DNA of 62,761 nucleotides, filler included, from Coriobacteriales bacterium (lineage in GTDB: Bacteria; Actinomycetota; Coriobacteriia; Coriobacteriales; UBA8131): NCBI GenBank assembly GCA_031263105.1. It is 5 parts of 5 records of this genome, joined end to end, with 100 filler letters (N's around TTAATTAATTAA, not from the genome) between each part and the next. Parts side by side here need not be neighbours in the genome. Positions count along the whole stretch, not along the records: positions 44,832 to 50,077 come from JAISGJ010000007.1; 4 more parts are not named here. One strand, written 5' to 3'. Below the pieces are notes generated by a model. It ran no database searches, was not told the DNA's origin, and saw only the letters and a list, made by a program, of their open reading frames with translations. The position numbers and the translations under genes were made by a program. Below, piece after piece: positions 1 to 62,761 of the stretch. Within the stretch, counting starts at the first letter, position 1, and every line of letters begins with the position of its first letter.

Positions 1-212
1 AGAGGCCTTGCGCCGCAGGCCCAGCCGGGGCGCCTGCGCTCGATCGACAGCCCGAGGACAAGCCCGGCGGCCTCGGCGGCCAGGAACGCCAGCCTCCCCA
101 CGACAACGACCAGAAAGGCGGTATCCAGCGAATAGGCGAGGAAGGGGACGAAGAGCAGGCAGATGTGCCAGGCGAAGTAGCAGGCCTGGCTACAGAGGCG
201 CGGCGGAATCAC
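1..212 (-). CDS. 5' part of a probable membrane protein running off the window edge
   Basis: Open hydrophobic frame on the - strand (VIPPRL...YFAWHICLLFVPFLAYSLDTAFLVVVVGRLAFL...) with no stop before base 1; start codon uncertain. Confidence 0.3.
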   Translation of the reverse strand, partial: MIPPRLCSQACYFAWHICLLFVPFLAYSLDTAFLVVVVGRLAFLAAEAAGLVLGLSIERRRPGWACGARP

Positions 213-304
213 GTTCGACGGGGCATTCATGGCCACCACTGTACTGGATTAGAGGCAGCTCCGTGAAGGGGGTGCACTAAAAGACAGGTATCTCAGATCT
301 CTGA

Positions 305-1822
305 TTATCCCGTCATCTTCTCCACCAGGTCGAACAGTTCTTGCTTGGAATGGATGCCGAGCTTGTTGTAGATGTGCTTGATGTGAGTGTTCACGGTGTT
401 TCTTGAGATGAACAAGGTCTCACGAATATAGGGCACGTCTCTGCCTCTGACAAGAAAAACCAGCACCTCCTGCTCCCTGCGAGAGAGACCGTGCTGAGCA
501 CCGATTGCTATGCAGGTTGTATCCGGTTCGTTCCTTGCTGGGTAGCCGATTGTTTTCGCATCGTTTTCGCTGGATGGGCCTCCTGTTTCTGAGGCGCCAA
601 GCGCTGCCATGGCTGTGGTTATCAAAGCCAAGGCTATCAACGTAAATGCCATGCTCATGGGGGCTTCAGGGAGGAGCAGCATGAGAATAACTCCGATGAA
701 CCCGCCGGCCTGAACAGCAAACCTGAGTCTTCCGATTCCCGCTGTGCAGGTGAGCCTGTCCTCGCGGGTAAGCGACACGGCTGTAATCCAGGCATATGAA
801 TCAAAGCTGGTGAGCGCGACAAAACTCAAGATAAAGATCAGAACAGAAAACCTTTCGCCTGCTATTGGCGCAAGCAACAAGCTTGCGCAGCTGAGGGGCA
901 GAACTATTTGCAGGATTGAATGGGAGGATACTTTGCGAGAAAAAAAGAGGTAGACGATGACGGTAATCGCCGCCGCCGCAACGCCGATGCTAAAGACGGC
1001 AAGAAACATCCAGAGTGATTCTAGGATCGATGTCAGGGCATAATCGCGTGATACGGTGAATGCCACCCAAAACACTACAATCAGGAGCAAGAGTTTCCAA
1101 ACACGAGGCTTGCTTGCTTGATTGCCCGCTGGCCTGCTGACAGCCTTCGACTCGTTTTGAGATTTGGCGCTTCGTCTGATAAAGCGCCTCAAAAGGACGA
1201 GTGAGAGAAGAGGAAAGATTGCCGCAAGCGCTATGGACAGCCAGCCTGCGGTGAGGCACATAAACGCAGTTATGATCATCGAGATCAGTATGTTGAGAGG
1301 GATGACAATCTCAGCTTGCCCAGCGCTGACGCTTCTGAATGCGGAGCCCCAGGCGATAAGCAATGGCACGCTCCCCAGTCCGGCCACACCCGAGCCAACA
1401 CATCCCCCAATAATCAATTGCTGTTGAGTGCTGTTGCTGCCAAGAGCCATCAGGAGTGTGCCGAAAACCATGAGCAGTGCGGCGGCCAACTGCGTATGGC
1501 TGTTGAGCGCAAGCTCACCAAGCCGCCTTTCTGAGAAGATAAAGAAGCCAAAGCCTACAAACGCCCCAAGGTTAAAAAACAACCAATAGGAATTGAACAA
1601 TGACAACTCATGGAGGTCTTGCGGAGCAAAAGTCGCGGTGAAGAAAGACGAGTAAATCCAAGCGCAAAGAACCCCCATCCCTAAAGATGCGGGCTGAAAA
1701 CTCTCAAAGTTGAGCAAGAACGCAGGTCGTTTCATCCACTGTCCTTTGCGTGTGTCGGCAATTATAGCCTTCGCGGCATCACCATCGAATGGTGATTTTT
1801 GACTATTCGCAGCCAATGCCAT
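305..1822 (-). CDS. Membrane-bound LuxR-family transcriptional regulator (multi-TM sensor plus C-terminal HTH)
   Basis: About 12 hydrophobic segments, then LSRREQEVLVFLVRGRDVPYIRETLFISRNTVNTHIKHIYNKLG; divergent from the flavoprotein genes. Confidence 0.92.
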   Translation of the reverse strand: MALAANSQKSPFDGDAAKAIIADTRKGQWMKRPAFLLNFESFQPASLGMGVLCAWIYSSFFTATFAPQDLHELSLFNSYWLFFNLGAFVGFGFFIFSERRLGELALNSHTQLAAALLMVFGTLLMALGSNSTQQQLIIGGCVGSGVAGLGSVPLLIAWGSAFRSVSAGQAEIVIPLNILISMIITAFMCLTAGWLSIALAAIFPLLSLVLLRRFIRRSAKSQNESKAVSRPAGNQASKPRVWKLLLLIVVFWVAFTVSRDYALTSILESLWMFLAVFSIGVAAAAITVIVYLFFSRKVSSHSILQIVLPLSCASLLLAPIAGERFSVLIFILSFVALTSFDSYAWITAVSLTREDRLTCTAGIGRLRFAVQAGGFIGVILMLLLPEAPMSMAFTLIALALITTAMAALGASETGGPSSENDAKTIGYPARNEPDTTCIAIGAQHGLSRREQEVLVFLVRGRDVPYIRETLFISRNTVNTHIKHIYNKLGIHSKQELFDLVEKMTG

Positions 1823-1900
1823 GCGGATAGTGATTCATCCTGATGACTCGCTGCTTAAACTCTCCTTGTTTTGGCCCATTCAAATGATGAGGAGGAGAAA

Positions 1901-3559
1901 ATGAGGGAACGACAAATCGAGGATAAAGGAATGGACAGACGGGCATTCTTGTCGGGTGCGGGTGGCCTTGCGGCTGTTGGTCTGATCGGAGCATTGTCAG
2001 GCTGTGCTCCTCAAACATCGGGGCAATCCGCCGAATCCGAGAGGCTGGGCAGTTCAGGTTCCAGCGGTGCCGAAGGCTATGCCTGAGAAACACCGCCAGA
2101 GCCGATTACTGACATCGCTCGCACGGTTGAGACCGAGGTATTGGTTATCGGCGGTGGTATCGCTGGGTGCTGCACAGCCTGTTCGGCTGCCGAGAACGGA
2201 CTTAAGGTCAAGCTGGTTGAGAAAACCGAGGGTCTGGGCCTGCGTACCTATGTATTTGGTGCTTCGAACTCGCGCATGATGGAACAGCAAGACTCTACCG
2301 TTGACAAAGCCTTCGCTCAGGAAGAATGGAACCGCACCTGCGGCAATCGTGCCAACGAAAAACTGGTGACCAAGTTTATGGACGCCAGTCCCGATGCCAT
2401 CAACTGGGTATTGGACAAGGCTGATGCCAACGGCGCCTTGACCGTTCTCTCCGGCAACCATGCCATCAAAAGCAAGACCTATCCCGAGGCGCAATGTGCG
2501 CATATGGTTCTCTCGATGATAGATGGCGTGATGCAGCCGGACATCAACGCTGTCGGCAATTGGATGAGAGCAGACGCCGAAGCCAGGGGAACCGAGTTCA
2601 TTTTCAGCAGCCCAGCTGTGCAGTTGGTGCAAGATGGTGCCAAGGTGGTTGGTGCCATCTGTGAAACCGAAGAAGGCTACGTGCGGTACAGCGCCAGCAA
2701 AGCCGTCGTCTTGGCCACCGGCGACATCGGCGGCAACTTGGATATGGTCGAGGCCTATGCTCCGATAGCTGCACCGTTGGTAGAGAACGGTCGCAACATC
2801 TATTTCCCCATCGGTGCCAACACCGGTGATGGTCTGAAGATGGGACTTTGGGTTGGTGCCCAACTGCCAAACCTGCCGCTCCCAACCATGATGCATCCCC
2901 AACAGTATTGTCAGATGTCGCCCGGATGCTTCCCCGCAGTCAACTACGAGGGCGAGCGCTTCTTCAACGAGGGCATCTGGATGCAAGGGCGCACCCTGAA
3001 CATCATGAAACAGACCGATTATTCCTGTTATTGGATTCTCGACAGCAACTGGCATGATTATTACCTGGAAAGCCTGGAGGCCGGCGGAGGCGGTGTGTTC
3101 TGGGACGGGTTCGAGGACAAAGACGCAGCTATGGGCCAGATCCAGGGCTATATTGACTCGAAAATCGCATGGCAGGCCGACACTCTCGAAGACCTTGCAA
3201 CGGCCATGGATGTCGATCCTGCTACGTTCAGGGGCACCATGGATCGCTATAACGGTTTTTGCGCCGCTGGCGAAGATGCCGATTTCCGTAAACCGGTTGA
3301 GCAGCTCAAGCCAGCCAAAGACGGCCCATTCATTGGGTTGAAGGTTGGCGCCTCGCTCCTCACTGTTCCCGGCAGCTTGAAAGTCAATGTTGACAGCCAG
3401 GTGTTGAACAAAGACGGGGGAGTCATTGAGGGCCTTTATGCCGTCGGCAACGTACAGGGCGAGCTGTTTGCAAACGACTATCCGCTCTACATAGTCGGCT
3501 GCTCACACGGGCGCTGCATGACATTTGGCTACGAACTGGGCAAGTACCTGAAGGCATAG
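1901..3559 (+). pseudogene. Tat-exported FAD-dependent oxidoreductase (flavocytochrome c / FAD_binding_2) interrupted by an in-frame TGA at 2084-2086
   Basis: SD GGAGGAG and ATG 1901; Tat motif DRRAFL and lipobox LSGC; the same frame continues ...GYA*ETPPEPITDIARTVETEVLVIGGGIAG to 3559; VLATGD and GLYAVGN motifs. Confidence 0.85.
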
Positions 3560-3609
3560 CTGACGTAATGACCAACTGATAGAGGAAAAATAGGAAGGTG
3601 AACTAAAAC

Positions 3610-5457
3610 ATGAAAGAGAGCGAGAAAAATCAATACAGTATCGACCGGAGGACGTTTTTGTCCGGTGCAGGCGTTTTGGCTGCTGCTGGAATCGTCGGAA
3701 CGGTTGCGGGATGCTCGCCTCAAGCTGCTGGCAGCGGCACTGAATCGGGTTCTGACGATGCCAACACCGATGTCACAAGCTCAGGTATATCCTCCGGCGG
3801 GGTTGCCGCAGACAGCACGCTGCCCTGGCTTCCCGCAGAACCCCAAATTGCCGATGTGGACATTGAGGAGGAGGTCGATGTCGATGTCGTCGTCTGCGGT
3901 CTTGGCACGGCAGGTGTGGCTGCTTTTCGCTCCGCCGCAGAGGAAGGTGCACGGGTCGCGGCCTTTGAAAAGGCCGATTCGCCACAGGCGCGCAGCGGTG
4001 AGTACGCCGTCGTCAATGGCGACATGATGAAAGAATGGGGGCGCGATGGTCTTGACCCCGATTACATCACCGAACACGAGATGGATGAGATGGCCTATCT
4101 TGCCAAGCGAGCCATCCTTTCCAGATGGGCAAAGAACAATGCACCTGTGTTTGACTGGTGGCTCAATGTCAAGCCGGGCATCTATATCGCTTCGGACTCC
4201 TTCTCCGAAATCCCCGAATCTGAGCGCGACCTGTATATCTCGCCCACCTACCTGCCGCTGCCGGAGGCGTATCACTGGCAAGAGGAGCGGCATCCGAGCA
4301 TCCCGGCGTCATTGCGTGTCGAGCCCGAGAACAAGGTGCTCCTTGATAAGAACATGGAGTTCGTTGCTGGTCAATACAACGATGCCATTCCCTACTATGG
4401 TCATTTTGTTGAGAAGCTCATCATGGACGGAGGCCGCTGCGTGGGTTGCTATGTGCGCAATGCCGCCAGCGGCGCGTACAAGAAGGTGGTAGCCCGTAAG
4501 GGCGTTGTTTTGTCGTGTGGGGAGTATTCCAGTAATTTGGACATCCTCAACTACTATTGCCCGGAGGTCGCCGAGAACGGTGTGCCCAACCTTTGGATCA
4601 ACTTTGATGTTGAGGGCAACCCCACCAATACTGGCGATGGTCTGAAGATGGGCGCTTGGATTGGAGCCGCCATCCAGCAGCATCACGCCCCGATGATCCA
4701 CTGGATGGGCGCCAACAAGGGAAACACTGCCGATCAGGGCACCAGCGGTCTCGACATTCAGGCTTCGGTCAGCGGTATTATGGGGACTTCTCCGTTTATC
4801 CAGCTCAATAAGTTTGGCAAGCGCTATATGAACGAGGACGTGCCCGGGCAACAGATAGAGAATCAACTGGAAATGCAGCCCGACAGAACCACTTGGATGA
4901 TCTGGGATTCCAAATGGGCCGAGCAGGTGCCCTTCTTTCCTGCCTCGCATGGCAACATCTGCTATGTGATGGGCGAAAAGCCTGCAAGCAACAATCCCGA
5001 TGGCGCTCTGACACGAAAAGAGCTTGATGATGCGGTCGCGGGTGGGAGCTGTTTTAAGGCGGATAGTTTGGAGGAACTGCTGCAGGCGTTGGGCGGCGGT
5101 ATCGACGTTGACGAGGCCCTGAAATCCATCGAGCGTTACAGCGCGCTCGCTCGCAGCGGCTATGACGAAGACTTTGGCAAGAAAGCCTCCCGGATGTTTC
5201 CTCTTGAGAACCCGCCGTACTATGGTGCCAGCGGCGGCGTCTCGCCTTTGCTTGTCTGTCTCGGCGGTCTGGAAAGCGACGAGGAGTGCCGCGTGTACAA
5301 CAACGAGCGCGAGGTCATTCCTGGTCTGTACGCAGCCGGAAACATCCAGGGCAACCGCTATGCCGTGCAGTACCCCATAGCATTCAAGGGTCTCAGCCAC
5401 TCGCTGTGTATGTACTACGGCTACGTTGCTGGCAAGAATGCGGTCAATGGGGTATAG
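3610..5457 (+). CDS. Tat-exported FAD-dependent oxidoreductase (flavocytochrome c flavoprotein family)
   Basis: DRRTFL Tat motif, VAGC lipobox, VVCGLGTAG FAD-binding motif, NTGDG, GLYAAGN. Confidence 0.92.
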   Translation: MKESEKNQYSIDRRTFLSGAGVLAAAGIVGTVAGCSPQAAGSGTESGSDDANTDVTSSGISSGGVAADSTLPWLPAEPQIADVDIEEEVDVDVVVCGLGTAGVAAFRSAAEEGARVAAFEKADSPQARSGEYAVVNGDMMKEWGRDGLDPDYITEHEMDEMAYLAKRAILSRWAKNNAPVFDWWLNVKPGIYIASDSFSEIPESERDLYISPTYLPLPEAYHWQEERHPSIPASLRVEPENKVLLDKNMEFVAGQYNDAIPYYGHFVEKLIMDGGRCVGCYVRNAASGAYKKVVARKGVVLSCGEYSSNLDILNYYCPEVAENGVPNLWINFDVEGNPTNTGDGLKMGAWIGAAIQQHHAPMIHWMGANKGNTADQGTSGLDIQASVSGIMGTSPFIQLNKFGKRYMNEDVPGQQIENQLEMQPDRTTWMIWDSKWAEQVPFFPASHGNICYVMGEKPASNNPDGALTRKELDDAVAGGSCFKADSLEELLQALGGGIDVDEALKSIERYSALARSGYDEDFGKKASRMFPLENPPYYGASGGVSPLLVCLGGLESDEECRVYNNEREVIPGLYAAGNIQGNRYAVQYPIAFKGLSHSLCMYYGYVAGKNAVNGV

Positions 5458-5518
5458 GTATTCGGGAGGATTGGCGGTTCTAGCGCCTGCGCTCACCCGT
5501 GTCATCCAGATAGTCCGT

Positions 5519-5677
5519 CTACGGCCCAACCAATCGACCGAGCACATAGACTGCCTCGGCTATCACCTCGACCGGTATTGAGACAGTGCCGAAGTCCAAG
5601 ACGGCCTTTGCTTCGTTGGGCTGTTCTTCGACATCGTTGAGGATATATCGAAGGAGGCAGCCGGCATCAGCTATCTG
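5519..5677 (-). pseudogene. Truncated PIN-domain (VapC-like) toxin remnant
   Basis: Manual translation QIADAGCLLRYILNDVEEQPNEAKAVLDFGTVSIPVEVIAEAVYVLGRLVGP* resembles a PIN N-terminus (DANxxLRY...VIAEvvYVL); no start codon, only 52 sense codons. Confidence 0.6.
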
Positions 5678-5882
5678 TCTGTTTGCCTGTCACCGCTTTC
5701 GCAAAAGCGCCTTTCTCCAAATCAATGAGGCCTGGTCTCACGTAGCCGTGCAGCGAGCCGAAGGCTGTGTGCCGCTTCTTCGGTCGGGCTTGCTGTTCGG
5801 CATGTGGGAACACCACGACCTCGACCTTCCTGTTCCTGAAAGATGCTGGCAAAGGGATTATCGGTTCCAGCATACTGCTCAA
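5667..5882 (-). CDS. Small antitoxin-like protein upstream of the PIN remnant
   Basis: 71 aa with IPLPASFRNRKVEVVVFP...AFGSLHGY pattern; overlaps the start of the PIN frame. Confidence 0.55.
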   Translation of the reverse strand: MSSMLEPIIPLPASFRNRKVEVVVFPHAEQQARPKKRHTAFGSLHGYVRPGLIDLEKGAFAKAVTGKQTDS

Positions 5883-6067
5883 GCTCCCCGCAGGGACGGT
5901 CGCTCCTCTGTCCCCCTGACATGTCGGGCAGGGCAGCCCCTTGGCCGTCTCAGCGATCGTCGGGGTGCCTCAGGGCGTTCTGTTCAACCGACAGACAATT
6001 TGGCAAGATGCAAGACCCGCACCTCTTGATTTGGTGCACGCACGAGCTGTGGCGACGCGACGACGAC

Positions 6068-6096
6068 TTGTCTGTCGAGATAACGGATAGTATAAT
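6068..6096 (+). promoter_or_regulatory. Sigma70-type promoter, probably giving a leaderless mRNA for the DUF4417 gene
   Basis: TTGTCT-N17-TATAAT; ATG lies 7 nt after the -10 box and has no SD. Confidence 0.65.
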
Positions 6097-6103
6097 TCCC
6101 CCC

Positions 6104-6748
6104 ATGCAAACACTGGAAGAGACACTCGAGCCCTTTTTCATCAAACGCTTCCCTACAAGCGGAAGGTTCGGCATGCCGCTGGTTTGCAGGCAAGACATCA
6201 TGTTGGAGGATTTTAAGCTCATCAGGTTCAGCAGCATCGTGAAAGCCGAGACGCAGGATACCGATGCCACCGTTCACTTCTTTGAGTACGACAACCGTTT
6301 TGACGAGGTCTGGAAAAAACCTGAAGCCTATGTCGGAGAGCTGGGCCAGTATCGTCAGGTTATGACGCCAGACTTCAGCCTTTACTCCGGCATCGTGCCT
6401 GCGCTTCAGATATTCAATACCTTCAAGAATCGCTGGTGCGGCGCTTTGTGGCAAAGTATGGGCCTTACGGTGATCCCCTCGGTGTCATGGAACGACAAGA
6501 GCAGCTTCGATTTTTGCTTCGATGGCATAGAGGAAGGTGCAGTAGTTGCAGTTTCCACGCTCGGCACTGAATCCCATAGATGGTCTTTCATGAGGGGTTT
6601 CCAAGCCATGAGCGAGAGAATCCATCCCAGGATCGTTGTCTGCTACGGTGAGGCATACGACGAGATGTACGAGTATGCGGACTTTATCGAAGTGCCATAC
6701 CAGAGAACCCGGCGCGTAGCTCAGGCAACAAGAGTCGTCGGGGCCTGA
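6104..6748 (+). CDS. DUF4417 domain-containing protein
   Basis: VHFFEYDNRF, VMTPDFSLY, NRWCGALWQ, VIPSVSW, FCFDG and VAVST motifs. Confidence 0.85.
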   Translation: MQTLEETLEPFFIKRFPTSGRFGMPLVCRQDIMLEDFKLIRFSSIVKAETQDTDATVHFFEYDNRFDEVWKKPEAYVGELGQYRQVMTPDFSLYSGIVPALQIFNTFKNRWCGALWQSMGLTVIPSVSWNDKSSFDFCFDGIEEGAVVAVSTLGTESHRWSFMRGFQAMSERIHPRIVVCYGEAYDEMYEYADFIEVPYQRTRRVAQATRVVGA

Positions 6749-6751
6749 CCC

Positions 6752-7063
6752 ATGGGCGGAAGAAGCGTTTTCCCGCATGTCCAGAGCAATGTCTTTCCTG
6801 CAAACTACCCTCAAATCAAGCATATTTTTAGCGAGCGGGAGGGGCATGTTCCAGACAACGCCTCGAACCGCGAGTTGATACTGACAACTGCCAACGACAA
6901 TAAGAACTACAGAGGCTCAAAGCCTAACGGCAACAGGTGGTATGTCAAGGATATCGGCGACAACAAGCAGGTCTGGGTGGAGGTCAGGCAAGGCATCGTC
7001 CAGAACGCGGGGGTAAATGCGCCGCCTAGGACAGACTGGACCTTCTTGGAGGCTAAATCATGA
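6752..7063 (+). CDS. Small putative nuclease toxin (polymorphic-toxin tip-like)
   Basis: QIKHIF..EGH.PD...NR...GNRWY...QVWVEVRQG.VQNAGVN.PPR resembles Rhs/CDI-type C-terminal toxin tips (recalled similarity). Confidence 0.55.
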   Translation: MGGRSVFPHVQSNVFPANYPQIKHIFSEREGHVPDNASNRELILTTANDNKNYRGSKPNGNRWYVKDIGDNKQVWVEVRQGIVQNAGVNAPPRTDWTFLEAKS

Positions 7064-7422
7064 ACAGTGTGGATGCGTATTTGCAGGTCTACAAGGTATT
7101 GGAGGAGTATTACTTCTCTACAGATGAGTACTATGACAACCTTGGCGCGATGCTAGGGGACATGGACACGACGGTCTGGGTTCCTGCGGAGGGAGAAGCA
7201 CTCGTCTCCGGCGATCCTGCGGTATTCGCGGAGGATTGGACCAACGCTTGGAAGCGCATTGTCGGGGAGGGCGGCAACGGCACCGAGAGACAGGTGTTCT
7301 GGGTGGCGAAGAATCTGCTCGATTACTACACACAGCAGGTCGACTATGACCTTGGCGATGCCGAGACTTATCTGAAGGAGCGGCTGGGCTTGGTTAGGAT
7401 GCGGGAACACAAGGCAAGCTGA
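7060..7422 (+). CDS. Acidic putative immunity protein
   Basis: ATGA overlap with the putative toxin; LEEYY...LGAMLGDM...GDPAVFAEDW pattern resembles immunity proteins. Confidence 0.5.
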   Translation: MNSVDAYLQVYKVLEEYYFSTDEYYDNLGAMLGDMDTTVWVPAEGEALVSGDPAVFAEDWTNAWKRIVGEGGNGTERQVFWVAKNLLDYYTQQVDYDLGDAETYLKERLGLVRMREHKAS

Positions 7423-7423
7423 T

Positions 7424-7560
7424 GGTCTCCTGTTTCTCTAGTTTCTGGCAGATGTGTTTCACGCGCGTACTTACGGTTGAGCGCGACAGCCAGAGCTGCT
7501 CTCTGACGTATGGCTCAGTTCGGCCTTTAGCCAGATAACCGAGGATTTCAGCCTCTCGGG
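7424..7560 (-). pseudogene. Remnant of a LuxR HTH domain
   Basis: REAEILGYLAKGRTEPYVREQLWLSRSTVSTRVKHICQKL with no upstream sensor domain. Confidence 0.7.
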
Positions 7561-7610
7561 CACAGTCTGCCGTATAGGAGTCCTGTGCGAGGTGCCGAGG
7601 CCCTGTTGTG

Positions 7611-8882
7611 TCAGCCTCCCGGCGATTCGTCAGGCGTCTCGCTTGAGAGCAACTCGACGAGCAGGTCGATGTCTGCCTTGGAGTTGGAGTGCCAGAGTCC
7701 GACGCGAAAGGTGCTCCTGTGCAGAGGAGGAGGGACGCCTGCCAGCTCCAGCACCAACGGGTGCTTCCTGCGCCAGGTTCCTGCAGGGACGGTCGTGTGG
7801 TTGGACGTGCAGGCCGCTGCTGCCGAGACGAAGACATCGTGGCTGTCAAGGAGCCTCAGGGCCTGTTCGTTCTGGATGCCCGGCAACGTGAAGTTCACGA
7901 TATACGGCGACCCGCTGGGCAGCGAGTTCACCCGGAGCTGCGGGAAGCGCCCGCTCAGGCGTTCCAGCAGGTATGCCTTAAGCGCCGTCACGTGGGCATG
8001 CGTCTGTTCGCGCTGTGACATCGTGAGCTCCACGGCCTTCGCAAAGCCCGCGATCAGCGGCAGCGGCTCGGTGCCGGAGCGCAGGCCGCGCTCCTGCCCG
8101 CCGCCGAAGGCGGTCGTGAACAGCGGCGTGCCCGCCTCGACATAGAGTGCGCCGACGCCTTTGGGGCCGCCGATCTTGTGCGCACTGATGCTTGCCATCT
8201 GGGCTCCGAGCTCTTTAGGTCTGAAGTCGAGCTTGCCGAAGGCCTGCACGGCATCGACATGCAGGAGCGCTTGGGGCGCGTGCTCGTCGCGCAGGCGCGC
8301 GACCTTCTCGGTGGGATAGAGCCATCCGAGCTCGTTGTGGACGCGCATCATCGTCACGAGGGCCGTCCTGCCGTCGAGCAGGCCCCTGAGCTGCTCGAGG
8401 TCGAGATGTCCGTCCCTCATGTCCACGTAGCCGACGTCCCAGCCTGTGCGCTTGAGGCCGCGCACGGTCTTGGTCACAGAGGGATGCTCGAGCGTCGAGG
8501 TGACGAGGGCGCCCGCCGCAAGGCCGTGTGGCGGGCCGCAGGCAGGGCCGTGCAACGGGCCACAGGCATGGCCGCAGGCCCGGTCGAGCGTGCGGCCATG
8601 GGCCAGACAGGCACCGGAGATGGCAAGGTTGTTGGCCTCGGTGCCGCCCGAGGTGAAGTAGACCTCGGGCGGCTCGACGCCAAGGGCATCGGCGATACGC
8701 GCACGGCTCTGTTCGAGGACGGCCTTTGCGTCTTTGCCCTTGTGGTGGACAGAAGAGGGGTTCCCCCAGTTCTCGGCCAGCGCCTCGGCGACGGCATCGA
8801 CGACCTCGGGGTAGGGCCTCGTGGTCGCCGCGTTGTCAAGGTAGGTCTCTGCCTGCGCTCCGGGGGTGCGATCCAAGGACAC
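7611..8882 (-). CDS. Cysteine desulfurase (IscS/NifS-like, PLP-dependent)
   Basis: YLDNAATT, WGNPSS, FTSGGTEANN, HVDAVQ, SAHKIGGPKGVG, RSGT and variant catalytic loop VSAAAACTS; start GTG 8882 or TTG 8876. Confidence 0.9.
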   Translation of the reverse strand: MSLDRTPGAQAETYLDNAATTRPYPEVVDAVAEALAENWGNPSSVHHKGKDAKAVLEQSRARIADALGVEPPEVYFTSGGTEANNLAISGACLAHGRTLDRACGHACGPLHGPACGPPHGLAAGALVTSTLEHPSVTKTVRGLKRTGWDVGYVDMRDGHLDLEQLRGLLDGRTALVTMMRVHNELGWLYPTEKVARLRDEHAPQALLHVDAVQAFGKLDFRPKELGAQMASISAHKIGGPKGVGALYVEAGTPLFTTAFGGGQERGLRSGTEPLPLIAGFAKAVELTMSQREQTHAHVTALKAYLLERLSGRFPQLRVNSLPSGSPYIVNFTLPGIQNEQALRLLDSHDVFVSAAAACTSNHTTVPAGTWRRKHPLVLELAGVPPPLHRSTFRVGLWHSNSKADIDLLVELLSSETPDESPGG

Positions 8883-8896
8883 TTCTCGAAGCGTCC

Positions 8897-9493
8897 TTAT
8901 ACCACCGGCAGATAGAAGACACGTGGCCCGGTGCCTGCATCTTTCAGGTACACGTCGCCGCCGCGCTCTTGTGCCATGCGCCTCATGTCCTCGAGCTCGC
9001 CGAAGTGGCGCGCCTCGGCCATGCAGGCCTTCACGCAGACGGGGTCGGGCGTCCCGCCGCCGCTGTGCTGGATGCAGAAGTCGCATTTGTCGACCGCCTT
9101 GGCGGGCATGTCCGCATAGGCGAGCTCCTCGTACTCGTTGAGGCCGTCCTCGAAGTACCCGCCCTCCTCGATATAGTAGCGCGCCTCGTAGGGGCAGGCG
9201 TCCATGCAGAGCTTGCAGCCGATGCACTTCTCCTTGTCCATGACGACGATGCCGTCCTCCTCGCGCGCATAGGTCGCCTCGACCGGGCAGACCGCCACGC
9301 ACGGCGGGTTCTCGCACATCATGCAGAGCATGGGACGGATGACACGTTTCGCGTCGGGGTAGCTCCCCTCGGACGAGCGCACGACCTTCGAGCGGGTCAC
9401 GCCGGGAGGCGTGCCGTTGGAGCCCTTGCAGGCGACCGAGCAGCCGTGGCAGCCGACGCACTTCTCAAGATCGATGACAAAGCCATATGCCAT
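8897..9493 (-). CDS. 4Fe-4S dicluster electron-transfer subunit (DmsB-like)
   Basis: MAYGFVIDLEKCVGCHGCSVAC, CMMCENPPCVAVCP, CIGCKLCMDACP, KCDFC. Confidence 0.93.
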   Translation of the reverse strand: MAYGFVIDLEKCVGCHGCSVACKGSNGTPPGVTRSKVVRSSEGSYPDAKRVIRPMLCMMCENPPCVAVCPVEATYAREEDGIVVMDKEKCIGCKLCMDACPYEARYYIEEGGYFEDGLNEYEELAYADMPAKAVDKCDFCIQHSGGGTPDPVCVKACMAEARHFGELEDMRRMAQERGGDVYLKDAGTGPRVFYLPVV

Positions 9494-9507
9494 GAGGATC
9501 AGCCTCC

Positions 9508-12321
9508 CTATATCTTCTCGAGCTTGCAGCGGACGCACTGGTCGACGCCTTGGCCGATGTACTCCATGCGCTTGGGGTCGCCCGCAGGCACCAGATGGTT
9601 CACCGCCGTGCCCTTGCCGAGCGCGATAGGCTCGTAGCGGGAGCGGGAGTTGAGGTGGCCTCCTATGGCGGCGACGCACTCGGGGTGCACCAGCTCCGTG
9701 ACCACGGCCACGCCTTCGACGACGTCGCCCTCGCGGTTGGAGAGGCGCACCTTGTCGCCGCTGGCGATGCCCTTGGCCTTCGCGACGCCGGCATTGACCT
9801 CCAGGAAGTACGTGCTGTCGTCCGCCAGGTTTATCTCGTCGATCCAGGCGTTCTCCACCTGCCAGGTGTCGGTGTTGATCGCGTTGGTCCAGTAGATCGG
9901 ATAGGTGTCGTAGTCGGGATCCTCGATGGCGAAGTCGACGCAGGGCATGTAGTCCGCCAACGGGACGTAGTCCTCGAGCTCCCAGTAGATGCCGAGCTTG
10001 TCCACGGCCGCCTGGATCTTCTCCCTTGCCTCGAAGAAGATGTCGAAGTACAGCGGGATGCGTCCCGGGCGGCCCGCCGCGAAGACGTACACCTCGTCGG
10101 CCCTGCGCTCGCGCGTCCACACGCCGTTCTCGCGGAACCACTCCACTCCGCGACCTTCTCCCGCCAGGGACTTCAGGGCCGCGTCGCAGACCCGCTCGGC
10201 GGTGATCTTCTCGCCCGGCTTCAGCGCGTGCTCGTCGGTGAGCTGGTAGTACTCGTTGAGTGCGCCCGCGAAGGCCTCGGTCCTCCCGGCTTTCTCGGCC
10301 AGGGCCCCGAAGACGTCGAGCGCCGACGGGCAGTCGTCCTTCGCAGGGACGATGGGCTGGCGCCCGAGCACGGTGAAGGGGACCTCCTTCAGGCCCGGCA
10401 GGCGATGGTTGTTGAAGGACAGCGGCAGCGGGTCGTAGCGCTCAAGGTAACAGGGCTCGGGTATGACGAGGTCGTAATAATAGGACGAGTCGTTCAGATA
10501 GATGTCCATGCCCCACACCCATTTGAAGGAGGCCAGCAGCTTCGCCTGATAGTCGTGGTTGCACCAGTTCTTCAGGGGGTTGGAGGCCATGCAGAAGGCC
10601 ACCTCGGACGGCGTGGTGTTATAGACCTCGGGCTGGACCTGCGAGATGTAGCCGAAGTGCTGGTCTATGGAGAGGGGCGTGAGCTCCTCAAGGCATTCGG
10701 TCGTCGGCATCATGTCGCTTTCGCGTATCTTCCGGTAGTAGGACTCCTGGTGCGGGTACCCATGCGCCATGGCCAGGTCCTCGATGAGGCCGTCCTCCTC
10801 CCAGATCGAATACTCCCAGGTGTGGCCGGGGTCGCCCTCGTAGAAGCCGCGCTTGTTCTCGGCGTAATAGCTCAGGTAGCCGCCCACGGCGAAGATGGAG
10901 CCGACCAGCAAATTGAGCTGGAGGATGGCCCAGTGCGCATGGAAGCCGTGCTTATGGCGGGAGACGCCGGAGAACGAGTCCACGGCGGCAGGGCGGTAGG
11001 GCACCGTGAGGCCGTCGACCTCGACGGTCTGTCCGATGCATGCCGCCTCGCCGAACTCCCGGGCGATGCGGCGCAGCGTCGCGGCCGGGATGGTGGATAT
11101 CTGCTCGACGTGCTCCGGCGTGTAGGTGGCGATGTGCTCCCGGAAGAGGCTGAAGGCGGTCCTGAGCTTCTTGCCGTCGAGCTCGAAGTCGCCCTCGAGC
11201 GCCGGGGCGGCACAGCGGTCGTAGCTGCGGGGCGTGCCGTCCGTCGTGTCCATGTAGAGGGCCTTGTTGCCGTCATCGGGGTCGCGGACGATGCGGCCCG
11301 TCTCCACGTCCACCAGCGAGGGGCCGTTGGAGCGCTCGGTCATGAACTCCCTGTCCCACAGGTCGTACTCGTTGACCAGCAGGTTCGCGATCCCAAGGGC
11401 GACTGCGGCATCGGTGCCGGGACGCAGGGGCACCCATTCGTCGGCCTTCTCGGCCGCGCCCGACATATGCGGGTCGAAGTTGACGAGCTTGGCACCCTTC
11501 GCCCTGCTCTCGGCGAAGATCTTGGCGGTGACGCTCGTGCCGTGACGCGTGGCTATGCCTGCCTGGGTGCCGAACTGCATCAGGTACTTGACGTTGGTGT
11601 AGTCGGGAAGGGCGTTGCCGCCGCTGGTCATGAGCTGGCTGATGCTATGGATGTTCGCACCGCAGATGTCTGCCTTGATCGGCACGGGGATGTTGCCGTT
11701 CGACCCGATCCAGTTCATCGAGTCTATCCAGGAGATGATGCTGGTGATCAGCGCGAACACGATGACGGGCAGGCCTTTCTCCTGTTGCTCCTCGAGCTTC
11801 TCCAGGATGAGGTCCAAGGCTTCGTCCCAGCTGATCTCTTCCCAGCCGGGGTCGATGCCCACGCCCTTCTCGGGGTTCGTGCGCTTCAGGGGCTTTGTGA
11901 TGCGGTTGGGGTCGTAGAGCTGCTGGATGCCGGCCAGGCCCTTGCCGCAGAGATGGCCCCATCCGGCGGGGCTGCGGTCGTCGCCCTTGATCTCCACCAG
12001 CTTCCCCTCGACGACCCGTCCGAGGATGCTGCAGGAGTTGAAGCAGCCGTTGCAGGACGACGGCAGCCAGACCCCCTCTTCCCCGACGGTCGCGACGGAC
12101 GGGTCTCCCGCAGGGCCCTGCGCCCCTTGCTCCTCCGTCCCCTGGCAGCCGACGAGGACGCCGCCGACCCCCGCCATCGCCGCCGCCGCCGCGCCGCCCA
12201 CCACGAAGTCGCGGCGGGAGACCCCTGCGCGACCCTCCGCGGGCGGCGTCTCCTCGGGCCGTGCGTGCCGCACGGGGCCGCTGGGCCCGTGCGTGGCGGC
12301 CTCTTTCCTGTCTGTCTGCAT
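9508..12321 (-). CDS. Tat-exported molybdopterin (Mo-bis-PGD) oxidoreductase, catalytic subunit
   Basis: SRRDFV Tat motif, CNGCFNSC...LCGKG Fe-S motif, ISWDEAL, LRPGTDAA, C-terminal molybdopterin-binding domain. Confidence 0.93.
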   Translation of the reverse strand: MQTDRKEAATHGPSGPVRHARPEETPPAEGRAGVSRRDFVVGGAAAAAMAGVGGVLVGCQGTEEQGAQGPAGDPSVATVGEEGVWLPSSCNGCFNSCSILGRVVEGKLVEIKGDDRSPAGWGHLCGKGLAGIQQLYDPNRITKPLKRTNPEKGVGIDPGWEEISWDEALDLILEKLEEQQEKGLPVIVFALITSIISWIDSMNWIGSNGNIPVPIKADICGANIHSISQLMTSGGNALPDYTNVKYLMQFGTQAGIATRHGTSVTAKIFAESRAKGAKLVNFDPHMSGAAEKADEWVPLRPGTDAAVALGIANLLVNEYDLWDREFMTERSNGPSLVDVETGRIVRDPDDGNKALYMDTTDGTPRSYDRCAAPALEGDFELDGKKLRTAFSLFREHIATYTPEHVEQISTIPAATLRRIAREFGEAACIGQTVEVDGLTVPYRPAAVDSFSGVSRHKHGFHAHWAILQLNLLVGSIFAVGGYLSYYAENKRGFYEGDPGHTWEYSIWEEDGLIEDLAMAHGYPHQESYYRKIRESDMMPTTECLEELTPLSIDQHFGYISQVQPEVYNTTPSEVAFCMASNPLKNWCNHDYQAKLLASFKWVWGMDIYLNDSSYYYDLVIPEPCYLERYDPLPLSFNNHRLPGLKEVPFTVLGRQPIVPAKDDCPSALDVFGALAEKAGRTEAFAGALNEYYQLTDEHALKPGEKITAERVCDAALKSLAGEGRGVEWFRENGVWTRERRADEVYVFAAGRPGRIPLYFDIFFEAREKIQAAVDKLGIYWELEDYVPLADYMPCVDFAIEDPDYDTYPIYWTNAINTDTWQVENAWIDEINLADDSTYFLEVNAGVAKAKGIASGDKVRLSNREGDVVEGVAVVTELVHPECVAAIGGHLNSRSRYEPIALGKGTAVNHLVPAGDPKRMEYIGQGVDQCVRCKLEKI

Positions 12322-12424
12322 ACGCTCCTCCTTTTCTACCGGGCACCCTCTGCCAGGGCGCTTCCCTGACGACTATAGGGTGGCCCCTGCCGCTCCCCCT
12401 ACCAATAGCGGGGGGAATCCGAAA

Positions 12425-12443
12425 ATCCCCCTCGGCGGGGGAT
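12425..12443. promoter_or_regulatory. Palindromic candidate LuxR operator
   Basis: ATCCCCC-tcggc-GGGGGAT perfect inverted repeat between the divergent Mo-enzyme and LuxR genes. Confidence 0.45.
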
Positions 12444-12478
12444 GGGATGTCCACGGTCTTCTGTAGCATGGAGCAAGG

Positions 12479-13978
12479 ATGGAGCAATCAATCGGCGCTT
12501 CCCAGAGCGGACTACCGGGAGGACAGGTGCGAGGAGGACGTTTGGGTGTTCTGAGGCACGCGTCAAGCGTGGTGGGCTTTGCGGCGCATTGGGCTTGGGT
12601 CTGGTGCCTGTTCTGGAGCTCGCTGTTCTACAGCGAAGGCCCGCTGATCGCCGGCCTGGGCGGCGGGCTGTTCTCCTTGGAGCCGCTTTGGACGCTCTCC
12701 TTGTTGGCGAACGCGTGCGGGCTGGTCGTCTTTCTGCTGGTCTCCTATTTCAAGAACCCCTTGGGGGACAAGGTGGCGGCCTATTGGCTGTGCGCGGCCA
12801 TAAAGGTCGCAGGGACCCTGATGGTGTCGCATCCGTTCATCACGATGATGGGCACGGCCTCGACCGTCACCTATCCCATCGGAGCCGTGATAACCGGCTT
12901 CGGCTCGGCGGGCCTCTTTGCCTTCTGGGGCGAGTATTTCGCTTCGCTCGGCTCGCGGCAGACCATCCTCCGTGCCGTTCCGGCCATGGTCTTAGGCAGC
13001 ATGGTCTATCTCCTCATAGCCTTCGTGCCGACCGATGCCGCACAGATATTCGCCGCGTCGCTGCCCCTCATCAGCATCTGCTGCCTGATCCGTGCCAAGC
13101 GCAGCGATCCCCGCCGCACGGTCTCCTTCGTCACGTCGGTCAAGGTGCGGCTGAAGGAAAGGCCGCCGGTGCGCCTTATCGCCATCTCGTTGTTTTTCGG
13201 TTTCTTCTACGGCATCATGAAGGGCCTGTTCGCCTTGGAGGAGACTGCCGTCATCGAGATGCGCGACCTGGTCTTCATCGCCGCCGTGTGCCTCGGGTCC
13301 ATCGCCCTGTATGTGACCACGGTCGTCTTCCGCATGGACTTCGACCGCCTCACCTACCAGATAGCCCTGCCGCTCATGGCCGCCTGCTTCATCTTCCTGC
13401 CGTGGGAATCCCCCTTCGCCCTCGTGGGCGCCGGCTTCCACCAGCTCGGCTACCAGTATTTCTACATCATACTCTGGGCGATCTGGCCGGTGCTGGCACG
13501 GCGTGGGGACGTCCCGGAAGGATGGGTCGTCTGCTGGGGCCTCTCCTCCATACAGTTCGGCCAGTTCTTCGGCTCTGCTCTCAGCGCTGGGATGATAGCG
13601 GTCCTGGAGCCTCTCCAGATGGGCACCTTCTGTTCCCTGGCCATCTTCACGATTCTCCTGATCGCCCTGTTCTCCTTCGGCGACACCTCCGCAAAGACGG
13701 GCTGGGGCTTTCTGAAGCCCCTTGAGGAAGGCGATGCGGTCTCGGCTTTCAGGCGTGCGTGCATGCAGGTCGCCGCCGCCAACCGCCTCTCCCCACGTGA
13801 GACCGAGGTGCTGGTCCTCCTCTCGCGCGGGCACGACCGTTCCTATATCGGCAAGAAACTGGTGATCTCGGACGAGACGGCAAAGTCCCACTTCAAGAGC
13901 ATCTACCGCAAGATCGGGGTGCACTCCCAACAGGAGATCATCCGTGCGGTCGAGGAGCAGATTCGGATACTGCGCTGA
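12479..13978 (+). CDS. Membrane-bound LuxR-family regulator
   Basis: Multi-TM N-terminus; LSPRETEVLVLLSRGH...ISDETAKSHFKSIYRKIG. Confidence 0.92.
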   Translation: MEQSIGASQSGLPGGQVRGGRLGVLRHASSVVGFAAHWAWVWCLFWSSLFYSEGPLIAGLGGGLFSLEPLWTLSLLANACGLVVFLLVSYFKNPLGDKVAAYWLCAAIKVAGTLMVSHPFITMMGTASTVTYPIGAVITGFGSAGLFAFWGEYFASLGSRQTILRAVPAMVLGSMVYLLIAFVPTDAAQIFAASLPLISICCLIRAKRSDPRRTVSFVTSVKVRLKERPPVRLIAISLFFGFFYGIMKGLFALEETAVIEMRDLVFIAAVCLGSIALYVTTVVFRMDFDRLTYQIALPLMAACFIFLPWESPFALVGAGFHQLGYQYFYIILWAIWPVLARRGDVPEGWVVCWGLSSIQFGQFFGSALSAGMIAVLEPLQMGTFCSLAIFTILLIALFSFGDTSAKTGWGFLKPLEEGDAVSAFRRACMQVAAANRLSPRETEVLVLLSRGHDRSYIGKKLVISDETAKSHFKSIYRKIGVHSQQEIIRAVEEQIRILR

Positions 13979-14045
13979 GGGCAGGGTCAGCCCCTTGGCC
14001 GGGCTTGCCCTCAGAGGTTGTTGGGGCGCGTCAAGTGTGTTTCGT

Positions 14046-14312
14046 TCAACCGACAGACAAGATCGAGTCCTCATAGAGGGCCTCGGGTGCCATGTCCAGC
14101 ATTTCATCCCAAACAACGGTACCGAAGGCAATATGTGCCCTCTTGAAAAAATCGATGTCCTCAAACTTCTTGAACACGCCTTTGTCCACCAAATGACCTG
14201 CATCGTAGACGGCCTTTGTGCCGTCGGTGAACTCGATGCGTAAATGATAGTCGTCCGTCGCCGTAACGTTCAGAAGGTCGATGTCGGGATTCCACTCTCG
14301 TCTGGCCATCAT
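14046..14312 (-). CDS. DUF2442 domain protein (antitoxin-like)
   Basis: DDYHLRIEFTDG...GTVVW...DMAPEALYE. Confidence 0.85.
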   Translation of the reverse strand: MMARREWNPDIDLLNVTATDDYHLRIEFTDGTKAVYDAGHLVDKGVFKKFEDIDFFKRAHIAFGTVVWDEMLDMAPEALYEDSILSVG

Positions 14313-14566
14313 TTACTCCAAGCCCTTTATTGTAAACGGCACGCCGGAGTTTTGAGCCAAATACCAGTTTGCGCTCAACTCGTCTTCATGCAAAAGCGCC
14401 CAAGCCTTGATCAGCGTCTTCTGTTTTGGCGGTATCTTCTCCTTGCCTTCCTTCAAGATCACTCCTGTGAACAGGAAGGTTGCCTTGGCTCCTTGGTAAT
14501 ACGCGTGAAAATGCGGGGGATTATGGTCTTTAATAAGATACCAAAGAACTGTGAGATAAGTGCCAT
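14313..14566 (-). pseudogene. DUF4160 domain protein (toxin-like), frameshifted
   Basis: MALISQFFGI in one frame; KDHNPPHFHAYYQG...LIKAWALLHEDELSANW...IKGLE* in another. Confidence 0.8.
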
Positions 14567-14666
14567 TCGCATCTCCTGACCCTGCATGGGAACTCCTCTA
14601 TGATACCACAGCGCTTTTCTGATACGAAACGACCGACCCCTGTCACCGTTCAACTTCCTGTCGCGG

Positions 14667-15058
14667 GCTACCGTTCGCACCCCACTGTCATTCCGAGCTC
14701 CGCCGAGGAATCTTTGGACACGCAGTGTCCAACCGCAGGTCGCAGGGCCCTTCGGCCTGCGGTCGACCGCTGGCGCGGTCGAGGATCCCTCGGCAGGCTC
14801 GGGATGACAGCGGGGCCCGGGATGACAGCGGGGCCCGGGACGGCAGCGGGGCCCGGGATGACAGCGGGGCCCGGGACGGCAGCGGGGGCCGGGGCGGCAG
14901 CGGGGCCCGGGGCGGCAGCGGGGCCCGGGGCGGCAGCGGGGCCCGGGACGGCAGCGGGGCCCGGGACGGCAGCGGGGCCCGGGACGGCAGCGGGGGCCGG
15001 GACGGCAGCGGGGCTCGGAATGACAGAGGGGTATCCGTGGGGGTGTAGGAACTGTAGC
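14667..15058. repeat. Palindromic MITE/REP-like element (family A) with 12 tandem 18-bp units
   Basis: CTGTCATTCCGAGC...GAGGAATC / GATCCCTCGGCAGGCTCGGGATGACAG arms; GGGATGACAGCGGGGCCC-like units at 14801-15016. Confidence 0.85.
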
Positions 15059-15290
15059 GGGCGGCAGGCTACTGACAACATCTGTCCTGTCATACCTGTC
15101 GCTTCGGCAAAGCCTGCCACGGGCACAGCGAAGAGGCCTTGTTCCGCATAGGTTGGCCGAGGGGGAGCGCGAATACCCGTGTTGTCTCGGACGGAGGGTC
15201 CCTTCGCTGCGCCCGTGGCGGGCTCCATGGGTGAACGCGAGGTTCTTTGGCTGCTCCAGCGCTGAGGCCCCGGGACGTGCGATGCATCGT

Positions 15291-15998
15291 TCAGTGCATT
15301 CCCACCTTCACTTCCGCTCCTTGTGCCTCACGCGTCGCACCACTCCTCATGGCGGCACGGATGCGCAAGGCGACATAGCAGGCGAACACGACGCTGTAGA
15401 CGGCTATCGAGAGGCGGGCGTTTGCGGCCCCTTGGAGCGCGGGGACGAGCAGGTAGCCCAGGATATGGAGGTAGACGAGGCCGAAGAACAGGTAGGCCAA
15501 GCGCTGGACGCGCCGCCAGAGGCGGGGATCCATCGCGGAGCGCACCCTCCGAAACGACGTCACGGTCAGCACCGCCAGCACGGCCAGCAGGGCGAGCGAG
15601 AGCGCCAAAGGCACCATGAGGCTCGCCCTGAGCTGGAAGAAGTGTCCCAGAAGGCCCGCGTAGTTGGCTAGGAGCAGGACGAAATGCCCGCACACCAGGA
15701 TGCTTCCCAGTATCGAGAGCTCGCCCCGCACAGGAAGGAGGCGCCCCCCGAGCGCCGAGTCCTTCCTGAGCGTTCCTGCGAACATGACCACGACGAAGAA
15801 CGCGAAGCCGAGCTGGCCCTTTTGCATCAGGTCTTGGAACGGCCTGACAAGCGTGTCAGGGGTCGGCTCCGCGAAGAGCAGGTAGAGCACGACCGCTGCC
15901 GCCGCCCCCGCATAGAAGACGAGGGGCCTTTGCCTGAGCGCACGGGCGCCTGCGAGTGAGACCGCGCCTGCGAGCGCCAAGGCGAGAATCACGTTCAT
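15291..15998 (-). CDS. Ferric reductase-like transmembrane protein (MsrQ-like membrane partner)
   Basis: About 6 TM helices; RGELSILG...GH and LTVTSF...WRRVQRLAYLFFGLVYLH motifs. Confidence 0.8.
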   Translation of the reverse strand: MNVILALALAGAVSLAGARALRQRPLVFYAGAAAAVVLYLLFAEPTPDTLVRPFQDLMQKGQLGFAFFVVVMFAGTLRKDSALGGRLLPVRGELSILGSILVCGHFVLLLANYAGLLGHFFQLRASLMVPLALSLALLAVLAVLTVTSFRRVRSAMDPRLWRRVQRLAYLFFGLVYLHILGYLLVPALQGAANARLSIAVYSVVFACYVALRIRAAMRSGATREAQGAEVKVGMH

Positions 15999-16034
15999 GG
16001 GGCCTCACGTTCCTTTCGGATCCGCCTGCGTCGC

Positions 16035-18320
16035 CTACGCCTTGGCGACCTCGCAGAGGCCTGACGAGAACGGCGGGAAGCCGGTGATGGGGTCGAAGTC
16101 TCGGGTGGTGAGCAGGTTCACGTCCGCCTGGTGCCAGCCGTGGAATATGTCGACCACGCCGGGCATGACCATGTTCGTCACCTCGGCCTTCATCGCTATC
16201 TCGCCCTGCATGTTGAACACGCGCGCGTCGTCCCCGTCCTTCAGGCCGCGCGCCTCGGCGTCCTTGGGGCTCAGGCGCACGACGGGGTCGGGCATGAACT
16301 GGTTGAGCCAGGGCAGGTCGCGCAGCTTGCTGTGCGTGTAGTAGGGCACGCGCGAGCCGGTGTTGAGCACGAGGGGGTACTGCGCATCCTCCGCCGGGCC
16401 TCCAAGGGGGCTGTGGACGGGCTCCTCGTAGATGGGCAGGCCCTCGAATCCGAGGCCCGTGAGCACGGTCGAGACGAGCTCGACCTTGCCGGAGGCGGTG
16501 CCGAAGCCGGGCTGGCCGTCCGGACGCAGCTTGCCGCTCTCGTATTTGCGCTCCTCGGGGGCGGGGCCCGGCACCTCGAAGCCGTCGGGGTTGTTGCGCA
16601 GGTCGTCGAGGGTGACCTCGAGGCCGGTGGTCTTGAGCAGCTCCTCGAGCGCGCCATCGACGCTGCCGCCGAAGCACTCGTCCTCGTAGCCGAGGGCGCA
16701 GCCTATCTCCATGATCACCTGCCAGTCCTCACGTGCCTCGCCCAGAGGCTTGACAGCAGGCTGGCGCAGGAATATCTTGCGTCCGAATATCGACAGGGCG
16801 GCAGTCCGCTCGTAGCACATCGCCGCAGGCAGGACCATGTCCACCAGGTCGTGGGTCCACGGGCGGATGTAGTAGTCGATGGCGACCGAGAACTCGAGGC
16901 TCTTGATGGCCTCCTGGTACAGAGGGGTGTCAGGCCACATCATGGAGTTGATGCCGAGCAGGACGCCGGCGCGTATCTTGCCGTCCTTCACGTACTCGGG
17001 CAGGTTCACGGTCTGCATCATCTTGTAGTACTTCGCCCAGACCGGGAATTCGTCCTTGTCATGGCGTCTGCCTTGGAAGCCCTGCTCCTCGTAGACGCCT
17101 TCGAGCTGGAAGCCCTTGGTCGAGGCGGCGTAGTCGAAGGGCAGGCCGGGGCCGAGCGTCAGGCCGCCGGCGACGTCGAGGCAGCCGAGGAGCGCGGGTA
17201 TCATGAACACCGCACGCTGGAAGTGCCCCACGTTGGTGGTATGGCAGCCGCCCTTGGAGCTGGTGACGAGCGTGCTGGGGGCGTTCGTGCCGATGAGGGT
17301 CGCCGCCTCGACGAGCCTGTCGGCGGGGACCCAGGTTATCTCCTCGACCTTCTCGGGGGTGTACTCGGCGACGTAGGCCGCAAGCTCGTCGAAGCCCACG
17401 GTCCACTCCGCGACGAAGTCCTTGTCGTAGAGGTCCTGTTCGATGAGCTGGTTGATGAAGCCTGCCACGAGCGCGCCGTCCGAGCCGGGACGCAGCTGCA
17501 GGTGGACGTCGGCGACGCCGGAGACCAGCGGGGTGACGCGGGGGTCCACCACGACGAACTTCACGCCACGCTCCTTGGCGGCCATGAAGCCCTTGAAGCG
17601 GTTGGGCTGCGACCAGGCGGGGTTGAGCGACCACACCAGGCAGCTCTTCGTGGCATCGCCGGGGTCCTGTCCCATGCTGTTCTGGCCGAAGACCATCTGA
17701 GCGCACATCCAGCTGGCGGCCGCGCAGACCGAGCTCTCCGTGCCGTAGCTCGACGAGCCGAACAGGGTCGCCAGGCGCTGCATGGCGCCGCGCGGCTCCT
17801 TGGGGTCGCCGCAGAAGAAGAGCACCGCATCCGCCCCGTGCTGCTCCTTTATCCCGCCCAGCTTCTCGGCTATGGTCGCGTAGGCCTCGTCCCAGGAGAT
17901 GGTCTCCCACTCAGGCGAGCCGGTGCCCTTCTCGTTGGTGCGTCTCACAGGGCTCAGCAGCCGCTCGGGGTCGTAGAGCTCCTGAAGGCTCGCGATGCCC
18001 TTGGCGCAGAGAGGGGACGCGGGGTAGGGCGCACTCGACTCGACGCGTACTATCCTCTCCTCCTGAACGTAGCAGTTGATGCCGCATTTGGGCACATGGT
18101 TGCACATGTCGCAGTAGGTGCGACGGATCTCGATGGGGGAGTTCTCGTCGGCGAACGCCTCTGTGGGATGGAAGATGTTGAAGCCGGCGCCGCCGCTGCC
18201 GAGCGTTGTGCCGAGGACGGCCGCTCCGGCGACGAAGCTGCGGCGCGAGAGCCCGCTTCCGTGCTGGACGGCCTCTGCGGCCCTTGCAGCCCCTGTGGTG
18301 TCAGCCTTCATTCGAGCCAC
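16035..18320 (-). CDS. Tat-exported molybdopterin oxidoreductase, catalytic subunit
   Basis: SRRSFV, CDMCNHVPKC...LCAKG, ISWDEA, TESSVC, LRPGSDGAL, C-terminal HGW. Confidence 0.93.
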   Translation of the reverse strand: MARMKADTTGAARAAEAVQHGSGLSRRSFVAGAAVLGTTLGSGGAGFNIFHPTEAFADENSPIEIRRTYCDMCNHVPKCGINCYVQEERIVRVESSAPYPASPLCAKGIASLQELYDPERLLSPVRRTNEKGTGSPEWETISWDEAYATIAEKLGGIKEQHGADAVLFFCGDPKEPRGAMQRLATLFGSSSYGTESSVCAAASWMCAQMVFGQNSMGQDPGDATKSCLVWSLNPAWSQPNRFKGFMAAKERGVKFVVVDPRVTPLVSGVADVHLQLRPGSDGALVAGFINQLIEQDLYDKDFVAEWTVGFDELAAYVAEYTPEKVEEITWVPADRLVEAATLIGTNAPSTLVTSSKGGCHTTNVGHFQRAVFMIPALLGCLDVAGGLTLGPGLPFDYAASTKGFQLEGVYEEQGFQGRRHDKDEFPVWAKYYKMMQTVNLPEYVKDGKIRAGVLLGINSMMWPDTPLYQEAIKSLEFSVAIDYYIRPWTHDLVDMVLPAAMCYERTAALSIFGRKIFLRQPAVKPLGEAREDWQVIMEIGCALGYEDECFGGSVDGALEELLKTTGLEVTLDDLRNNPDGFEVPGPAPEERKYESGKLRPDGQPGFGTASGKVELVSTVLTGLGFEGLPIYEEPVHSPLGGPAEDAQYPLVLNTGSRVPYYTHSKLRDLPWLNQFMPDPVVRLSPKDAEARGLKDGDDARVFNMQGEIAMKAEVTNMVMPGVVDIFHGWHQADVNLLTTRDFDPITGFPPFSSGLCEVAKA

Positions 18321-19131
18321 CTCCGTTTCCTTCGGCCTTCTTGTCCTTGGACCTCTTCACCGCGACGCCCACGCCCACTGCGGCCGCAGCGACGACGACA
18401 GCGCCGCCGCCGATGACGGCAGGGCTTATCCCGGGCGCGGCCGCCGTCTTGGGGGCCTCGTCGGTCTCGGCATCGGTCTCGGCCTCGACCGCCTCGACGG
18501 GCGGGCTGCTCACCATCACCTTGGAGGCCAGCATGTCGGAGGGCATGCCGACGGGCTCGAGGTAATAGAAGCCGGTCGTGCCCACCCGCTTCGCGTTGGC
18601 TGCCTTCTGGGCTATCTCGCTCTCGGGGTCGTCGATGTCCCCGAAGGTGCGTGCGGCGCCCGGGCAGTTGACCACGCAGGCCGGCTGGCGCCCCTCGGCG
18701 CGCAGCTCCTCGCAGAATATGCACTTCTCGGCGACGTCGGCCCGCTGGACGCCGTAGGACTCATAGGGGGCGGGGGTTTCGGCGTCGAACCAGTTCTCCT
18801 TCGTCGTGTTGAGGTGGCGGGCGCCATAGGGGCAGGCGCTCACGCATTGGCCGCAGCAGATGCACTCCTCGTAGTCGACGAGGGTCACCCCCTCCTCGTT
18901 CTGATGGCTCGCTCCCGTCGGGCAGGCGGACGCGCACGGCGGGTCGTCGCACTGCATGCAGGAATGGGGGAGATAGGTGCGCCGTGCGTCGGGGTAGTCG
19001 TCCCACTCGCAGCGGTCCACCGTCACCCACACCACGCCGGGGCGCGTGTTGTTCTGCATCTGGCAGGAGACAACACACCCACAGCAACCGGCGCAGCGTG
19101 CCAGGTCGATGAGCATTGCCTGTCTGGTCAT
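18301..19131 (-). CDS. 4Fe-4S dicluster protein with a C-terminal membrane anchor
   Basis: CAGCCGCVVSC, CMQCDDPPCASACP, CICCGQCVSACP, KCIFC; hydrophobic tail followed by KR. Confidence 0.92.
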   Translation of the reverse strand: MTRQAMLIDLARCAGCCGCVVSCQMQNNTRPGVVWVTVDRCEWDDYPDARRTYLPHSCMQCDDPPCASACPTGASHQNEEGVTLVDYEECICCGQCVSACPYGARHLNTTKENWFDAETPAPYESYGVQRADVAEKCIFCEELRAEGRQPACVVNCPGAARTFGDIDDPESEIAQKAANAKRVGTTGFYYLEPVGMPSDMLASKVMVSSPPVEAVEAETDAETDEAPKTAAAPGISPAVIGGGAVVVAAAAVGVGVAVKRSKDKKAEGNGGGSNEG

Positions 19132-19303
19132 GATCGGTCCTTCCTCTCACGTGTCGGGCGGGCCGCCCTGTGCTCCAGGTGGTTCGCAGCCCACGGTCCT
19201 GCGTTCTTCCACTGTCAAGGAGTATGCGCAAATCCCCCGCCCTTATCCAGAAGCGTCGCTTAAACTTTCAAGGTCGCTTCGGATAGGGTGCCTCGATAGC
19301 GTG

Positions 19304-19327
19304 CGTTGCGTGAAAAACCACGCGACG
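19304..19327. promoter_or_regulatory. Candidate Crp/Fnr-type operator
   Basis: CGTTGCGTG-N6-CACGCGACG imperfect palindrome between the Crp gene and the divergent Mo operon. Confidence 0.4.
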
Positions 19328-19449
19328 GCTATGATTACAGGCAGGCAACGGATATACTATAGTTAGAGAGGCGGCTGAAGGAGGATGCTTGGGGCAGGAC
19401 ACGTGTCCGTCGCCTGCAACGGCGGGCAGACGCCCCGTAGTCCGGGGAG

Positions 19450-20202
19450 ATGCCCCGGACAGGCCCTGTCATCGCTGGAACCGAAGAGGTGGGTACCTTG
19501 CTTTCAGAACAGGATTACACGTCCGTCCTGGTTCCGACCATGCCGTTCCATCGGCTGAAGATCGGCTCCTATATCGACCAGGCGAAGAAGCGCAAGCTCT
19601 TCAAAGGGGAGTACATCACCGCAAAGTCGGACGGCAAGGACGACTACTACTATTACTATGTGGAGAAGGGCCAGCTGCGCTGCTCCTTCATCAAGGCCAA
19701 CGGCGAGCCCGCCACCCTGTTCTACCGCAACGCAGGCAACGCCTTCTCCATCGAATATGCAGGCATCGCGTCGCTGGCCGGCGGGTTCAAGATGCGCTAT
19801 GTCGCGACGAAGGACACCGTCGTCTTCGCCTTCACGCAGCAGCAGCTCTATGACCTCATGCAGCAGGACCCCGAGATATTCTACGAGTTCATACTGGTGT
19901 GCCACATGGCGTTCGGGCAGATGGGCCACCGCATCTCGAATGTCGGCGTGTCCTCGTCCATGCAGCGCATCGTCATCTGGCTCAGGAAGCTCTGCGCGGT
20001 CAACAAGGCCGACGCGCAGGGCGTCCACACCGTCAACGCGGTCATCACCATCCAGCAGCTGGCGGAGCTCCTCCACATACATCCGACGACCTGCAGCAGG
20101 CTGCTCACCACCCTGGAGACCGACGGCGTCATCAGGCGCAGCCGCACCCAGATAACCGTCTTCGACGTGAACCGCCTCATGGACTACGAGTCGCTCGACT
20201 AG
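19450..20202 (+). CDS. Crp/Fnr-family transcriptional regulator
   Basis: cNMP-binding-like barrel (YYVEKGQL) and HTH ITIQQLAELLHIHPTTCSRLL. Confidence 0.9.
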   Translation: MPRTGPVIAGTEEVGTLLSEQDYTSVLVPTMPFHRLKIGSYIDQAKKRKLFKGEYITAKSDGKDDYYYYYVEKGQLRCSFIKANGEPATLFYRNAGNAFSIEYAGIASLAGGFKMRYVATKDTVVFAFTQQQLYDLMQQDPEIFYEFILVCHMAFGQMGHRISNVGVSSSMQRIVIWLRKLCAVNKADAQGVHTVNAVITIQQLAELLHIHPTTCSRLLTTLETDGVIRRSRTQITVFDVNRLMDYESLD

Positions 20203-20365
20203 GGAGGCGCCGATTAATTGCTTGTGCACCAGATGGCGAGTCAATTTGCCCCTGGTCAAGGCGGAGATGGCAGACACTACGGGGCGTAATGTCTGTCATC
20301 TCCAACGCGGAGCAGGGGCAAATTGGCCGTCAGATGGTGCGCAATGAATAAATCGGCGCCTCCCT
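20201..20365. mobile_element. 165-bp MITE-like element (family B), copy 1
   Basis: Perfect 15-bp terminal IR AGGGAGGCGCCGATT / AATCGGCGCCTCCCT; same-length homologue in reverse orientation at 61712-61876. Confidence 0.75.
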
Positions 20366-20376
20366 GGGGCAGCCGT

Positions 20377-21705
20377 CTAAAGCTCCAGGCAGAAGAGGGC
20401 GTAGAGGGGGACTGCCTTGATGCCGCCCGCGAAGCCGAAGTCCTGGGCGGTGACGCGCAGACAGTAAGGCGGACGGAACCTCTTGCGGTAGGTGCCGAGG
20501 CTGACGGAACCCGTGCGGGTGCCCGCCTTCACCTCGACGGGAACCACGGTGCCGTCCGGCCTCTGCAGGACGAACTCGACCTCTGCTTGATTGCCGTAGG
20601 CCCAGTAGCAGGGCGCGAGGCCGTGCGCGACCAGCGCCTGCATGACGTAGTTCTCGGCAAGCATGCCCTCGAAGGCCCCCAATGCCTTCGTGTCGGTCGT
20701 CAGCTCGGACGGGGCGATGCCCAACCGCGAGACGAGGATGCCGCTGTCGAGAAGGTACTCCTTGAAGAAGCCGGGATCCTCGTAGGCGACCAAGGGCGTC
20801 TCCGCAAGGGAGACCCTGTTGCAGCGGTTGAGGAGCGCGGCCTTCTCAAGCCAGAACAGCGCCGTCTCGTATTCGCTGGCACGGGCACCGCTGCGGATGG
20901 CCCTGTATTGGAACTTACGGTTCTCCTTGGTCAGCTGCCGGGGCATGCTGTCCCACACACGCGTGATGCGCATGGTCTCGTCGGGGGTCGCGTACTTGGC
21001 CATGTCACCGACGTAGGCGGCATTGATGGTCTTCTGCTTGGTGAGGACGATCTCCGGCCGTCCGTCGCGCACCCGCGCGTCGACCACCTCGGGCATGCCG
21101 CCACAGACGAGGTACTCCCGCAGCAGGGCGAGGCCTTTGGCGTGGAGAGGAAACGAGCTCTCCGGCACGTCCGGCGCGGCAAGCACCCTCGCGCTGTGCT
21201 CCCTAACGGCATCGGCGAGCGGCTTCTCGCCCAGCGCCCAGAGGAACTCCTCGAAGTCCATGGGGTGCAGGTCGCAGAAGGCGACCTTCCCCGCAGGGAA
21301 CGAGACGTCCTCCCTGTTCAGCGCTATCCCCAGCAGGTTGCCCGTTGCGACAAGGTGGTATGCGGGCTCCTGCTCATAGAAGTACTTCAGCGAGGTCAGC
21401 GCGCGCGGACAGGCCTGTATCTCATCGAAGACGATGAGCGTCTGCCCCCTGTGGATGCTCTGGCCGCAAAACGCCGAAAGCAGCGGCAGGAGCTCGGCAG
21501 GCCTGAGCGTGCGCTCGAAGAAGCCTTTGAGAGCGGGGGTGTCCTCGAAGTTGAAGTAGGCCGTGTTCAGGTAGCTCTCGCGACCGAGTCCCAGTGCCGC
21601 GTAGGTCTTGCCGGTCTGGCGTGCGCCTTGGATGACGAGAGGCATCCGCATGTCGTCCTCCGTGGCCTTCCAAGCATGTAAGGTCTCTTCGATTTTACGT
21701 TTCAT
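20377..21705 (-). CDS. AAA+ ATPase with DUF4143
   Basis: GARQTGKT Walker A, FDEIQ Walker B, CGGMPE, C-terminal EVEF...PVEVKAG. Confidence 0.92.
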   Translation of the reverse strand: MKRKIEETLHAWKATEDDMRMPLVIQGARQTGKTYAALGLGRESYLNTAYFNFEDTPALKGFFERTLRPAELLPLLSAFCGQSIHRGQTLIVFDEIQACPRALTSLKYFYEQEPAYHLVATGNLLGIALNREDVSFPAGKVAFCDLHPMDFEEFLWALGEKPLADAVREHSARVLAAPDVPESSFPLHAKGLALLREYLVCGGMPEVVDARVRDGRPEIVLTKQKTINAAYVGDMAKYATPDETMRITRVWDSMPRQLTKENRKFQYRAIRSGARASEYETALFWLEKAALLNRCNRVSLAETPLVAYEDPGFFKEYLLDSGILVSRLGIAPSELTTDTKALGAFEGMLAENYVMQALVAHGLAPCYWAYGNQAEVEFVLQRPDGTVVPVEVKAGTRTGSVSLGTYRKRFRPPYCLRVTAQDFGFAGGIKAVPLYALFCLEL

Positions 21706-21952
21706 GTCATCACCTCACACAAAAGTATAACAAAAAATGTGATGTGGAAACACTAAAATGTAATCCATAGTAGTCCCGAGTCAAATTCCGCACCCTGTCG
21801 GCGACGGCCTGAACTGTAGCGTCCAGTCAAAACGTACCAAGAGTGTATTGGGCATGCCATCCATGACGACGTGCTCCGTGTCCGAGCAACGCGTAGAGGT
21901 GCTAGAATGGGGGAGAGGTAAAGGCGGACGCATCAGCGGATTGGATTCTCGT

Positions 21953-22285
21953 ATGATCAAGATGCAGATAAAGATGGACGAGGGCAAGATCAGGCGTGGC
22001 GGACGCTACAGCCTTGACAGGATTTACGGCATCTTGGACGACTACCTGGTCAACAACCTGCGCTTCGCCAAGGACGGTGACGGCTTCTACCTCGGTACCG
22101 GCTCGCCGGACGACTTCGGCAACTTCGGTCTGGCGATGGTCACGCTCGGCAAGAAAGGCTGGTTCATGGACAACGTGGACACTTGGCTGTACTTCAACTC
22201 CGAGGACAGCACGGATCCGGACGACTACGTAATCGAGGACTTCAAGGAGTTCTGCAAGGAGCGCTATCAGGCGAGCGCAGCCTGA
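21953..22285 (+). CDS. Hypothetical protein, probable partner (antitoxin) of VapD
   Basis: 110-aa ORF ending 1 nt before the VapD gene. Confidence 0.65.
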   Translation: MIKMQIKMDEGKIRRGGRYSLDRIYGILDDYLVNNLRFAKDGDGFYLGTGSPDDFGNFGLAMVTLGKKGWFMDNVDTWLYFNSEDSTDPDDYVIEDFKEFCKERYQASAA

Positions 22286-22286
22286 G

Positions 22287-22661
22287 ATGGCCGCCCGGCG
22301 CACCTACAAGATGATAAACTTCGACCTCAGCACCAAGCGGTTGGTCGAGGAGTTCGGCGAGAGAAGCTACCGCAAGGGCTACGCGCTGATACTGCGATTC
22401 TTCACTGCCAACAGCTTTGAGCACCACCAGTACTCAGGATATCTGTCGACGTCCGCGATGAGCTATGCCGAGGTTTACAACCTCGTTCTCGACACCATGG
22501 CCTCCAAGCTGCCGTGGCTGGCGAACTGCGTGGAGAAGTTTGATGCCACTAATGTCACATCGCAGTCCGATATGCTCAAAGCGATAAGGTCGAACGCAGA
22601 AAAGCCCAACTCAAGCGTCGTTCCCGTTCTGCTGGAAGGCGACGAAGAGGTCACCATATAG
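22287..22661 (+). CDS. VapD-family (Cas2-like) endoribonuclease
   Basis: INFDL...Y..I..FF....FEHHQYSGYLS...PWL..CVEKFDAT. Confidence 0.8.
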   Translation: MAARRTYKMINFDLSTKRLVEEFGERSYRKGYALILRFFTANSFEHHQYSGYLSTSAMSYAEVYNLVLDTMASKLPWLANCVEKFDATNVTSQSDMLKAIRSNAEKPNSSVVPVLLEGDEEVTI

Positions 22662-22925
22662 CCTTGGACAATGAGGGACGAAGGCAGGGTTCCGTCAGCC
22701 CTGCGCACCCCAGCCTTTGGGGAGGGCGTAGGCGTGGCAGCCGCCCTGGTTGCAGGCAAGGACGGGGGCGGCCTCCACGCGGTGGCAGGATGCGCAGGCG
22801 GTGAGGCGCATTCGTTGAAGGCGACGTTACTGTACAGACCCTAATGTGACTCCGGCCCGACCGCCCGAAGGCGGCTGCCGTTTAACAATTTCGAGCGATT
22901 CGCCCAGCCATTGCATCGCTCACAT

Positions 22926-22936
22926 TGTGGTAGAAT
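22926..22936 (+). promoter_or_regulatory. Extended -10 promoter
   Basis: TGTGG-TAGAAT immediately before the structured leader. Confidence 0.5.
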
Positions 22937-22939
22937 TCG

Positions 22940-23245
22940 AGTCGCCAAATCTGCATGCGGATTCCTCTTTGGGGGGACTTCAGTATATCCAGCTTGAAGG
23001 GCATCGGCCCGACAAGGATATATTGAATCCCTTGTAGGTTTGGCGACTGTGGGTTGATGCCCTTCACCCTGATGGAGGCAACTCGGTCGCTGAGTTGGAA
23101 TGCAGGCGAGAGGCACCTTCCCCACAGCCATACGGGTGCGCAGACGCACGGATTTGCGTCGATGCGTTGGGCTGACAATAGGGGATTGGAGCGTTTCGAT
23201 GGGAGCTTTTGAAAGCCATTGCCTGTGTCACAAAGGGCAATTGAG
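22940..23245 (+). ncRNA. Putative structured RNA or 5' leader of unknown family
   Basis: Long helices 22940-22955/23033-23048, 22979-22990/23016-23027, 22995-23010/23051-23066 and 23079-23086/23090-23097; every non-Watson-Crick pair in them is G-U in the + sense. Confidence 0.6.
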
Positions 23246-23295
23246 CAGCACATACACATACTCCTGAAGACTGATCCATAGAGCATAGCATCAAA

Positions 23296-24393
23296 ATGGA
23301 TGTCGTCATAAAACCAACGTATCGCTGCAACCTCGACTGCCGCTATTGCTGCATTCATGTTACGGACAGGGATGACCTGTCATCAAATGAGGCAAAACGG
23401 ATACTTGAGGCAGCCGCCGCAAGAAGCCCAGAGGGCGTCATGCAGGCAAGGTGGCATGGCGGGGAACCCTTGTGTATGGGATACGAGTGGTTCGAAGAGG
23501 TTTTTTGGCATCAAAAAAGCCTTCCCGTCCAAGTGAACAATGTCGTGTTCACAAACTTGCTTCTGCTCGGAGACGACTTCCTGCAACTGTTCAAGGACAA
23601 CAACGTGATTATATTCACAAGCCTTGATGCGGTGGATTCCCTCTTGGATGAGGAGCGGGGAGGTCGTTGCGAGGATGTCATGGGGCGCTTGGACGCCTTG
23701 GAGTGCGCCGGATATTCAGATGTCACCGTCAAGACCACCGTGACATCTGCAAACCTCGCCGGTCTCGTGGATACCTATGACTACCTGAAGGGCAAGCCGT
23801 TCGAGTGGAACTTCGCGCCCGTGTTCCCCGCAGGCAGGGGCAAAGAGCACTGTTTGGAGGTCTTGCCCTCGGCCGCTGAGTTCGCGTCGTTGTCTGGGGC
23901 CATACTCGACGACTGGGTGCAGACGGGCAAACCACGAATCTATCTCTTCAGGAAAGTCATTGAAGAGTTGTTGAGGACGAGGGCTTCAGGCGAAATCGAA
24001 CGTCCAATGTTCAATGTCGATGCCCACGGTGACGTGTATCGGTGTATCCAGTTCCAAGGAAACAAGGACTACAAGGTCGCTGCCTTTGGGGGAGTAGGCA
24101 CGATTGATGCCTTTGAAGCATGTACGTGCGAATGGAGCACGTTTCATTTCGCTTCCTGCGATTTCTGCGATTTTACTTGGATATGCAAGTTCAACCACTG
24201 CTCGTATCTTGGTGACTCCTTAGGTTCGCTTGGAAACGACTTTGCGGAGCGTTATTGCGCATTGATGAGGCCGTTGTTATCAAGGACTCAGCAGGCGCTA
24301 ACGGAGGAGATCGGGTTCGTCTTACATGATGCTTCCCGCGCTCCTGTTTCTACCGAGAAGAGGGGCTGCTTGCAACGGGAAGGAGGTGATTGA
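23296..24393 (+). CDS. Radical SAM/SPASM-domain protein (putative peptide maturase 1)
   Basis: KPTYRCNLDCRYC, WHGGEPL, FTNL, TSLD; SPASM-like GDVYRC...CDFC...IC...C...YC. Confidence 0.9.
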   Translation: MDVVIKPTYRCNLDCRYCCIHVTDRDDLSSNEAKRILEAAAARSPEGVMQARWHGGEPLCMGYEWFEEVFWHQKSLPVQVNNVVFTNLLLLGDDFLQLFKDNNVIIFTSLDAVDSLLDEERGGRCEDVMGRLDALECAGYSDVTVKTTVTSANLAGLVDTYDYLKGKPFEWNFAPVFPAGRGKEHCLEVLPSAAEFASLSGAILDDWVQTGKPRIYLFRKVIEELLRTRASGEIERPMFNVDAHGDVYRCIQFQGNKDYKVAAFGGVGTIDAFEACTCEWSTFHFASCDFCDFTWICKFNHCSYLGDSLGSLGNDFAERYCALMRPLLSRTQQALTEEIGFVLHDASRAPVSTEKRGCLQREGGD

Positions 24394-24394
24394 G

Positions 24395-24595
24395 ATGGAG
24401 ATGGTAAAAGACATGACACTGGAGCAGGCCGGAAGGATATCCTCGCCTGCCATCAGGGGGCTTGTAACCGAGAACATTTTGCTTGGACAGAGAATGGAGG
24501 GCGGTGAAAGCCTGACAATTCGCGTCGGGTACGACAAGTTTACCCACTCGAAGTCGTCGTGCCAGTGCGTGTGTGTTGTCGGAGGTATGGGGTAG
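24395..24595 (+). CDS. Putative RiPP precursor peptide (66 aa)
   Basis: Strong SD GGAGGTGA; MEMVKDMTLEQAGRISSPAIRGLVTENILLGQRMEGGESLTIRVGYDKFTHSKSSCQCVCVVGGMG; fills the gap between two rSAM genes. Confidence 0.75.
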   Translation: MEMVKDMTLEQAGRISSPAIRGLVTENILLGQRMEGGESLTIRVGYDKFTHSKSSCQCVCVVGGMG

Positions 24596-24613
24596 TCGGG
24601 GGGAGAAGGGCGG

Positions 24614-25768
24614 TTGAACTCTGCGGGCCGTAAGGGCGGACAGCAAATGGATTCTTCGGAAGCGACAATGATCAACAGGACTGTCAACATCTTGTTAATC
24701 TGCACCTCAGGATGCAATTTGGCCTGCACGTACTGCTATTGCGATAAAGGCCAAACACAGTCTATGGGGATTGGAGCGTTCAAAGAAGCCTTCAACAAGC
24801 TTGATGCCTATTTTGATGACACCACAGAGTTCCACATAGTCTTTCATGGAGGAGAGCCGCTGATTCTGGGAGCGCAGTTCTATCGTGACGCACTTGCGTT
24901 TCTTGGCGATCAGCGGCGCCCTCTCCACACAAGCATCCAGACCAACCTCACGTTAATGAACGATGAGTTTATCTCTCTGTTCAAGGCTAACGGCTGCACC
25001 GTCAGCACCAGTGTTGATGGATCGAGGTCGATGCATGATGCCAACAGAAGGTATCCGGACGGCAAAGGTTCATATGAGGATGTCGTGAGGAAGGTTGCTC
25101 TGCTGGATGAGTGCGAGGTTCCCTTTGGGGGCGTCATCGTAACCCTGAATGAGAGCAACACGGTCAACGCACGGGAGCTCTACGATTCCCTTCGACGGTT
25201 CGAGGCGCATGCAATCGGGTTCAGTATAGTCTATAGAGCAGACGGCAAAGACGACGTCGTTCTCGACCCGGCGCATCTGGGGGCCTTCCTCATTGAGATT
25301 TTTGACCTGTGGTCAGTTGATGAGGAACCGCTCAGGCTCTCGTTTTTTGAGTCGATAGTCAGAAGCGCCTTGGGTATAAACCCCTACCCCGAGTGCACGT
25401 TCTGCAATCGGTGTGCGGATGGCTTCATCGCTATCGATGCGTCAGGTGAGGTGTATCCCTGCGGCGACTTCGTTGGCAAGCGTTCGTACCTGTACGGTAA
25501 CATCCTCACCCAGGATTTCAAAGAGCTTTGGGAAGGCCCTGCCAGAAACGCCCTTGCGCACAGACAGGGAGCAGAAGGAACCGCTGCCACGTGCCAGGGC
25601 TGTGCGTATGACGAGATATGTCGCTCAGGCTGCCCCGCCAAGTCGCCGAACGGCTATGCCGACAAAGATGTCTACTGCGAGGCATACAAAATGCTGTTCG
25701 CCCACCTCAAACGCAGCATCGAACACTTCGGTGATAGAGGGACAGAGACGAAGCTCAAACCTCCCTGA
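24614..25768 (+). CDS. Radical SAM/SPASM-domain protein (putative peptide maturase 2); start may be ATG 24647
   Basis: CNLACTYC, FHGGEPL, QTNLT, SVDG; full SPASM CTFCNRC...GEVYPC...CQGC...ICRSGCP...YC. Confidence 0.92.
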   Translation: MNSAGRKGGQQMDSSEATMINRTVNILLICTSGCNLACTYCYCDKGQTQSMGIGAFKEAFNKLDAYFDDTTEFHIVFHGGEPLILGAQFYRDALAFLGDQRRPLHTSIQTNLTLMNDEFISLFKANGCTVSTSVDGSRSMHDANRRYPDGKGSYEDVVRKVALLDECEVPFGGVIVTLNESNTVNARELYDSLRRFEAHAIGFSIVYRADGKDDVVLDPAHLGAFLIEIFDLWSVDEEPLRLSFFESIVRSALGINPYPECTFCNRCADGFIAIDASGEVYPCGDFVGKRSYLYGNILTQDFKELWEGPARNALAHRQGAEGTAATCQGCAYDEICRSGCPAKSPNGYADKDVYCEAYKMLFAHLKRSIEHFGDRGTETKLKPP

Positions 25769-25925
25769 TCGCTAAGCCACTGTGGTGCTCTGGGTCATTA
25801 TGTCGGACATGCTCAAATATGGAAGGCTGTCTATCGAACTGGTTGACAGGGTGCTTGGCGGGGGACGTCTCCCTCGTCACCCCCAAATACAACGTCATGG
25901 AACAGTAAGAGTAGGGAGAGATATT

Positions 25926-26111
25926 ATGACTGACATCTTAAATGAAGAGACTCTTCACAAATTAATGAAAGCAGCAGAGGGGGGAGACTATCGGGCGGCT
26001 TTTGAATTGGCAGAAGCATATGGCGAAGGCAAAGGTCTTCCAAAGAACATGGAGCGAGCCAATTACTGGCTTAACAAATCAGTTGAGTTAAAGGCAAGAG
26101 CAGAGAGGTAA
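25926..26111 (+). CDS. Single Sel1-like repeat micro-protein
   Basis: AAEGGDYRAAFELAEAYGEGKGLPKNMERANYWLNKS; SD GGGAG upstream. Confidence 0.7.
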   Translation: MTDILNEETLHKLMKAAEGGDYRAAFELAEAYGEGKGLPKNMERANYWLNKSVELKARAER

Positions 26112-26347
26112 GCTCACAATGCTTGTTTGCATTGATTGGGTGCGTAGCAGGCATACTGTCCTCCCATCTTGCTAGTCATGCAAGTAGTGGAGTGGAAGAA
26201 CGTATGTTTGACAATCGGTACTGGGCGCAAGCGCTCTATGTATTTTAACGTGGGCTTCGCCCACAACCCATAGAGTGCTGAGGTCATCATGCTGAATCCT
26301 GTGTTGTCATAACAATGAATTGTGCAGCATAATGGACTGCTTAATGA

Positions 26348-26539
26348 ATGGGGGTAGAGATGTCAGTAGAAGTAAAAGCATATCCTATGGATAAAAGTGG
26401 GTGCATAGAACTGGAATGTCGACACTGTGAAAAAGCATATTACGTTGATGCAATGGAATTTTCACAAAATGTGAAGTATGGGGTGGTTTCAGTTTGCCCC
26501 TATTGTAAAGAGTGCACTACTTTTGAGATAGATCGTTGA
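26348..26539 (+). CDS. Small zinc-ribbon protein
   Basis: CRHC...CPYC pair in about 60 aa. Confidence 0.5.
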   Translation: MGVEMSVEVKAYPMDKSGCIELECRHCEKAYYVDAMEFSQNVKYGVVSVCPYCKECTTFEIDR

Positions 26540-26604
26540 GATACCCTACACGATTTTTGGTTAGGGCAAAGCAGGAGTCAGGAATAATGCGAGGAGGTCT
26601 CACA

Positions 26605-26745
26605 ATGGCGTATGAACCGGAGAAGTTTGCGAACAAGAAGCGCGAGGACGAGGAAATAAGAAAGGCCCAACAAAGGGCCAAGGAGGATGCCGAGAAGAAG
26701 CGCCGAATAGCCGAGGCGGCGCTGAAAAACACCATGAGGAGATAA
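26605..26745 (+). CDS. Small basic helical protein (46 aa)
   Basis: SD GAGGAGGT; MAYEPEKFANKKREDEEIRKAQQRAKEDAEKKRR... Confidence 0.5.
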   Translation: MAYEPEKFANKKREDEEIRKAQQRAKEDAEKKRRIAEAALKNTMRR

Positions 26746-26884
26746 AGCCAAGGCAAGGGACACGCGAGCACTCGACAAGGGGATGACAGGGACTTTTCTC
26801 CTGACGGCTTCCATTTTTTTGCGACGAGCTGGGTGGGACATTGGCTCTCTCGTCCTATTCGTAGCAGCGTTTTCAGGGAGGTAA

Positions 26885-27391
26885 ATTTATTGGTTTCGGC
26901 AAGCCGCAGGGCAAGGAAATGCCGAGGCGCAGGATTTCCTACGACGACTTGAGGGAGAAACTATGGTACCTAACGATAAAAAGGAAAGGCTTCAAGAAAG
27001 AATAGCGGAGATACAGGCGAAAGCGGCAAAAGCAAATGAAATCTATGCAGTGGAAATCGATCGTGCGCTTGCACCTCTAGCTGAGAATGATTTTCTGATT
27101 AAATCAATCGCTGGAATTATACTTGAGAATCTTAAGGTCGAACCCATTGCCAAATTACGTGGAGATGATCTGGAACTGAAGCTTTCAGCTGTTTTCTTGT
27201 TTGGGGATGGAGTAGTCATTGTGGGGGCACAATTGTCGGACACAATCAAACTCTTCGTTGCGGAGGATGGCATGGGGGATTCCGATTGGATACATGAAGA
27301 GTATTGCGAGCAAGTTGATAACTGGCTCTCCTCAAATATAGGGATAGGCCATATAAGAGGAGATAAATACTATTTGCTCGGAGGGAGATAG
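26885..27391 (+). pseudogene. C-terminal fragment of a Sel1-repeat protein (ORF track start 26963)
   Basis: In-frame upstream IYWFRQAAGQGNAEAQDFLRRLEGET matches the last Sel1 repeat of the 27562 gene; preceded by TAA. Confidence 0.55.
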
Positions 27392-27561
27392 GATATGAGA
27401 TGTGCCGATTGTTTCGAGTGGGTTTCTCTCGGACTGCAGCAATAATAGGTTTTGTATAGGAGCAAAGAATACAACTTCACGCTGCCGGTCTGACGTTAAA
27501 GCAGGTTGGGCATGAACCGGGCATCCGTGAATTAGCTACCAAGAGTGGTTTCACAAAAGCC

Positions 27562-29421
27562 TTGCCAGTATACAATGAAAATTGCCATAGGAAGAAGAAG
27601 CGTATGTCAAAGAATATGGTTAACGAATTGTGCCAGGACTTACTTCGCAATGGGTGGGAGCATGCTTCTGACGACTCGATAATGCGGATGTATTCTGCAG
27701 ATGAGTATGAGAATCTGCGCGATAATGGTGCAGCCGATGTCCAGAGAGGAATACTGATTCAACTCGTTGTTAACGAAGACGGCGAGTATGAGGCCGATGT
27801 CAAAGAGAATAGAACTACAATAATTCCCATGAAATGTGCATTTCCAATTGGCAAAGGAACATGCACTGCCTACGAGACTCTGGGAAAAATATTCCTTGAC
27901 GCCCTTGACCCAGAAGACGGAAGTCAAGGCTATCGCCTTTTTCACCAACACATCCATTTTGACGAGGCTAACAATTTTATTGAATTTATTCGTGTAATAA
28001 TTTTGCCGGTTGACATCGAGTACATCAACAGGATTTTGCCGGTTGACATCGAGTACATCAACAGGAGTGCGGAGATAACCTTTTTGGTGGCGACCGGATT
28101 TGAATTGTTCCTGAATACGGTCATAGATTCAGATGCAGAAAATCTTAGACTTGACGGGGAAGAAGTGAGTAATCCCATTGGGTGGTTCGTTGCCTATTTG
28201 AATAACTTGCGCAGTCTTTACCCCGAATATGTGTGGAAGCGCAGCGAAGAGAATGGCGACGATGAGGATGGCAGTATTGAAAAAATCCAGAAGGATGCTG
28301 AGCAGGGGGATATTGAGGCACAATGGAAATTAGGCTGTTTCCACGACACCGGAACTCACGTGTCGCAGGACTTTGAAAAGGCTGTGTATTGGTACAAGAA
28401 GGCAGCCGAACAGGGCCATGCGGAGGCGGCATACAATTTGGCGATATCGTATAAAGACGGGGAAGGCATCCCGCAGGATTTCGAGAAGGCTGTGTATTGG
28501 TATAAGGAATCCGCAAAACTAGGGGATGCTGATGCGCAAAACTTTTTAGGGGGGTTGTATCATAGCGGCAATGGAGTACCTAAAGATCCCGAAAAGGCCG
28601 TATCTTTGCTTGAAAAGTCAGCTGAACAAGGTCATCTTGAAGCCGCGTATCATTTGGGTGTTTGGTACGTCAGCGGAGACGAGGTGCCGCAGGATTTCGA
28701 GAAAGCGGAACACTGGTGGCATAAGGCAGCAGATGGGGGTCTGGATCTGGCGCAATACAACTTGGGGTTGATGAGCGAAAGGGGCGATGGTGTGCCGCAA
28801 AGTTTTGAGAGCGCTGCGCACTGGTACCAAGAGGCTGCCGAGCAAGGTTACGTTAATGCGCAAATCAAATTGGGAACATTCTACGCAGACGGGCATGGTG
28901 TACCACAGAGCACAGGAAAAGCGGCTCATTGGTTTCAGCAAGCTGCGGAACAAGGGAGCGTCGAGGCACAGGATTCTTTGAAACGACTTCAGGGAGATAC
29001 CTGCGACAAGAACATCGTAGATGAATATTACGAGTATTCTGTATCCGAGGATATGCGCCAGGATAGGTTGGATGCTGTCGATGCGTTGCATCAATTTGAG
29101 GCAACTGGTGCTGTTATTGAAGTTGATTATAACAAGGCTCCGATTACTCCAAGTGACAAAATCGCATGGGCAATCCATTCACTCAGAAAGCAATCTCTTG
29201 ATACCGCCTTGGGATGGCTTGAACAGGCATTCAAATTCTATTTCAGAATAGGTGGAGCAGAATCGTCTTACGTCAAAGATGGTGGGCCGGAATCGTTCCG
29301 GGATATAGATGTTAAAGTTTGGGGTTGCGCTGCGTTTGTTGCCAATTATGAAAGTTATCACGACAGCAAAAACGACAGACCGCTCGCCTCTCTTTGTTCC
29401 AAAATGGGAGCACAGGAGTGA
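27562..29421 (+). CDS. Sel1-repeat protein with uncharacterised N- and C-terminal domains (start probably ATG 27604)
   Basis: About six repeats of A..LG..Y..G.GV.QD.EKA..WY.KAAEQG; low GC. Confidence 0.9.
   Translation: MPVYNENCHRKKKRMSKNMVNELCQDLLRNGWEHASDDSIMRMYSADEYENLRDNGAADVQRGILIQLVVNEDGEYEADVKENRTTIIPMKCAFPIGKGTCTAYETLGKIFLDALDPEDGSQGYRLFHQHIHFDEANNFIEFIRVIILPVDIEYINRILPVDIEYINRSAEITFLVATGFELFLNTVIDSDAENLRLDGEEVSNPIGWFVAYLNNLRSLYPEYVWKRSEENGDDEDGSIEKIQKDAEQGDIEAQWKLGCFHDTGTHVSQDFEKAVYWYKKAAEQGHAEAAYNLAISYKDGEGIPQDFEKAVYWYKESAKLGDADAQNFLGGLYHSGNGVPKDPEKAVSLLEKSAEQGHLEAAYHLGVWYVSGDEVPQDFEKAEHWWHKAADGGLDLAQYNLGLMSERGDGVPQSFESAAHWYQEAAEQGYVNAQIKLGTFYADGHGVPQSTGKAAHWFQQAAEQGSVEAQDSLKRLQGDTCDKNIVDEYYEYSVSEDMRQDRLDAVDALHQFEATGAVIEVDYNKAPITPSDKIAWAIHSLRKQSLDTALGWLEQAFKFYFRIGGAESSYVKDGGPESFRDIDVKVWGCAAFVANYESYHDSKNDRPLASLCSKMGAQE
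28000..28065 (+). repeat. Exact 33-bp tandem duplication, in frame (ILPVDIEYINR x2)
   Basis: ATTTTGCCGGTTGACATCGAGTACATCAACAGG twice. Confidence 0.9.
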
Positions 29422-30718
29422 TTTGCCCTGCTTGCGGTCGCGAGGTCGCCGACGGAGCAGCGCTTTGCCCAGGATGCGGGGCGTCGCTGCGGAAGGATGC
29501 CGAACCCGGCGCACCGCGCAGGCGCGACGGGGAGGGCCTGGCGCCCTGCCCCGTCTGCGGCGACCTGGGCGTCCCCGGTGCGGCCTGCGAGGTATGCTCC
29601 CAAGGCGAGTACGGGGCGCCCGCCCAACCGGCGGCGCCCCCGAGCGACGGCAACGCCCATGTGCCCAGGCGCCTGGCGGCCGACTACGAGTTCGTGCGCC
29701 ATCTGGGCGAGGGCGCCCAGGCCCGCGTGAGCCTGCTGCGCGACAGGGGCGGCGGCGGCCAGGTGGTCCTGAAGAGGTACCACCGCCTGGAGGCCGCGCT
29801 GGACGCCGCGGCCGCGGCCAAGCTGCGGGGGGCCGGGCTTTCCGAGGACGAGTCCGCAGAGATGGGCAGGCACGTGCTGCGGGTGCTGGACCACAACGGC
29901 TCCTACGGGGACAACTGGGAGCTGCAGGAGTACTGCGAGCGGGGCACCCTGGGCGACCTCCTTGCGGCGGCGCCGGGCGGGCGCCTGGCCCTTGAGCGCC
30001 TGAAGGACGTCATCGGGGAGCTGGGCCAGGCCCTCGCCTTCATCCACTCCCTCGATATCATCCACAGGGACCTGAAGCCCTCGAACGTCCTCGTGCGCAC
30101 GGCCGAGCCGCTGGACCTCGTGCTCGCGGACTTCGGCACCGCCAAGGAGCAGCAGCTCTCGCACGGCCGGACCTCCAACGTGCAGGGCACCTACGCCTAC
30201 CTGCCGCCCGAGGCATATTACGGGGCGACGGGCAGGGCGCTCGACTGGTGGGCGCTCGGCATGATAGCCTTCGAGGTCTGTACGGGGCGCCACATCCTCA
30301 GCAGGGGCGACGGCAGGCTCCCGAGCGACATGGAGATAATGCACGCCGTCGGCGAGGGCTCCTACAGGGCGCGGCTGGAGGAGATCGACGACGAGCGCGT
30401 CCGCAGCCTCGTCGAGGGGCTCCTGCTCAGGGACCCCGAGAGCCGCTGGGGCGGTGCGCAGGTCCTGAGCTGGCTCGACGGCCACGACCCCCCGGTCGTC
30501 CGCGACGCGGCGCCCGAGCAGAGGGGCTTCGCAACGAACTGGGCGTTCTTCGTGGAGGGGGTCGCGGAGCCCGTCGCCACGCCGGAGGACCTGAACCGCC
30601 TGCTCAAAGGGCACTGGGAGCATGCCGACGCCCTGTTCGTGCAGATGCCCGACGAGTTCGCGGCATGGCTGGAGAGCGACGGGGCCTACGCCGAGATCGC
30701 CAAGGCCGCCCGGAGCCG
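29418..30718 (+). CDS. Ser/Thr protein kinase with N-terminal zinc ribbons, truncated by the contig end
   Basis: CPACG/CPGCG/CPVCG/CEVC; LGEGAQARV, HRDLKPSN, DFG, YLPPE, DWWALG; GTGA overlap with the Sel1 gene. Confidence 0.88.
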
Positions 30719-30818
30719 NNNNNNNNNNNNNNNNNNNNNNNNNNNNNNNNNNNNNNNNNNNNTTAATTAATTAANNNNNNNNNNNNNNNNNNNNNNNNNN
30801 NNNNNNNNNNNNNNNNNN
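30719..30818. other. Artificial contig linker
   Basis: N44-TTAATTAATTAA-N44. Confidence 0.98.
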
Positions 30819-31082
30819 GGGGGGGCGGTTGGGGGTGGGGCGGGCGCCCCCCCGTTTGGCTTTCGTGCACGGGGTTGGGGGGGGGGGCCGCCCCCCCAAC
30901 CCCCCCGGGGGTTGGCGCCCACCCCCCCCCCCCCCCCCTGTCAAGGTGTCATCGCAAAATACCGAGGATTTTTTTGCGCCTTGTAAAATTTTTGGAATGC
31001 CCTAGAGGATGGGAGAGGCCGGTTGCAGGCCACACCCCACTGCCCTCCCTGTCTCGCCCTCATGGGGCGAAGGGTTCAAATT

Positions 31083-31115
31083 GTCATACGATATTGGTAT
31101 ACTGTATCGTATGAC
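31083..31115. promoter_or_regulatory. Palindromic operator of the TA operon
   Basis: GTCATACGATA-N11-TATCGTATGAC perfect IR enclosing TATACT, directly before SD GAGGAGGT. Confidence 0.7.
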
Positions 31116-31126
31116 GAGGAGGTCGG

Positions 31127-31405
31127 ATGAAGGTAAGGATTTTGCCGCACGCCCTCACACATGGGCTTAGTGTCGAAGAGATTACCTATGCTTGGCAAAG
31201 CCCCGTCCGTTGTCGGCAACAACAAAGCAAGGACGAGCCGCCGCGCTGGATAGCGATAGGGGCGTTGCCGAACGGACAGATGGCAGAAATGGTGGCATTC
31301 GAGGACATATCGGGCGCATGGTGTGTCTTTCATGCAAACACGCCGCCCACAGCGAAGTTCGTAATCGAGCTCGGCTTACGAGGAGGAAGACATGGACGTC
31401 ATTAG
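31127..31405 (+). CDS. BrnT/RelE-like toxin
   Basis: HALTHGLS.EEI.YAW...WIAIG...EMV...VFHA pattern. Confidence 0.7.
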   Translation: MKVRILPHALTHGLSVEEITYAWQSPVRCRQQQSKDEPPRWIAIGALPNGQMAEMVAFEDISGAWCVFHANTPPTAKFVIELGLRGGRHGRH

Positions 31406-31673
31406 AGCAGCAGACGGACAGATGGTCACGAGCGATATGCTCTCTCGCTGGTGCGAGGCATTGGATAAAGACGAGTGGCCGCAAGGCGAGCACAGCGTAG
31501 GAGAGGCCATCAGCGGTCGCCCTCCTTTGAGCGCCGAGGGATCTGCCGTCCTTTCCGTGAAAGTCTCACCGGCCATGAAGCGAGCCATCGAGAACAAGGC
31601 AAAGAGCGAGGGCGTGACGACCAGCGACTTCGTCCGTTCCATGTTGGCAAGCAGTCTTGTCGGCAAGGGTTGA
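31392..31673 (+). CDS. Ribbon-helix-helix (CopG-like) antitoxin
   Basis: GRPPL...LSVKV...AKSEGVTTSDFVRS; overlaps the toxin gene. Confidence 0.78.
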   Translation: MDVIRAADGQMVTSDMLSRWCEALDKDEWPQGEHSVGEAISGRPPLSAEGSAVLSVKVSPAMKRAIENKAKSEGVTTSDFVRSMLASSLVGKG

Positions 31674-31781
31674 CAGGGAACGCATCCCTTGTCAGTCTTT
31701 TAAGTCATGACAGGGGGACGCGCACCTTGACACACCGGATGTGACATACGTCTCCCCGACACACGCGTCCCCCCGACACAC

Positions 31782-31805
31782 GGGCGGATTGCCATCCGCC
31801 CCTAC
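31782..31805 (-). repeat. GTAG-type REP palindrome
   Basis: GTAGGGGCGGATGGCAATCCGCCC on the - strand. Confidence 0.6.
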
Positions 31806-31944
31806 GGGGGAATCGGGCGCCTTGTGGGCAGAGGCGGTTCGCTGCCCAGGGGAGCATCGAGGCGGGCCTTGCGTTGGCATATTCGTTGGGGTCGTGTACA
31901 GTGGTTTCCACACTCGTTTTCTGTCTCGCTTAAAGGAGCGCGTA

Positions 31945-33156
31945 ATGGAGCACCCACAGGCACAGCCGGGCGGCTCGCCGCAGCCGTATCAGCCGCAGCC
32001 GCCGCAGGCACCGCAGCCGCTCCCCTACCAGCAGCCGCAGCCCGCCTACCAACCACAGCCCCGTCCCCCCTACCAGCCGCCGCAGCAGCAGCCGAACCCT
32101 GTGGCTGCTTATCAGCAGCGGCTTCGGACGGTCGCCATGCTGACGATACTTTCGCTGCTCGCGTTCTACGCCATCAACCTGTTTGTGGCGGGCGTGGTCG
32201 GCTTCGCTGCCATGGTCGCAAGCGGCTCGCTGGGAGGCATCTTCTCCGCTGGCTTCGCCGCCGGTCTGGATGCCTCTGGCTCGGGCTCGCCGTTCCCCAG
32301 CCAGTCCTTCACCCAAGACATGCTGCCACAGGATCTCCCCTATGGGCTGGCGAGCATCGCGGGCATCGTTATGGGGGCCTGTGCGCTGTTCATTGTGCGG
32401 GGCAAACGGCTGGTCACCGAAGACCTCACCAAGGTCGCCGAGCGCATCCGCCTGCCCGAGCTTCTTGGGCTGTTCGTCCTTATCCTGGGAATTAACGCCG
32501 TCTTCACCCTTGTCCCTCTCGTGGTGACGACCTTCCTCCCTGGATTGGACTTCCTGTTCGGGGGCACGGAGAACGACCTCTTCCTGCCCTATGTCAACCC
32601 TCCTGGCATACTGTACATCGTGCTCATCGGCCCCATCTTTGAGGAGATCATTTTCCGAGGTGCCATCCTGCGCTCCCTGCAGCCCTTCGGACGCAACTTC
32701 GCCATCGTCATCTCCTCGCTCCTGTTCGGCCTGTACCACCTGTTCCTGTTCCAAGGAACCTTCGCCTTCTTCGTCGGGATACTGCTCGCGTGGTGCACGC
32801 TGCGCTTCTCCATCAAATGGGCAATGCTCCTACATGTGCTCAACAACGCGATGTCGATGCTGCTTGCGTATCTCAACATCGACCCCCTCATCGTCATCGG
32901 CATCTACCTCCTGTTCCTTGTGCTGGGACTCATAGCCGCGCTGCGCATGTACCCGCGCTTCCCGCAGCAGCTGCACGAAGGCAAGCCGGCAGACATCCTC
33001 CTCGCTCCCGGTGCTCCCGGTGCTCCCTTCGGACAGCCCTCCTCCGTCGCCGTCGCCAAGGCGCACCCCTTCGCAGTCACCTTCACCAGCGCATGGTTCA
33101 TCGTAGGTATCTCAATCGCCTTCGTCATCAGCGCACTGACCATGCTCCTCCTTTGA
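31945..33156 (+). CDS. CPBP (CAAX/Abi) intramembrane metalloprotease with a Pro/Gln-rich N-terminus
   Basis: PIFEEIIFRG, FGLYH, HVLNN; SD AAGGAG. Confidence 0.9.
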   Translation: MEHPQAQPGGSPQPYQPQPPQAPQPLPYQQPQPAYQPQPRPPYQPPQQQPNPVAAYQQRLRTVAMLTILSLLAFYAINLFVAGVVGFAAMVASGSLGGIFSAGFAAGLDASGSGSPFPSQSFTQDMLPQDLPYGLASIAGIVMGACALFIVRGKRLVTEDLTKVAERIRLPELLGLFVLILGINAVFTLVPLVVTTFLPGLDFLFGGTENDLFLPYVNPPGILYIVLIGPIFEEIIFRGAILRSLQPFGRNFAIVISSLLFGLYHLFLFQGTFAFFVGILLAWCTLRFSIKWAMLLHVLNNAMSMLLAYLNIDPLIVIGIYLLFLVLGLIAALRMYPRFPQQLHEGKPADILLAPGAPGAPFGQPSSVAVAKAHPFAVTFTSAWFIVGISIAFVISALTMLLL

Positions 33157-33182
33157 CCCACCACCGGAGCAGGACGGAACCC

Positions 33183-34625
33183 TCACGCGCCTGGATGCTC
33201 CACGAGATCGATGAGCTCTTGTTGGGTGTGGACGCCCAGCTTGGTGTAGATGTGGCGCACGTGGGCCTTCGCGGTGTTGTAGGAGATGTGAAGCTCCTCT
33301 TGGATCACCTTGCTGTTGCGCCCGCGTGCCAGCAGATAGAACACCTCCCGCTCCCGCGCAGTGAGGTCGAAGCGCGAGCCCAGCGCCTCGCAGCCACCCT
33401 CGATCTGTCGTGCGCTGTCAGGTGCGCTCGCCGCTGCGGCCGGCTCGATGTTCTCCACACCCTCCACGGTGCGCTTGAAGCTGAAGTCCTTGAGCACGAT
33501 CAGGATGTACGCCACAAAGACGAGAACCACGGCGGCCCCAAGGAAGGAGGTCACAACGGAATCGACCTCGTAGTACCGGTTGGTAAAGCGCCCGAAGTTC
33601 GCGCCGACGAGCGTAGCCAAGGAGTTGAGGGCATAGACCCATGAGAAGATCACCAAGGCGTTCGCGCGGTTCTTGGAGCTCAGAATCACAAAGAGGGAGA
33701 GGAGGAGAACCTCGAAGAGGCCCACCCCGCTGGAGAGCAGGGTGTTGACGATCAGGCTGCTGTTCCTCCCGTCGGCGGACAGGGCAAGGAACCCTGCAAC
33801 GATGCAGAGCACCGCAGCGGGGAACAGGCGGTCGGGGTTGAGCGCGCCCTTCTCAAGCACCATAACGAGGAGCAGGGCGACCAGCGGCACGACGGTGAAG
33901 CCCGCAAGCAGCGGGACGCGCCCTATCTCGCCGAAGGTGAGCATGTAGCCGTACACGAAGCGAAACAGCACGAGGCAGACGAAGACCTGATTGCTGAAGG
34001 GGATAAAGGACGCCGGTCGGGTGACCGCCGCCTGAGCCGGTGCCTCTGCGGCAAAAATGTAGGCGAGCAGAGAGCGTGCGTGAGGCGTGACGAGCGCAAG
34101 GGCTATGACGGGCGCGACGATATAGACGCACAGCCCCACGCCGGGCGGCAGGGCGATGAAGGCCCAGCGCAGCGCGTAGGCGACAAGATAGGCGGCAGCG
34201 ACACAGATGCCCGTGCCCCGCAGCCCCATCTTTGTGCAGGAGATCCCCGTGACGACCGAGACCAGCCCACTGGCAACCGTGGAGAGCCAGGCCCCCGCAA
34301 GCAGGAGGGCGATGGAGTCGAAGTAGAACCCGCAGACCATGAGCAGAGCCCCCGCAAGCACGATGGACTGGATGCCCGATATGACCGGCAGGCCCTTGAA
34401 GAGCGACGGCCTCCAGGCCGCCACAAGCGCGATGGCCACAAGCGTGAGCCCGCCGGCAGCGGCGCTTATCTCCCGTGCCCAGATGAAGATGGGGTCGAAC
34501 AGGGGAAAGACGTACTGATTAAGGAGCCAATACCCCAAGAACCCAAGCATCAGCGCAAGAAACAGGGCGGCATAGGTCTTACGGCCACCGCTGTCCGCAA
34601 GCTCAGGGAAGCGATGATTGATCAT
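33183..34625 (-). CDS. Membrane-bound LuxR-family regulator
   Basis: Multi-TM; LTAREREVFYLLARGRN...ISYNTAKAHVRHIYTKLG. Confidence 0.92.
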   Translation of the reverse strand: MINHRFPELADSGGRKTYAALFLALMLGFLGYWLLNQYVFPLFDPIFIWAREISAAAGGLTLVAIALVAAWRPSLFKGLPVISGIQSIVLAGALLMVCGFYFDSIALLLAGAWLSTVASGLVSVVTGISCTKMGLRGTGICVAAAYLVAYALRWAFIALPPGVGLCVYIVAPVIALALVTPHARSLLAYIFAAEAPAQAAVTRPASFIPFSNQVFVCLVLFRFVYGYMLTFGEIGRVPLLAGFTVVPLVALLLVMVLEKGALNPDRLFPAAVLCIVAGFLALSADGRNSSLIVNTLLSSGVGLFEVLLLSLFVILSSKNRANALVIFSWVYALNSLATLVGANFGRFTNRYYEVDSVVTSFLGAAVVLVFVAYILIVLKDFSFKRTVEGVENIEPAAAASAPDSARQIEGGCEALGSRFDLTAREREVFYLLARGRNSKVIQEELHISYNTAKAHVRHIYTKLGVHTQQELIDLVEHPGA

Positions 34626-34848
34626 TGCACGCCGTCTCCCATCCGTGTCCGTTCCCCTGCCTCACCCGCGCCTTTGCTCCCACGAATAACCCTGCGAAGG
34701 TGAGACGAAAGTCCATTGTACTACCTATGATTACCCGCCGCGAGGGACGACGCGGCGCCCATCGCGCCGTATCCTTGCCTTACAGGGAAGCGCCGCATCG
34801 CCCGTTGCGCCTCCCCGGGAACGCCGAATACGCGGCGCTCTCCGAAAA

Positions 34849-36654
34849 ATGAAGGAGGAAACCATGAAGAGCACGTCAAGGAGCACGGCACGCATGGACG
34901 CCGGGCACGCCGGGCACGCAAAGGACGGCGACGGGCCGCTCGCCGTTCACGAGGCCGACACGGAGGTGTCGGAAGGCCTGAGCCGCCGGAGCTTCCTCAC
35001 CGGAGCCCTCGCCGCAACAGCCGTCGCGTCGGCAGGGGCCCTGGTCGGCTGCGGAGGGACGCCGAAGGCTGCTGCGGTCGACGAGAAGGCGGCGGCACCG
35101 GCCGCGACGGACTGGCTGGGAAGCGAGCCGGTCATCGAGACCATCGACGAGACCATCGAGACCGAGGTGCTGGTGGCGGGCGGCGGCACGGGCGGCCTGT
35201 TTGCCGCATGCGCCGCAGCCGAGGAGGGCGCACAGGTCGTCGTGCTCGAGAAGTCGACCTTCAGCGGAGGCGTGCGCGACAACATCGCCGCCATCAACAG
35301 CCGTCTTCAGCAGGAGAACAACTGCGTCATCGACACGGAGGGGCTGCTCCTCGACATGACGCGCTACGCCAACGGGCAGTGCGACGCACGGCTTCACCGG
35401 CTGTGGGCGAACATCTCGGGCGAGATGGTGGACTGGTATCAGGACAGGATAGAGGAGCGCGACCTCCAGCTCTTCCACGAGGCCGACTTCACGAACAACG
35501 AGACGCTCTACCGCCACTACGCGACCGGCCATATCCCCTCCTGGCCCGCAGACGCAGAGTTCGCCGGCATCCCCGTCGAGGTGAACGGCAAGCACGTCCT
35601 CGGGGACTACGCCCGCAGCAAGGGCGCCGAGTTCCACTTCGAGACGCGCATGATAAAGCTCGTGAAGGAAGGCGCGAGGGTCGTCGGCGCCATCGCACAG
35701 GACGGCGACGGGCGCTACATCCAGATCAACGCGAGCAAGGGCGTTATCGTGGCGACCGGCGGCTATGCCTGGAATCAGGAGATGCTCGATGCGCTTCAGC
35801 CCCACACGCAGAACATGTACTCCCTGTGCATAGCCGTCCCCGGCACGGAGGGCGACGGCATCAAGGCCTGCCTGTGGGCGGGCGCCAAGATGGACGACAC
35901 GCATCTGGGCATGGTGTTCGACCGCGTCGCGGTCATGCCAAACGAGGTGGGCGGCCACGAGACGACCGGCAAGATGATGTGGATAGGCTCCAACCCTTGG
36001 CTCAAGGTCAACCTCAAGGGCGAGCGCTACTGCAACGAGAGCTCCCCTTACTCCTATTGCGTGCAGGCCGCGACGACCCAGCCCGACAACACCTTCTGCA
36101 CCATATGGGACTCGGACTGGGAGCGCTACGTCGCACAGTTCGACATACACGGCTGCGCCCGCGTGGTTCCCTTTGACAACGGCGCCCCCACCAACGTGCC
36201 GCTTGAGGCCGAGAAGGCCATGAACGCGGCGCTTATCGAGGAGGGCTACATCCAGCAGGCGGACACCATAGAGGAGCTTGCAGAGAAGCTCAACATTCCT
36301 GCGGACGCCTTCGCAGCGACCGTCGCCCGCCAGAACGAGAACTTCGACAACCAGACAGACCCCGACTTTGGGAAGGAGCCCTTCCGGCTCTCCGCCCTCA
36401 GAACCGCACCGTTCTTCGGGGCCCGCACCTCGGGCTACCTGCTCTGCACCCTGGACGGCATCCAGATCGACACCAACGTGCAGGCGCTCGACGCCAAGGG
36501 CAGCCCCATCGAGGGGCTTTACGTGGTAGGCAACGACTCCGGGTCCTACTATTCCAACATCTACCCCAACCTCTCCACCGGCAACGCCGCCGGACGAACC
36601 TGCGCCTTCGGCCGCCGCGCCGGCAAGATCGCAGCCACCGGCAGCGCCGACTAG
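34849..36654 (+). CDS. Tat-exported FAD-dependent oxidoreductase (start may be 34864)
   Basis: SRRSFL, LVGC, VAGGGTGG, VATGGY, GLYVVGND. Confidence 0.92.
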   Translation: MKEETMKSTSRSTARMDAGHAGHAKDGDGPLAVHEADTEVSEGLSRRSFLTGALAATAVASAGALVGCGGTPKAAAVDEKAAAPAATDWLGSEPVIETIDETIETEVLVAGGGTGGLFAACAAAEEGAQVVVLEKSTFSGGVRDNIAAINSRLQQENNCVIDTEGLLLDMTRYANGQCDARLHRLWANISGEMVDWYQDRIEERDLQLFHEADFTNNETLYRHYATGHIPSWPADAEFAGIPVEVNGKHVLGDYARSKGAEFHFETRMIKLVKEGARVVGAIAQDGDGRYIQINASKGVIVATGGYAWNQEMLDALQPHTQNMYSLCIAVPGTEGDGIKACLWAGAKMDDTHLGMVFDRVAVMPNEVGGHETTGKMMWIGSNPWLKVNLKGERYCNESSPYSYCVQAATTQPDNTFCTIWDSDWERYVAQFDIHGCARVVPFDNGAPTNVPLEAEKAMNAALIEEGYIQQADTIEELAEKLNIPADAFAATVARQNENFDNQTDPDFGKEPFRLSALRTAPFFGARTSGYLLCTLDGIQIDTNVQALDAKGSPIEGLYVVGNDSGSYYSNIYPNLSTGNAAGRTCAFGRRAGKIAATGSAD

Positions 36655-36862
36655 AGCCAGCTTCGGTTCGCGGCTCGCAACACGTCAGCCGCGCACACCG
36701 CACGCACAGCCCTTTCTTGGGCGCGGCCTCATCCGGCTGCGCTCGGGGGGGGGGGGGGGGGGGGATCGATTATTAACGAGGGATGCGGCCAGGCCGGCCG
36801 TGTCCACATAACCCCCTTCGCCGCTGTATCGAAAAACGTTTGAGGTTTAATTGGATGTGTAA

Positions 36863-36962
36863 NNNNNNNNNNNNNNNNNNNNNNNNNNNNNNNNNNNNNN
36901 NNNNNNTTAATTAATTAANNNNNNNNNNNNNNNNNNNNNNNNNNNNNNNNNNNNNNNNNNNN
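36863..36962. other. Artificial contig linker
   Basis: N-TTAATTAATTAA-N, 100 nt. Confidence 0.98.
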
Positions 36963-37000
36963 AGCTGTCGGGGGGCGGGGCGGGGCGGGGCGGTAACGCT

Positions 37001-37621
37001 TCATGCCAACCGCGCCGTTCGCTTCCGCGCGATAAAGAGCGCCGCAAAGATCAGCGGCGGGACGAAGAGCATGCCAATGTAGTAGTGCGAGTACATCATC
37101 AAATTGTAAAGCGAGTGAAAGGTCGCCGAGAGGCACAGCAGCCCGCAGACGAGGCAGAGCAGGAAAATCTTGTTGCGCTGGAAATAGAAGGCGCCGAACG
37201 ACACGGCGCAGGTGCAGAGGGCGTGCATCAGCGCAGTCGAGGCGCCGCGCGCAATCGCCCAGAACAGCCCGACATCGAAATTGCCCATCGCAACATAGCT
37301 GATGTTCTCGTAAATGGCGAACCCGAACCCGACCGCCGCCCCCATGGCGATGAGCCGCTCTTTGCTCGGCTTGAAGATCAGCGCATAGGCGAACACGGGC
37401 AACGCCTTGAACGCCTCCTCGCCGATCGGTGCAACGTAAATCGAGTACTGCTTGAAGTCGCCGCCGGAAAGCTCGATGAAGTAGTGCGAGACGTTGACGA
37501 GAAAGAGCGCAACGAACATGCCGACGACCAGGAACAGGAGCAGCTGCCGAGAGCTTCCTTTTTCCAGCAAGAGCAGGAGCGAGAGGGGGACGCAGACGAC
37601 GATGAACAGCGTAAGCTCCAT
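37001..37621 (-). CDS. PrsW-family intramembrane metalloprotease
   Basis: APIGEEAFK, GFGFAIYEN, ARG...MHA, FHSLYN. Confidence 0.88.
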   Translation of the reverse strand: MELTLFIVVCVPLSLLLLLEKGSSRQLLLFLVVGMFVALFLVNVSHYFIELSGGDFKQYSIYVAPIGEEAFKALPVFAYALIFKPSKERLIAMGAAVGFGFAIYENISYVAMGNFDVGLFWAIARGASTALMHALCTCAVSFGAFYFQRNKIFLLCLVCGLLCLSATFHSLYNLMMYSHYYIGMLFVPPLIFAALFIARKRTARLA

Positions 37622-38385
37622 CAGGCGCCCCCCGCTTTCCCTGCGCCGCCCATGGCGCCGCCGCCTGTTCTCCCGGTACCGAAGAACAATGTTGCCGCCG
37701 GAAACAGCAGGCAGGAGAGCGCCGTGTTGACAGTCGTCATCCAATCCTCTGCGAACTTGTTGCCGATGTCCAGGAAATAGATCTCGCCTGCGATGCTGAC
37801 CGCAAGCAGGACAACAAGCCACATGAAGACGTTCCGCCCCTTAAGTTCCGACAGCAGCCGAAGGAGCGCACCATACACTGCAAGGCAAAGGCAGAACAGA
37901 TGTATGACGTCGTTCAGTCTGCCGAAACGCGCGAACACAAAGAACAGGAGCGCAGCGAGGACGACGGCGACAAGCGCCGCCTTGGCGTTGAACCTCGGTA
38001 TCCCCATGTTCATGACGAGCGTCGCCGCGAAAAGAAAGAGAAAGAACCCCGCATCGCCGAGACCGACGACCGAGAAGAACTGGTACCACTCATCGGATAT
38101 CAGCACGTTGCAGAATTGGAAGACATAGGTCAGCGCCTTGCACACGAGCGCCAAGGTTATCAAGACCCCGATCTCGAAATATATGCTCCTGCCCCTCAGC
38201 CTCCAAAGCCGAAGCGCCGCAAGCAGTGTCGGCACGAACCCGCAGACAAGGAAGAACGTCGCAAGCCAAAACGAGGAGGGGGCGGCAGCGTCAAGGCAGA
38301 CATAGCCGACGAGCATCGCCACGGGAGCAGCAACCTCCAGTCTTGGGAACCCGTCAAATCGTTTGGGGAGACGCCGATCAATCAT
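37621..38385 (-). CDS. Hypothetical multi-pass membrane protein
   Basis: About 8 hydrophobic segments; translationally coupled to the PrsW gene. Confidence 0.75.
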   Translation of the reverse strand: MIDRRLPKRFDGFPRLEVAAPVAMLVGYVCLDAAAPSSFWLATFFLVCGFVPTLLAALRLWRLRGRSIYFEIGVLITLALVCKALTYVFQFCNVLISDEWYQFFSVVGLGDAGFFLFLFAATLVMNMGIPRFNAKAALVAVVLAALLFFVFARFGRLNDVIHLFCLCLAVYGALLRLLSELKGRNVFMWLVVLLAVSIAGEIYFLDIGNKFAEDWMTTVNTALSCLLFPAATLFFGTGRTGGGAMGGAGKAGGA

Positions 38386-38526
38386 TGCACACCGTCTCCC
38401 TAGAGCCTGCCATACGCATTTCCATTCAGGTCGGGCCAAAAGCCTGCCATGAGTAACTGCGGTGATGATAACGTATGGTACAATCTACGCACTCAACAAC
38501 GCAAGCAGTTGGGAAGGGAGCCGAAA

Positions 38527-39444
38527 ATGTCGAAAATGAAAATCAAAGAGAGAAATCTTCGGGCATGTGCCGTCTTCGCGCTCGCCATCGCCATGGCGCT
38601 GACGGTTCCGCTCGGCCTTGCGGGCTGCGGCGTAGGCGGCGCGAGCGTAGTCGAGGGCAATGGGGCGGCACAGGCGGAGGAGGTGCCGCCTGCGTCCGAA
38701 GAGGTCTTGAACGAGAAGGTCGACGAGGATTTCGAGAAACCCGCAAAGGAGGAAGCAGGCGGAGACTCGCTTGCCGGGGCGCTGTCCTCCAGTTATGCGG
38801 ATACCATAATGAGCAACAATCCAATAATCGAAGACAAGTACGTCAATCATCTTTACTTCGGCGTTTGCGGGCATTACGAGCACTTCTACAACAAGACAAA
38901 TCTTGATGTTGCCGTCGAGCGGGCAATCCAGAAAGCAAAGGAAATGGAGAAGGATCCCAACGTCGACTACAAGGTGCACTATATCGACCTCAACTCAGGC
39001 TCAAGGGAGGCCTCGTCGATCGCCATGGTCAACACGTTCACGAAAGACAAGAGCCAAGCCATGAACGGGGTCGTCGTCCGCGCATGCATGACTTCCGGCG
39101 TCGCGCCCATGACAGACGAGGGAATGCGTTATGTCAGCTACGACGGAACCGACCTCAATGCCGGCGCGGGCGGGCGGTACCTCTATGCGCTTGAAGGTCG
39201 TGGGAGCAACAAGCCGCCCGTCAAGGAGGTCGGCATCTACATCGACAAGAATTCCGGCGAGGCGACGCGCAACGGCATAAAGGCACAGATCTTCGAAAAG
39301 ATGTCCTTCAATCCGTTCTCATATACATGGCAGGTCGTCTGCTACGACAGCACGACCGGCACGCAGTGGGACGACGAGCCCGACACCGTGGACCTGAACA
39401 TGGGCGCCGGCGGGGATTACCTATACATGGCACAAAGACGGTAG
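38527..39444 (+). CDS. Lipoprotein with three DLNxG(AGG) repeats (MABP/beta-prism-like), paralog 1
   Basis: LAGC lipobox; DLNSG, DLNAGAGGRYLY, DLNMGAGGDYLY. Confidence 0.8.
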   Translation: MSKMKIKERNLRACAVFALAIAMALTVPLGLAGCGVGGASVVEGNGAAQAEEVPPASEEVLNEKVDEDFEKPAKEEAGGDSLAGALSSSYADTIMSNNPIIEDKYVNHLYFGVCGHYEHFYNKTNLDVAVERAIQKAKEMEKDPNVDYKVHYIDLNSGSREASSIAMVNTFTKDKSQAMNGVVVRACMTSGVAPMTDEGMRYVSYDGTDLNAGAGGRYLYALEGRGSNKPPVKEVGIYIDKNSGEATRNGIKAQIFEKMSFNPFSYTWQVVCYDSTTGTQWDDEPDTVDLNMGAGGDYLYMAQRR

Positions 39445-39489
39445 GCTCAGTAGGCTCAGGTTTTCTCGTGGAAGTCGAAGGAGGACACA

Positions 39490-40425
39490 ATGGAAGAATC
39501 AGCGACAAAATACCGATGGTCAAGCATTAGGGGCCTTGCGACAGGTGCGCTCGCCTGCATCCTGTTGCTCGCCGCGGCCATGGGCCTGGCAGGCTGCGGG
39601 AGCGGCGGCGGGAGCGGAGACGGTGCCGGGCCTGCGGGGAAAGCGGAGGTCGCAGAGGTCTCGGATGCGCCCGAGAGCATCCTGAACGAGAAGATCGACG
39701 AGTTCACGGACGAGAAGAGCTCGGAAGGGGGGGAGGAGGACGGCTCCGGCCTCGTGGGCACATTGTCCGAGAGCTATGTCGATGCCCTGATCAGGGACAA
39801 CCCGGTAATCGAGGGGAAGTACGTACTGAACGTCTATTTCGGCGTTGCGGGAGCGAAGGAGGCGGAAAGCGGGCTCATGGGAACTGACCTGGCCGTGGCA
39901 CGGGCGATCAAGAAGGCCAAGGCCGCCGAGGGCGCGGACGTCGACTACAAGGCTCACAGGATCGACCTTAACTCCGGTTGCGGCAGCACCTTCATTGCGG
40001 CGGTGAACACGTTCACAGAAGACAAGGATCTGGCCTGCAAGAACTTCATAGTGCGGGTATGCGCGACGTCGGGGGTGGCGGAGATGAGCTACGGCGGCTT
40101 GAGGTACTACAGGGTAGACACCACGGATCTGAACGCCGGCGTCGGCGGACGGTTCCTTTACCTGCTTCAGGGGCACGGAAAGGCGGGGACGCCCGTGAAG
40201 GAGATAGGGTTTAATGTCTCGGGTGATTCCATTGACGCGAAGAGAAACGGTATCCAGGCGCTCGTGTTCGAGCAGCAGTCCTACAACCCGTTCTCAAGAG
40301 AATGGCGCTATGTCGTGCAAGGCGAAAAGGCTACGCTGGATCCAAAAAACGGCGTAGCGGTTGATCTGAATGTCGGCGCCCGCGGGGATTATGTTTATAT
40401 GGCGCAACGTTTTTCAACGGATTGA
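39490..40425 (+). CDS. Lipoprotein with DLNxG repeats, paralog 2
   Basis: LAGC; DLNSG, DLNAGVGGRFLY, DLNVGARGDYVY. Confidence 0.8.
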   Translation: MEESATKYRWSSIRGLATGALACILLLAAAMGLAGCGSGGGSGDGAGPAGKAEVAEVSDAPESILNEKIDEFTDEKSSEGGEEDGSGLVGTLSESYVDALIRDNPVIEGKYVLNVYFGVAGAKEAESGLMGTDLAVARAIKKAKAAEGADVDYKAHRIDLNSGCGSTFIAAVNTFTEDKDLACKNFIVRVCATSGVAEMSYGGLRYYRVDTTDLNAGVGGRFLYLLQGHGKAGTPVKEIGFNVSGDSIDAKRNGIQALVFEQQSYNPFSREWRYVVQGEKATLDPKNGVAVDLNVGARGDYVYMAQRFSTD

Positions 40426-40439
40426 AGGAGGGACATAGC

Positions 40440-41366
40440 ATGATGGCTTCAGGCAAAGGACGTGGGAAGACAGCCGTTGCGGCATTCTTGGCGCTTGCGC
40501 TTGCGATCGCCTTGGCGCTCGGCCTTGCAGGCTGCGGGGGCGGCGGCGGGAGCGGAGACGGTGCCGAGGTTGCGGAGGTTGCGGAGGCGCCCGAGAGCAT
40601 CCTGAGCGAGAAGATCGACGAGCTCACGGACGAGAAGAACCCGGAGGAGGAGGACGGCTCCGGCCTTGTGGGCACATTGTCCACAAGCTATGTCGATGAC
40701 TTCCTTGCAGGCAATCCTGTCATCGACGGCAAGTTCGTGAACCATGTCTATTTCGGCGTCGCCGGGAAGAACGAGTCGGCAAGCGGGCTGAGCGGCATCG
40801 ATCTGGCGGTTGCCCGCGCGGCGGCCAAGGCAAAAAAGGCAGAGGGGTCGGCCGTCGACTACAAGGTGCACAAAGTCAACCTCAACTCAGGGGTCGATGG
40901 TTCGACCATTGCGGCAGTCAATACGTTCACGACGGACGAGGGCCAGGCGTGCAGGGGCGTTTTGCTGCGCCTGTGCAAGAATTCCGGCGTCGGATCCTTT
41001 GAATCCAACAATGTCGTTTACAAAAGCGTTGACGGCACGGATTTGAACGCGGGGGCCGGCGGAAGGTACATCTACCTGCTCGAGGGGCGCGGGAATGCAG
41101 GAGTCCCCTTGAGGGAGGTCGGCTTCTTCGTCGATACGCAAAAAGACTGCCTTTGGCTTAAGAGGAACGGCATCGAGGCAAACGTCTACAAGTATATGTC
41201 GTTCAATCCGTTTTCCCCGAACTGGACAGTCGTCTGCCAGACCCCCAGTGGAATATGGCATGGGGACAATGATCTTATGCTTGACGACGATACCGAAGGA
41301 CGGGTTGACCTGAATGCCAGGGCCGGCGGAGACTACGTCTACATGATGCAGCGTTTCGCCAGATGA
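40440..41366 (+). CDS. Lipoprotein with DLNxG repeats, paralog 3
   Basis: LAGC; NLNSG, DLNAGAGGRYIY, DLNARAGGDYVY. Confidence 0.8.
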   Translation: MMASGKGRGKTAVAAFLALALAIALALGLAGCGGGGGSGDGAEVAEVAEAPESILSEKIDELTDEKNPEEEDGSGLVGTLSTSYVDDFLAGNPVIDGKFVNHVYFGVAGKNESASGLSGIDLAVARAAAKAKKAEGSAVDYKVHKVNLNSGVDGSTIAAVNTFTTDEGQACRGVLLRLCKNSGVGSFESNNVVYKSVDGTDLNAGAGGRYIYLLEGRGNAGVPLREVGFFVDTQKDCLWLKRNGIEANVYKYMSFNPFSPNWTVVCQTPSGIWHGDNDLMLDDDTEGRVDLNARAGGDYVYMMQRFAR

Positions 41367-41398
41367 CAACATGCAGAAATGCACCGGAGGGAGCAGCC

Positions 41399-42133
41399 AT
41401 GACAATCTCGAGCGTTAAGCATATGGGCGCAATCATCAGAGGATTCTCGACGATCGCGCTTGTCCTCGTCATGTCGATCGGCCTTGTGGGCTGCGGCGGC
41501 GGGACACAAGAGAGCGGCGGCGGCTCGGATCTTGCGGGAACCATAGGAGGCGAGGAGGAGCTCAAATACGTGCACCACATCTATTTTGGCGTTGCAGAGC
41601 TGAGGGATTCCGATAAGGGAAAAAGCGGTTTTGACCTTGCGCTGGCCCGAGCCGTGGAAAAGGCGGTGAAGGCGGAAGGGGAGAACGTGGACTACATGGA
41701 GCATCGCGTCGACCTTAACTCAGGATGCCAGTCGGCGCCGTATATCGCCATGGTCAACACCTACACGAAAAATGGCAACGATGCGCTGACGGACGTCGTC
41801 GTCCGCATTTGCAAGACCTCCGGCGTCGCGAACATGAGCAGCCAGGGGGTCGACTTCACGAAATACGACCCGGTCGACCTGAACCAAGGCGCCGGCGGAA
41901 GATTCCTCTATCTCCTCGAAGGGCACAACATCACCGACTGGGCGAAGCCCCTCAAGGGAGTCGCTGTTCACACCAGCAACCACTCCAGGTCTTCTCTCAA
42001 GGATCAGCCATGGTTCACACCTGACACCACATGGTATTGGGTCACAGAGAGTGCCGGCACCGGCGCCCACGAGTACGTTGATTTGAACAATGGTGCCGGC
42101 GGCGATTATATCTATATGGAGAAGCATTGGTAA
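41399..42133 (+). CDS. Lipoprotein with DLNxG repeats, paralog 4
   Basis: LVGC; DLNSG, DLNQGAGGRFLY, DLNNGAGGDYIY. Confidence 0.8.
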   Translation: MTISSVKHMGAIIRGFSTIALVLVMSIGLVGCGGGTQESGGGSDLAGTIGGEEELKYVHHIYFGVAELRDSDKGKSGFDLALARAVEKAVKAEGENVDYMEHRVDLNSGCQSAPYIAMVNTYTKNGNDALTDVVVRICKTSGVANMSSQGVDFTKYDPVDLNQGAGGRFLYLLEGHNITDWAKPLKGVAVHTSNHSRSSLKDQPWFTPDTTWYWVTESAGTGAHEYVDLNNGAGGDYIYMEKHW

Positions 42134-42182
42134 CAGGAGAAGCCTTCTCCCGGTTTGCACCCTTGTGACGATAGGAGTATCT

Positions 42183-43482
42183 TTGGCTGACGTGAGGCCC
42201 TTTGTGTGCTGCCGCCCTGTGCCTGAACTGGCATCCGAGGTGGCGGCCTTGCCCTATGACGTGTTCAGCCGCAGGGAGGCGGCGGCGGAGATAGCCGCGC
42301 ACCCGCGCTCGTTTCTGAGGGTGGACAAGACGGCGGCGCTGTTCCCTCCCGAGGTGGACGAGTACGACGGACGGGTCTATCGCAGGGCGGCCGAGCTGTT
42401 TGCCGCAGACCTCGAGGAGGGCGTCTACCTGCGCGAGGATGTGCCCCGCTACTTCTGCTACCGCCTGGAGAGGGACGGCCATGCGCAGACGGGCGTCGTG
42501 GCGTGCATCGCGGCCGAGGACTACCGCGCGTCCGTGCTCAGGCGCCACGAGAGCACCCGCGCCTTCAAGCTCGAGGACCGCGTCCGCCATATCTCGGCGC
42601 TCGGCGCCCAGACGGGCCCCGTGCTGGTGGCCTATCGGCCGCAGGCGGCGATCGACGGGGCCGTCGCGCAGGTTGCCTCGACCGAGGCCCCCCTCTACGA
42701 CTTCACCGCGCCGGACGGGGTGCGCCATACCGTCTGGCGGGTGGACGGCCCTGAGCAGGAGCGGGCCATCAGGGACGGCTTCGACGCGCTCGACGCCCTG
42801 TACATCGCGGACGGGCACCACCGCGCCGCCGCCGCCGCAGCGGTGGCCGAGGCGGGCGCGTGTGACAGTGGGGACGGTACGTTTTGTGACAGAACGGTAC
42901 CGTCCCCGCTGTCACGCTGCGCTCCCCTCCGCCACGCCGCAGCACTTCCTGGTTGCCGCCTTCCCCTCCGACCAGCTTTCCGTCCTCGACTACAACCGCG
43001 TCGTCTTCGACACGAACGGGCTCACGCGCGACGGCCTGCTTGCGCGCATCGCCGCAGACTTCGACGTCGAGCCGCAGGGTGCTGCCCCGTACCGCCCCGA
43101 GCAGAAGGGCCGCTTCGGCATGTACCTCGACGGGCAGTGGTACCGCCTGAGCGTCCGTGACGGCCTGCGCCCCGCCGACCCGGTCGACGGGCTTGACGTC
43201 TCGCTCCTGCACGACAGGCTGCTTGCACCCGTCTTAGGGATCGACGACCCACGGGCAAGCAAGCGGATCGCCTACGTCGGCGGCGCGCGGGGCCTTGAGG
43301 AGCTCGCCCGCCGCGTCGACGAGCGGCGGGCGGAGGGGCCGGCCGTTGCCTTTGCGCTGTTCCCCTGCTCGCTCGACGACCTGTTCGCCGTGGCCGACGC
43401 CGGACGCCTCATGCCTCCCAAATCGACCTGGTTCGAACCGAAGCCCCGCAGCGGCATCTTCGTCCATGGGATAGGGGAGTGA
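42183..43482 (+). pseudogene. DUF1015 family protein, frameshifted near an inserted palindrome
   Basis: N-half ALPYDV...RHEST...QTGPV...LYIADGHHR in one frame; C-half VLDYNR...MPPKSTWFEPKPRSG in another; frame changes at about 42920-42945. Confidence 0.8.
42862..42915. repeat. 54-bp palindromic element (family C) inside the DUF1015 gene
   Basis: GTGACAGTGGGGACGGTAC / GTACCGTCCCCGCTGTCAC. Confidence 0.85.
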
Positions 43483-43869
43483 CGCATCCGAAGGCGGGGC
43501 TGCCCTGCGCCGTCCTCCCAGCACGCTGCCCGCCTTCGGGCATCGCATCGACCTTCTCCACACTATCTAGTGGTTGCCTCGCGGACGACCCACAAATGGC
43601 CTGCACATTGCCTGCGTAGTGCCTGCTAAATCGTGCCGTTCCCTTGCTATTTCCGATGAGGGTATGAGATACTGGGCGCCCGGCTTTATCGGCGGTGCGG
43701 CGGCATGACGGGGCCTCGCAGAGGGAGGCCCTTGGTCGGAAGCACGGCACAAAACACAGACAGGGCCCAACGTGCGCAGCGAGACCAATGGCGCAAGGCG
43801 GGCCGTCCAACGGAGCATCAACGAAGCATTTAACGGAGCATCGACGGAGCAGAACAGGCAGACACGCCC

Positions 43870-44214
43870 ATGGAATTCCTCAAGGTCTCTTCCAAATCAT
43901 CGCCCTCCTCGGTTGCCGGTGCCATCGCCGGCATGATCAAGGACGGCGCTCCCGTCGAGATACAGAGCGTCGGGGCCGGCGCCGTCAACCAGGCCGTGAA
44001 GGCCATCGCCATCGCGCGCGGCTTCCTCTCCCCCGTGGGCATCGAGATCGTCTGTGCCCCCGCGTTCGCCGACATCAGCATCAACGGGGAGAACCGCACC
44101 GCCATCCGTTTCTCGGTCGAGCCGCGCTATCTGAGGGGGACGAAGAAGGCGGAACTGGGCGAGGACGCGAAGCACGACTGGGCGGCGTATGGCGCGAACC
44201 TCTTCGAGTCGTGA
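43870..44214 (+). CDS. spoVS: Stage V sporulation protein S family
   Basis: LKVSSKSSPSSVAGAIA...GAGAVNQAVKAIAIARGF. Confidence 0.95.
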   Translation: MEFLKVSSKSSPSSVAGAIAGMIKDGAPVEIQSVGAGAVNQAVKAIAIARGFLSPVGIEIVCAPAFADISINGENRTAIRFSVEPRYLRGTKKAELGEDAKHDWAAYGANLFES

Positions 44215-44731
44215 TTCAAGAGCATGTGGAGAAGGACGGGGCGACTGCGGGGCAGGTAGCGCCCCGATCCTCATCTGAGGCCCCCTTGCCCGAAGGCGCC
44301 CAGGCATCGCAGGACGCACAGGGCCTGCCGCCCGAGCAGTGTCCGCACGGCGATCAGGGCATCCAGGCCCTGCAGGGCCTGCGCTACCATCTGCGTACCT
44401 TCGGCTGCCAGATGAACCGGCACGACTCCGAGCGCGTCGCCGGCATGCTGGACGCCCTGGGCGCGTCCGAGTGCGCCACGGCCGAGGAGGCCGACCTCGT
44501 CGTGTTCATGACCTGCTGCGTGCGCGAGGCCGCCGACGTGCGCCTGACCGGACAGGTCGCCTCGCTGAAGAACCTGCCGTACGACGGTGGGCGTGACAGT
44601 GGGGATTGTGACGGTGGGGACGGTGCTGTTTGGTGTGACAGTGGGGACGGTGCTGTTTGGTGTGACAGTTGTGACAGTGGGGACGGTGCTGTTCTGTCAC
44701 AGCCCGCGCAGTGTGACAGTGGGGACGGTAC
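44211..44731 (+). CDS. miaB: tRNA-i6A37 methylthiotransferase MiaB, N-terminal part (contig end)
   Basis: TFGCQMNRHDSE...ADLVVFMTCCVREAAD. Confidence 0.85.
44593..44731 (+). repeat. Tandem family C arms (GTGACAGTGGGGACGGT) inside miaB
   Basis: About five copies, read in frame as CDSGDG-like units. Confidence 0.8.
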
Positions 44732-44831
44732 NNNNNNNNNNNNNNNNNNNNNNNNNNNNNNNNNNNNNNNNNNNNTTAATTAATTAANNNNNNNNNNNNN
44801 NNNNNNNNNNNNNNNNNNNNNNNNNNNNNNN
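44732..44831. other. Artificial contig linker
   Basis: N-TTAATTAATTAA-N, 100 nt. Confidence 0.98.
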
Positions 44832-45283
44832 GCCGCCCCGGCCCCGCCGCCCGCTGCCGCCCCGGCCCCGCGGCCCGCTGCCGCCCCGACCCAGCCGCCC
44901 ACTGCCTCCCCGGCCCCGCCGCCCGCGGCCACCCCGGCCCAGCCGCCCGCTGTCCCCCCGGCCCAGCCGCCCGCTGACACCCCGGCCCAGCCGCCCGCTG
45001 TCACCCCGGCCCAGCCGCCCGCTGCCGCCCCGACCCAGCCGCCCACTGGCACCCCGACCCAGCCACCCACTGTCACCCCGGCCCAGCCGCCCACTGTCAC
45101 CCCGACCCAGCCACCCACTGTCATCCCGAGCCTGCCGAGGGATCTTCGACCGCGCAAGCGGTCGACTGCGGCCAGAGGCGTTTCTCGGCCTGTGGTTGGA
45201 CACTGCGTGTCCAAGGATTCCTCGGCTCCGGCGCGGCCTCCGGCAGCGCCTCAGCTCGGAATGACAGTGGGGGTGTCAGTAAC
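44832..45283. repeat. Family A palindromic element with tandem 24-bp units
   Basis: CCCAGCCGCCCACTGTCACCCCGG-like units, then CTGTCATCCCGAGCCTGCCGAGGGATC...GCTCGGAATGACAG. Confidence 0.8.
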
Positions 45284-45286
45284 ACT

Positions 45287-46981
45287 ATGACAGACGGAAG
45301 CGGACATATGGACGGCAGGGACGGCGGCGTTGGCAGCGGCGGCTGGTACGGAAGCGGCAGGAGCGCCGCCCCCGCCCGCCTCGGCCCCTACGAGCTGAGG
45401 GGGGAGCTGGGGCGCGGGGCCATGGCGCGCGTGTGGAGGGCGTGGGACCCGAAGCTCGGGCGCGAGGTGGCCGTGAAGGAGCCCCTGTTCGACGAGCGTC
45501 TCTCCGAGGACGTGCTGCGGGAGATGGGCGAGCGCTTCGTGAGGGAGGGCATGGCGGCGGCGCGGCTGAACCACCCCGGCATCGTCACCATATTCGCCGC
45601 CGACGTCTACGACGGCCGCCCCGCCATCGTGATGGAGCTCGTGGACGGGGTGACGCTCGGGGACCTGCTGGAGGCCGGCCCCCTCGCGCCCAGGGCCGCG
45701 CTCGACGCGCTCGACCAGCTGCTCGACGCGGTGGGCTACGCCCACTCGCAGGGCGTCGTGCACCGCGACATCAAGCCCGACAACGTGTTCGTGACAAGAG
45801 ACGGGCGCGTGAAGCTCGGCGACTTCGGCATAGCGCACGTCGCGGACTCCTCCCTCACCAGGAGGACCCAGGTGGGCACCGTGCTCGGCACCCCCGGCTA
45901 CATGGCCCCCGAGCAGGCCACGGGTGCGCCCGTCGACAGCAGGGCCGACCTGTTCGCGATAGGCGTGATGGCCTACGAGATGCTCGCGGGCAGGAACCCC
46001 TTCGGGGCCGGCGGGGGCACCGACCCCACGGCGCTGCTGTACCGCATCGTGCACGAGGCGCCGCCCCCGCTGCCCTCATCCGCGGCCGAGGGCCTGCCCG
46101 CCGACGTGCGCCCGGCGGTCCTCGCCGCGCTCGCCAAGGACCCGGCGGGCCGCCCGCAGGATGCCGCGTCCCTCAAGGCGATGCTGCACGGCGCGCCCGC
46201 GCCCGCGCCGGGTGCCGCGCAGGCATCTCCCCTTGCGAAGGCCGCATCCTCCGGCAGCAGGAGGTGGCTGCCCTACGCCATCGCCGCCGCCGTGGGCATC
46301 GCGGTCCTCGGCGCGGTGTTCGTCCTCGCCACCTCCGGCGGCGGCGGCGGGGGCGCGGCAGCGGGCGGAGGGGCCGTGGCGGCCGACGGCCCGTCGGGAG
46401 GCGAGGGGGGCGCGGGCGCCGCCGTCGCAGCCGCCGTGCCCCGGGTCGACGGCGTGGGCGACCGCGTGGAGTTCGGCGCCTGGCGCGGCGGGCCCATCGA
46501 GTGGCGCGTGCTCGCCGTGGAGGGCGGCAGGGCGCTGGTCGTCTCGGAGGACGTGCTGGAGAGGCGCGGGTACCACGGCAGTCGCTCCTCGGTCACCTGG
46601 GCGGAGAGCGACATCCGCGCATGGCTGAACGGCGAGTTCCTGGACACCGCCTTCACCGGGGAGCAGCAGGGGGCCATCGCCCTCTCGCAGATTTCGAACC
46701 CCGACAACCCCGAGTTCGGCACCGAGGGCGGCCCGGACACCGAGGACAGGGTGTTCCTGCTCTCCATCGACGAGGCCGAGCGCTACTTCTCGGGCAGCGA
46801 TGACCGTGTTGCGGAGCATCTCGGCGAGGACAGGGCGCTCCCGTGGTGGCTCCGCTCGCCCGGCGCCGACGGCCACCGCGCCGCGGTCGTCATCGTCGTC
46901 GGCGGCGTCCGCGTTGACGGCTACAGCGTCTACTGCGGCGGCGGCGTGCGCCCAGCCTTATGGCTGAATCTGCAATCCTGA
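45287..46981 (+). CDS. Membrane Ser/Thr kinase with a C-terminal DUF6273 (CLec-like) ectodomain
   Basis: LGRGAMARV, VAVK, HRDIKPDN, DFG, YMAPE; one TM; VEFG...PIEWRVL, DRVFLLSIDEA, WWLRSPG...GVRPALWL. Confidence 0.9.
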   Translation: MTDGSGHMDGRDGGVGSGGWYGSGRSAAPARLGPYELRGELGRGAMARVWRAWDPKLGREVAVKEPLFDERLSEDVLREMGERFVREGMAAARLNHPGIVTIFAADVYDGRPAIVMELVDGVTLGDLLEAGPLAPRAALDALDQLLDAVGYAHSQGVVHRDIKPDNVFVTRDGRVKLGDFGIAHVADSSLTRRTQVGTVLGTPGYMAPEQATGAPVDSRADLFAIGVMAYEMLAGRNPFGAGGGTDPTALLYRIVHEAPPPLPSSAAEGLPADVRPAVLAALAKDPAGRPQDAASLKAMLHGAPAPAPGAAQASPLAKAASSGSRRWLPYAIAAAVGIAVLGAVFVLATSGGGGGGAAAGGGAVAADGPSGGEGGAGAAVAAAVPRVDGVGDRVEFGAWRGGPIEWRVLAVEGGRALVVSEDVLERRGYHGSRSSVTWAESDIRAWLNGEFLDTAFTGEQQGAIALSQISNPDNPEFGTEGGPDTEDRVFLLSIDEAERYFSGSDDRVAEHLGEDRALPWWLRSPGADGHRAAVVIVVGGVRVDGYSVYCGGGVRPALWLNLQS

Positions 46982-47018
46982 ATCTTTTAATCCCGCCCGC
47001 CGTCGCAGGCGGCGGGCG
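46844..47018 (+). other. Putative DGR variable region with IMH-like tail and downstream hairpin
   Basis: Run of NNC codons between WWLRSPG and VRPALWL; A/T-richer tail; hairpin CGCCCGCCGTC-GCA-GGCGGCGGGCG at 46994-47018. Confidence 0.6.
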
Positions 47019-47079
47019 ACGAGGCACGGGCAAGTATTTGGCATGGGTGCGGGCAACTCGATGACGGAAGGGCAGGGCC

Positions 47080-48912
47080 ATGCTTGACAAGAACGGACAT
47101 ACTGACGGCGGCAACGGCAACGGCAGCGCCGCCTGTCTCGGCCCCTACGAGCTGAGGGGGGAGCTGGGGCGCGGGGCCATGGCGCGCGTGTGGAGGGCGT
47201 GGGACCCGAAGCTGGGGCGCGAGGTGGCCATCAAGGAGCCGCTGTTCGACGAGAGGCTCTCCGGGGACGTGCTCGCCGAGATGGGCGAGCGCTTCGTGAG
47301 GGAGGGGATGGCGGCGGCGCGGCTCAACCACCCCGGAATCGTCACCATATTCGCGGCGGACGTCTACGACGGGCGCCCCGCCATCGTGATGGAGCTCGTG
47401 GACGGGGTGACGCTCGGGGACCTGCTGGAGGCGGGGCCTCTCGCGCCGAGGGCCGCGCTCGACGCGCTCGACCAGCTGCTCGACGCGGCGGGCTACGCGC
47501 ACTCGCAGGGCGTGGTGCACCGCGACATCAAGCCCGACAACGTGTTCGTGACAAGAGACGGGCGCGTGAAGCTCGGCGACTTCGGCATAGCGCACGTGGA
47601 GGACTCGTCGCTCACGAAGAGGACGCAGGTCGGGACCGTCCTCGGCACCCCCGGCTACATGGCTCCCGAGCAGGCGATGGGCGCTGCCGTCGACAACAGG
47701 ACGGATCTGTTCTCCGTCGGCACGATAGCCTACGAGATGCTGACGGGAAGGAACCCCTTCGGGGCCGATGAGGGCACCGACTCCACCACGCTGCTGTACC
47801 GCATCGTGCACGAGCCGCCGCCCGCGCTCCCCGCCTACGCGACCGAGGGGCTGCCCGCCGACGTGCGGCCCGCCGTGCTCGCGGCGCTCAACAAGAATCC
47901 CGCCGACCGACCGCAGAGCGCCGCGTCCTTCAAGGCCATGTTGCACGGCGCGCCCGCGCCCGCGCCGGGTGCCGCCGCGCAGGCCTCCCCCCTCGCGCAG
48001 GCAGCCTCCTCCGGGAACAGGAGGTGGCTGCCCTACGCGCTGGCCGCCCTTGTGGGCGTCGCGGTGCTCGGCGCGGTGTTCCTCCTCGCCACCTCCGGCG
48101 GCGGCGGCGGGGGCATGGTGGTGGGCGGAGGGGTCGTGACGGAGCAGGTCGCCGACCCGACAGTCGGGGAGGTCGAGGAACCCGAGGAACCCGAGCCGGC
48201 CCCCGAAGAACCTCCTGAAGAGGAGCCCCCCGAAGGCTTCGTCATCGACATGGGCGCCATCGATGCGGCGATCTCCGCCGTGACGAGCAGCGACCATGTC
48301 GCCGTGGGAATAATCGACCTCGAGTATGACCAGACCTTTCTCAGCGGCAACGCACAGTCGAGGTTCGAGGCGAGCGGCTTCTACCTGCCCATCGTGAACG
48401 TCGCCGCTGCCTCCGGTATCGGCACCTCCAGCGAGATCCCCAACGTGCTGCGTACCATGAGCAACAACGATGCCAACAACCTCATAGGCATGATCGGCGG
48501 GTTCTCCGAGCTCAACAGGCGCATCGCTGACGCGGGCCTCAACGGCACCTCGTACAACCGCCTGTTCGGGGACACGGGCAGCAGCGAGGAGAACCTGACC
48601 ACTGCGGCGGATGCCGTCAAGTCGTTGCAAGCGGTCTATAGGGACGGCGGCTACACGGCCATGCAGGCCGACCTGACCGCCATAGGGGTGCAGCCGCCGT
48701 CCGGGGTCTCCGTCAACGCCCACAGCGGCATCGGCATAAAGACCGCCGTCAATGTCTTCGCCGTCGTCTCAACGCCCGATGCGACCTATGCGGTCGCCGT
48801 GCTGACCACGGGGATGGGCGGCTCCTCCGAGGCGGCCAAGGCGGCGGCGGCGCCGCTCATCAGCACGCTTCTCTCCCTTATCAACAGTCAGGTGGAGTCC
48901 TATGCCAAATAA
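47080..48912 (+). CDS. Membrane Ser/Thr kinase with a degenerate beta-lactamase-like ectodomain
   Basis: Kinase domain nearly identical to the 45287 gene; C-terminal FEASGFY, SNNDANN, ENLTTA, HSG. Confidence 0.88.
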   Translation: MLDKNGHTDGGNGNGSAACLGPYELRGELGRGAMARVWRAWDPKLGREVAIKEPLFDERLSGDVLAEMGERFVREGMAAARLNHPGIVTIFAADVYDGRPAIVMELVDGVTLGDLLEAGPLAPRAALDALDQLLDAAGYAHSQGVVHRDIKPDNVFVTRDGRVKLGDFGIAHVEDSSLTKRTQVGTVLGTPGYMAPEQAMGAAVDNRTDLFSVGTIAYEMLTGRNPFGADEGTDSTTLLYRIVHEPPPALPAYATEGLPADVRPAVLAALNKNPADRPQSAASFKAMLHGAPAPAPGAAAQASPLAQAASSGNRRWLPYALAALVGVAVLGAVFLLATSGGGGGGMVVGGGVVTEQVADPTVGEVEEPEEPEPAPEEPPEEEPPEGFVIDMGAIDAAISAVTSSDHVAVGIIDLEYDQTFLSGNAQSRFEASGFYLPIVNVAAASGIGTSSEIPNVLRTMSNNDANNLIGMIGGFSELNRRIADAGLNGTSYNRLFGDTGSSEENLTTAADAVKSLQAVYRDGGYTAMQADLTAIGVQPPSGVSVNAHSGIGIKTAVNVFAVVSTPDATYAVAVLTTGMGGSSEAAKAAAAPLISTLLSLINSQVESYAK

Positions 48913-49963
48913 CGAGGGCAAAATGCCGGTGATGCCAGCACAGAGGCGCAGGGTTCCTGTTGTGGCGGTCTTGGGGCTTGCGGCAGTGGTGGGGGCCCTC
49001 GTCTGCTGGGTGCTGCTGGCGCAATGCGACCGCAAGCCCCTGCTCGACGCGCCCGATGCCTTCGATGTCCAGACGGTGCTCGACAGGGAGCCAACCGCGT
49101 ATGCGCCGACCGACCAGAACGAGGTTCTGACCGAGAACACCGGGCTCGGCGATGCTGACGATGCGTCGCAGGGCGATGCCGGGGGCGCAGGGGGCGCAGG
49201 TAGCGCGAGGGACGCAGGGGACGACCCCTTTGCCGAGAGCGACTTCACTGCCTGCGCGAACCAGACCTATTACAGCATCCTCTATTTCGACGAGGACACG
49301 CTCTACACCAGCGGCAACTCGTCAAGGACGCCGTCTGCAAGCGTGATAAAGGTCTTCATCATGGAGTACGCCTTCCATCTGATGGGCACGGGGGCATTCG
49401 CACCGGACTCTGTGATCGGGGCGAGCACTCTGAGCGCACTCGTCGAGACGATGATCCAGGACAGCAACAATGAGGCGACCAATGCCCTCATCGATGCCTT
49501 CGGCATGGATGAGATCAACGCCTTCCTGGCAGAGAGCGGCTACTCCGACACGGTCCTGCAGCGGCATATGCTCGACAACGTCGCCAGGAGCGCCGGCTTG
49601 GAGAACCTCACCTCGCTCGACGACTGCATGAGGATACTCGAGAAGCTCTATGCGAATCGGGAGACCTACCCCTACTCTGAGATGCTGGCGATCATGAAGG
49701 GCCAGAACGTCAGGACGAAGATCCCCCTGAGCCTGCCCGCCGACGTCAGCGTCGCCAACAAGACAGGGGAGCTGGACGACGTCGAGAACGACATAGGCAT
49801 CGTCTTTGCTGCGGACGAGGGCTCGGACTACGCGATAGTCGCCCTGACCTTTGAGCCCTTCAGCTCGAGCGGCGCACGGTCCGCCATCGCCCAGCTCGCA
49901 CGGTCCGCCTACGACTCGCGCTTCGCGACCTCGCCGACGCAGCAGCAAGCGGATGCGCAGTGA
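48902..49963 (+). CDS. Membrane-anchored serine hydrolase (class A beta-lactamase-like)
   Basis: SASVIK (SxxK), SNN, ENLTS, KTG, NDIG; N-terminal TM. Confidence 0.88.
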   Translation: MPNNEGKMPVMPAQRRRVPVVAVLGLAAVVGALVCWVLLAQCDRKPLLDAPDAFDVQTVLDREPTAYAPTDQNEVLTENTGLGDADDASQGDAGGAGGAGSARDAGDDPFAESDFTACANQTYYSILYFDEDTLYTSGNSSRTPSASVIKVFIMEYAFHLMGTGAFAPDSVIGASTLSALVETMIQDSNNEATNALIDAFGMDEINAFLAESGYSDTVLQRHMLDNVARSAGLENLTSLDDCMRILEKLYANRETYPYSEMLAIMKGQNVRTKIPLSLPADVSVANKTGELDDVENDIGIVFAADEGSDYAIVALTFEPFSSSGARSAIAQLARSAYDSRFATSPTQQQADAQ

Positions 49964-50077
49964 GGACTGGTTACACGTGTCGGGGGGGCCGGGGCGGCCC
50001 GGCGGGGGCGCGGCGCCGGCGGCGCCGCCCGCGCCCGCCCCCCCGCCCGCCCGGGCGGCCCCGCCGCGGCCCCCGCG

Positions 50078-50177
50078 NNNNNNNNNNNNNNNNNNNNNNN
50101 NNNNNNNNNNNNNNNNNNNNNTTAATTAATTAANNNNNNNNNNNNNNNNNNNNNNNNNNNNNNNNNNNNNNNNNNNN
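50078..50177. other. Artificial contig linker
   Basis: N-TTAATTAATTAA-N, 100 nt. Confidence 0.98.
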
Positions 50178-50223
50178 CCGTGACTGGTGTTCAGAGGTGT
50201 GCTCTACCGATCTCCATCGGAAT

Positions 50224-50409
50224 CCCACTGCCATTCCGCGCGGCGGCGCGGCCGGCGGCAGCGCCGCAGCCGAGGAATCCTTGAACGCGTGGTGTCCAAC
50301 TGCGACCAAAGGGCGTCTCGGCCTGCGGTCGGCTGCTTCGCAGTCGAGGATTCCTCGGTTCCGGGGCTTCGCCCCTGCACTCGGAATGACAGGAGGGAGT
50401 TGACAGTAC
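50224..50409. repeat. Family A palindromic element (diverged)
   Basis: CCCACTGCCATTCCG...GCCGAGGAATCCTTGA...TCGAGGATTCCTCGG...CTCGGAATGACAG. Confidence 0.7.
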
Positions 50410-50511
50410 CCCACTTACCCCCGGCATTTGCGGTGTTGGGGGATTTTTCGTCGGTCAAGTCGTCTTGTTCTGGTATCATGCTCACGTTTGGAACAAAGGT
50501 CGACCGGGAGG

Positions 50512-50802
50512 ATGTGTGGTTTGGAGCTTCTGGCGGGAGCGGCGGGCTGTCTTGCCGGGCTTCTCGGCTTCGCTCCCTTCCTTCTGTTGGGGGGGCGCAT
50601 CCGCAAGGGCTTCGTCGAGAAGGGCCGGATGGTGGCAGGGCCGGTGCTTCTCGTGCCGCTCCTCTCGTTCGTCCTGATGATAGCGGCATCGGCCCTCTGT
50701 CGGCTGGTGGCGCCCGGGTACCTGCTGGTGTTCGTCGTGCCGTGCGTCGTGGTGTTCCTGGTGGGCACGGGCGTGTATGCCATAAGGCTCGTCAAGCGTT
50801 GA
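50512..50802 (+). CDS. Small membrane protein heading the atp operon (AtpI-like)
   Basis: Three TM segments directly upstream of atpB; start ATG 50512 or TTG 50521. Confidence 0.65.
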   Translation: MCGLELLAGAAGCLAGLLGFAPFLLLGGRIRKGFVEKGRMVAGPVLLVPLLSFVLMIAASALCRLVAPGYLLVFVVPCVVVFLVGTGVYAIRLVKR

Positions 50803-50862
50803 GTGGGCAGGGCAAAGGCCGGCGCAAGGCCGGCGCAGGCCCTATCGAGGAAAGGGTAGCGT

Positions 50863-51645
50863 GTGAATCCGTTTGAGCACCTGAAGGCCGAGGTCGCCTA
50901 TCTGAAGAGCTCGTTGGTCAGCACCGAGATGTTCGGTCCCGTGACAGCGTACACGTTGTATATCGTCCTCATCGCCCTGCTGGTCCTCGCCCTCGTCTTC
51001 GCGGCGCGGTCGCAGCTTGCCCTCGTCCCCAAGAACCGCTTCGTCGGCGTCATCGAGTTCTTCGTCGACTTCGGGCAGCGCGACGTCGGCTACGGCGTGC
51101 TCGGCAACTCCGCAAAGGAGCACATCCCCTTCCTGCTCACCCTCTTCATCTTCATCCTCGTATCGAACATCGTCGGCCTGATCCCGGGGGCGAAGGCGGC
51201 CACCGGCACCATGGGCACGACGGTGACGCTGGCGGCCATCGCGTTCGTCTACTTCACCTACCACGGCATCAAGAAGCAGGGTGGCCTGCACTACCTCAAG
51301 AGCTTCGCCCCAAAGGGCCTTGCGCCCCCGCTCGCGGCGTTCATCTGGCTGCTGGAGTTCATCTCTAACATCCTGCGCCTGCTCACGCTCTCCGTCCGGC
51401 TCTTTGCCAACATGTTCGCCGGCCACCTGCTGCTCGGCGTGCTGGCCATCCTGTGCAACCTCTTCTTCGTCTCGTTCATATCCAGCCTCTCGCTCTCGGC
51501 GGTGCCCACGCTGCTGGGGAGCGTGCTGTGGCTTGCCCTGCTCACGGTGCTGTATGCCCTTGAAGCCTTCGTGGCCTGTGTGCAGGCCTACGTGTTCACC
51601 CTGCTCTCGAGCGTCTACGTCTTTTTGGCGACCTCGGAGCACTAG
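50863..51645 (+). CDS. atpB: ATP synthase Fo subunit a
   Basis: LTLSVRLFANMFAGH, LEAFVACVQAYVF. Confidence 0.96.
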   Translation: MNPFEHLKAEVAYLKSSLVSTEMFGPVTAYTLYIVLIALLVLALVFAARSQLALVPKNRFVGVIEFFVDFGQRDVGYGVLGNSAKEHIPFLLTLFIFILVSNIVGLIPGAKAATGTMGTTVTLAAIAFVYFTYHGIKKQGGLHYLKSFAPKGLAPPLAAFIWLLEFISNILRLLTLSVRLFANMFAGHLLLGVLAILCNLFFVSFISSLSLSAVPTLLGSVLWLALLTVLYALEAFVACVQAYVFTLLSSVYVFLATSEH

Positions 51646-51844
51646 GGAGACCCAGGCGTCCGGGGCCGAGGGGCCCCGAGCGTCCGCAGGCGGCGGCAAC
51701 GGTGCTGTCTGCATCGGTTCGGAGATAAGCGGAGCCTTTCCGCTTGCTTGCAGTACGTGTCCTGTCGTGAGGCGCCGCGCACGGCCTTGCGCACGAGGAC
51801 AGGAAATGTGGAGAGCTCAGGCTCCCCTCGACAAAGGAGGCATT

Positions 51845-52069
51845 GTGGACTTCGGAACTTTTGGCGGCATCGGTCTGGGCGTTATAGGCTTCGGCTTGGC
51901 GGCCATCGGCGGCGGTATCGGCGTGGGCTTGGCCGGCCTGGGCGCCACGGGCGCTGTCGCCCGTCAGCCCGAGATGTACAGCCGCATCTTCACCATCTTC
52001 ATCATGTCCGCCGCTATGTCGGAGGCGCTTGGCCTGCTCGGTCTCGTCCTCGCATTCATGGCGATGTGA
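51845..52069 (+). CDS. atpE: ATP synthase Fo subunit c
   Basis: SD AAAGGAGG, GTG start; GLAAIGGGIGVG, ARQPE, SEAL. Confidence 0.95.
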   Translation: MDFGTFGGIGLGVIGFGLAAIGGGIGVGLAGLGATGAVARQPEMYSRIFTIFIMSAAMSEALGLLGLVLAFMAM

Positions 52070-52119
52070 GCCGCTGGTCGCATACCGGCAGCCCATCGAG
52101 CAGGATAGTGAGGGTCAAC

Positions 52120-52731
52120 ATGAAGAAACTGACGGCTTCAGGCCTCGTGGCGCTGGGCATGCTGCTCCTGTTGCCCGCCTTGGCCTTTGCCTCAGAGGGC
52201 GCGGAGGAGGCGGAGGAGGCCGCTTCGGGCTTTGGGCTGCTCCTTCCCAAGCTGGGCGAGTGGATACCCATGCTCATCGCCTTCGTCATCCTGTGGGTCG
52301 TCCTGGCGAAGTTCGGATGGCCTGCCTTCATAGGGATGATCGACAAGCGCACGGCGACCATCAAGGAGTCCCTTGAGCGCGCCGAGACGGCCAAGGTCGA
52401 AAGCGAGCGGCTCCTTGAGCAGAACAGGCTTCAGCTCGAGGAATCGAAGAAGCAGGCCGCCCAGATCATCGCCGACGCGAAGGCGACCGGCGATGCGGTG
52501 CGCACGGAGATGATGACGCAGGCCCAGGAGGACGCGCGCCTGCTCGTCGAGAAGGCCTCCGCCGCCATCGAGACGGAGAAGAAGGCTGCCATCGCACAGC
52601 TCCAAAGCAGCGTGGCCGACCTCTCGGTCTCCGTTGCGGGCCGCCTGATAGGCCAGGACTTGAGCGATGCGGACCACCGCAGGCTCGTCGAGCGCTATCT
52701 GGCGGAAGCGGGGAGCCTCAATGCCAACTGA
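52120..52731 (+). CDS. atpF: ATP synthase Fo subunit b
   Basis: TM, then IDKR..IKESLE coiled coil; operon position. Confidence 0.93.
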   Translation: MKKLTASGLVALGMLLLLPALAFASEGAEEAEEAASGFGLLLPKLGEWIPMLIAFVILWVVLAKFGWPAFIGMIDKRTATIKESLERAETAKVESERLLEQNRLQLEESKKQAAQIIADAKATGDAVRTEMMTQAQEDARLLVEKASAAIETEKKAAIAQLQSSVADLSVSVAGRLIGQDLSDADHRRLVERYLAEAGSLNAN

Positions 52732-53272
52732 CCGCACCTTCGCACGCAAGGCATCGGCCGTCTACGCCGAGGTGCTGCTTGAGGCAGCCGCAGGCCGCAA
52801 CACGGCCTTCGAGGTCTCCGGCCAGCTGGAGCAGGTGCTCGCCGCCGTCAGGGGCAACGTGGACCTGCGCAACGCCCTCTGCGACCGCACGATACCCGCC
52901 CCCTCGCGCGCGGCCATCGCGCGGGAGGTGTTCGCGGGCGTGGACGCGGCCCTCGTGGAGGTGCTCGCCGTCATGGTCGAGCGCGACGACATATCCCTGC
53001 TGTCGCGCGTCAACGAGGCCTATACCGGCCTCGCCGAGCAGCATCTCGGCGCGGTCATCCTCGACGTGACGACCGTGGTGGGGCTGGACGAGGGGCTGAG
53101 GGGCCGTATCAGGGAGAAGTACTCCTCCCAGTTCGGCATGGACGTGCTCCTGCGCGAGCACATCGACCGGTCGCTCGTGGGCGGCATCGTGTTGAGCACG
53201 CACGGCAGGCGCATCGACGCGAGCGTGGTCTCGCAGCTCGAGAACGCCCGTGCCGTGCTTTCGGGTTCATGA
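52721..53272 (+). CDS. atpH: ATP synthase F1 delta
   Basis: YAEVL...DRSLVGGIV...IDASV. Confidence 0.93.
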   Translation: MPTDRTFARKASAVYAEVLLEAAAGRNTAFEVSGQLEQVLAAVRGNVDLRNALCDRTIPAPSRAAIAREVFAGVDAALVEVLAVMVERDDISLLSRVNEAYTGLAEQHLGAVILDVTTVVGLDEGLRGRIREKYSSQFGMDVLLREHIDRSLVGGIVLSTHGRRIDASVVSQLENARAVLSGS

Positions 53273-53326
53273 GGAGGGGCGCGTCCGTGCCCCTCGCACA
53301 CTACGGTAAGCGGAGGTGAAAGGTAC

Positions 53327-54892
53327 ATGGCGGAGATAACCGCTAGCTCTATCGACGCCGTCTTGCGCAGGCAGCTGGATGCCCTCAAGACCAGTGTCGA
53401 GTCGCGCGAAGTGGGGGCCGTCATCCAGATAGGAGACGGCATCGCCCGCATCGACGGCCTCAAGGGCGCCATGTCGGGCGAGCTGCTCGAGTTCCTTGGC
53501 CAGGATGGCAAGACGGTGTTCGGCCTCGCCCAGAACCTTGAGGAGGACGAGGTAGGGGCCGTGCTCCTGGGCGACGTGACCTCCATCAAGGAGAACGACC
53601 AGGTTCGCACGACGGGCCGCATCGTCGAGGTGCCCTCCGGCAAGGAGTTCCTCGGCCGCGTCGTCGACCCGCTCGGCGAGCCGATAGACGGCAAGGGCCC
53701 CATAAAGGCCGAGGGCTACCGCCCCGTCGAGTTCCGCGCCCCCGGCGTCGTCGAGCGCCAGGGCGTCAACGAGCCGGTGCAGACCGGCATCCTCGCCATC
53801 GACTCGATGATCCCCGTCGGCCGAGGCCAGCGCGAGCTCATCATCGGCGACCGCCAGACGGGCAAGACCGCCATCGCGGTCGACACGATAATCAACCAGC
53901 GGGGCAAGGACCTCATCTGCATCTACGTGGCCATCGGCCAGAAGGCGTCCACGGTGGCCACCGTCGTGGAGACCCTCGAACGTTTCGACGCGATGGGCTA
54001 CACCATCGTCGTCTCGGCGACCGCCTCCGATTCGGCGCCGCTGCAGTACATCGCGCCGATGGCGGGCGTCGCCATGGGCGAGTACTTCATGTACAACGGC
54101 GCGGACGGGAAGCCCGCCTCGGCCGAGAACCCCGGCCGCCATGTGCTCTGCATCTACGACGACCTGTCCAAACAGGCGGTCGCCTACCGTCAGATGTCGC
54201 TGACCCTGCGTCGTCCCCCCGGGCGCGAGGCCTATCCCGGCGACGTGTTCTACCTGCATTCCCGCCTGCTCGAGCGTGCGGTCAAGCTCTCGGACGCGAA
54301 CGGGGCCGGCTCGCTCACAGCCCTGCCGATCATCGAGACGCAGGCCGGCGACGTCTCCGCCTATATCCCCACCAACGTCATATCCATCACCGACGGACAG
54401 ATATTCCTGCAGTCCGACCTGTTCTTCCAGGGCCAGCGGCCCGCCGTCAACGTGGGCATCTCCGTGTCCCGCGTGGGCAGCGACGCCCAGATCAAGGCCA
54501 TGAAGCAGGTCGCCGGCTCGCTCAGGCTCGATCTGGCCGCGTACCGCGAGCTCCAGGCCTTCGCGCAGTTCGGCAGCGACCTCGACAAGGCCACGCAGGA
54601 CCAGCTCGCCCGAGGCGCCCGCATGACCGAGCTCCTCAAGCAGGGGCGCTACGTCCCCATGCCCGTCGAAGAGCAGGCCATGGCCGTCTTCTCCGGCAAC
54701 GAGGGCTTCCTGGACGACCTGCCCGTCTCCGACGTCACGCGCTTCCGCGAGGAGCTGCTCCAGTTCCTGCGCTCCACCCGTCCCGAGATAGGCGAGGCCA
54801 TCCTTGCCGAGAAGAAGCTGGGCGAGGACACCGTCGAGAAGCTCAAGGAGGCCGTCGCGGCCTTCAAGGGCCAGTTCGCGGTCGAAGGGTAG
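53327..54892 (+). CDS. atpA: ATP synthase F1 alpha
   Basis: [30 protein letters not shown]. Confidence 0.98.
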
Positions 54893-54902
54893 GTCCCCTT
54901 CG

Positions 54903-57319
<2,417 letters not shown>

Positions 57320-57320
57320 C

Positions 57321-57734
57321 ATGGCCTCCTTCCTCTGCGACATCGTGACGCCGGCGAGCCTCCTGTTCTCGGAGGAGGTGAGCTTCGTCTCCGTCCCCGC
57401 GACCGAGGGCGAGATAGGCATCCTCGCGAAGCGCTCGCCCATCATGAGCACGCTCCGGGGCGGGGAGATCCGCATCAAGCGCGAGGAGGGGGATGCGGCC
57501 CTGCGCTTCGCGGTGGCGGGCGGCTACGTCGAGTCGGACGGCAACAAGGTCGTGGTCTTGGCGAGCCGAGCGGTCGGGGTCGACACCTTGGACGCCGAGG
57601 AGGTCCGCGTCGCGAAGGAGGCAAGCGAGAAGGAGCTCGCCGCCTTTGCCGCCGACGATTCCCGTGCGGCCTTTTACCGCGACGAGCTCTCCTGGTACAC
57701 CCTGCTCCAGGCCCTGCTTGCGAAAGCGCACTGA
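57321..57734 (+). CDS. atpC: ATP synthase F1 epsilon
   Basis: IVTP...GEIGIL...GGYVE. Confidence 0.95.
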   Translation: MASFLCDIVTPASLLFSEEVSFVSVPATEGEIGILAKRSPIMSTLRGGEIRIKREEGDAALRFAVAGGYVESDGNKVVVLASRAVGVDTLDAEEVRVAKEASEKELAAFAADDSRAAFYRDELSWYTLLQALLAKAH

Positions 57735-57736
57735 CG

Positions 57737-59026
57737 GTGCCTGAAGGCCTGATCGTCGTCAACGGCGGTGCCCCGCTTGCGGGCACGGTCAGCGTCGCGG
57801 GTGCCAAGAACTCGGTGCTCAAGCTCATGGCGGCGTCCCTTCTGGCACCCGGCGTCACGACGATACGGAACGTCCCCATCATCTCGGACGTCACCCTCAT
57901 GGGCGAGGTGCTCGAGAATCTCGGCGCGAAGGTCGCGTTCGGGAACCATGAGGTCACCATCGACACGGCCCCCGTCGACTCGGTCGAGGCACCGTGGGAG
58001 CTCGTGGCCCGGATGCGTGCCTCCATCGCGGTCCTCGGCCCCCTTGTCGGCCGCTTCGGCAGGGCGCACGTCGCCATGCCGGGGGGCTGTCAGATAGGCT
58101 CGCGCAAGCTCGACATGCACATCCTCGGCCTCGAGGCGCTCGGGGTGGCCTTCGACATATCCCATGGCTTCATCGACGCCTCCATCCCCCAGGGGCTCAA
58201 GGGCGCTCCCGTCATCCTCGACTTCCCGAGCGTGGGGGCGACTGAGAACCTCATGATGGCTGCTGTGCGCGCCTGCGGCATCACCACCATCGACAACGCC
58301 GCCCGCGAGCCGGAGATCGTGGACCTTGCGGGCTACCTCGTCCAGATGGGCGCGCGCATCACGGGGGCGGGCACGCCCACCATCGAGATAGAGGGCGTAG
58401 ACGAGCTGCTTCCGGTCGCGGAGCATCGGACCATAGGCGACCGCATCGAGGCGGGCACCTTCCTGGTCGCAGGCGTGCTCGGGGGCGGCCCCCTCACCGT
58501 CGAAGGGGTCAGGCCCGCACAGCTCGAGATGGCGCTCTCGAAGCTCAAGGCGATGGGGGCGGAGCTTACGGTCGCGGCGGACCGCATCACCGTGAGCCAC
58601 GACGGGGCGCTCAGGCCGACCGACATACAGACGCTGCCGCATCCCGGGTTCCCCACCGACCTCCAGGCGCAGTTCATGGTCCTCGACGCGCTTGCGGACG
58701 GTCGCAGCGTCATCACCGAGAACGTCTTCGAGAACCGCTTCATGTTCGCCGACGAGATAGCCCGCATGGGCGCCGACATACGCATAGAGGGGCACTTCGC
58801 CTTCATCGACGGCGTGCGCCAGCTCTCGGGTGCGCCCGTGCGCTCGCCCGACCTGCGCGGCGGTGCGGCCCTGGTGCTCGCAGGCCTCGTCGCCGACGGG
58901 CAGACCGTCGTCGCGGGCATCGAGCACATCGACCGAGGCTACGAGCACTTCGAACGCAAGCTCGCCTCCTGCGGTGCCCGCATCGAGCGGGTACCGGCGG
59001 AGAAAGTCACCAAGCGCCACGTCTAA
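57737..59026 (+). CDS. murA: UDP-N-acetylglucosamine 1-carboxyvinyltransferase
   Basis: [34 protein letters not shown]. Confidence 0.97.
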
Positions 59027-59150
59027 GGTCGGCGCTCCCACCGAGGTGTTGTCGATAAAGCCCCATGCGCCGGGCACGACCGCTGCCATGTCGGCGGAAT
59101 GCGACGGTGGTGCGGGTGCGACCCGTCGCAAGGATGGTTTTGAACTCAGC

Positions 59151-59334
59151 GCTACTGTGTTCACACCCCCACTGTCATCCCGAGCCCCACTGTCATCCCG
59201 AGCCTGCCGAGGGATCTTTGGTCGCGGAGCGACCAACGGTAGGTCGGGAGGCGCCTCTGCCTGCGCTCGGCTACTTCGCAGCCGAGGATCCCTCGGCAGG
59301 CTCGGGATGACAGTGGGGGTGTGGACTCAGTAAC
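59151..59334. repeat. Family A palindromic element
   Basis: CACACCCCCACTGTCATCCCGAGCC...GGCTCGGGATGACAGTGGGGGTGTG; internal 18-bp duplication. Confidence 0.85.
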
Positions 59335-59443
59335 TTTGAAACTCAACATGAAGTACCTCAAAGAGCATAGAGTTTGACAAATAGAAATCATGTGCTAGCC
59401 TAAGCGTATCGGGAGATAGACCCCATTCTGGAGGTTCAGCAAA

Positions 59444-59809
59444 GTGGCGAAGAGCCATAATTTTGTAATGTCGCTGATACTCGGCATTGTGATCATTTTG
59501 GGATTGCTGACAGGTCTTTTCGGTGTGAGCGAAGCTCATCCCAATGATATTTATATACACGAGGTTGTTGCGGAAAACGATGGAAATGTCAGGGTCATCG
59601 GCGATATGTTATCGAGCGGAATGGCCTATAACGCCTATAGCGTAGAGCAGAACGGGAATGTGGTGCTTTTACATATCAAGTCAGCGCCCGTCACCCCCTT
59701 TAATCGGGATGGCTCATTTGACATTGTGATTGAGGATGCAGGTGCTACAGGCATTGAAGAAATTATTCTTGTTGGCAGAGGGGCCTCTAAAACAATTTAC
59801 CGGGCGTAA
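59444..59809 (+). CDS. Hypothetical low-GC exported or membrane-anchored protein
   Basis: N-terminal TM; SD GGAGG; upstream TTGACA-N16-TAGCCT (59374-59401). Confidence 0.7.
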   Translation: MAKSHNFVMSLILGIVIILGLLTGLFGVSEAHPNDIYIHEVVAENDGNVRVIGDMLSSGMAYNAYSVEQNGNVVLLHIKSAPVTPFNRDGSFDIVIEDAGATGIEEIILVGRGASKTIYRA

Positions 59810-59813
59810 ACTC

Positions 59814-60042
59814 GTTACTGTTCACACCCCCACTGTCATCCCGAGCCTCGCGAGGAATCTTTGGGTCCGAGCGCCCGGAAAACAGCCCAGTGGGCTGTTT
59901 TCAGCGAGGACGGGCCGACAGGCCCACGGAACGCGAAGCAGCCGAGCGCGGGCCGAAGCGCTTTCTGGCCGCAGTCGACCGCTTGCGCGGTCGAGGATCC
60001 CTCGGCAGGCTCGGGATGACAATAGGGGGAGTGAACAGTAAC
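59814..60042. repeat. Family A palindromic element with clear terminal IR
   Basis: GTTACTGTTCAC...GTGAACAGTAAC ends plus TGTCATCCCGAGCCT / AGGCTCGGGATGACA arms. Confidence 0.85.
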
Positions 60043-60143
60043 GTAAACTCTGGACTGCGTAAGCTCTGGACGAGAGGCAGCGTGCAGGGAACGGTGCGCT
60101 GTGCGATAATAGGACTTCGGCAGGACGGCACAAGAAACGCACC

Positions 60144-61709
60144 ATGAACAGCACCACCGATGCCGCCCTTTGTTTTTGCGAGGAAGCTGACAGGAGGCCC
60201 CCTCCCATGGCCGCATCTTCTCGACGTATGCGCGGCAGCCCGAACACGTCGCCAAGCCAGGTGAACCTCGTCTCGGCACGCTCACAATCCCATGCAAGGG
60301 CCCATAGGCTCTCGCGGGTCAATTCAGCCGACGGCTATGCCAGCCTGCGCAGGAAGCGCGCCCGCAAGAAGAAGGTGCTGGTGGCGGCATCCATCACGCT
60401 TGCTTCCCTGCTCGTGGCCGCCGTGGTTGCGGTGGGGGTCTATGTCCTCGTCATAAACGGCAAGCTGGGAACCGACCAACAGGGAACCCAGGCGGACTTC
60501 GGCTCCGGGGCCTACGCGGGTGCGCTCAAGGAGCCGGCGGCACCCGAGGACCCCTTCTGGATGCTCCTTATGGGCACGGACAACCGCGAGGGCTACGAGG
60601 TCCCCCGCACCGACACCCTCATTTTGGCGCACGTGGACCAGAAGAACAAGAAGGCCGCGATGATATCGATACCGCGCGACCTGTACGTGGAGATACCGGG
60701 GCACGGCTCGGACAGGGTGAACACGGCCTATGCCCTCGCCGAGGCGGAGGAGCCCGGCACAGGGCCCGCGCTTACGATAAAGACGGTCCAGGCGCTCGCG
60801 GGCGTCGACATATCCTACTTCGCCCAGATCGACTTCAACGGGCTGGTCGGGCTCGTCGACGGCCTCGGCGGCGTCGAGGTCGATGTGCCGGTCGATATCA
60901 TCGGCGACATCGACGCAGGCGGCCTCGACATCCACTCCGGCCTCCAGACGCTCGACGGCGCACACGCCCTCACCTTCTGCCGCTCGCGCGACCCCTTCTT
61001 CATCGGCGACTACCAGCGTCAGGCCAACCAGCGCACCTTCCTCCAGGCGCTCGCGCGGAAGATCCTGGCGGCTGATTTGCCGACCATTGCGACCATGGTG
61101 ACGAACGTGGCCGACATGACCTTCACGAACCTCGACCTCGCGACGCTCGTCAAGGTCGCGCAGGGCATGCAGGGGATGCAGGAGAACGGCATCCACACCT
61201 ACTTCGTCCCCTCGACCCTCCCGCCGGACGACAACGAGGGCCCCTCCTACGTGGCGCTCGACGAGTACGCATGGAGCCAGCTCGTCACCTCCCTCGACGC
61301 AGGCGAGTACCCCGAGCACCAGGACGACTCCCTTGCGGGGGTGGTGCCCGAGGGCTATCTCCCCAGCACGGCCCTCTCGACGACCGACCGGCTCTCTGGG
61401 CAGGCCTCTACGGTGGCCACCGGGGACTACGTCGTGGACGTGCGCAACGGCTGCGGCACCGACGGCTGTGCGACCAGCGTGTCCGACATGCTTGCGCTGG
61501 CGGGCTACCGGCATGGGGAGATAGGCAACGCGAACTCGTTCGTCTACGACACGACGCTCGTCATCTACCAGGACGACGCGCGCAAGGCCGCCGCCGAGGA
61601 CATCCGCAAGCGCCTCGGGTACGGGAAGCTCATCTCTTCGGAGGGCAGGTACACCTTCACCGGGGACGTGCTCGTCGTCGTCGGAGACGACTTCCCCGTG
61701 AGCAAGTGA
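60144..61709 (+). CDS. LCP (LytR-CpsA-Psr) family protein with LytR_C domain
   Basis: LLMGTD, RTDTL, SIPRD, RQANQ, V.VRNG...VVVGDDF. Confidence 0.92.
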   Translation: MNSTTDAALCFCEEADRRPPPMAASSRRMRGSPNTSPSQVNLVSARSQSHARAHRLSRVNSADGYASLRRKRARKKKVLVAASITLASLLVAAVVAVGVYVLVINGKLGTDQQGTQADFGSGAYAGALKEPAAPEDPFWMLLMGTDNREGYEVPRTDTLILAHVDQKNKKAAMISIPRDLYVEIPGHGSDRVNTAYALAEAEEPGTGPALTIKTVQALAGVDISYFAQIDFNGLVGLVDGLGGVEVDVPVDIIGDIDAGGLDIHSGLQTLDGAHALTFCRSRDPFFIGDYQRQANQRTFLQALARKILAADLPTIATMVTNVADMTFTNLDLATLVKVAQGMQGMQENGIHTYFVPSTLPPDDNEGPSYVALDEYAWSQLVTSLDAGEYPEHQDDSLAGVVPEGYLPSTALSTTDRLSGQASTVATGDYVVDVRNGCGTDGCATSVSDMLALAGYRHGEIGNANSFVYDTTLVIYQDDARKAAAEDIRKRLGYGKLISSEGRYTFTGDVLVVVGDDFPVSK

Positions 61710-61711
61710 TC

Positions 61712-61876
61712 AGGGAAGCACCGATCGATTCATTGCGCACCACCTGGCGGCCAATTTGCTCCTGCCCTGCGTTGGAGGCACCGGGCATTACGTCCAGTAG
61801 TGTCCGATGCCTCCGCCTTGACCAGAGGCACATTGACTCGCCATCTGGCGCACAGGCAATCAATCGGCACTTCCCT
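61712..61876. mobile_element. 165-bp MITE-like element (family B), copy 2
   Basis: Imperfect TIR AGGGAAGCACCGAT / ATCGGCACTTCCCT; reverse-complement homologue of 20201-20365. Confidence 0.75.
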
Positions 61877-61889
61877 GGGGAAGCGCCGG

Positions 61890-62726
61890 TCAGCCCTGTG
61901 GCCCCTCTGCATCCGGTGCAGCGGCCGCAGGCAGGGTGGCGTTCATGGAGCCGGTGCGGTAGCCTGCGAGGTCGAGCGCGACGAAGGTGAAGCCGCAGGC
62001 GCAGAGGGCGTCGTGGACGCGCGCACGCCGCGCCGCATCGCCAAGGAGCGCCCGCCCCGCCTCGTCGCACTCGATGCGCGCGACGTCGCCGTGCGAGCGC
62101 ACGCGCACCTGGTGGAGGCCCTCGTCGAGCAGGGTCTGCTCCGCCCTGTCCACCCGGGCAAGGCCCTCGGCGGTTATCCTCTCGCCAAAGGGGAAGCGCG
62201 ACGCGAGGCAGGCGAAGCTTTGTTTGTCGGCGGTCGCAAGGCCGAGCTTTCTTGAGAGGGCGCGAACCTCGGCCTTCGTGAGGCCCGCCTCGCGCAGGGG
62301 GCTGCGGACGCCGTGCTCCGCCACCGCCCTGAGGCCGGGGCGGTAGTCGCCCTCGTCGTCGAGGTTGGAGCCCTCGGCGATCCATGCAAGGCCCCGTTCG
62401 GTCGCCACGCCCTCGATGTGGGAGAACAGCCCGTCCTTGCAGAGGTAGCAGCGGTCCGGCGGGTTGTCGGCAAAGCCGTCGATGGCAAGCTCCTCGGAGT
62501 CGATGACCACGTGCACGATGCCCTGCGCCTCGCAGAACGCTTGCGCCTCCTTGAGCTCGCGTTCGGGGAAGGAGCATGAGCGGGCGGTGACCGCCACGGC
62601 CTTCTCCCCCAGTTCCTGATGGGCGACGAGGAGCAGCAGGGTCGAATCGACCCCCCCGCTGAACGCGACGGCAACGGAGCCGAGCCGTCCGAGCCCTTCG
62701 CGGAGCCTCTCGAGTTTTTCCTTCAT
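61890..62726 (-). CDS. larE: ATP-dependent sacrificial sulfur transferase LarE family
   Basis: AFSGGVDST PP-loop, NPPDRCYLCK, DYRPG, ACLASRFP, QVRVR. Confidence 0.9.
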   Translation of the reverse strand: MKEKLERLREGLGRLGSVAVAFSGGVDSTLLLLVAHQELGEKAVAVTARSCSFPERELKEAQAFCEAQGIVHVVIDSEELAIDGFADNPPDRCYLCKDGLFSHIEGVATERGLAWIAEGSNLDDEGDYRPGLRAVAEHGVRSPLREAGLTKAEVRALSRKLGLATADKQSFACLASRFPFGERITAEGLARVDRAEQTLLDEGLHQVRVRSHGDVARIECDEAGRALLGDAARRARVHDALCACGFTFVALDLAGYRTGSMNATLPAAAAPDAEGPQG

Positions 62727-62761
62727 GCCACACATCCTTTGCAACGACCCTGCACCCTGCG

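Follow-up and report, generated by a model that had tools for sequence, protein, structure and literature searches.

A conserved structured element, probably a leader or small RNA, precedes a radical SAM RiPP-like operon in a Coriobacteriales bacterium

Among described systems, riboswitches and structured 5' leaders come closest to the element considered here, which likewise follows a promoter-like site and precedes an operon. A conserved core, arranged as a compact junction of several helices, is likewise common to both, as is a hairpin downstream of it (P4) whose 3' strand has an alternative partner in the 3' strand of the closing helix (P1). Unlike known riboswitches, however, the element has no Rfam match and no known ligand, displays neither a U-tract nor visible sequestration of a start codon, and is built from helices (16 and 17 bp) much longer than those typical of aptamers. 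H-type or loop–tail pseudoknots offer a second comparison, in that the loop of a hairpin is complementary to nucleotides lying immediately 3' of the stem around it; yet 17 bp would here have to form in a 25-nt loop with 4-nt linkers, making partial or mutually exclusive pairing likely.

Two further classes resemble the element in outline. MITEs and small palindromic repeats likewise consist of a short unit bounded by terminal inverted repeats (here 109 bp and 16 bp, respectively), and extra contigs in the metagenome carry the element, but the element lacks a target-site duplication and another copy in the window, its homology to other loci is colinear over ~400 nt, and its mismatches are strand-asymmetric. 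Retron msr-msd noncoding RNAs, in turn, also place long inverted repeats around an internal long hairpin; in contrast to retrons, the gene after the element encodes a radical SAM (rSAM) enzyme. A Pfam scan of 15 neighbouring proteins (16035-34625) found no reverse transcriptase domain, and we dismissed a retron ncRNA.

The window, i.e., the whole 62,761-nt stretch of Coriobacteriales DNA that was analysed, probably contains, as far as sequence can tell, an undescribed RNA of about 155 nt, either a leader acting in cis or a small RNA. Searching the entire window against Rfam 15 at gathering thresholds returned 0 matches; relaxing the search to E up to 10 produced only 4 and 3 chance-level matches (13-15 bits vs thresholds of 46-108). 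Riboswitches, T-box, 6S, RNase P, tmRNA, ribozymes and large ncRNAs all stayed below their gathering thresholds, so that the earlier failure to assign the element to a known family stands, and ARAGORN detected neither tRNA nor tmRNA. RNA-level control of RiPP clusters is scarcely documented, and a full-text literature search returned no title or abstract in which radical-SAM RiPP clusters are placed under the control of a riboswitch or other structured RNA. Insofar as it has no curated family match and no relevant literature at the level of titles and abstracts, the element stands as new.

Genomic setting and coding potential

The element occupies part of the 634 nt that separate a VapD-family gene (22287-22661, + strand; NCBIfam NF041506, E 1.1e-25, below cut-off) from a radical SAM peptide maturase-like gene (23296-24393, + strand; Pfam PF04055, with NCBIfam RiPP rSAM/SPASM hits below cut-off). 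The latter is the first gene after the element, bearing out the position upstream of a RiPP-like cluster given in the first-pass annotation, and its start at 23296 is supported by similar N-termini in orthologues. It is followed by a 66-aa ORF with a Cys-rich C-terminus (24395-24595, + strand) and by a radical SAM/SPASM maturase-like gene (24614-25768, + strand; Pfam PF04055 and PF13186, NCBIfam hits below cut-off). Placed between two rSAM genes and preceded by a good ribosome-binding site, the small ORF has no family match; its position and composition suggest it to be the likely RiPP precursor. Sel1-repeat proteins are encoded in the same region. Across 23000-29000, the GC content drops from about 0.60-0.68 to 0.44-0.54, and the RiPP-like genes therefore occupy a compositionally distinct island. 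The stretch certainly contiguous with the element comprises 1-30718 only, in agreement with the 30718-nt contig on which the window's own proteins are recorded; the joints between parts, each a pair of 44-N blocks spaced 12 bases apart, fall at 30719-30818, 36863-36962, 44732-44831 and 50078-50177, and genes beyond 30718 are not necessarily neighbours.

The initial description of the element as non-coding was supported. None of the five ORFs crossing the region matched an NCBIfam family, and when 1.84 billion representatives were searched exhaustively with HMMER, the pseudo-ORFs had a single match (P0001, described below). No single frame is conserved: homology to P0001 and to a second protein, P0003, switches from frames -2/-3 to -1 at 22966-22979, and a protein-coding reading was rejected.

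Helices, strand asymmetry and predicted fold

At 22928-22936 on the + strand, a predicted extended -10-like element (TGn + TAGAAT) precedes the structured region, as had been claimed. A two-hexamer promoter scan returned 0 sites owing to the absence of a good -35. Transcription would start near 22942-22944.

The helices proposed in the first-pass annotation were recovered at the same positions on the + strand. P1 (22940-22955/23033-23048), which encloses the remaining domain, comprises 16 bp (14 Watson-Crick, 2 G-U), and P2 (22979-22990/23016-23027) comprises 12 bp (11 Watson-Crick, 1 G-U). The P2 loop (22995-23010) is complementary to 23051-23066 over 16 bp (14 Watson-Crick, 2 G-U), and this loop-tail helix can be extended to 17 bp (22995-23011/23050-23066), as a pseudoknot or alternative helix. 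The hairpin P4 (23079-23097) has 8 bp, one of them G-U, a 3-nt loop and no U-tract, and is part of the minimum free energy (MFE) structure. All six non-canonical pairs in these four main helices are G-U on the + strand, the number reported before. A symmetric search allowing both mismatch types counted, for the three long helices, 5 G-T against 0 A-C mismatches, or 6 vs 0 with P4 included.

We compared these values with 2000 dinucleotide-preserving shuffles of 22926-23295. When Watson-Crick and G-U pairs are allowed, the + strand of this region forms helices of 17, 16, 13 and 12 bp, while the best helix on the - strand reaches 11 bp. A longest helix of at least 16 bp occurred in 19/2000 shuffles, a second helix of at least 16 bp in 0/2000, and a third of at least 12 bp in 17/2000. 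Folding of the whole region yielded an MFE of -143 kcal/mol for the + strand (z -3.46, 0/100 shuffles equally good) vs -119.1 kcal/mol for the - strand (z -2.15, 3/100). The helices are real and beyond chance, and their strand asymmetry is as expected of a + strand RNA.

The mismatch count and the 11-bp maximum on the - strand also speak against a DNA-level element, be it a regulator-bound inverted-repeat cluster, a single-strand DNA structure or a MITE-like mobile remnant, although the same G-T asymmetry would be compatible with a single-stranded DNA hairpin. Features that such an element could explain are an inverted repeat of 11 bp without mismatch, counting Watson-Crick pairs only (22995-23005/23056-23066), the 109-bp unit with 16-bp inverted repeats at its ends (22940-22955/23033-23048), and the position at the edge of the lower-GC island beside the VapD gene. 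With the distribution of copies taken into account (see below), we consider a DNA-level origin quite unlikely.

For a transcript starting at 22943, the nested MFE structure on the + strand is a three-way junction followed by P4. Inside P1, which closes this junction, lie a short helix (22959-22962/23028-23031), P1a, a small and variable hairpin (22963-22977), and P2 with its apical helix P3 (22999-23002/23007-23010). Mean pair probabilities in the full leader were 0.99 for P1, 0.93 for P2, 1.00 for P3 and 0.57 for P4. As isolated duplexes, P1 (-25.2 kcal/mol) and P2 (-13.4 kcal/mol) are both surpassed by the loop-tail helix (-29.5 kcal/mol), the strongest of the three. In nested folding, the loop-tail helix had a pair probability of 0, and forcing it cost about 7 kcal/mol. 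Given A-form geometry, 17 bp in a 25-nt loop with 4-nt linkers should be sterically implausible while P1 and P2 are intact, leaving a partial pseudoknot at most or an alternative state that requires a factor.

A further helix of 13 bp (23037-23049/23084-23096) would join the 3' strand of P1 to the 3' strand of P4 and thereby compete with both. By analogy, it has the layout of a riboswitch anti-terminator. Six of its 13 pairs are G-U, its pair probability in nested folding was likewise 0, and forcing it cost about 10 kcal/mol.

Relatives and the conserved core

To recover relatives, the two antisense reading frames that are open across the element served as queries against a protein collection. 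The first led to P0001 (166 aa, recorded on a 1914-nt contig) and the second to P0003 (189 aa, recorded on a 7248-nt contig). According to tblastn, P0001 aligns to 23224-22979 in frame -2 and then to 22967-22848 in frame -1, and P0003 to 23286-22966 in frame -3 and then to about 22964-22905 in frame -1. Homology that persists over such frame changes is therefore at the nucleotide level and does not reflect a conserved protein. It is colinear over ~400 nt, including the promoter region.

A search with the rSAM protein examined 4090 candidates, of which 11 were listed as relatives (E up to 1e-10). The closest, P0005 (87% identity), is recorded on a 1914-nt contig; its cluster mate P0015, 84% identical to the rSAM protein of the window, is on a 7248-nt contig; the next relatives follow at 59% and then 47-48% identity. 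P0001 and P0005 thus appear to share one contig, and P0003 and P0015 another, which is very likely, if unproven, because recorded sizes (1914 and 7248 nt) and source are equal. Both placeable copies adjoin the rSAM orthologue and are oriented alike, with homology extending well past the inverted repeats, and look like orthologous leader-plus-gene loci rather than a dispersed repeat. The rSAM search against genome contigs returned only L001 (64% over 27 residues) and that against metagenome contigs only L002 (35% over 49 residues), neither of them a usable relative; the contigs encoding P0005 and P0015 were not among these results. MurA, present in 21/21 genomes around that of L001, is only 45-52% identical to the MurA of the window, and the phylum of L001 therefore offers no route to relatives.

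We also compared the metagenome contigs of three runs with 22300-24700 at 80% likeness. The source assembly graph breaks within the element, with contigs ending at 23008 and starting at 22989. One contig of run X1, the source metagenome (record 7, 4663 nt), starts at 22989, matches up to 23090 with 8 differences and then diverges; its depth is 21.3, vs 20.9-21.3 for the contigs of the window. Two fragments from run X2 cover 22979-23066 with 3 and 4 differences. Contig ends running on as 'unlike' on both sides proved colinear with the window by eye. None of the 11 listed rSAM relatives is on a 4663-nt contig, and the core may thus also stand before other genes or before a paralogous cluster, be it of this genome or of a co-abundant one. 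The known distribution, which limits the claims made here, is narrow: three near-orthologous loci plus metagenome fragments.

These findings return us to the DNA-level alternative. A dispersed repeat could account for the core-bearing extra contigs in X1 and X2, two runs of the same study, and for the break of the source assembly graph inside the element. Against this, the inverted repeats come without a target-site duplication or other direct repeat flanking 22940 and 23048, the 62.8-kb window contains no second copy, DNA similarity searches of plasmids and phages returned no match, viral contigs gave 0 matches to two exact/degenerate core patterns, and the two copies that could be placed are orthologous loci in colinear arrangement.

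Divergence was then quantified from forced substitutions, that is, the minimal nucleotide changes required by amino-acid differences between the translated pseudo-ORFs in gapless codon alignment. Synonymous changes are invisible to this measure, which registers ~76% of possible single changes, alike in the core and the rest; indels may have misplaced some forced changes in the variable parts. A conserved core of ~135 nt emerged at 22944-23078 (+ strand), with forced substitutions at 2/124 covered nt in P0001 (1.6%) and at 7/134 in P0003 (5.2%), four of the latter within the variable 22966-22978. Upstream, at 22848-22943, the counts rose to 33/96 and 8/39 nt, and downstream, at 23079-23286, to 36/146 and 46/208, respectively, amounting to 20-34% in the flanks overall (core vs rest, Fisher, p = 5.5e-12 for P0001 and 8.6e-6 for P0003). 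The rSAM coding sequence scored 4.6% and 6.3%. As seen through translations, then, the core is at least as constrained as rSAM non-synonymous sites, while the DNA on either side has drifted. The -10 hexamer (22931-22936) had zero forced substitutions in both homologues, and a G>A change at 22930 in P0001 retains TGn. As in riboswitch aptamers, the core is conserved in homologues, here two of them read through translations.

A chance or relic palindrome without function, its conservation owed to recent ancestry or gene conversion, would be very unlikely on these grounds. As such an account would have it, the known relatives are all close ones (rSAM 84-87% identical), but the same copies diverge by 20-34% beside the core, so recent ancestry fails to explain values of 1.6-5.2%, and two 16-bp helices arose in 0/2000 shuffles.

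Conservation ends abruptly past P4, and the spacer from there to the rSAM start codon (23098-23295, + strand) carries 22-25% forced substitutions. Where the first-pass annotation had seen a 'large' RNA over 370 nt, only about 22944-23078 and the hairpin at 23079-23097 act as a conserved unit, shrinking that RNA to its first 40%. Such a boundary would suit a stand-alone small RNA of ~155 nt, starting near 22942, ending at P4 and acting in trans or binding a protein; the operon would then use its own promoter within the poorly conserved 23100-23295. In keeping with this, the P4 stem is retained by a two-sided change in one lineage, and the 4663-nt contig of the source metagenome starts in the core apparently without a listed rSAM homologue, hinting at other genes. 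Terminators without U-tracts have been described in high-GC Gram-positives, and P4 could be one of them. Yet scans detected no + strand terminator-like site and no promoter in 23100-23295, both placeable copies have the rSAM orthologue as their neighbour, oriented alike, and no RNA run contains the locus; we give a stand-alone RNA a low, if appreciable, probability.

Loops and junctions were conserved equally with the stems (2 forced changes in 124 nt). This is at odds with a passive 5' stabiliser, in which the P1/P2 stem-loops would shield the operon mRNA from 5'-dependent RNases without sensing or switching, given that protection requires a stem and not its sequence. That P1 would begin a few nt from the start site and that the P1/P2/P3 fold is the overwhelming ground state would both agree with simple shielding, but the 17-bp complementarity between P2 loop and tail would go unexplained, and we deem this role decidedly improbable.

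Closer inspection of individual changes showed most of them to leave P1 and P2 paired. In P1, a C>T change at 22943 creates a U-G pair in both homologues (the partner is visible and unchanged in P0003), and G>A at 22953, at metagenome contig ends, converts G-U to A-U. In P2, A>G at 22982 in P0003 turns A-U into G-U, again with the partner visible and unchanged, and T>C at 23023 in P0001 and an X2 contig turns G-U into G-C. Across both helices, 3/4 changed pairs in P0001 and P0003 still pair through G-U/Watson-Crick interchange. The sole exception is 22941-23047, the next-to-outermost pair of P1, which is broken in both homologues and fits a transcript start at about 22942. Record 7 of X1 forms U-G in P2 through A>G at 23022 and probably an A-C mismatch through T>C at 23019. 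The P1a region carries indels that change the reading frame in both pseudo-ORFs, as well as 2 mismatches in P0003.

The loop-tail pair 23006-23055 changes on both sides in P0003, from G-U to U-G; P0001 has G at 23055, its position 23006 being invisible. In record 7 of X1, T>C at 23054 yields G-C, and T>A at 23055 probably yields a mismatch. Within P4, all four changed pairs remain paired in P0003, including a two-sided change of 23082-23094 from C-G to U-A that recurs at an X2 contig end, while in P0001 one pair is kept, one definitely broken, one undecidable owing to an invisible partner and one apparently broken. The 13-bp helix between the 3' strands of P1 and P4 retains 6/7 changed pairs. 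Hairpins had further been proposed at about 23119-23185 (nested) and 23218-23241; these do appear in the MFE structure, but comparative support is lacking, as only 6/17 (P0001) and 3/18 (P0003) of the predicted pairs touched by changes in 23100-23295 still pair. Changes in P1/P2, the loop-tail helix and P4 are thus compatible with the helices, several being G-U/Watson-Crick interchanges as expected for RNA; they are too few for a claim of covariation, coming from two close orthologues through translations, and are mostly transitions, which often preserve pairing by chance.

Possible output of the leader and further features of the locus

The suggestion of a 'novel cis-regulator or standalone ncRNA' held in that the element is non-coding, lacks an Rfam match, is strand-asymmetric and is constrained in its 5' part; its size and the hairpins within 23100-23295 were not supported. 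With somewhat less than even confidence, we favour a riboswitch- or attenuator-like leader that acts in cis on the rSAM RiPP operon and in which a switch would govern continuation past P4. A + strand transcript would begin at the extended -10 promoter near 22942 and run into the operon. Its ~135-nt 5' domain would form the three-way junction, with P1a and P2/P3 enclosed by P1, and hairpin P4 would come next. An effector, either a small molecule or a protein, might stabilise the P1/P2 fold or its rival pairings, namely that of the P2 loop with 23050-23066 and that of the P1 3' strand (23037-23049) with the P4 3' strand (23084-23096). The choice of pairing would set P4 formation and, in turn, transcription or mRNA survival into the operon. 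Transcription, start site, switch, effector and output are all parts that we infer for this leader.

Several results argue for such a leader. Its helices go beyond chance expectation and belong to the + strand only, which also folds better (z -3.46 vs -2.15). Conservation at the nucleotide level persists over frame shifts, and the copies apparently reside on contigs with rSAM orthologues. The core (1.6%/5.2%) stands out from flanks of 20-34%, with the -10 hexamer unchanged; three of the four changed P1/P2 pairs are kept, with two-sided changes at 23006/23055 and 23082/23094; and a 13-bp alternative helix exists in which 6/7 changed pairs are kept.

Other results weigh against it. The changes are too few for statistically meaningful covariation, mostly transitions and from two close orthologues, with about a quarter of all changes hidden. 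Sequencing runs containing the stretch comprised one DNA run, from a termite-gut metagenome that is its likely source, and no RNA run. A terminator scan of 22400-23500 found no + strand site, the sole terminator-like site lying on the - strand (23327-23315). An intrinsic terminator or classical attenuator, i.e., a GC-rich hairpin with a U run, was rejected, as P4 has no U-tract. Between P4 and the start codon lie some 200 nt of poor conservation, and the start region has no convincing pairing partner; nor was a Shine-Dalgarno-like purine run seen in 23270-23296 before the rSAM start at 23296, unlike at the ORF starting at 24395. The competing helices are 7-10 kcal/mol worse, with a probability of 0, P4 is at least partly disrupted in P0001, and 23006-23055 is probably mismatched in one metagenome copy. 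The GU-rich 13-bp helix, finally, is of a length common in shuffles, 299/2000 of which had a longest helix of at least 13 bp.

A more specific version of the leader, which we think unlikely, would make the core the sensing domain of a new riboswitch-like class through which termite-gut bacteria control their radical-SAM RiPP operons. In this version, the RNA would adopt either the P1/P2 fold or the 17-bp loop-tail helix depending on a pathway-linked effector (e.g. a cofactor state, an intermediate or the mature peptide), and transcription past P4 would be gated accordingly. If this were true, the copy in the source metagenome that apparently does not precede an rSAM homologue would point to a small regulon. 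A conserved folded leader before a RiPP operon would provide a handle for activating a silent cluster, as well as a candidate new sensing RNA.

The vicinity of the element has features of its own. Between the VapD-family gene and the element, 22693-22790 is GC-rich and contains nested inverted repeats (22732-22746/22766-22780 and 22700-22710/22788-22798). It matches another contig of the source metagenome (736 nt) with 6 differences and unlike flanks, the summed depth rises here to up to 86 vs about 21 elsewhere, and the segment has the appearance of a shared terminator or of a palindromic repeat in dispersed copies. Overlapping it on the - strand is an ORF of 38 aa that includes four Cys (22695-22811). 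Upstream, a 145-aa ORF without a known family (from 21848) ends at 22285, two bases before the VapD-family gene starts at 22287, and the two may constitute a toxin-antitoxin-like pair; relatives of VapD in the same metagenome differ at third codon positions. Farther away, the gene content brings gut Coriobacteriia to mind: 1-20000 and 31000-36700 encode several LuxR-type (GerE) regulators, FAD_binding_2 flavoproteins and molybdopterin oxidoreductases, and Ser/Thr kinases and a LytR_cpsA_psr protein are found elsewhere in the window.

Follow-up and report, generated by a model that had tools for sequence, protein, structure and literature searches.

A probable DGR-written variable region at the tip of a predicted membrane receptor kinase from a Coriobacteriales bacterium

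Kinase–lectin DGR targets and DUF6273 variable regions are each already published. The DUF6273 proteins of gut phages that are DGR targets are presented as tentaclins and Mtd-like proteins (PMC10743442; PMC11792537; bioRxiv 2024.10.15.618418), and the parts of two of these reports that concern the domain place the DGR variable region at its C-terminus and call the fold C-lec-like (PMC11792537; bioRxiv 2024.10.15.618418). The cyanobacterial DGR variable proteins, as outlined in one source, include Ser/Thr kinases fused to a C-terminal C-type-lectin domain, with many remote targets (PMC7517822). For the hairpins of BPP-1-type DGRs, stems of 7–10 pairs, 4-nt GRNA loops and a distance of 4–34 bp from the variable region are given in the relevant part of another (PMC3240598).

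In this study, a window of 62,761 nt from a Coriobacteriales bacterium (assembly GCA_031263105.1; five parts of five records joined with filler) was analysed, in which a receptor kinase gene encoding 564 aa lies on the plus strand at 45287–46981, with Pfam matches to Pkinase (E 1.5e-42) and DUF6273 (E 1.3e-28). The ORF translation and the Pfam matches showed, from the N- to the C-terminus, a Ser/Thr kinase, one membrane helix, a Gly/Ala-rich linker and DUF6273. The protein kinase domain, residues 35–246 (45389–46024), matched PF00069 with 146.2 bits against a cut-off of 31.7, and the motifs GRGAMARV, VAVKE, HRDIKPDN, DFG and APE were found by eye in the translation; judged by these features, the product of 45287–46981 is a Hanks-type Ser/Thr kinase of predicted activity. 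A single membrane helix, WLPYAIAAAVGIAVLGAVFVLAT, is predicted from the translation at residues about 327–349 (46265–46333), with RR just before it. The preliminary description had proposed a transmembrane Ser/Thr receptor kinase, and the PF00069 match, the motifs and the helix seen in the translation bear this out.

The DUF6273 domain (PF19789), for which a C-type-lectin-like fold is predicted, occupies residues 414–561 (46526–46969), scored 100.4 bits against the curated cut-off of 23.5, and covered profile positions 2–171 of 172. An AlphaFold2 model of residues 385–564 had a mean pLDDT of 97.4. When this model was compared with known folds by VIA-align, Z was 19.5 for 9qa6_A, 8.8 for the C-terminal domain of Lcl (8q4e_A), and 8.1 for the DGR variable protein TvpA (2y3c_A; rmsd 4.1, 132 aligned), while many C-type lectins matched at Z 5–6.4 and the similarity to Mtd (1yu0_A) reached only Z 5.4. 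The C-terminal CLec fold that had been proposed earlier thus agrees with both the domain match and the resemblance to TvpA, Lcl and lectins, and by Pfam and the model the variable-region-like stretch described below sits at the C-terminal end of this domain.

Similar to the DUF6273 targets of gut phages, as far as those reports describe them, the protein combines the same Pfam domain with a probable variable region at the domain's C-terminal end and a C-lec-like fold. The phage proteins, however, serve in receptor binding or decoration and their cassette lies on the same genome, whereas here a cellular signalling kinase is found with no cassette in view. Similar to the cyanobacterial kinase–lectin targets, it joins an N-terminal Hanks-type kinase to a C-terminal lectin-fold domain with the probable variable region; in contrast, those proteins are, in the account given, mostly cytosolic, while the predicted membrane helix would put the variable domain outside the cell (PMC7517822). 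Also in contrast to them, the lectin-fold domain scores here as DUF6273, and the host is a gut bacterium of high GC content; its relatives with a DGR bear the title Coriobacteriales.

The variable-region-like stretch, from WWLRSPG to GVRPAL, lies at 46844–46960 (plus strand) and shows gap-free colinearity with the template repeat of a relative, genome G007. Re-reading of the sequence returned the coordinates and codons that had been given for the interval between WWLRSPG (46844–46864) and VRPALWL (46946–46966), upstream of the TGA stop at 46979–46981. In detail, the 27 core codons (46865–46945) read GCC GAC GGC CAC CGC GCC GCG GTC GTC ATC GTC GTC GGC GGC GTC CGC GTT GAC GGC TAC AGC GTC TAC TGC GGC GGC GGC, that is, 26 are NNC or NNT (25 end in C), compared with 59% C/T-ending codons gene-wide. 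The same level was reached in 3 of 538 sliding windows of the gene, all of which overlap the core. All 27 residues belong to the set reachable from AAC or AAT by adenine changes, and the sole exception to the C/T endings, GCG, is also GCG in the templates of relatives.

Given the amino acids and the codon usage of the genome (1133 long ORFs), the probability of at least 26 such codons in 27 was 6.8e-4, and genome-wide 230 of 536,646 windows, in 22 of the 1133 long ORFs, reached the level of the core. These results indicated that the codon bias by itself is moderately unusual and is modest evidence for a DGR, therefore the caveat raised earlier, that high GC enriches C-ending codons, was justified. 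The high GC3 and those 22 ORFs would suit an origin in which no DGR was ever involved, the C-terminal beta-hairpin of DUF6273 being naturally variable and the C-endings coming from the codon bias of a GC-rich host. The same origin is favoured by the fact that kinase–DUF6273 fusions are common (PF00069 in 20 of the 120 best homologues listed, the protein itself among them) and that, by eye, many kinase-fused homologues carry K, E, Q, W or M at the variable positions; those homologues are therefore unlikely to be DGR-written. That all 27 residues of the core are AAC-reachable speaks against it.

The templates of relatives were more telling on this point. In genome G010, a target, an Avd-like gene, a template and an RT are all present on one contig (C110), and in G007 a template, an RT and a target are present on contig C114; both genomes belong to the same family as the source genome, G007 to another genus, and both templates are AAC-rich. 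The G007 template has exactly the length and fixed codons of 46844–46960, with no gaps over 117 nt. Over these 117 nt, 29 of the 36 template adenines are changed in the stretch vs. 11 of the 81 other bases (Fisher P 3e-12); the changed adenines fall at codon positions 1 (16), 2 (12) and 3 (1), while 9 of the 11 non-adenine changes are at third positions. Among the collections searched, the G007 template was the best one found, with 8 non-adenine mismatches in 108 nt. With the templates of DGR cassettes in two related genera, the stretch shares its length, its fixed codons and largely its third-position bases, and it departs from them almost exclusively at their adenines. For comparison, two proven pairs gave similar counts of changed bases: between the G010 template and its remote target on contig C43, 28 of 36 adenines vs. 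1 of 84 others, and between the template and the cis target of the Lachnospiraceae locus L122, 21 of 33 adenines vs. 0 of 87 others. The G007 template reads NNSNN-AA-N-V-NND-G-N-V-NTN-G-NN-V-NNNN-G, so that the template guessed in the preliminary description, NNNNN-AA-N-V-NNN-G-N-V-NNN-G-NN-V-NN, is almost exactly that of a real relative, and the A-to-N pattern claimed there is recovered in the concentration of differences on adenines. Such a match to real templates in length and fixed bases, with the differences on adenines at codon positions 1 and 2, argues against an origin without a DGR.

Records titled Coriobacteriales and Lachnospiraceae contain both the template family and the target tail described below; Propionibacteriaceae and Christensenellaceae records also contain the template family. 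Locus L067 encodes a small DUF6273 protein and has low-GC flanks. It shares the bases of the stretch at nearly all fixed sites, including the third-position T of codon 17, although upstream of the stretch its protein sequence is only 39% identical to that of the kinase. Across distant hosts, the DNA of the stretch is more alike than the remainder of the domain, which again is difficult to reconcile with natural variation of the hairpin in a GC-rich host.

An A/T-richer tail, TTATGGCTGAATCTGCAATCCTGAATCTTTTAATC, follows at 46958–46992 (plus strand) and includes the stop codon; its presence, which had been pointed out earlier, was confirmed, and it is common to proven DGR targets. A nearly identical tail stands at the same distance after the proven variable regions of the cis (C110) and remote (C43) targets of G010 and of L122, the last of another phylum, an observation that also weighs against an origin without a DGR. 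The tail is absent from all 10 template repeats and, among the sequences with the anchor motif, its strict form was found at the same offset in 5 of 75 variable-region-like ends vs. 0 of 10 templates. It is thus a VR-specific element and a candidate IMH-like target element.

Beyond the tail lies a GC-rich hairpin (46994–47018, plus strand) of 11 pairs, one of them T-G, with the loop GCA, about 35 nt past the end of the template homology. BPP-1 Mtd, as described in the part of that report concerned, likewise carries its variable region at the C-terminus in a lectin fold, with a VR-specific sequence and a GC-rich inverted repeat downstream; the present element differs in its 11-pair stem with T-G, its GCA loop and its distance of about 35 nt (PMC3240598). 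The 101 nt around the hairpin folded no better than shuffles (z 0.13), and no T-tail terminator was called at 46994–47018. When five other tail loci were folded, a comparable hairpin was seen after the tail in L013 and L122 and was lacking in L011, L014 and L024. Therefore, of the earlier suggestion of an IMH followed by a short-loop hairpin, the hairpin itself stands, while it is not conserved in three of the five folded relatives and its 3-nt GCA loop is not the 4-nt GRNA. A conserved DGR hairpin was rejected for this lack of conservation; the element could be a target hairpin of the DGR or a transcript end.

Judged from these sequence comparisons, the last ~39 codons of the outer domain of the kinase are probably (roughly 0.8) a DGR-written variable region, an estimate that refers to the writing and not to current activity. 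In such a system, an RT and its Avd partner would copy the template RNA, misreading its adenines, and the cDNA would replace the stretch up to the tail. In the lectin-like domain, the rewriting would hit about 19 positions at the surface and keep the scaffold AA, V, G, V, G, V, G. With the domain outside the cell, an altered binding surface would let the kinase answer new ligands and signal by phosphorylation. As the cassette is neither on the 5.2-kb contig nor in the assembled genome, the kinase gene would be a remote target, diversified in trans. The DGR of G010 (loci L031 and L032) is similar in its template family, its post-variable-region tail and a target on a contig apart from the cassette; it differs in that its template is present and in that the N-terminal parts of its targets look, by eye, TIR-like and P-loop-NTPase-like.

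The source genome (2.9 Mb assembled, 250 contigs, 86% complete, 6.5% contamination) was searched for the cassette. The assembled genome had no second copy of 46780–47030, and the best match elsewhere in it was 41 nt at 81%; nor did it hold a match to RVT_1 (Pfam) or a relative of the G010 RT protein (best E 0.3). It contained no AAC-rich stretch, with at most 9 AAY codons in any 30, and a motif regex was likewise empty; when it was scanned with template A matching anything, the best site still had 23 non-adenine mismatches over 108 nt, a match no better than expected by chance. A possible sister target, the second DUF6273 gene of the genome (locus L036 on contig C234), was rejected because its flanks differ and it uses AAG, ACA and CTG codons.

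Beyond the source genome, a degenerate template/variable-region pattern gave 0 matches in metagenome contigs and 0 in viral contigs. A 21-mer anchor hit 75 loci in metagenome contigs, none of them a cognate template; most are other DUF6273 ends, and about three are template-like by translation (L099, L097 and the truncated L062). Of at least 561 relatives in genome contigs, 80 RT-bearing loci were kept; no cognate template was found among them, and that of G007 stayed the best. A pattern search of 401 genomes of the order hit 8 of them, of which G007 and G010 alone had templates. The preliminary description had asked for a template repeat and an RT across the whole genome, neither of which was found in the 86%-complete assembly, and had held that their lack in the genome or its relatives, together with a region invariant across reads and strains, would refute a DGR; the relatives G007 and G010 have both, while the genome's own assembly has none.

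Whether the source organism still has a cassette is put at about even odds. The kinase may be a cell-surface receptor, and a DGR module that termite-gut bacteria of different phyla share by horizontal transfer may rewrite its ligand-binding tip in trans. In this proposal, which we hold tentatively, the cassette sits on a separate, possibly mobile, replicon missed by bins and assemblies. A serious competitor, though short of an even chance, is that a past DGR wrote the stretch and its cassette has since been lost, so that the kinase holds one frozen binding tip and evolves ordinarily. In the phages of one report, both DUF6273 targets are kept without a DGR in the instances set out (bioRxiv 2024.10.15.618418), and targets no longer diversified are described in parts of another (bioRxiv 2023.09.22.558884). 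The failure to find an RT and a template in the assembled genome fits such a loss, as does the finding of an RT in 3 of 34 family genomes vs. sequences like 46400–47030 in 9 of the 24 searched; the family genomes, however, are all incomplete bins (51–93% complete). Repeats such as template/variable-region pairs also tend to break assemblies, which counts against a loss.

The assembled contigs of the likely source sample are in line with a frozen tip as well. One of them, a 585-nt contig (depth 18) from the run in which 85% of the contig's words are present, spans 46629–47213 with zero differences, so that one form only was seen; this single form is weak evidence and does not show invariance, because assembled contigs drop rare variants. 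The 90% cluster of the protein has two entries, both from one 5246-nt contig, and therefore gave no second strain for comparison. The intact tail and third positions without visible decay speak against a frozen stretch: 26 of 27 are still C or T and the templates share the one exception, despite the frequent G-ending codons of the genome (36–39% of Val and Ala; GGG, 24% of Gly).

It is unlikely that the short 5.2-kb contig was mis-binned and belongs to another community member whose genome holds the cassette. The contamination of the bin (6.5%) leaves room for this, and the GC content of the contig (C37), 70.9%, exceeds the contig mean of 64.9% (genome 64.5%) by about 2 sd and is the 6th highest of 250. 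This GC content is nevertheless inside the bin range of 0.58–0.71, and at the DNA level the domain is matched most closely by sequences in genomes of the same family. An origin in which no DGR ever took part is disfavoured and highly improbable, given the template match, the tail and the residues described above.

With the stretch read as DGR-written, it shows that a variable region is recognisable without its own cassette, through the templates of relatives. In relatives, the same module was also observed joined to a TIR-like domain, a P-loop-NTPase-like protein and a protein with HD/ATPase-like parts. Such varied fusions agree with the view, already published, that DGRs tune the sensors of conflict and signalling systems. 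The DGR-diversified kinases known earlier are mainly cytosolic and cyanobacterial, and DUF6273 variable regions have been mainly those of gut phages, while here both features combine in the predicted membrane receptor of an actinobacterium-like gut organism, and the variable tip would face the outside of the cell. Should the region be active, one could use it as a simple system to study the benefit that a bacterium draws from linking a hypervariable sensor to a kinase. If the shared trans-acting module is true, the receptor would be a bacterial counterpart of a diversifiable signalling receptor, in which hypervariable recognition outside the cell is coupled to phosphorylation inside.

The kinase gene at 45287–46981 (+ strand) encodes a 564-aa protein with a protein kinase domain at residues 35–246 (Pfam, E 1.5e-42), and the kinase motifs VAVKE, HRDIKPDN, DFG and APE were found in its translation. 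By eye, a putative single membrane helix was located at about residues 327–349 (hydrophobic, ~23 residues, with RR just before it), followed by a Gly/Ala-rich linker and then a DUF6273 domain at residues 414–561 (Pfam, E 1.3e-28). Between WWLRSPG and VRPALWL lie 27 codons (46865–46945), from which the preliminary description had proposed a variable region of a diversity-generating retroelement (DGR). They agreed with its listing, and 26 of them end in C or T, vs. 59% in the whole kinase gene. Conditional on the amino acids and the codon usage of 1133 long ORFs of the genome, the probability of at least 26 of 27 was 6.8e-4. Windows of this kind were present in 22 of the 1133 ORFs, so the codon pattern alone is suggestive, not decisive.

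The fold of the domain was assessed with an AlphaFold2 model of residues 385–564, built from 40 aligned sequences (mean pLDDT 97.4). Its structural matches were the N-terminal part of the Thomasclavelia ramosa IgA peptidase (9qa6_A; Z 19.5, rmsd 2.1, 172 aligned), the Legionella Lcl C-terminal domain (8q4e_A; Z 8.8, rmsd 3.7, 115 aligned), the Treponema DGR variable protein TvpA (2y3c_A; Z 8.1, rmsd 4.1, 132 aligned) and Bordetella phage Mtd (1yu0_A; Z 5.4, rmsd 3.1, 108 aligned), with C-type lectins by the dozen at Z 5–6.4; Foldseek concurred on 9qa6_A and 8q4e_A. Passages of PMC10743442, PMC11792537 and bioRxiv 2024.10.15.618418 describe DUF6273 as resembling a C-type lectin domain and as being targeted by DGRs in gut phages, and passages of two of the three map the variable region to the C-terminal end of the domain.

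A search of 41 related genomes, the window's own included, found DNA similar to 46400–47030 in 13 of them, and in 9 of the 24 of the same family; several matches span the variable stretch only. One genome of the same family but another genus, G010, carries a complete DGR cassette on contig C110, with all parts on the same strand, comprising a 584-aa target with DUF6273 at its end, a 143-aa candidate Avd accessory gene (assigned by its position as in DGR cassettes), an AAC-rich template and a 337-aa reverse transcriptase (RT; RVT_1 E 6e-12). A second genome of the family, G007, has a template, an RT and a target downstream, and 3 of 34 family genomes have such an RT when queried with that of G010. 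The templates translate as NNANN-AA-N-V-NND-G-N-V-NTN-G-NN-V-DNDNN-G (G010) and NNSNN-AA-N-V-NND-G-N-V-NTN-G-NN-V-NNNN-G (G007), close to the template guessed earlier from the window alone.

The G007 template aligned with 46844–46960 over 117 nt without gaps. In the window, 29 of its 36 adenines were changed (16, 12 and one at codon positions 1, 2 and 3, respectively), while only 11 of 81 other bases were (Fisher P = 3e-12). Nine of these 11 lie at third positions, and such third-position changes are silent divergence of the kind found between templates of different genera. Two proven template/target pairs show a like pattern: 28/36 adenines and 1/84 other bases were changed between the G010 template and the variable region of a target on another contig, C43 (N-terminus P-loop-NTPase-like by eye), and 21/33 and 0/87, respectively, between the template and the cis target of L122, a locus titled Lachnospiraceae. 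Further, the small DUF6273 protein gene L067, which has low-GC flanks and shares 39% identity with the window's domain in the part before the stretch, carries a GC-rich variable stretch with the same bases as the window at nearly all fixed sites, as expected if closely related templates wrote both; the third position of codon 17 is T in both, vs. ACC in the G007 and G010 templates.

Where template homology ends, the window continues with TTATGGCTGAATCTGCAATCCTGAATCTTTTAATC, and the A/T-richer tail noticed earlier was confirmed at 46958–46992. A near-identical tail stands at equal offset after the proven targets (both of G010, and L122) and after variable-region-like ends in two further relatives, G021 and G024, while none of 10 templates has it. 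Since the stop codon lies inside it, its conservation is at the DNA rather than the protein level, and we infer that it is the IMH, the target-side element marking the start of cDNA integration. The proposed hairpin at 46994–47018 was borne out in its 11 pairs (one T-G) and GCA loop, but this loop is unlike the 4-nt GRNA loops described in part of PMC3240598. A hairpin right after the tail is present in the window, L013 and L122 and absent in loci L011, L014 and L024; no T-tail terminator was called at the hairpin of the window, which may equally be a transcript end. In run X1, summed contig depth was 69 at 46940–47114 vs. about 20 on both sides, and loose ends began at 46939 and 46977 in run X3, indicating that other contigs of these metagenomes share the tail together with the 3′ part of the variable stretch.

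Together, these results lend good support to reading the sequence as DGR-derived, and we put the probability that a DGR wrote the stretch at about 0.8. Whether it is still being written stands at about even odds, the alternative being a relic, that is, a DGR-written target that outlived its cassette. The source genome is metagenome-assembled (2.9 Mb, 250 contigs, 86% complete, 6.5% contamination), and in this assembly no second copy of the stretch, as sought by the preliminary description, no RT (by RVT_1 or G010 RT search) and no AAC-rich stretch was found; an adenine-wildcard scan gave no template, the best non-self hit having 23 non-adenine mismatches in 108 nt. Nor was a cognate template found in metagenome_contigs, viral_contigs, 401 genomes of the order, or 80 RT loci from genome_contigs (of at least 561 relatives). 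The missing cassette fits a relic, as does the lack of an RT in many family genomes that have variable-region-like ends, and parts of bioRxiv 2024.10.15.618418 and bioRxiv 2023.09.22.558884 describe targets outlasting their DGR. Evidence for recent writing comes from third positions, which show no visible drift despite genomic codon usage that is G-ending for 36–39% of Val and Ala (and GGG for 24% of Gly), and from the intact tail. In the run with 85% of the words of contig C37, which is labelled termite gut metagenome and is probably the source sample, one 585-nt contig (depth 18) spans the stretch unchanged; contigs lose rare variants, so this does not demonstrate invariance. A second, small DUF6273 gene of the genome (contig C234; L036, 1414–2049, +) ends ...WWWLRTPGIAGHAAFVSKDGTVNAHGYNILNRYGGGARPAMWLDV; most codons there are C-ending, but AAG, ACA and CTG are present and the flanks differ, and this end may be a variable region that is older and has decayed.

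Mis-binning of C37 (44832–50077, 5246 nt), which carries the kinase gene, is conceivable, since its GC of 70.9% exceeds that of most of the bin (contig mean 64.9%, genome 64.5%; sixth of 250 contigs). Directly downstream lies a second kinase gene (47080–48912, +), with 82% identity to the first across residues 1–350, which comprise the kinase domain, the juxtamembrane segment and the membrane helix; its unrelated outer domain matches Beta-lactamase2 (E 9e-8), and the gene at 48902–49963 (+) encodes a 353-aa Beta-lactamase2 protein (E 4e-37). The pair appears to stem from a recent duplication and a later exchange of sensor domains. Upstream, C37 starts with a 24-nt tandem repeat (12.4 copies, 88% match) at 44832–45128, and summed contig depth in run X1 reached 6508 at 45015–45189, overlapping the repeat end, vs. 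about 20 for the kinase gene; thus the repeat or its adjoining sequence seems to be widespread in the X1 metagenome.

Kinase-lectin DGR targets, mostly cytosolic, are described for cyanobacteria in part of PMC7517822, and kinase-annotated targets with a CLec domain in part of a MAG survey (PMC11661182); the passages of PMC10743442, PMC11792537 and bioRxiv 2024.10.15.618418 cited above do not mention a kinase fusion of DUF6273. Such fusions are common in the protein database, with PF00069 in 20 of the 120 best listed homologues (the window's own protein among the 20). Many of these fusions show, by eye, residues outside the reach of adenine mutagenesis of AAC, so only some of them are DGR targets.

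The variable DUF6273 end is joined to very different N-terminal parts in L032, L033, L042 and L043 (G010:C43, G024:C59, G021:C51 and G005:C25), which by eye include a P-loop NTPase-like part, a 933-aa HD/ATPase-like protein, a membrane protein bearing a zinc-ribbon-like motif, and a further Ser/Thr kinase that also has a membrane helix. In the G010 cassette (L031, on C110; 7738–9492, −, and 7127–7258, −), the cis target begins with a TIR-like motif by eye, and its variable region falls 33 nt (11 codons) short of the template, while that of the C43 target has full length. Templates belonging to this template family occur in genome_contigs records from different phyla (titled Lachnospiraceae for L122, Christensenellaceae for L127 and Propionibacteriaceae for L134), several being insect-gut-type assemblies by title, and L122 also carries an identical target tail, which suggests that the whole DGR module has spread horizontally. 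The G010 pair shows, at the sequence level, that this DGR lineage serves remote targets in trans, as part of bioRxiv 2023.09.22.558884 describes for Thiohalocapsa, and diversification of the kinase in trans would be plausible in this organism.
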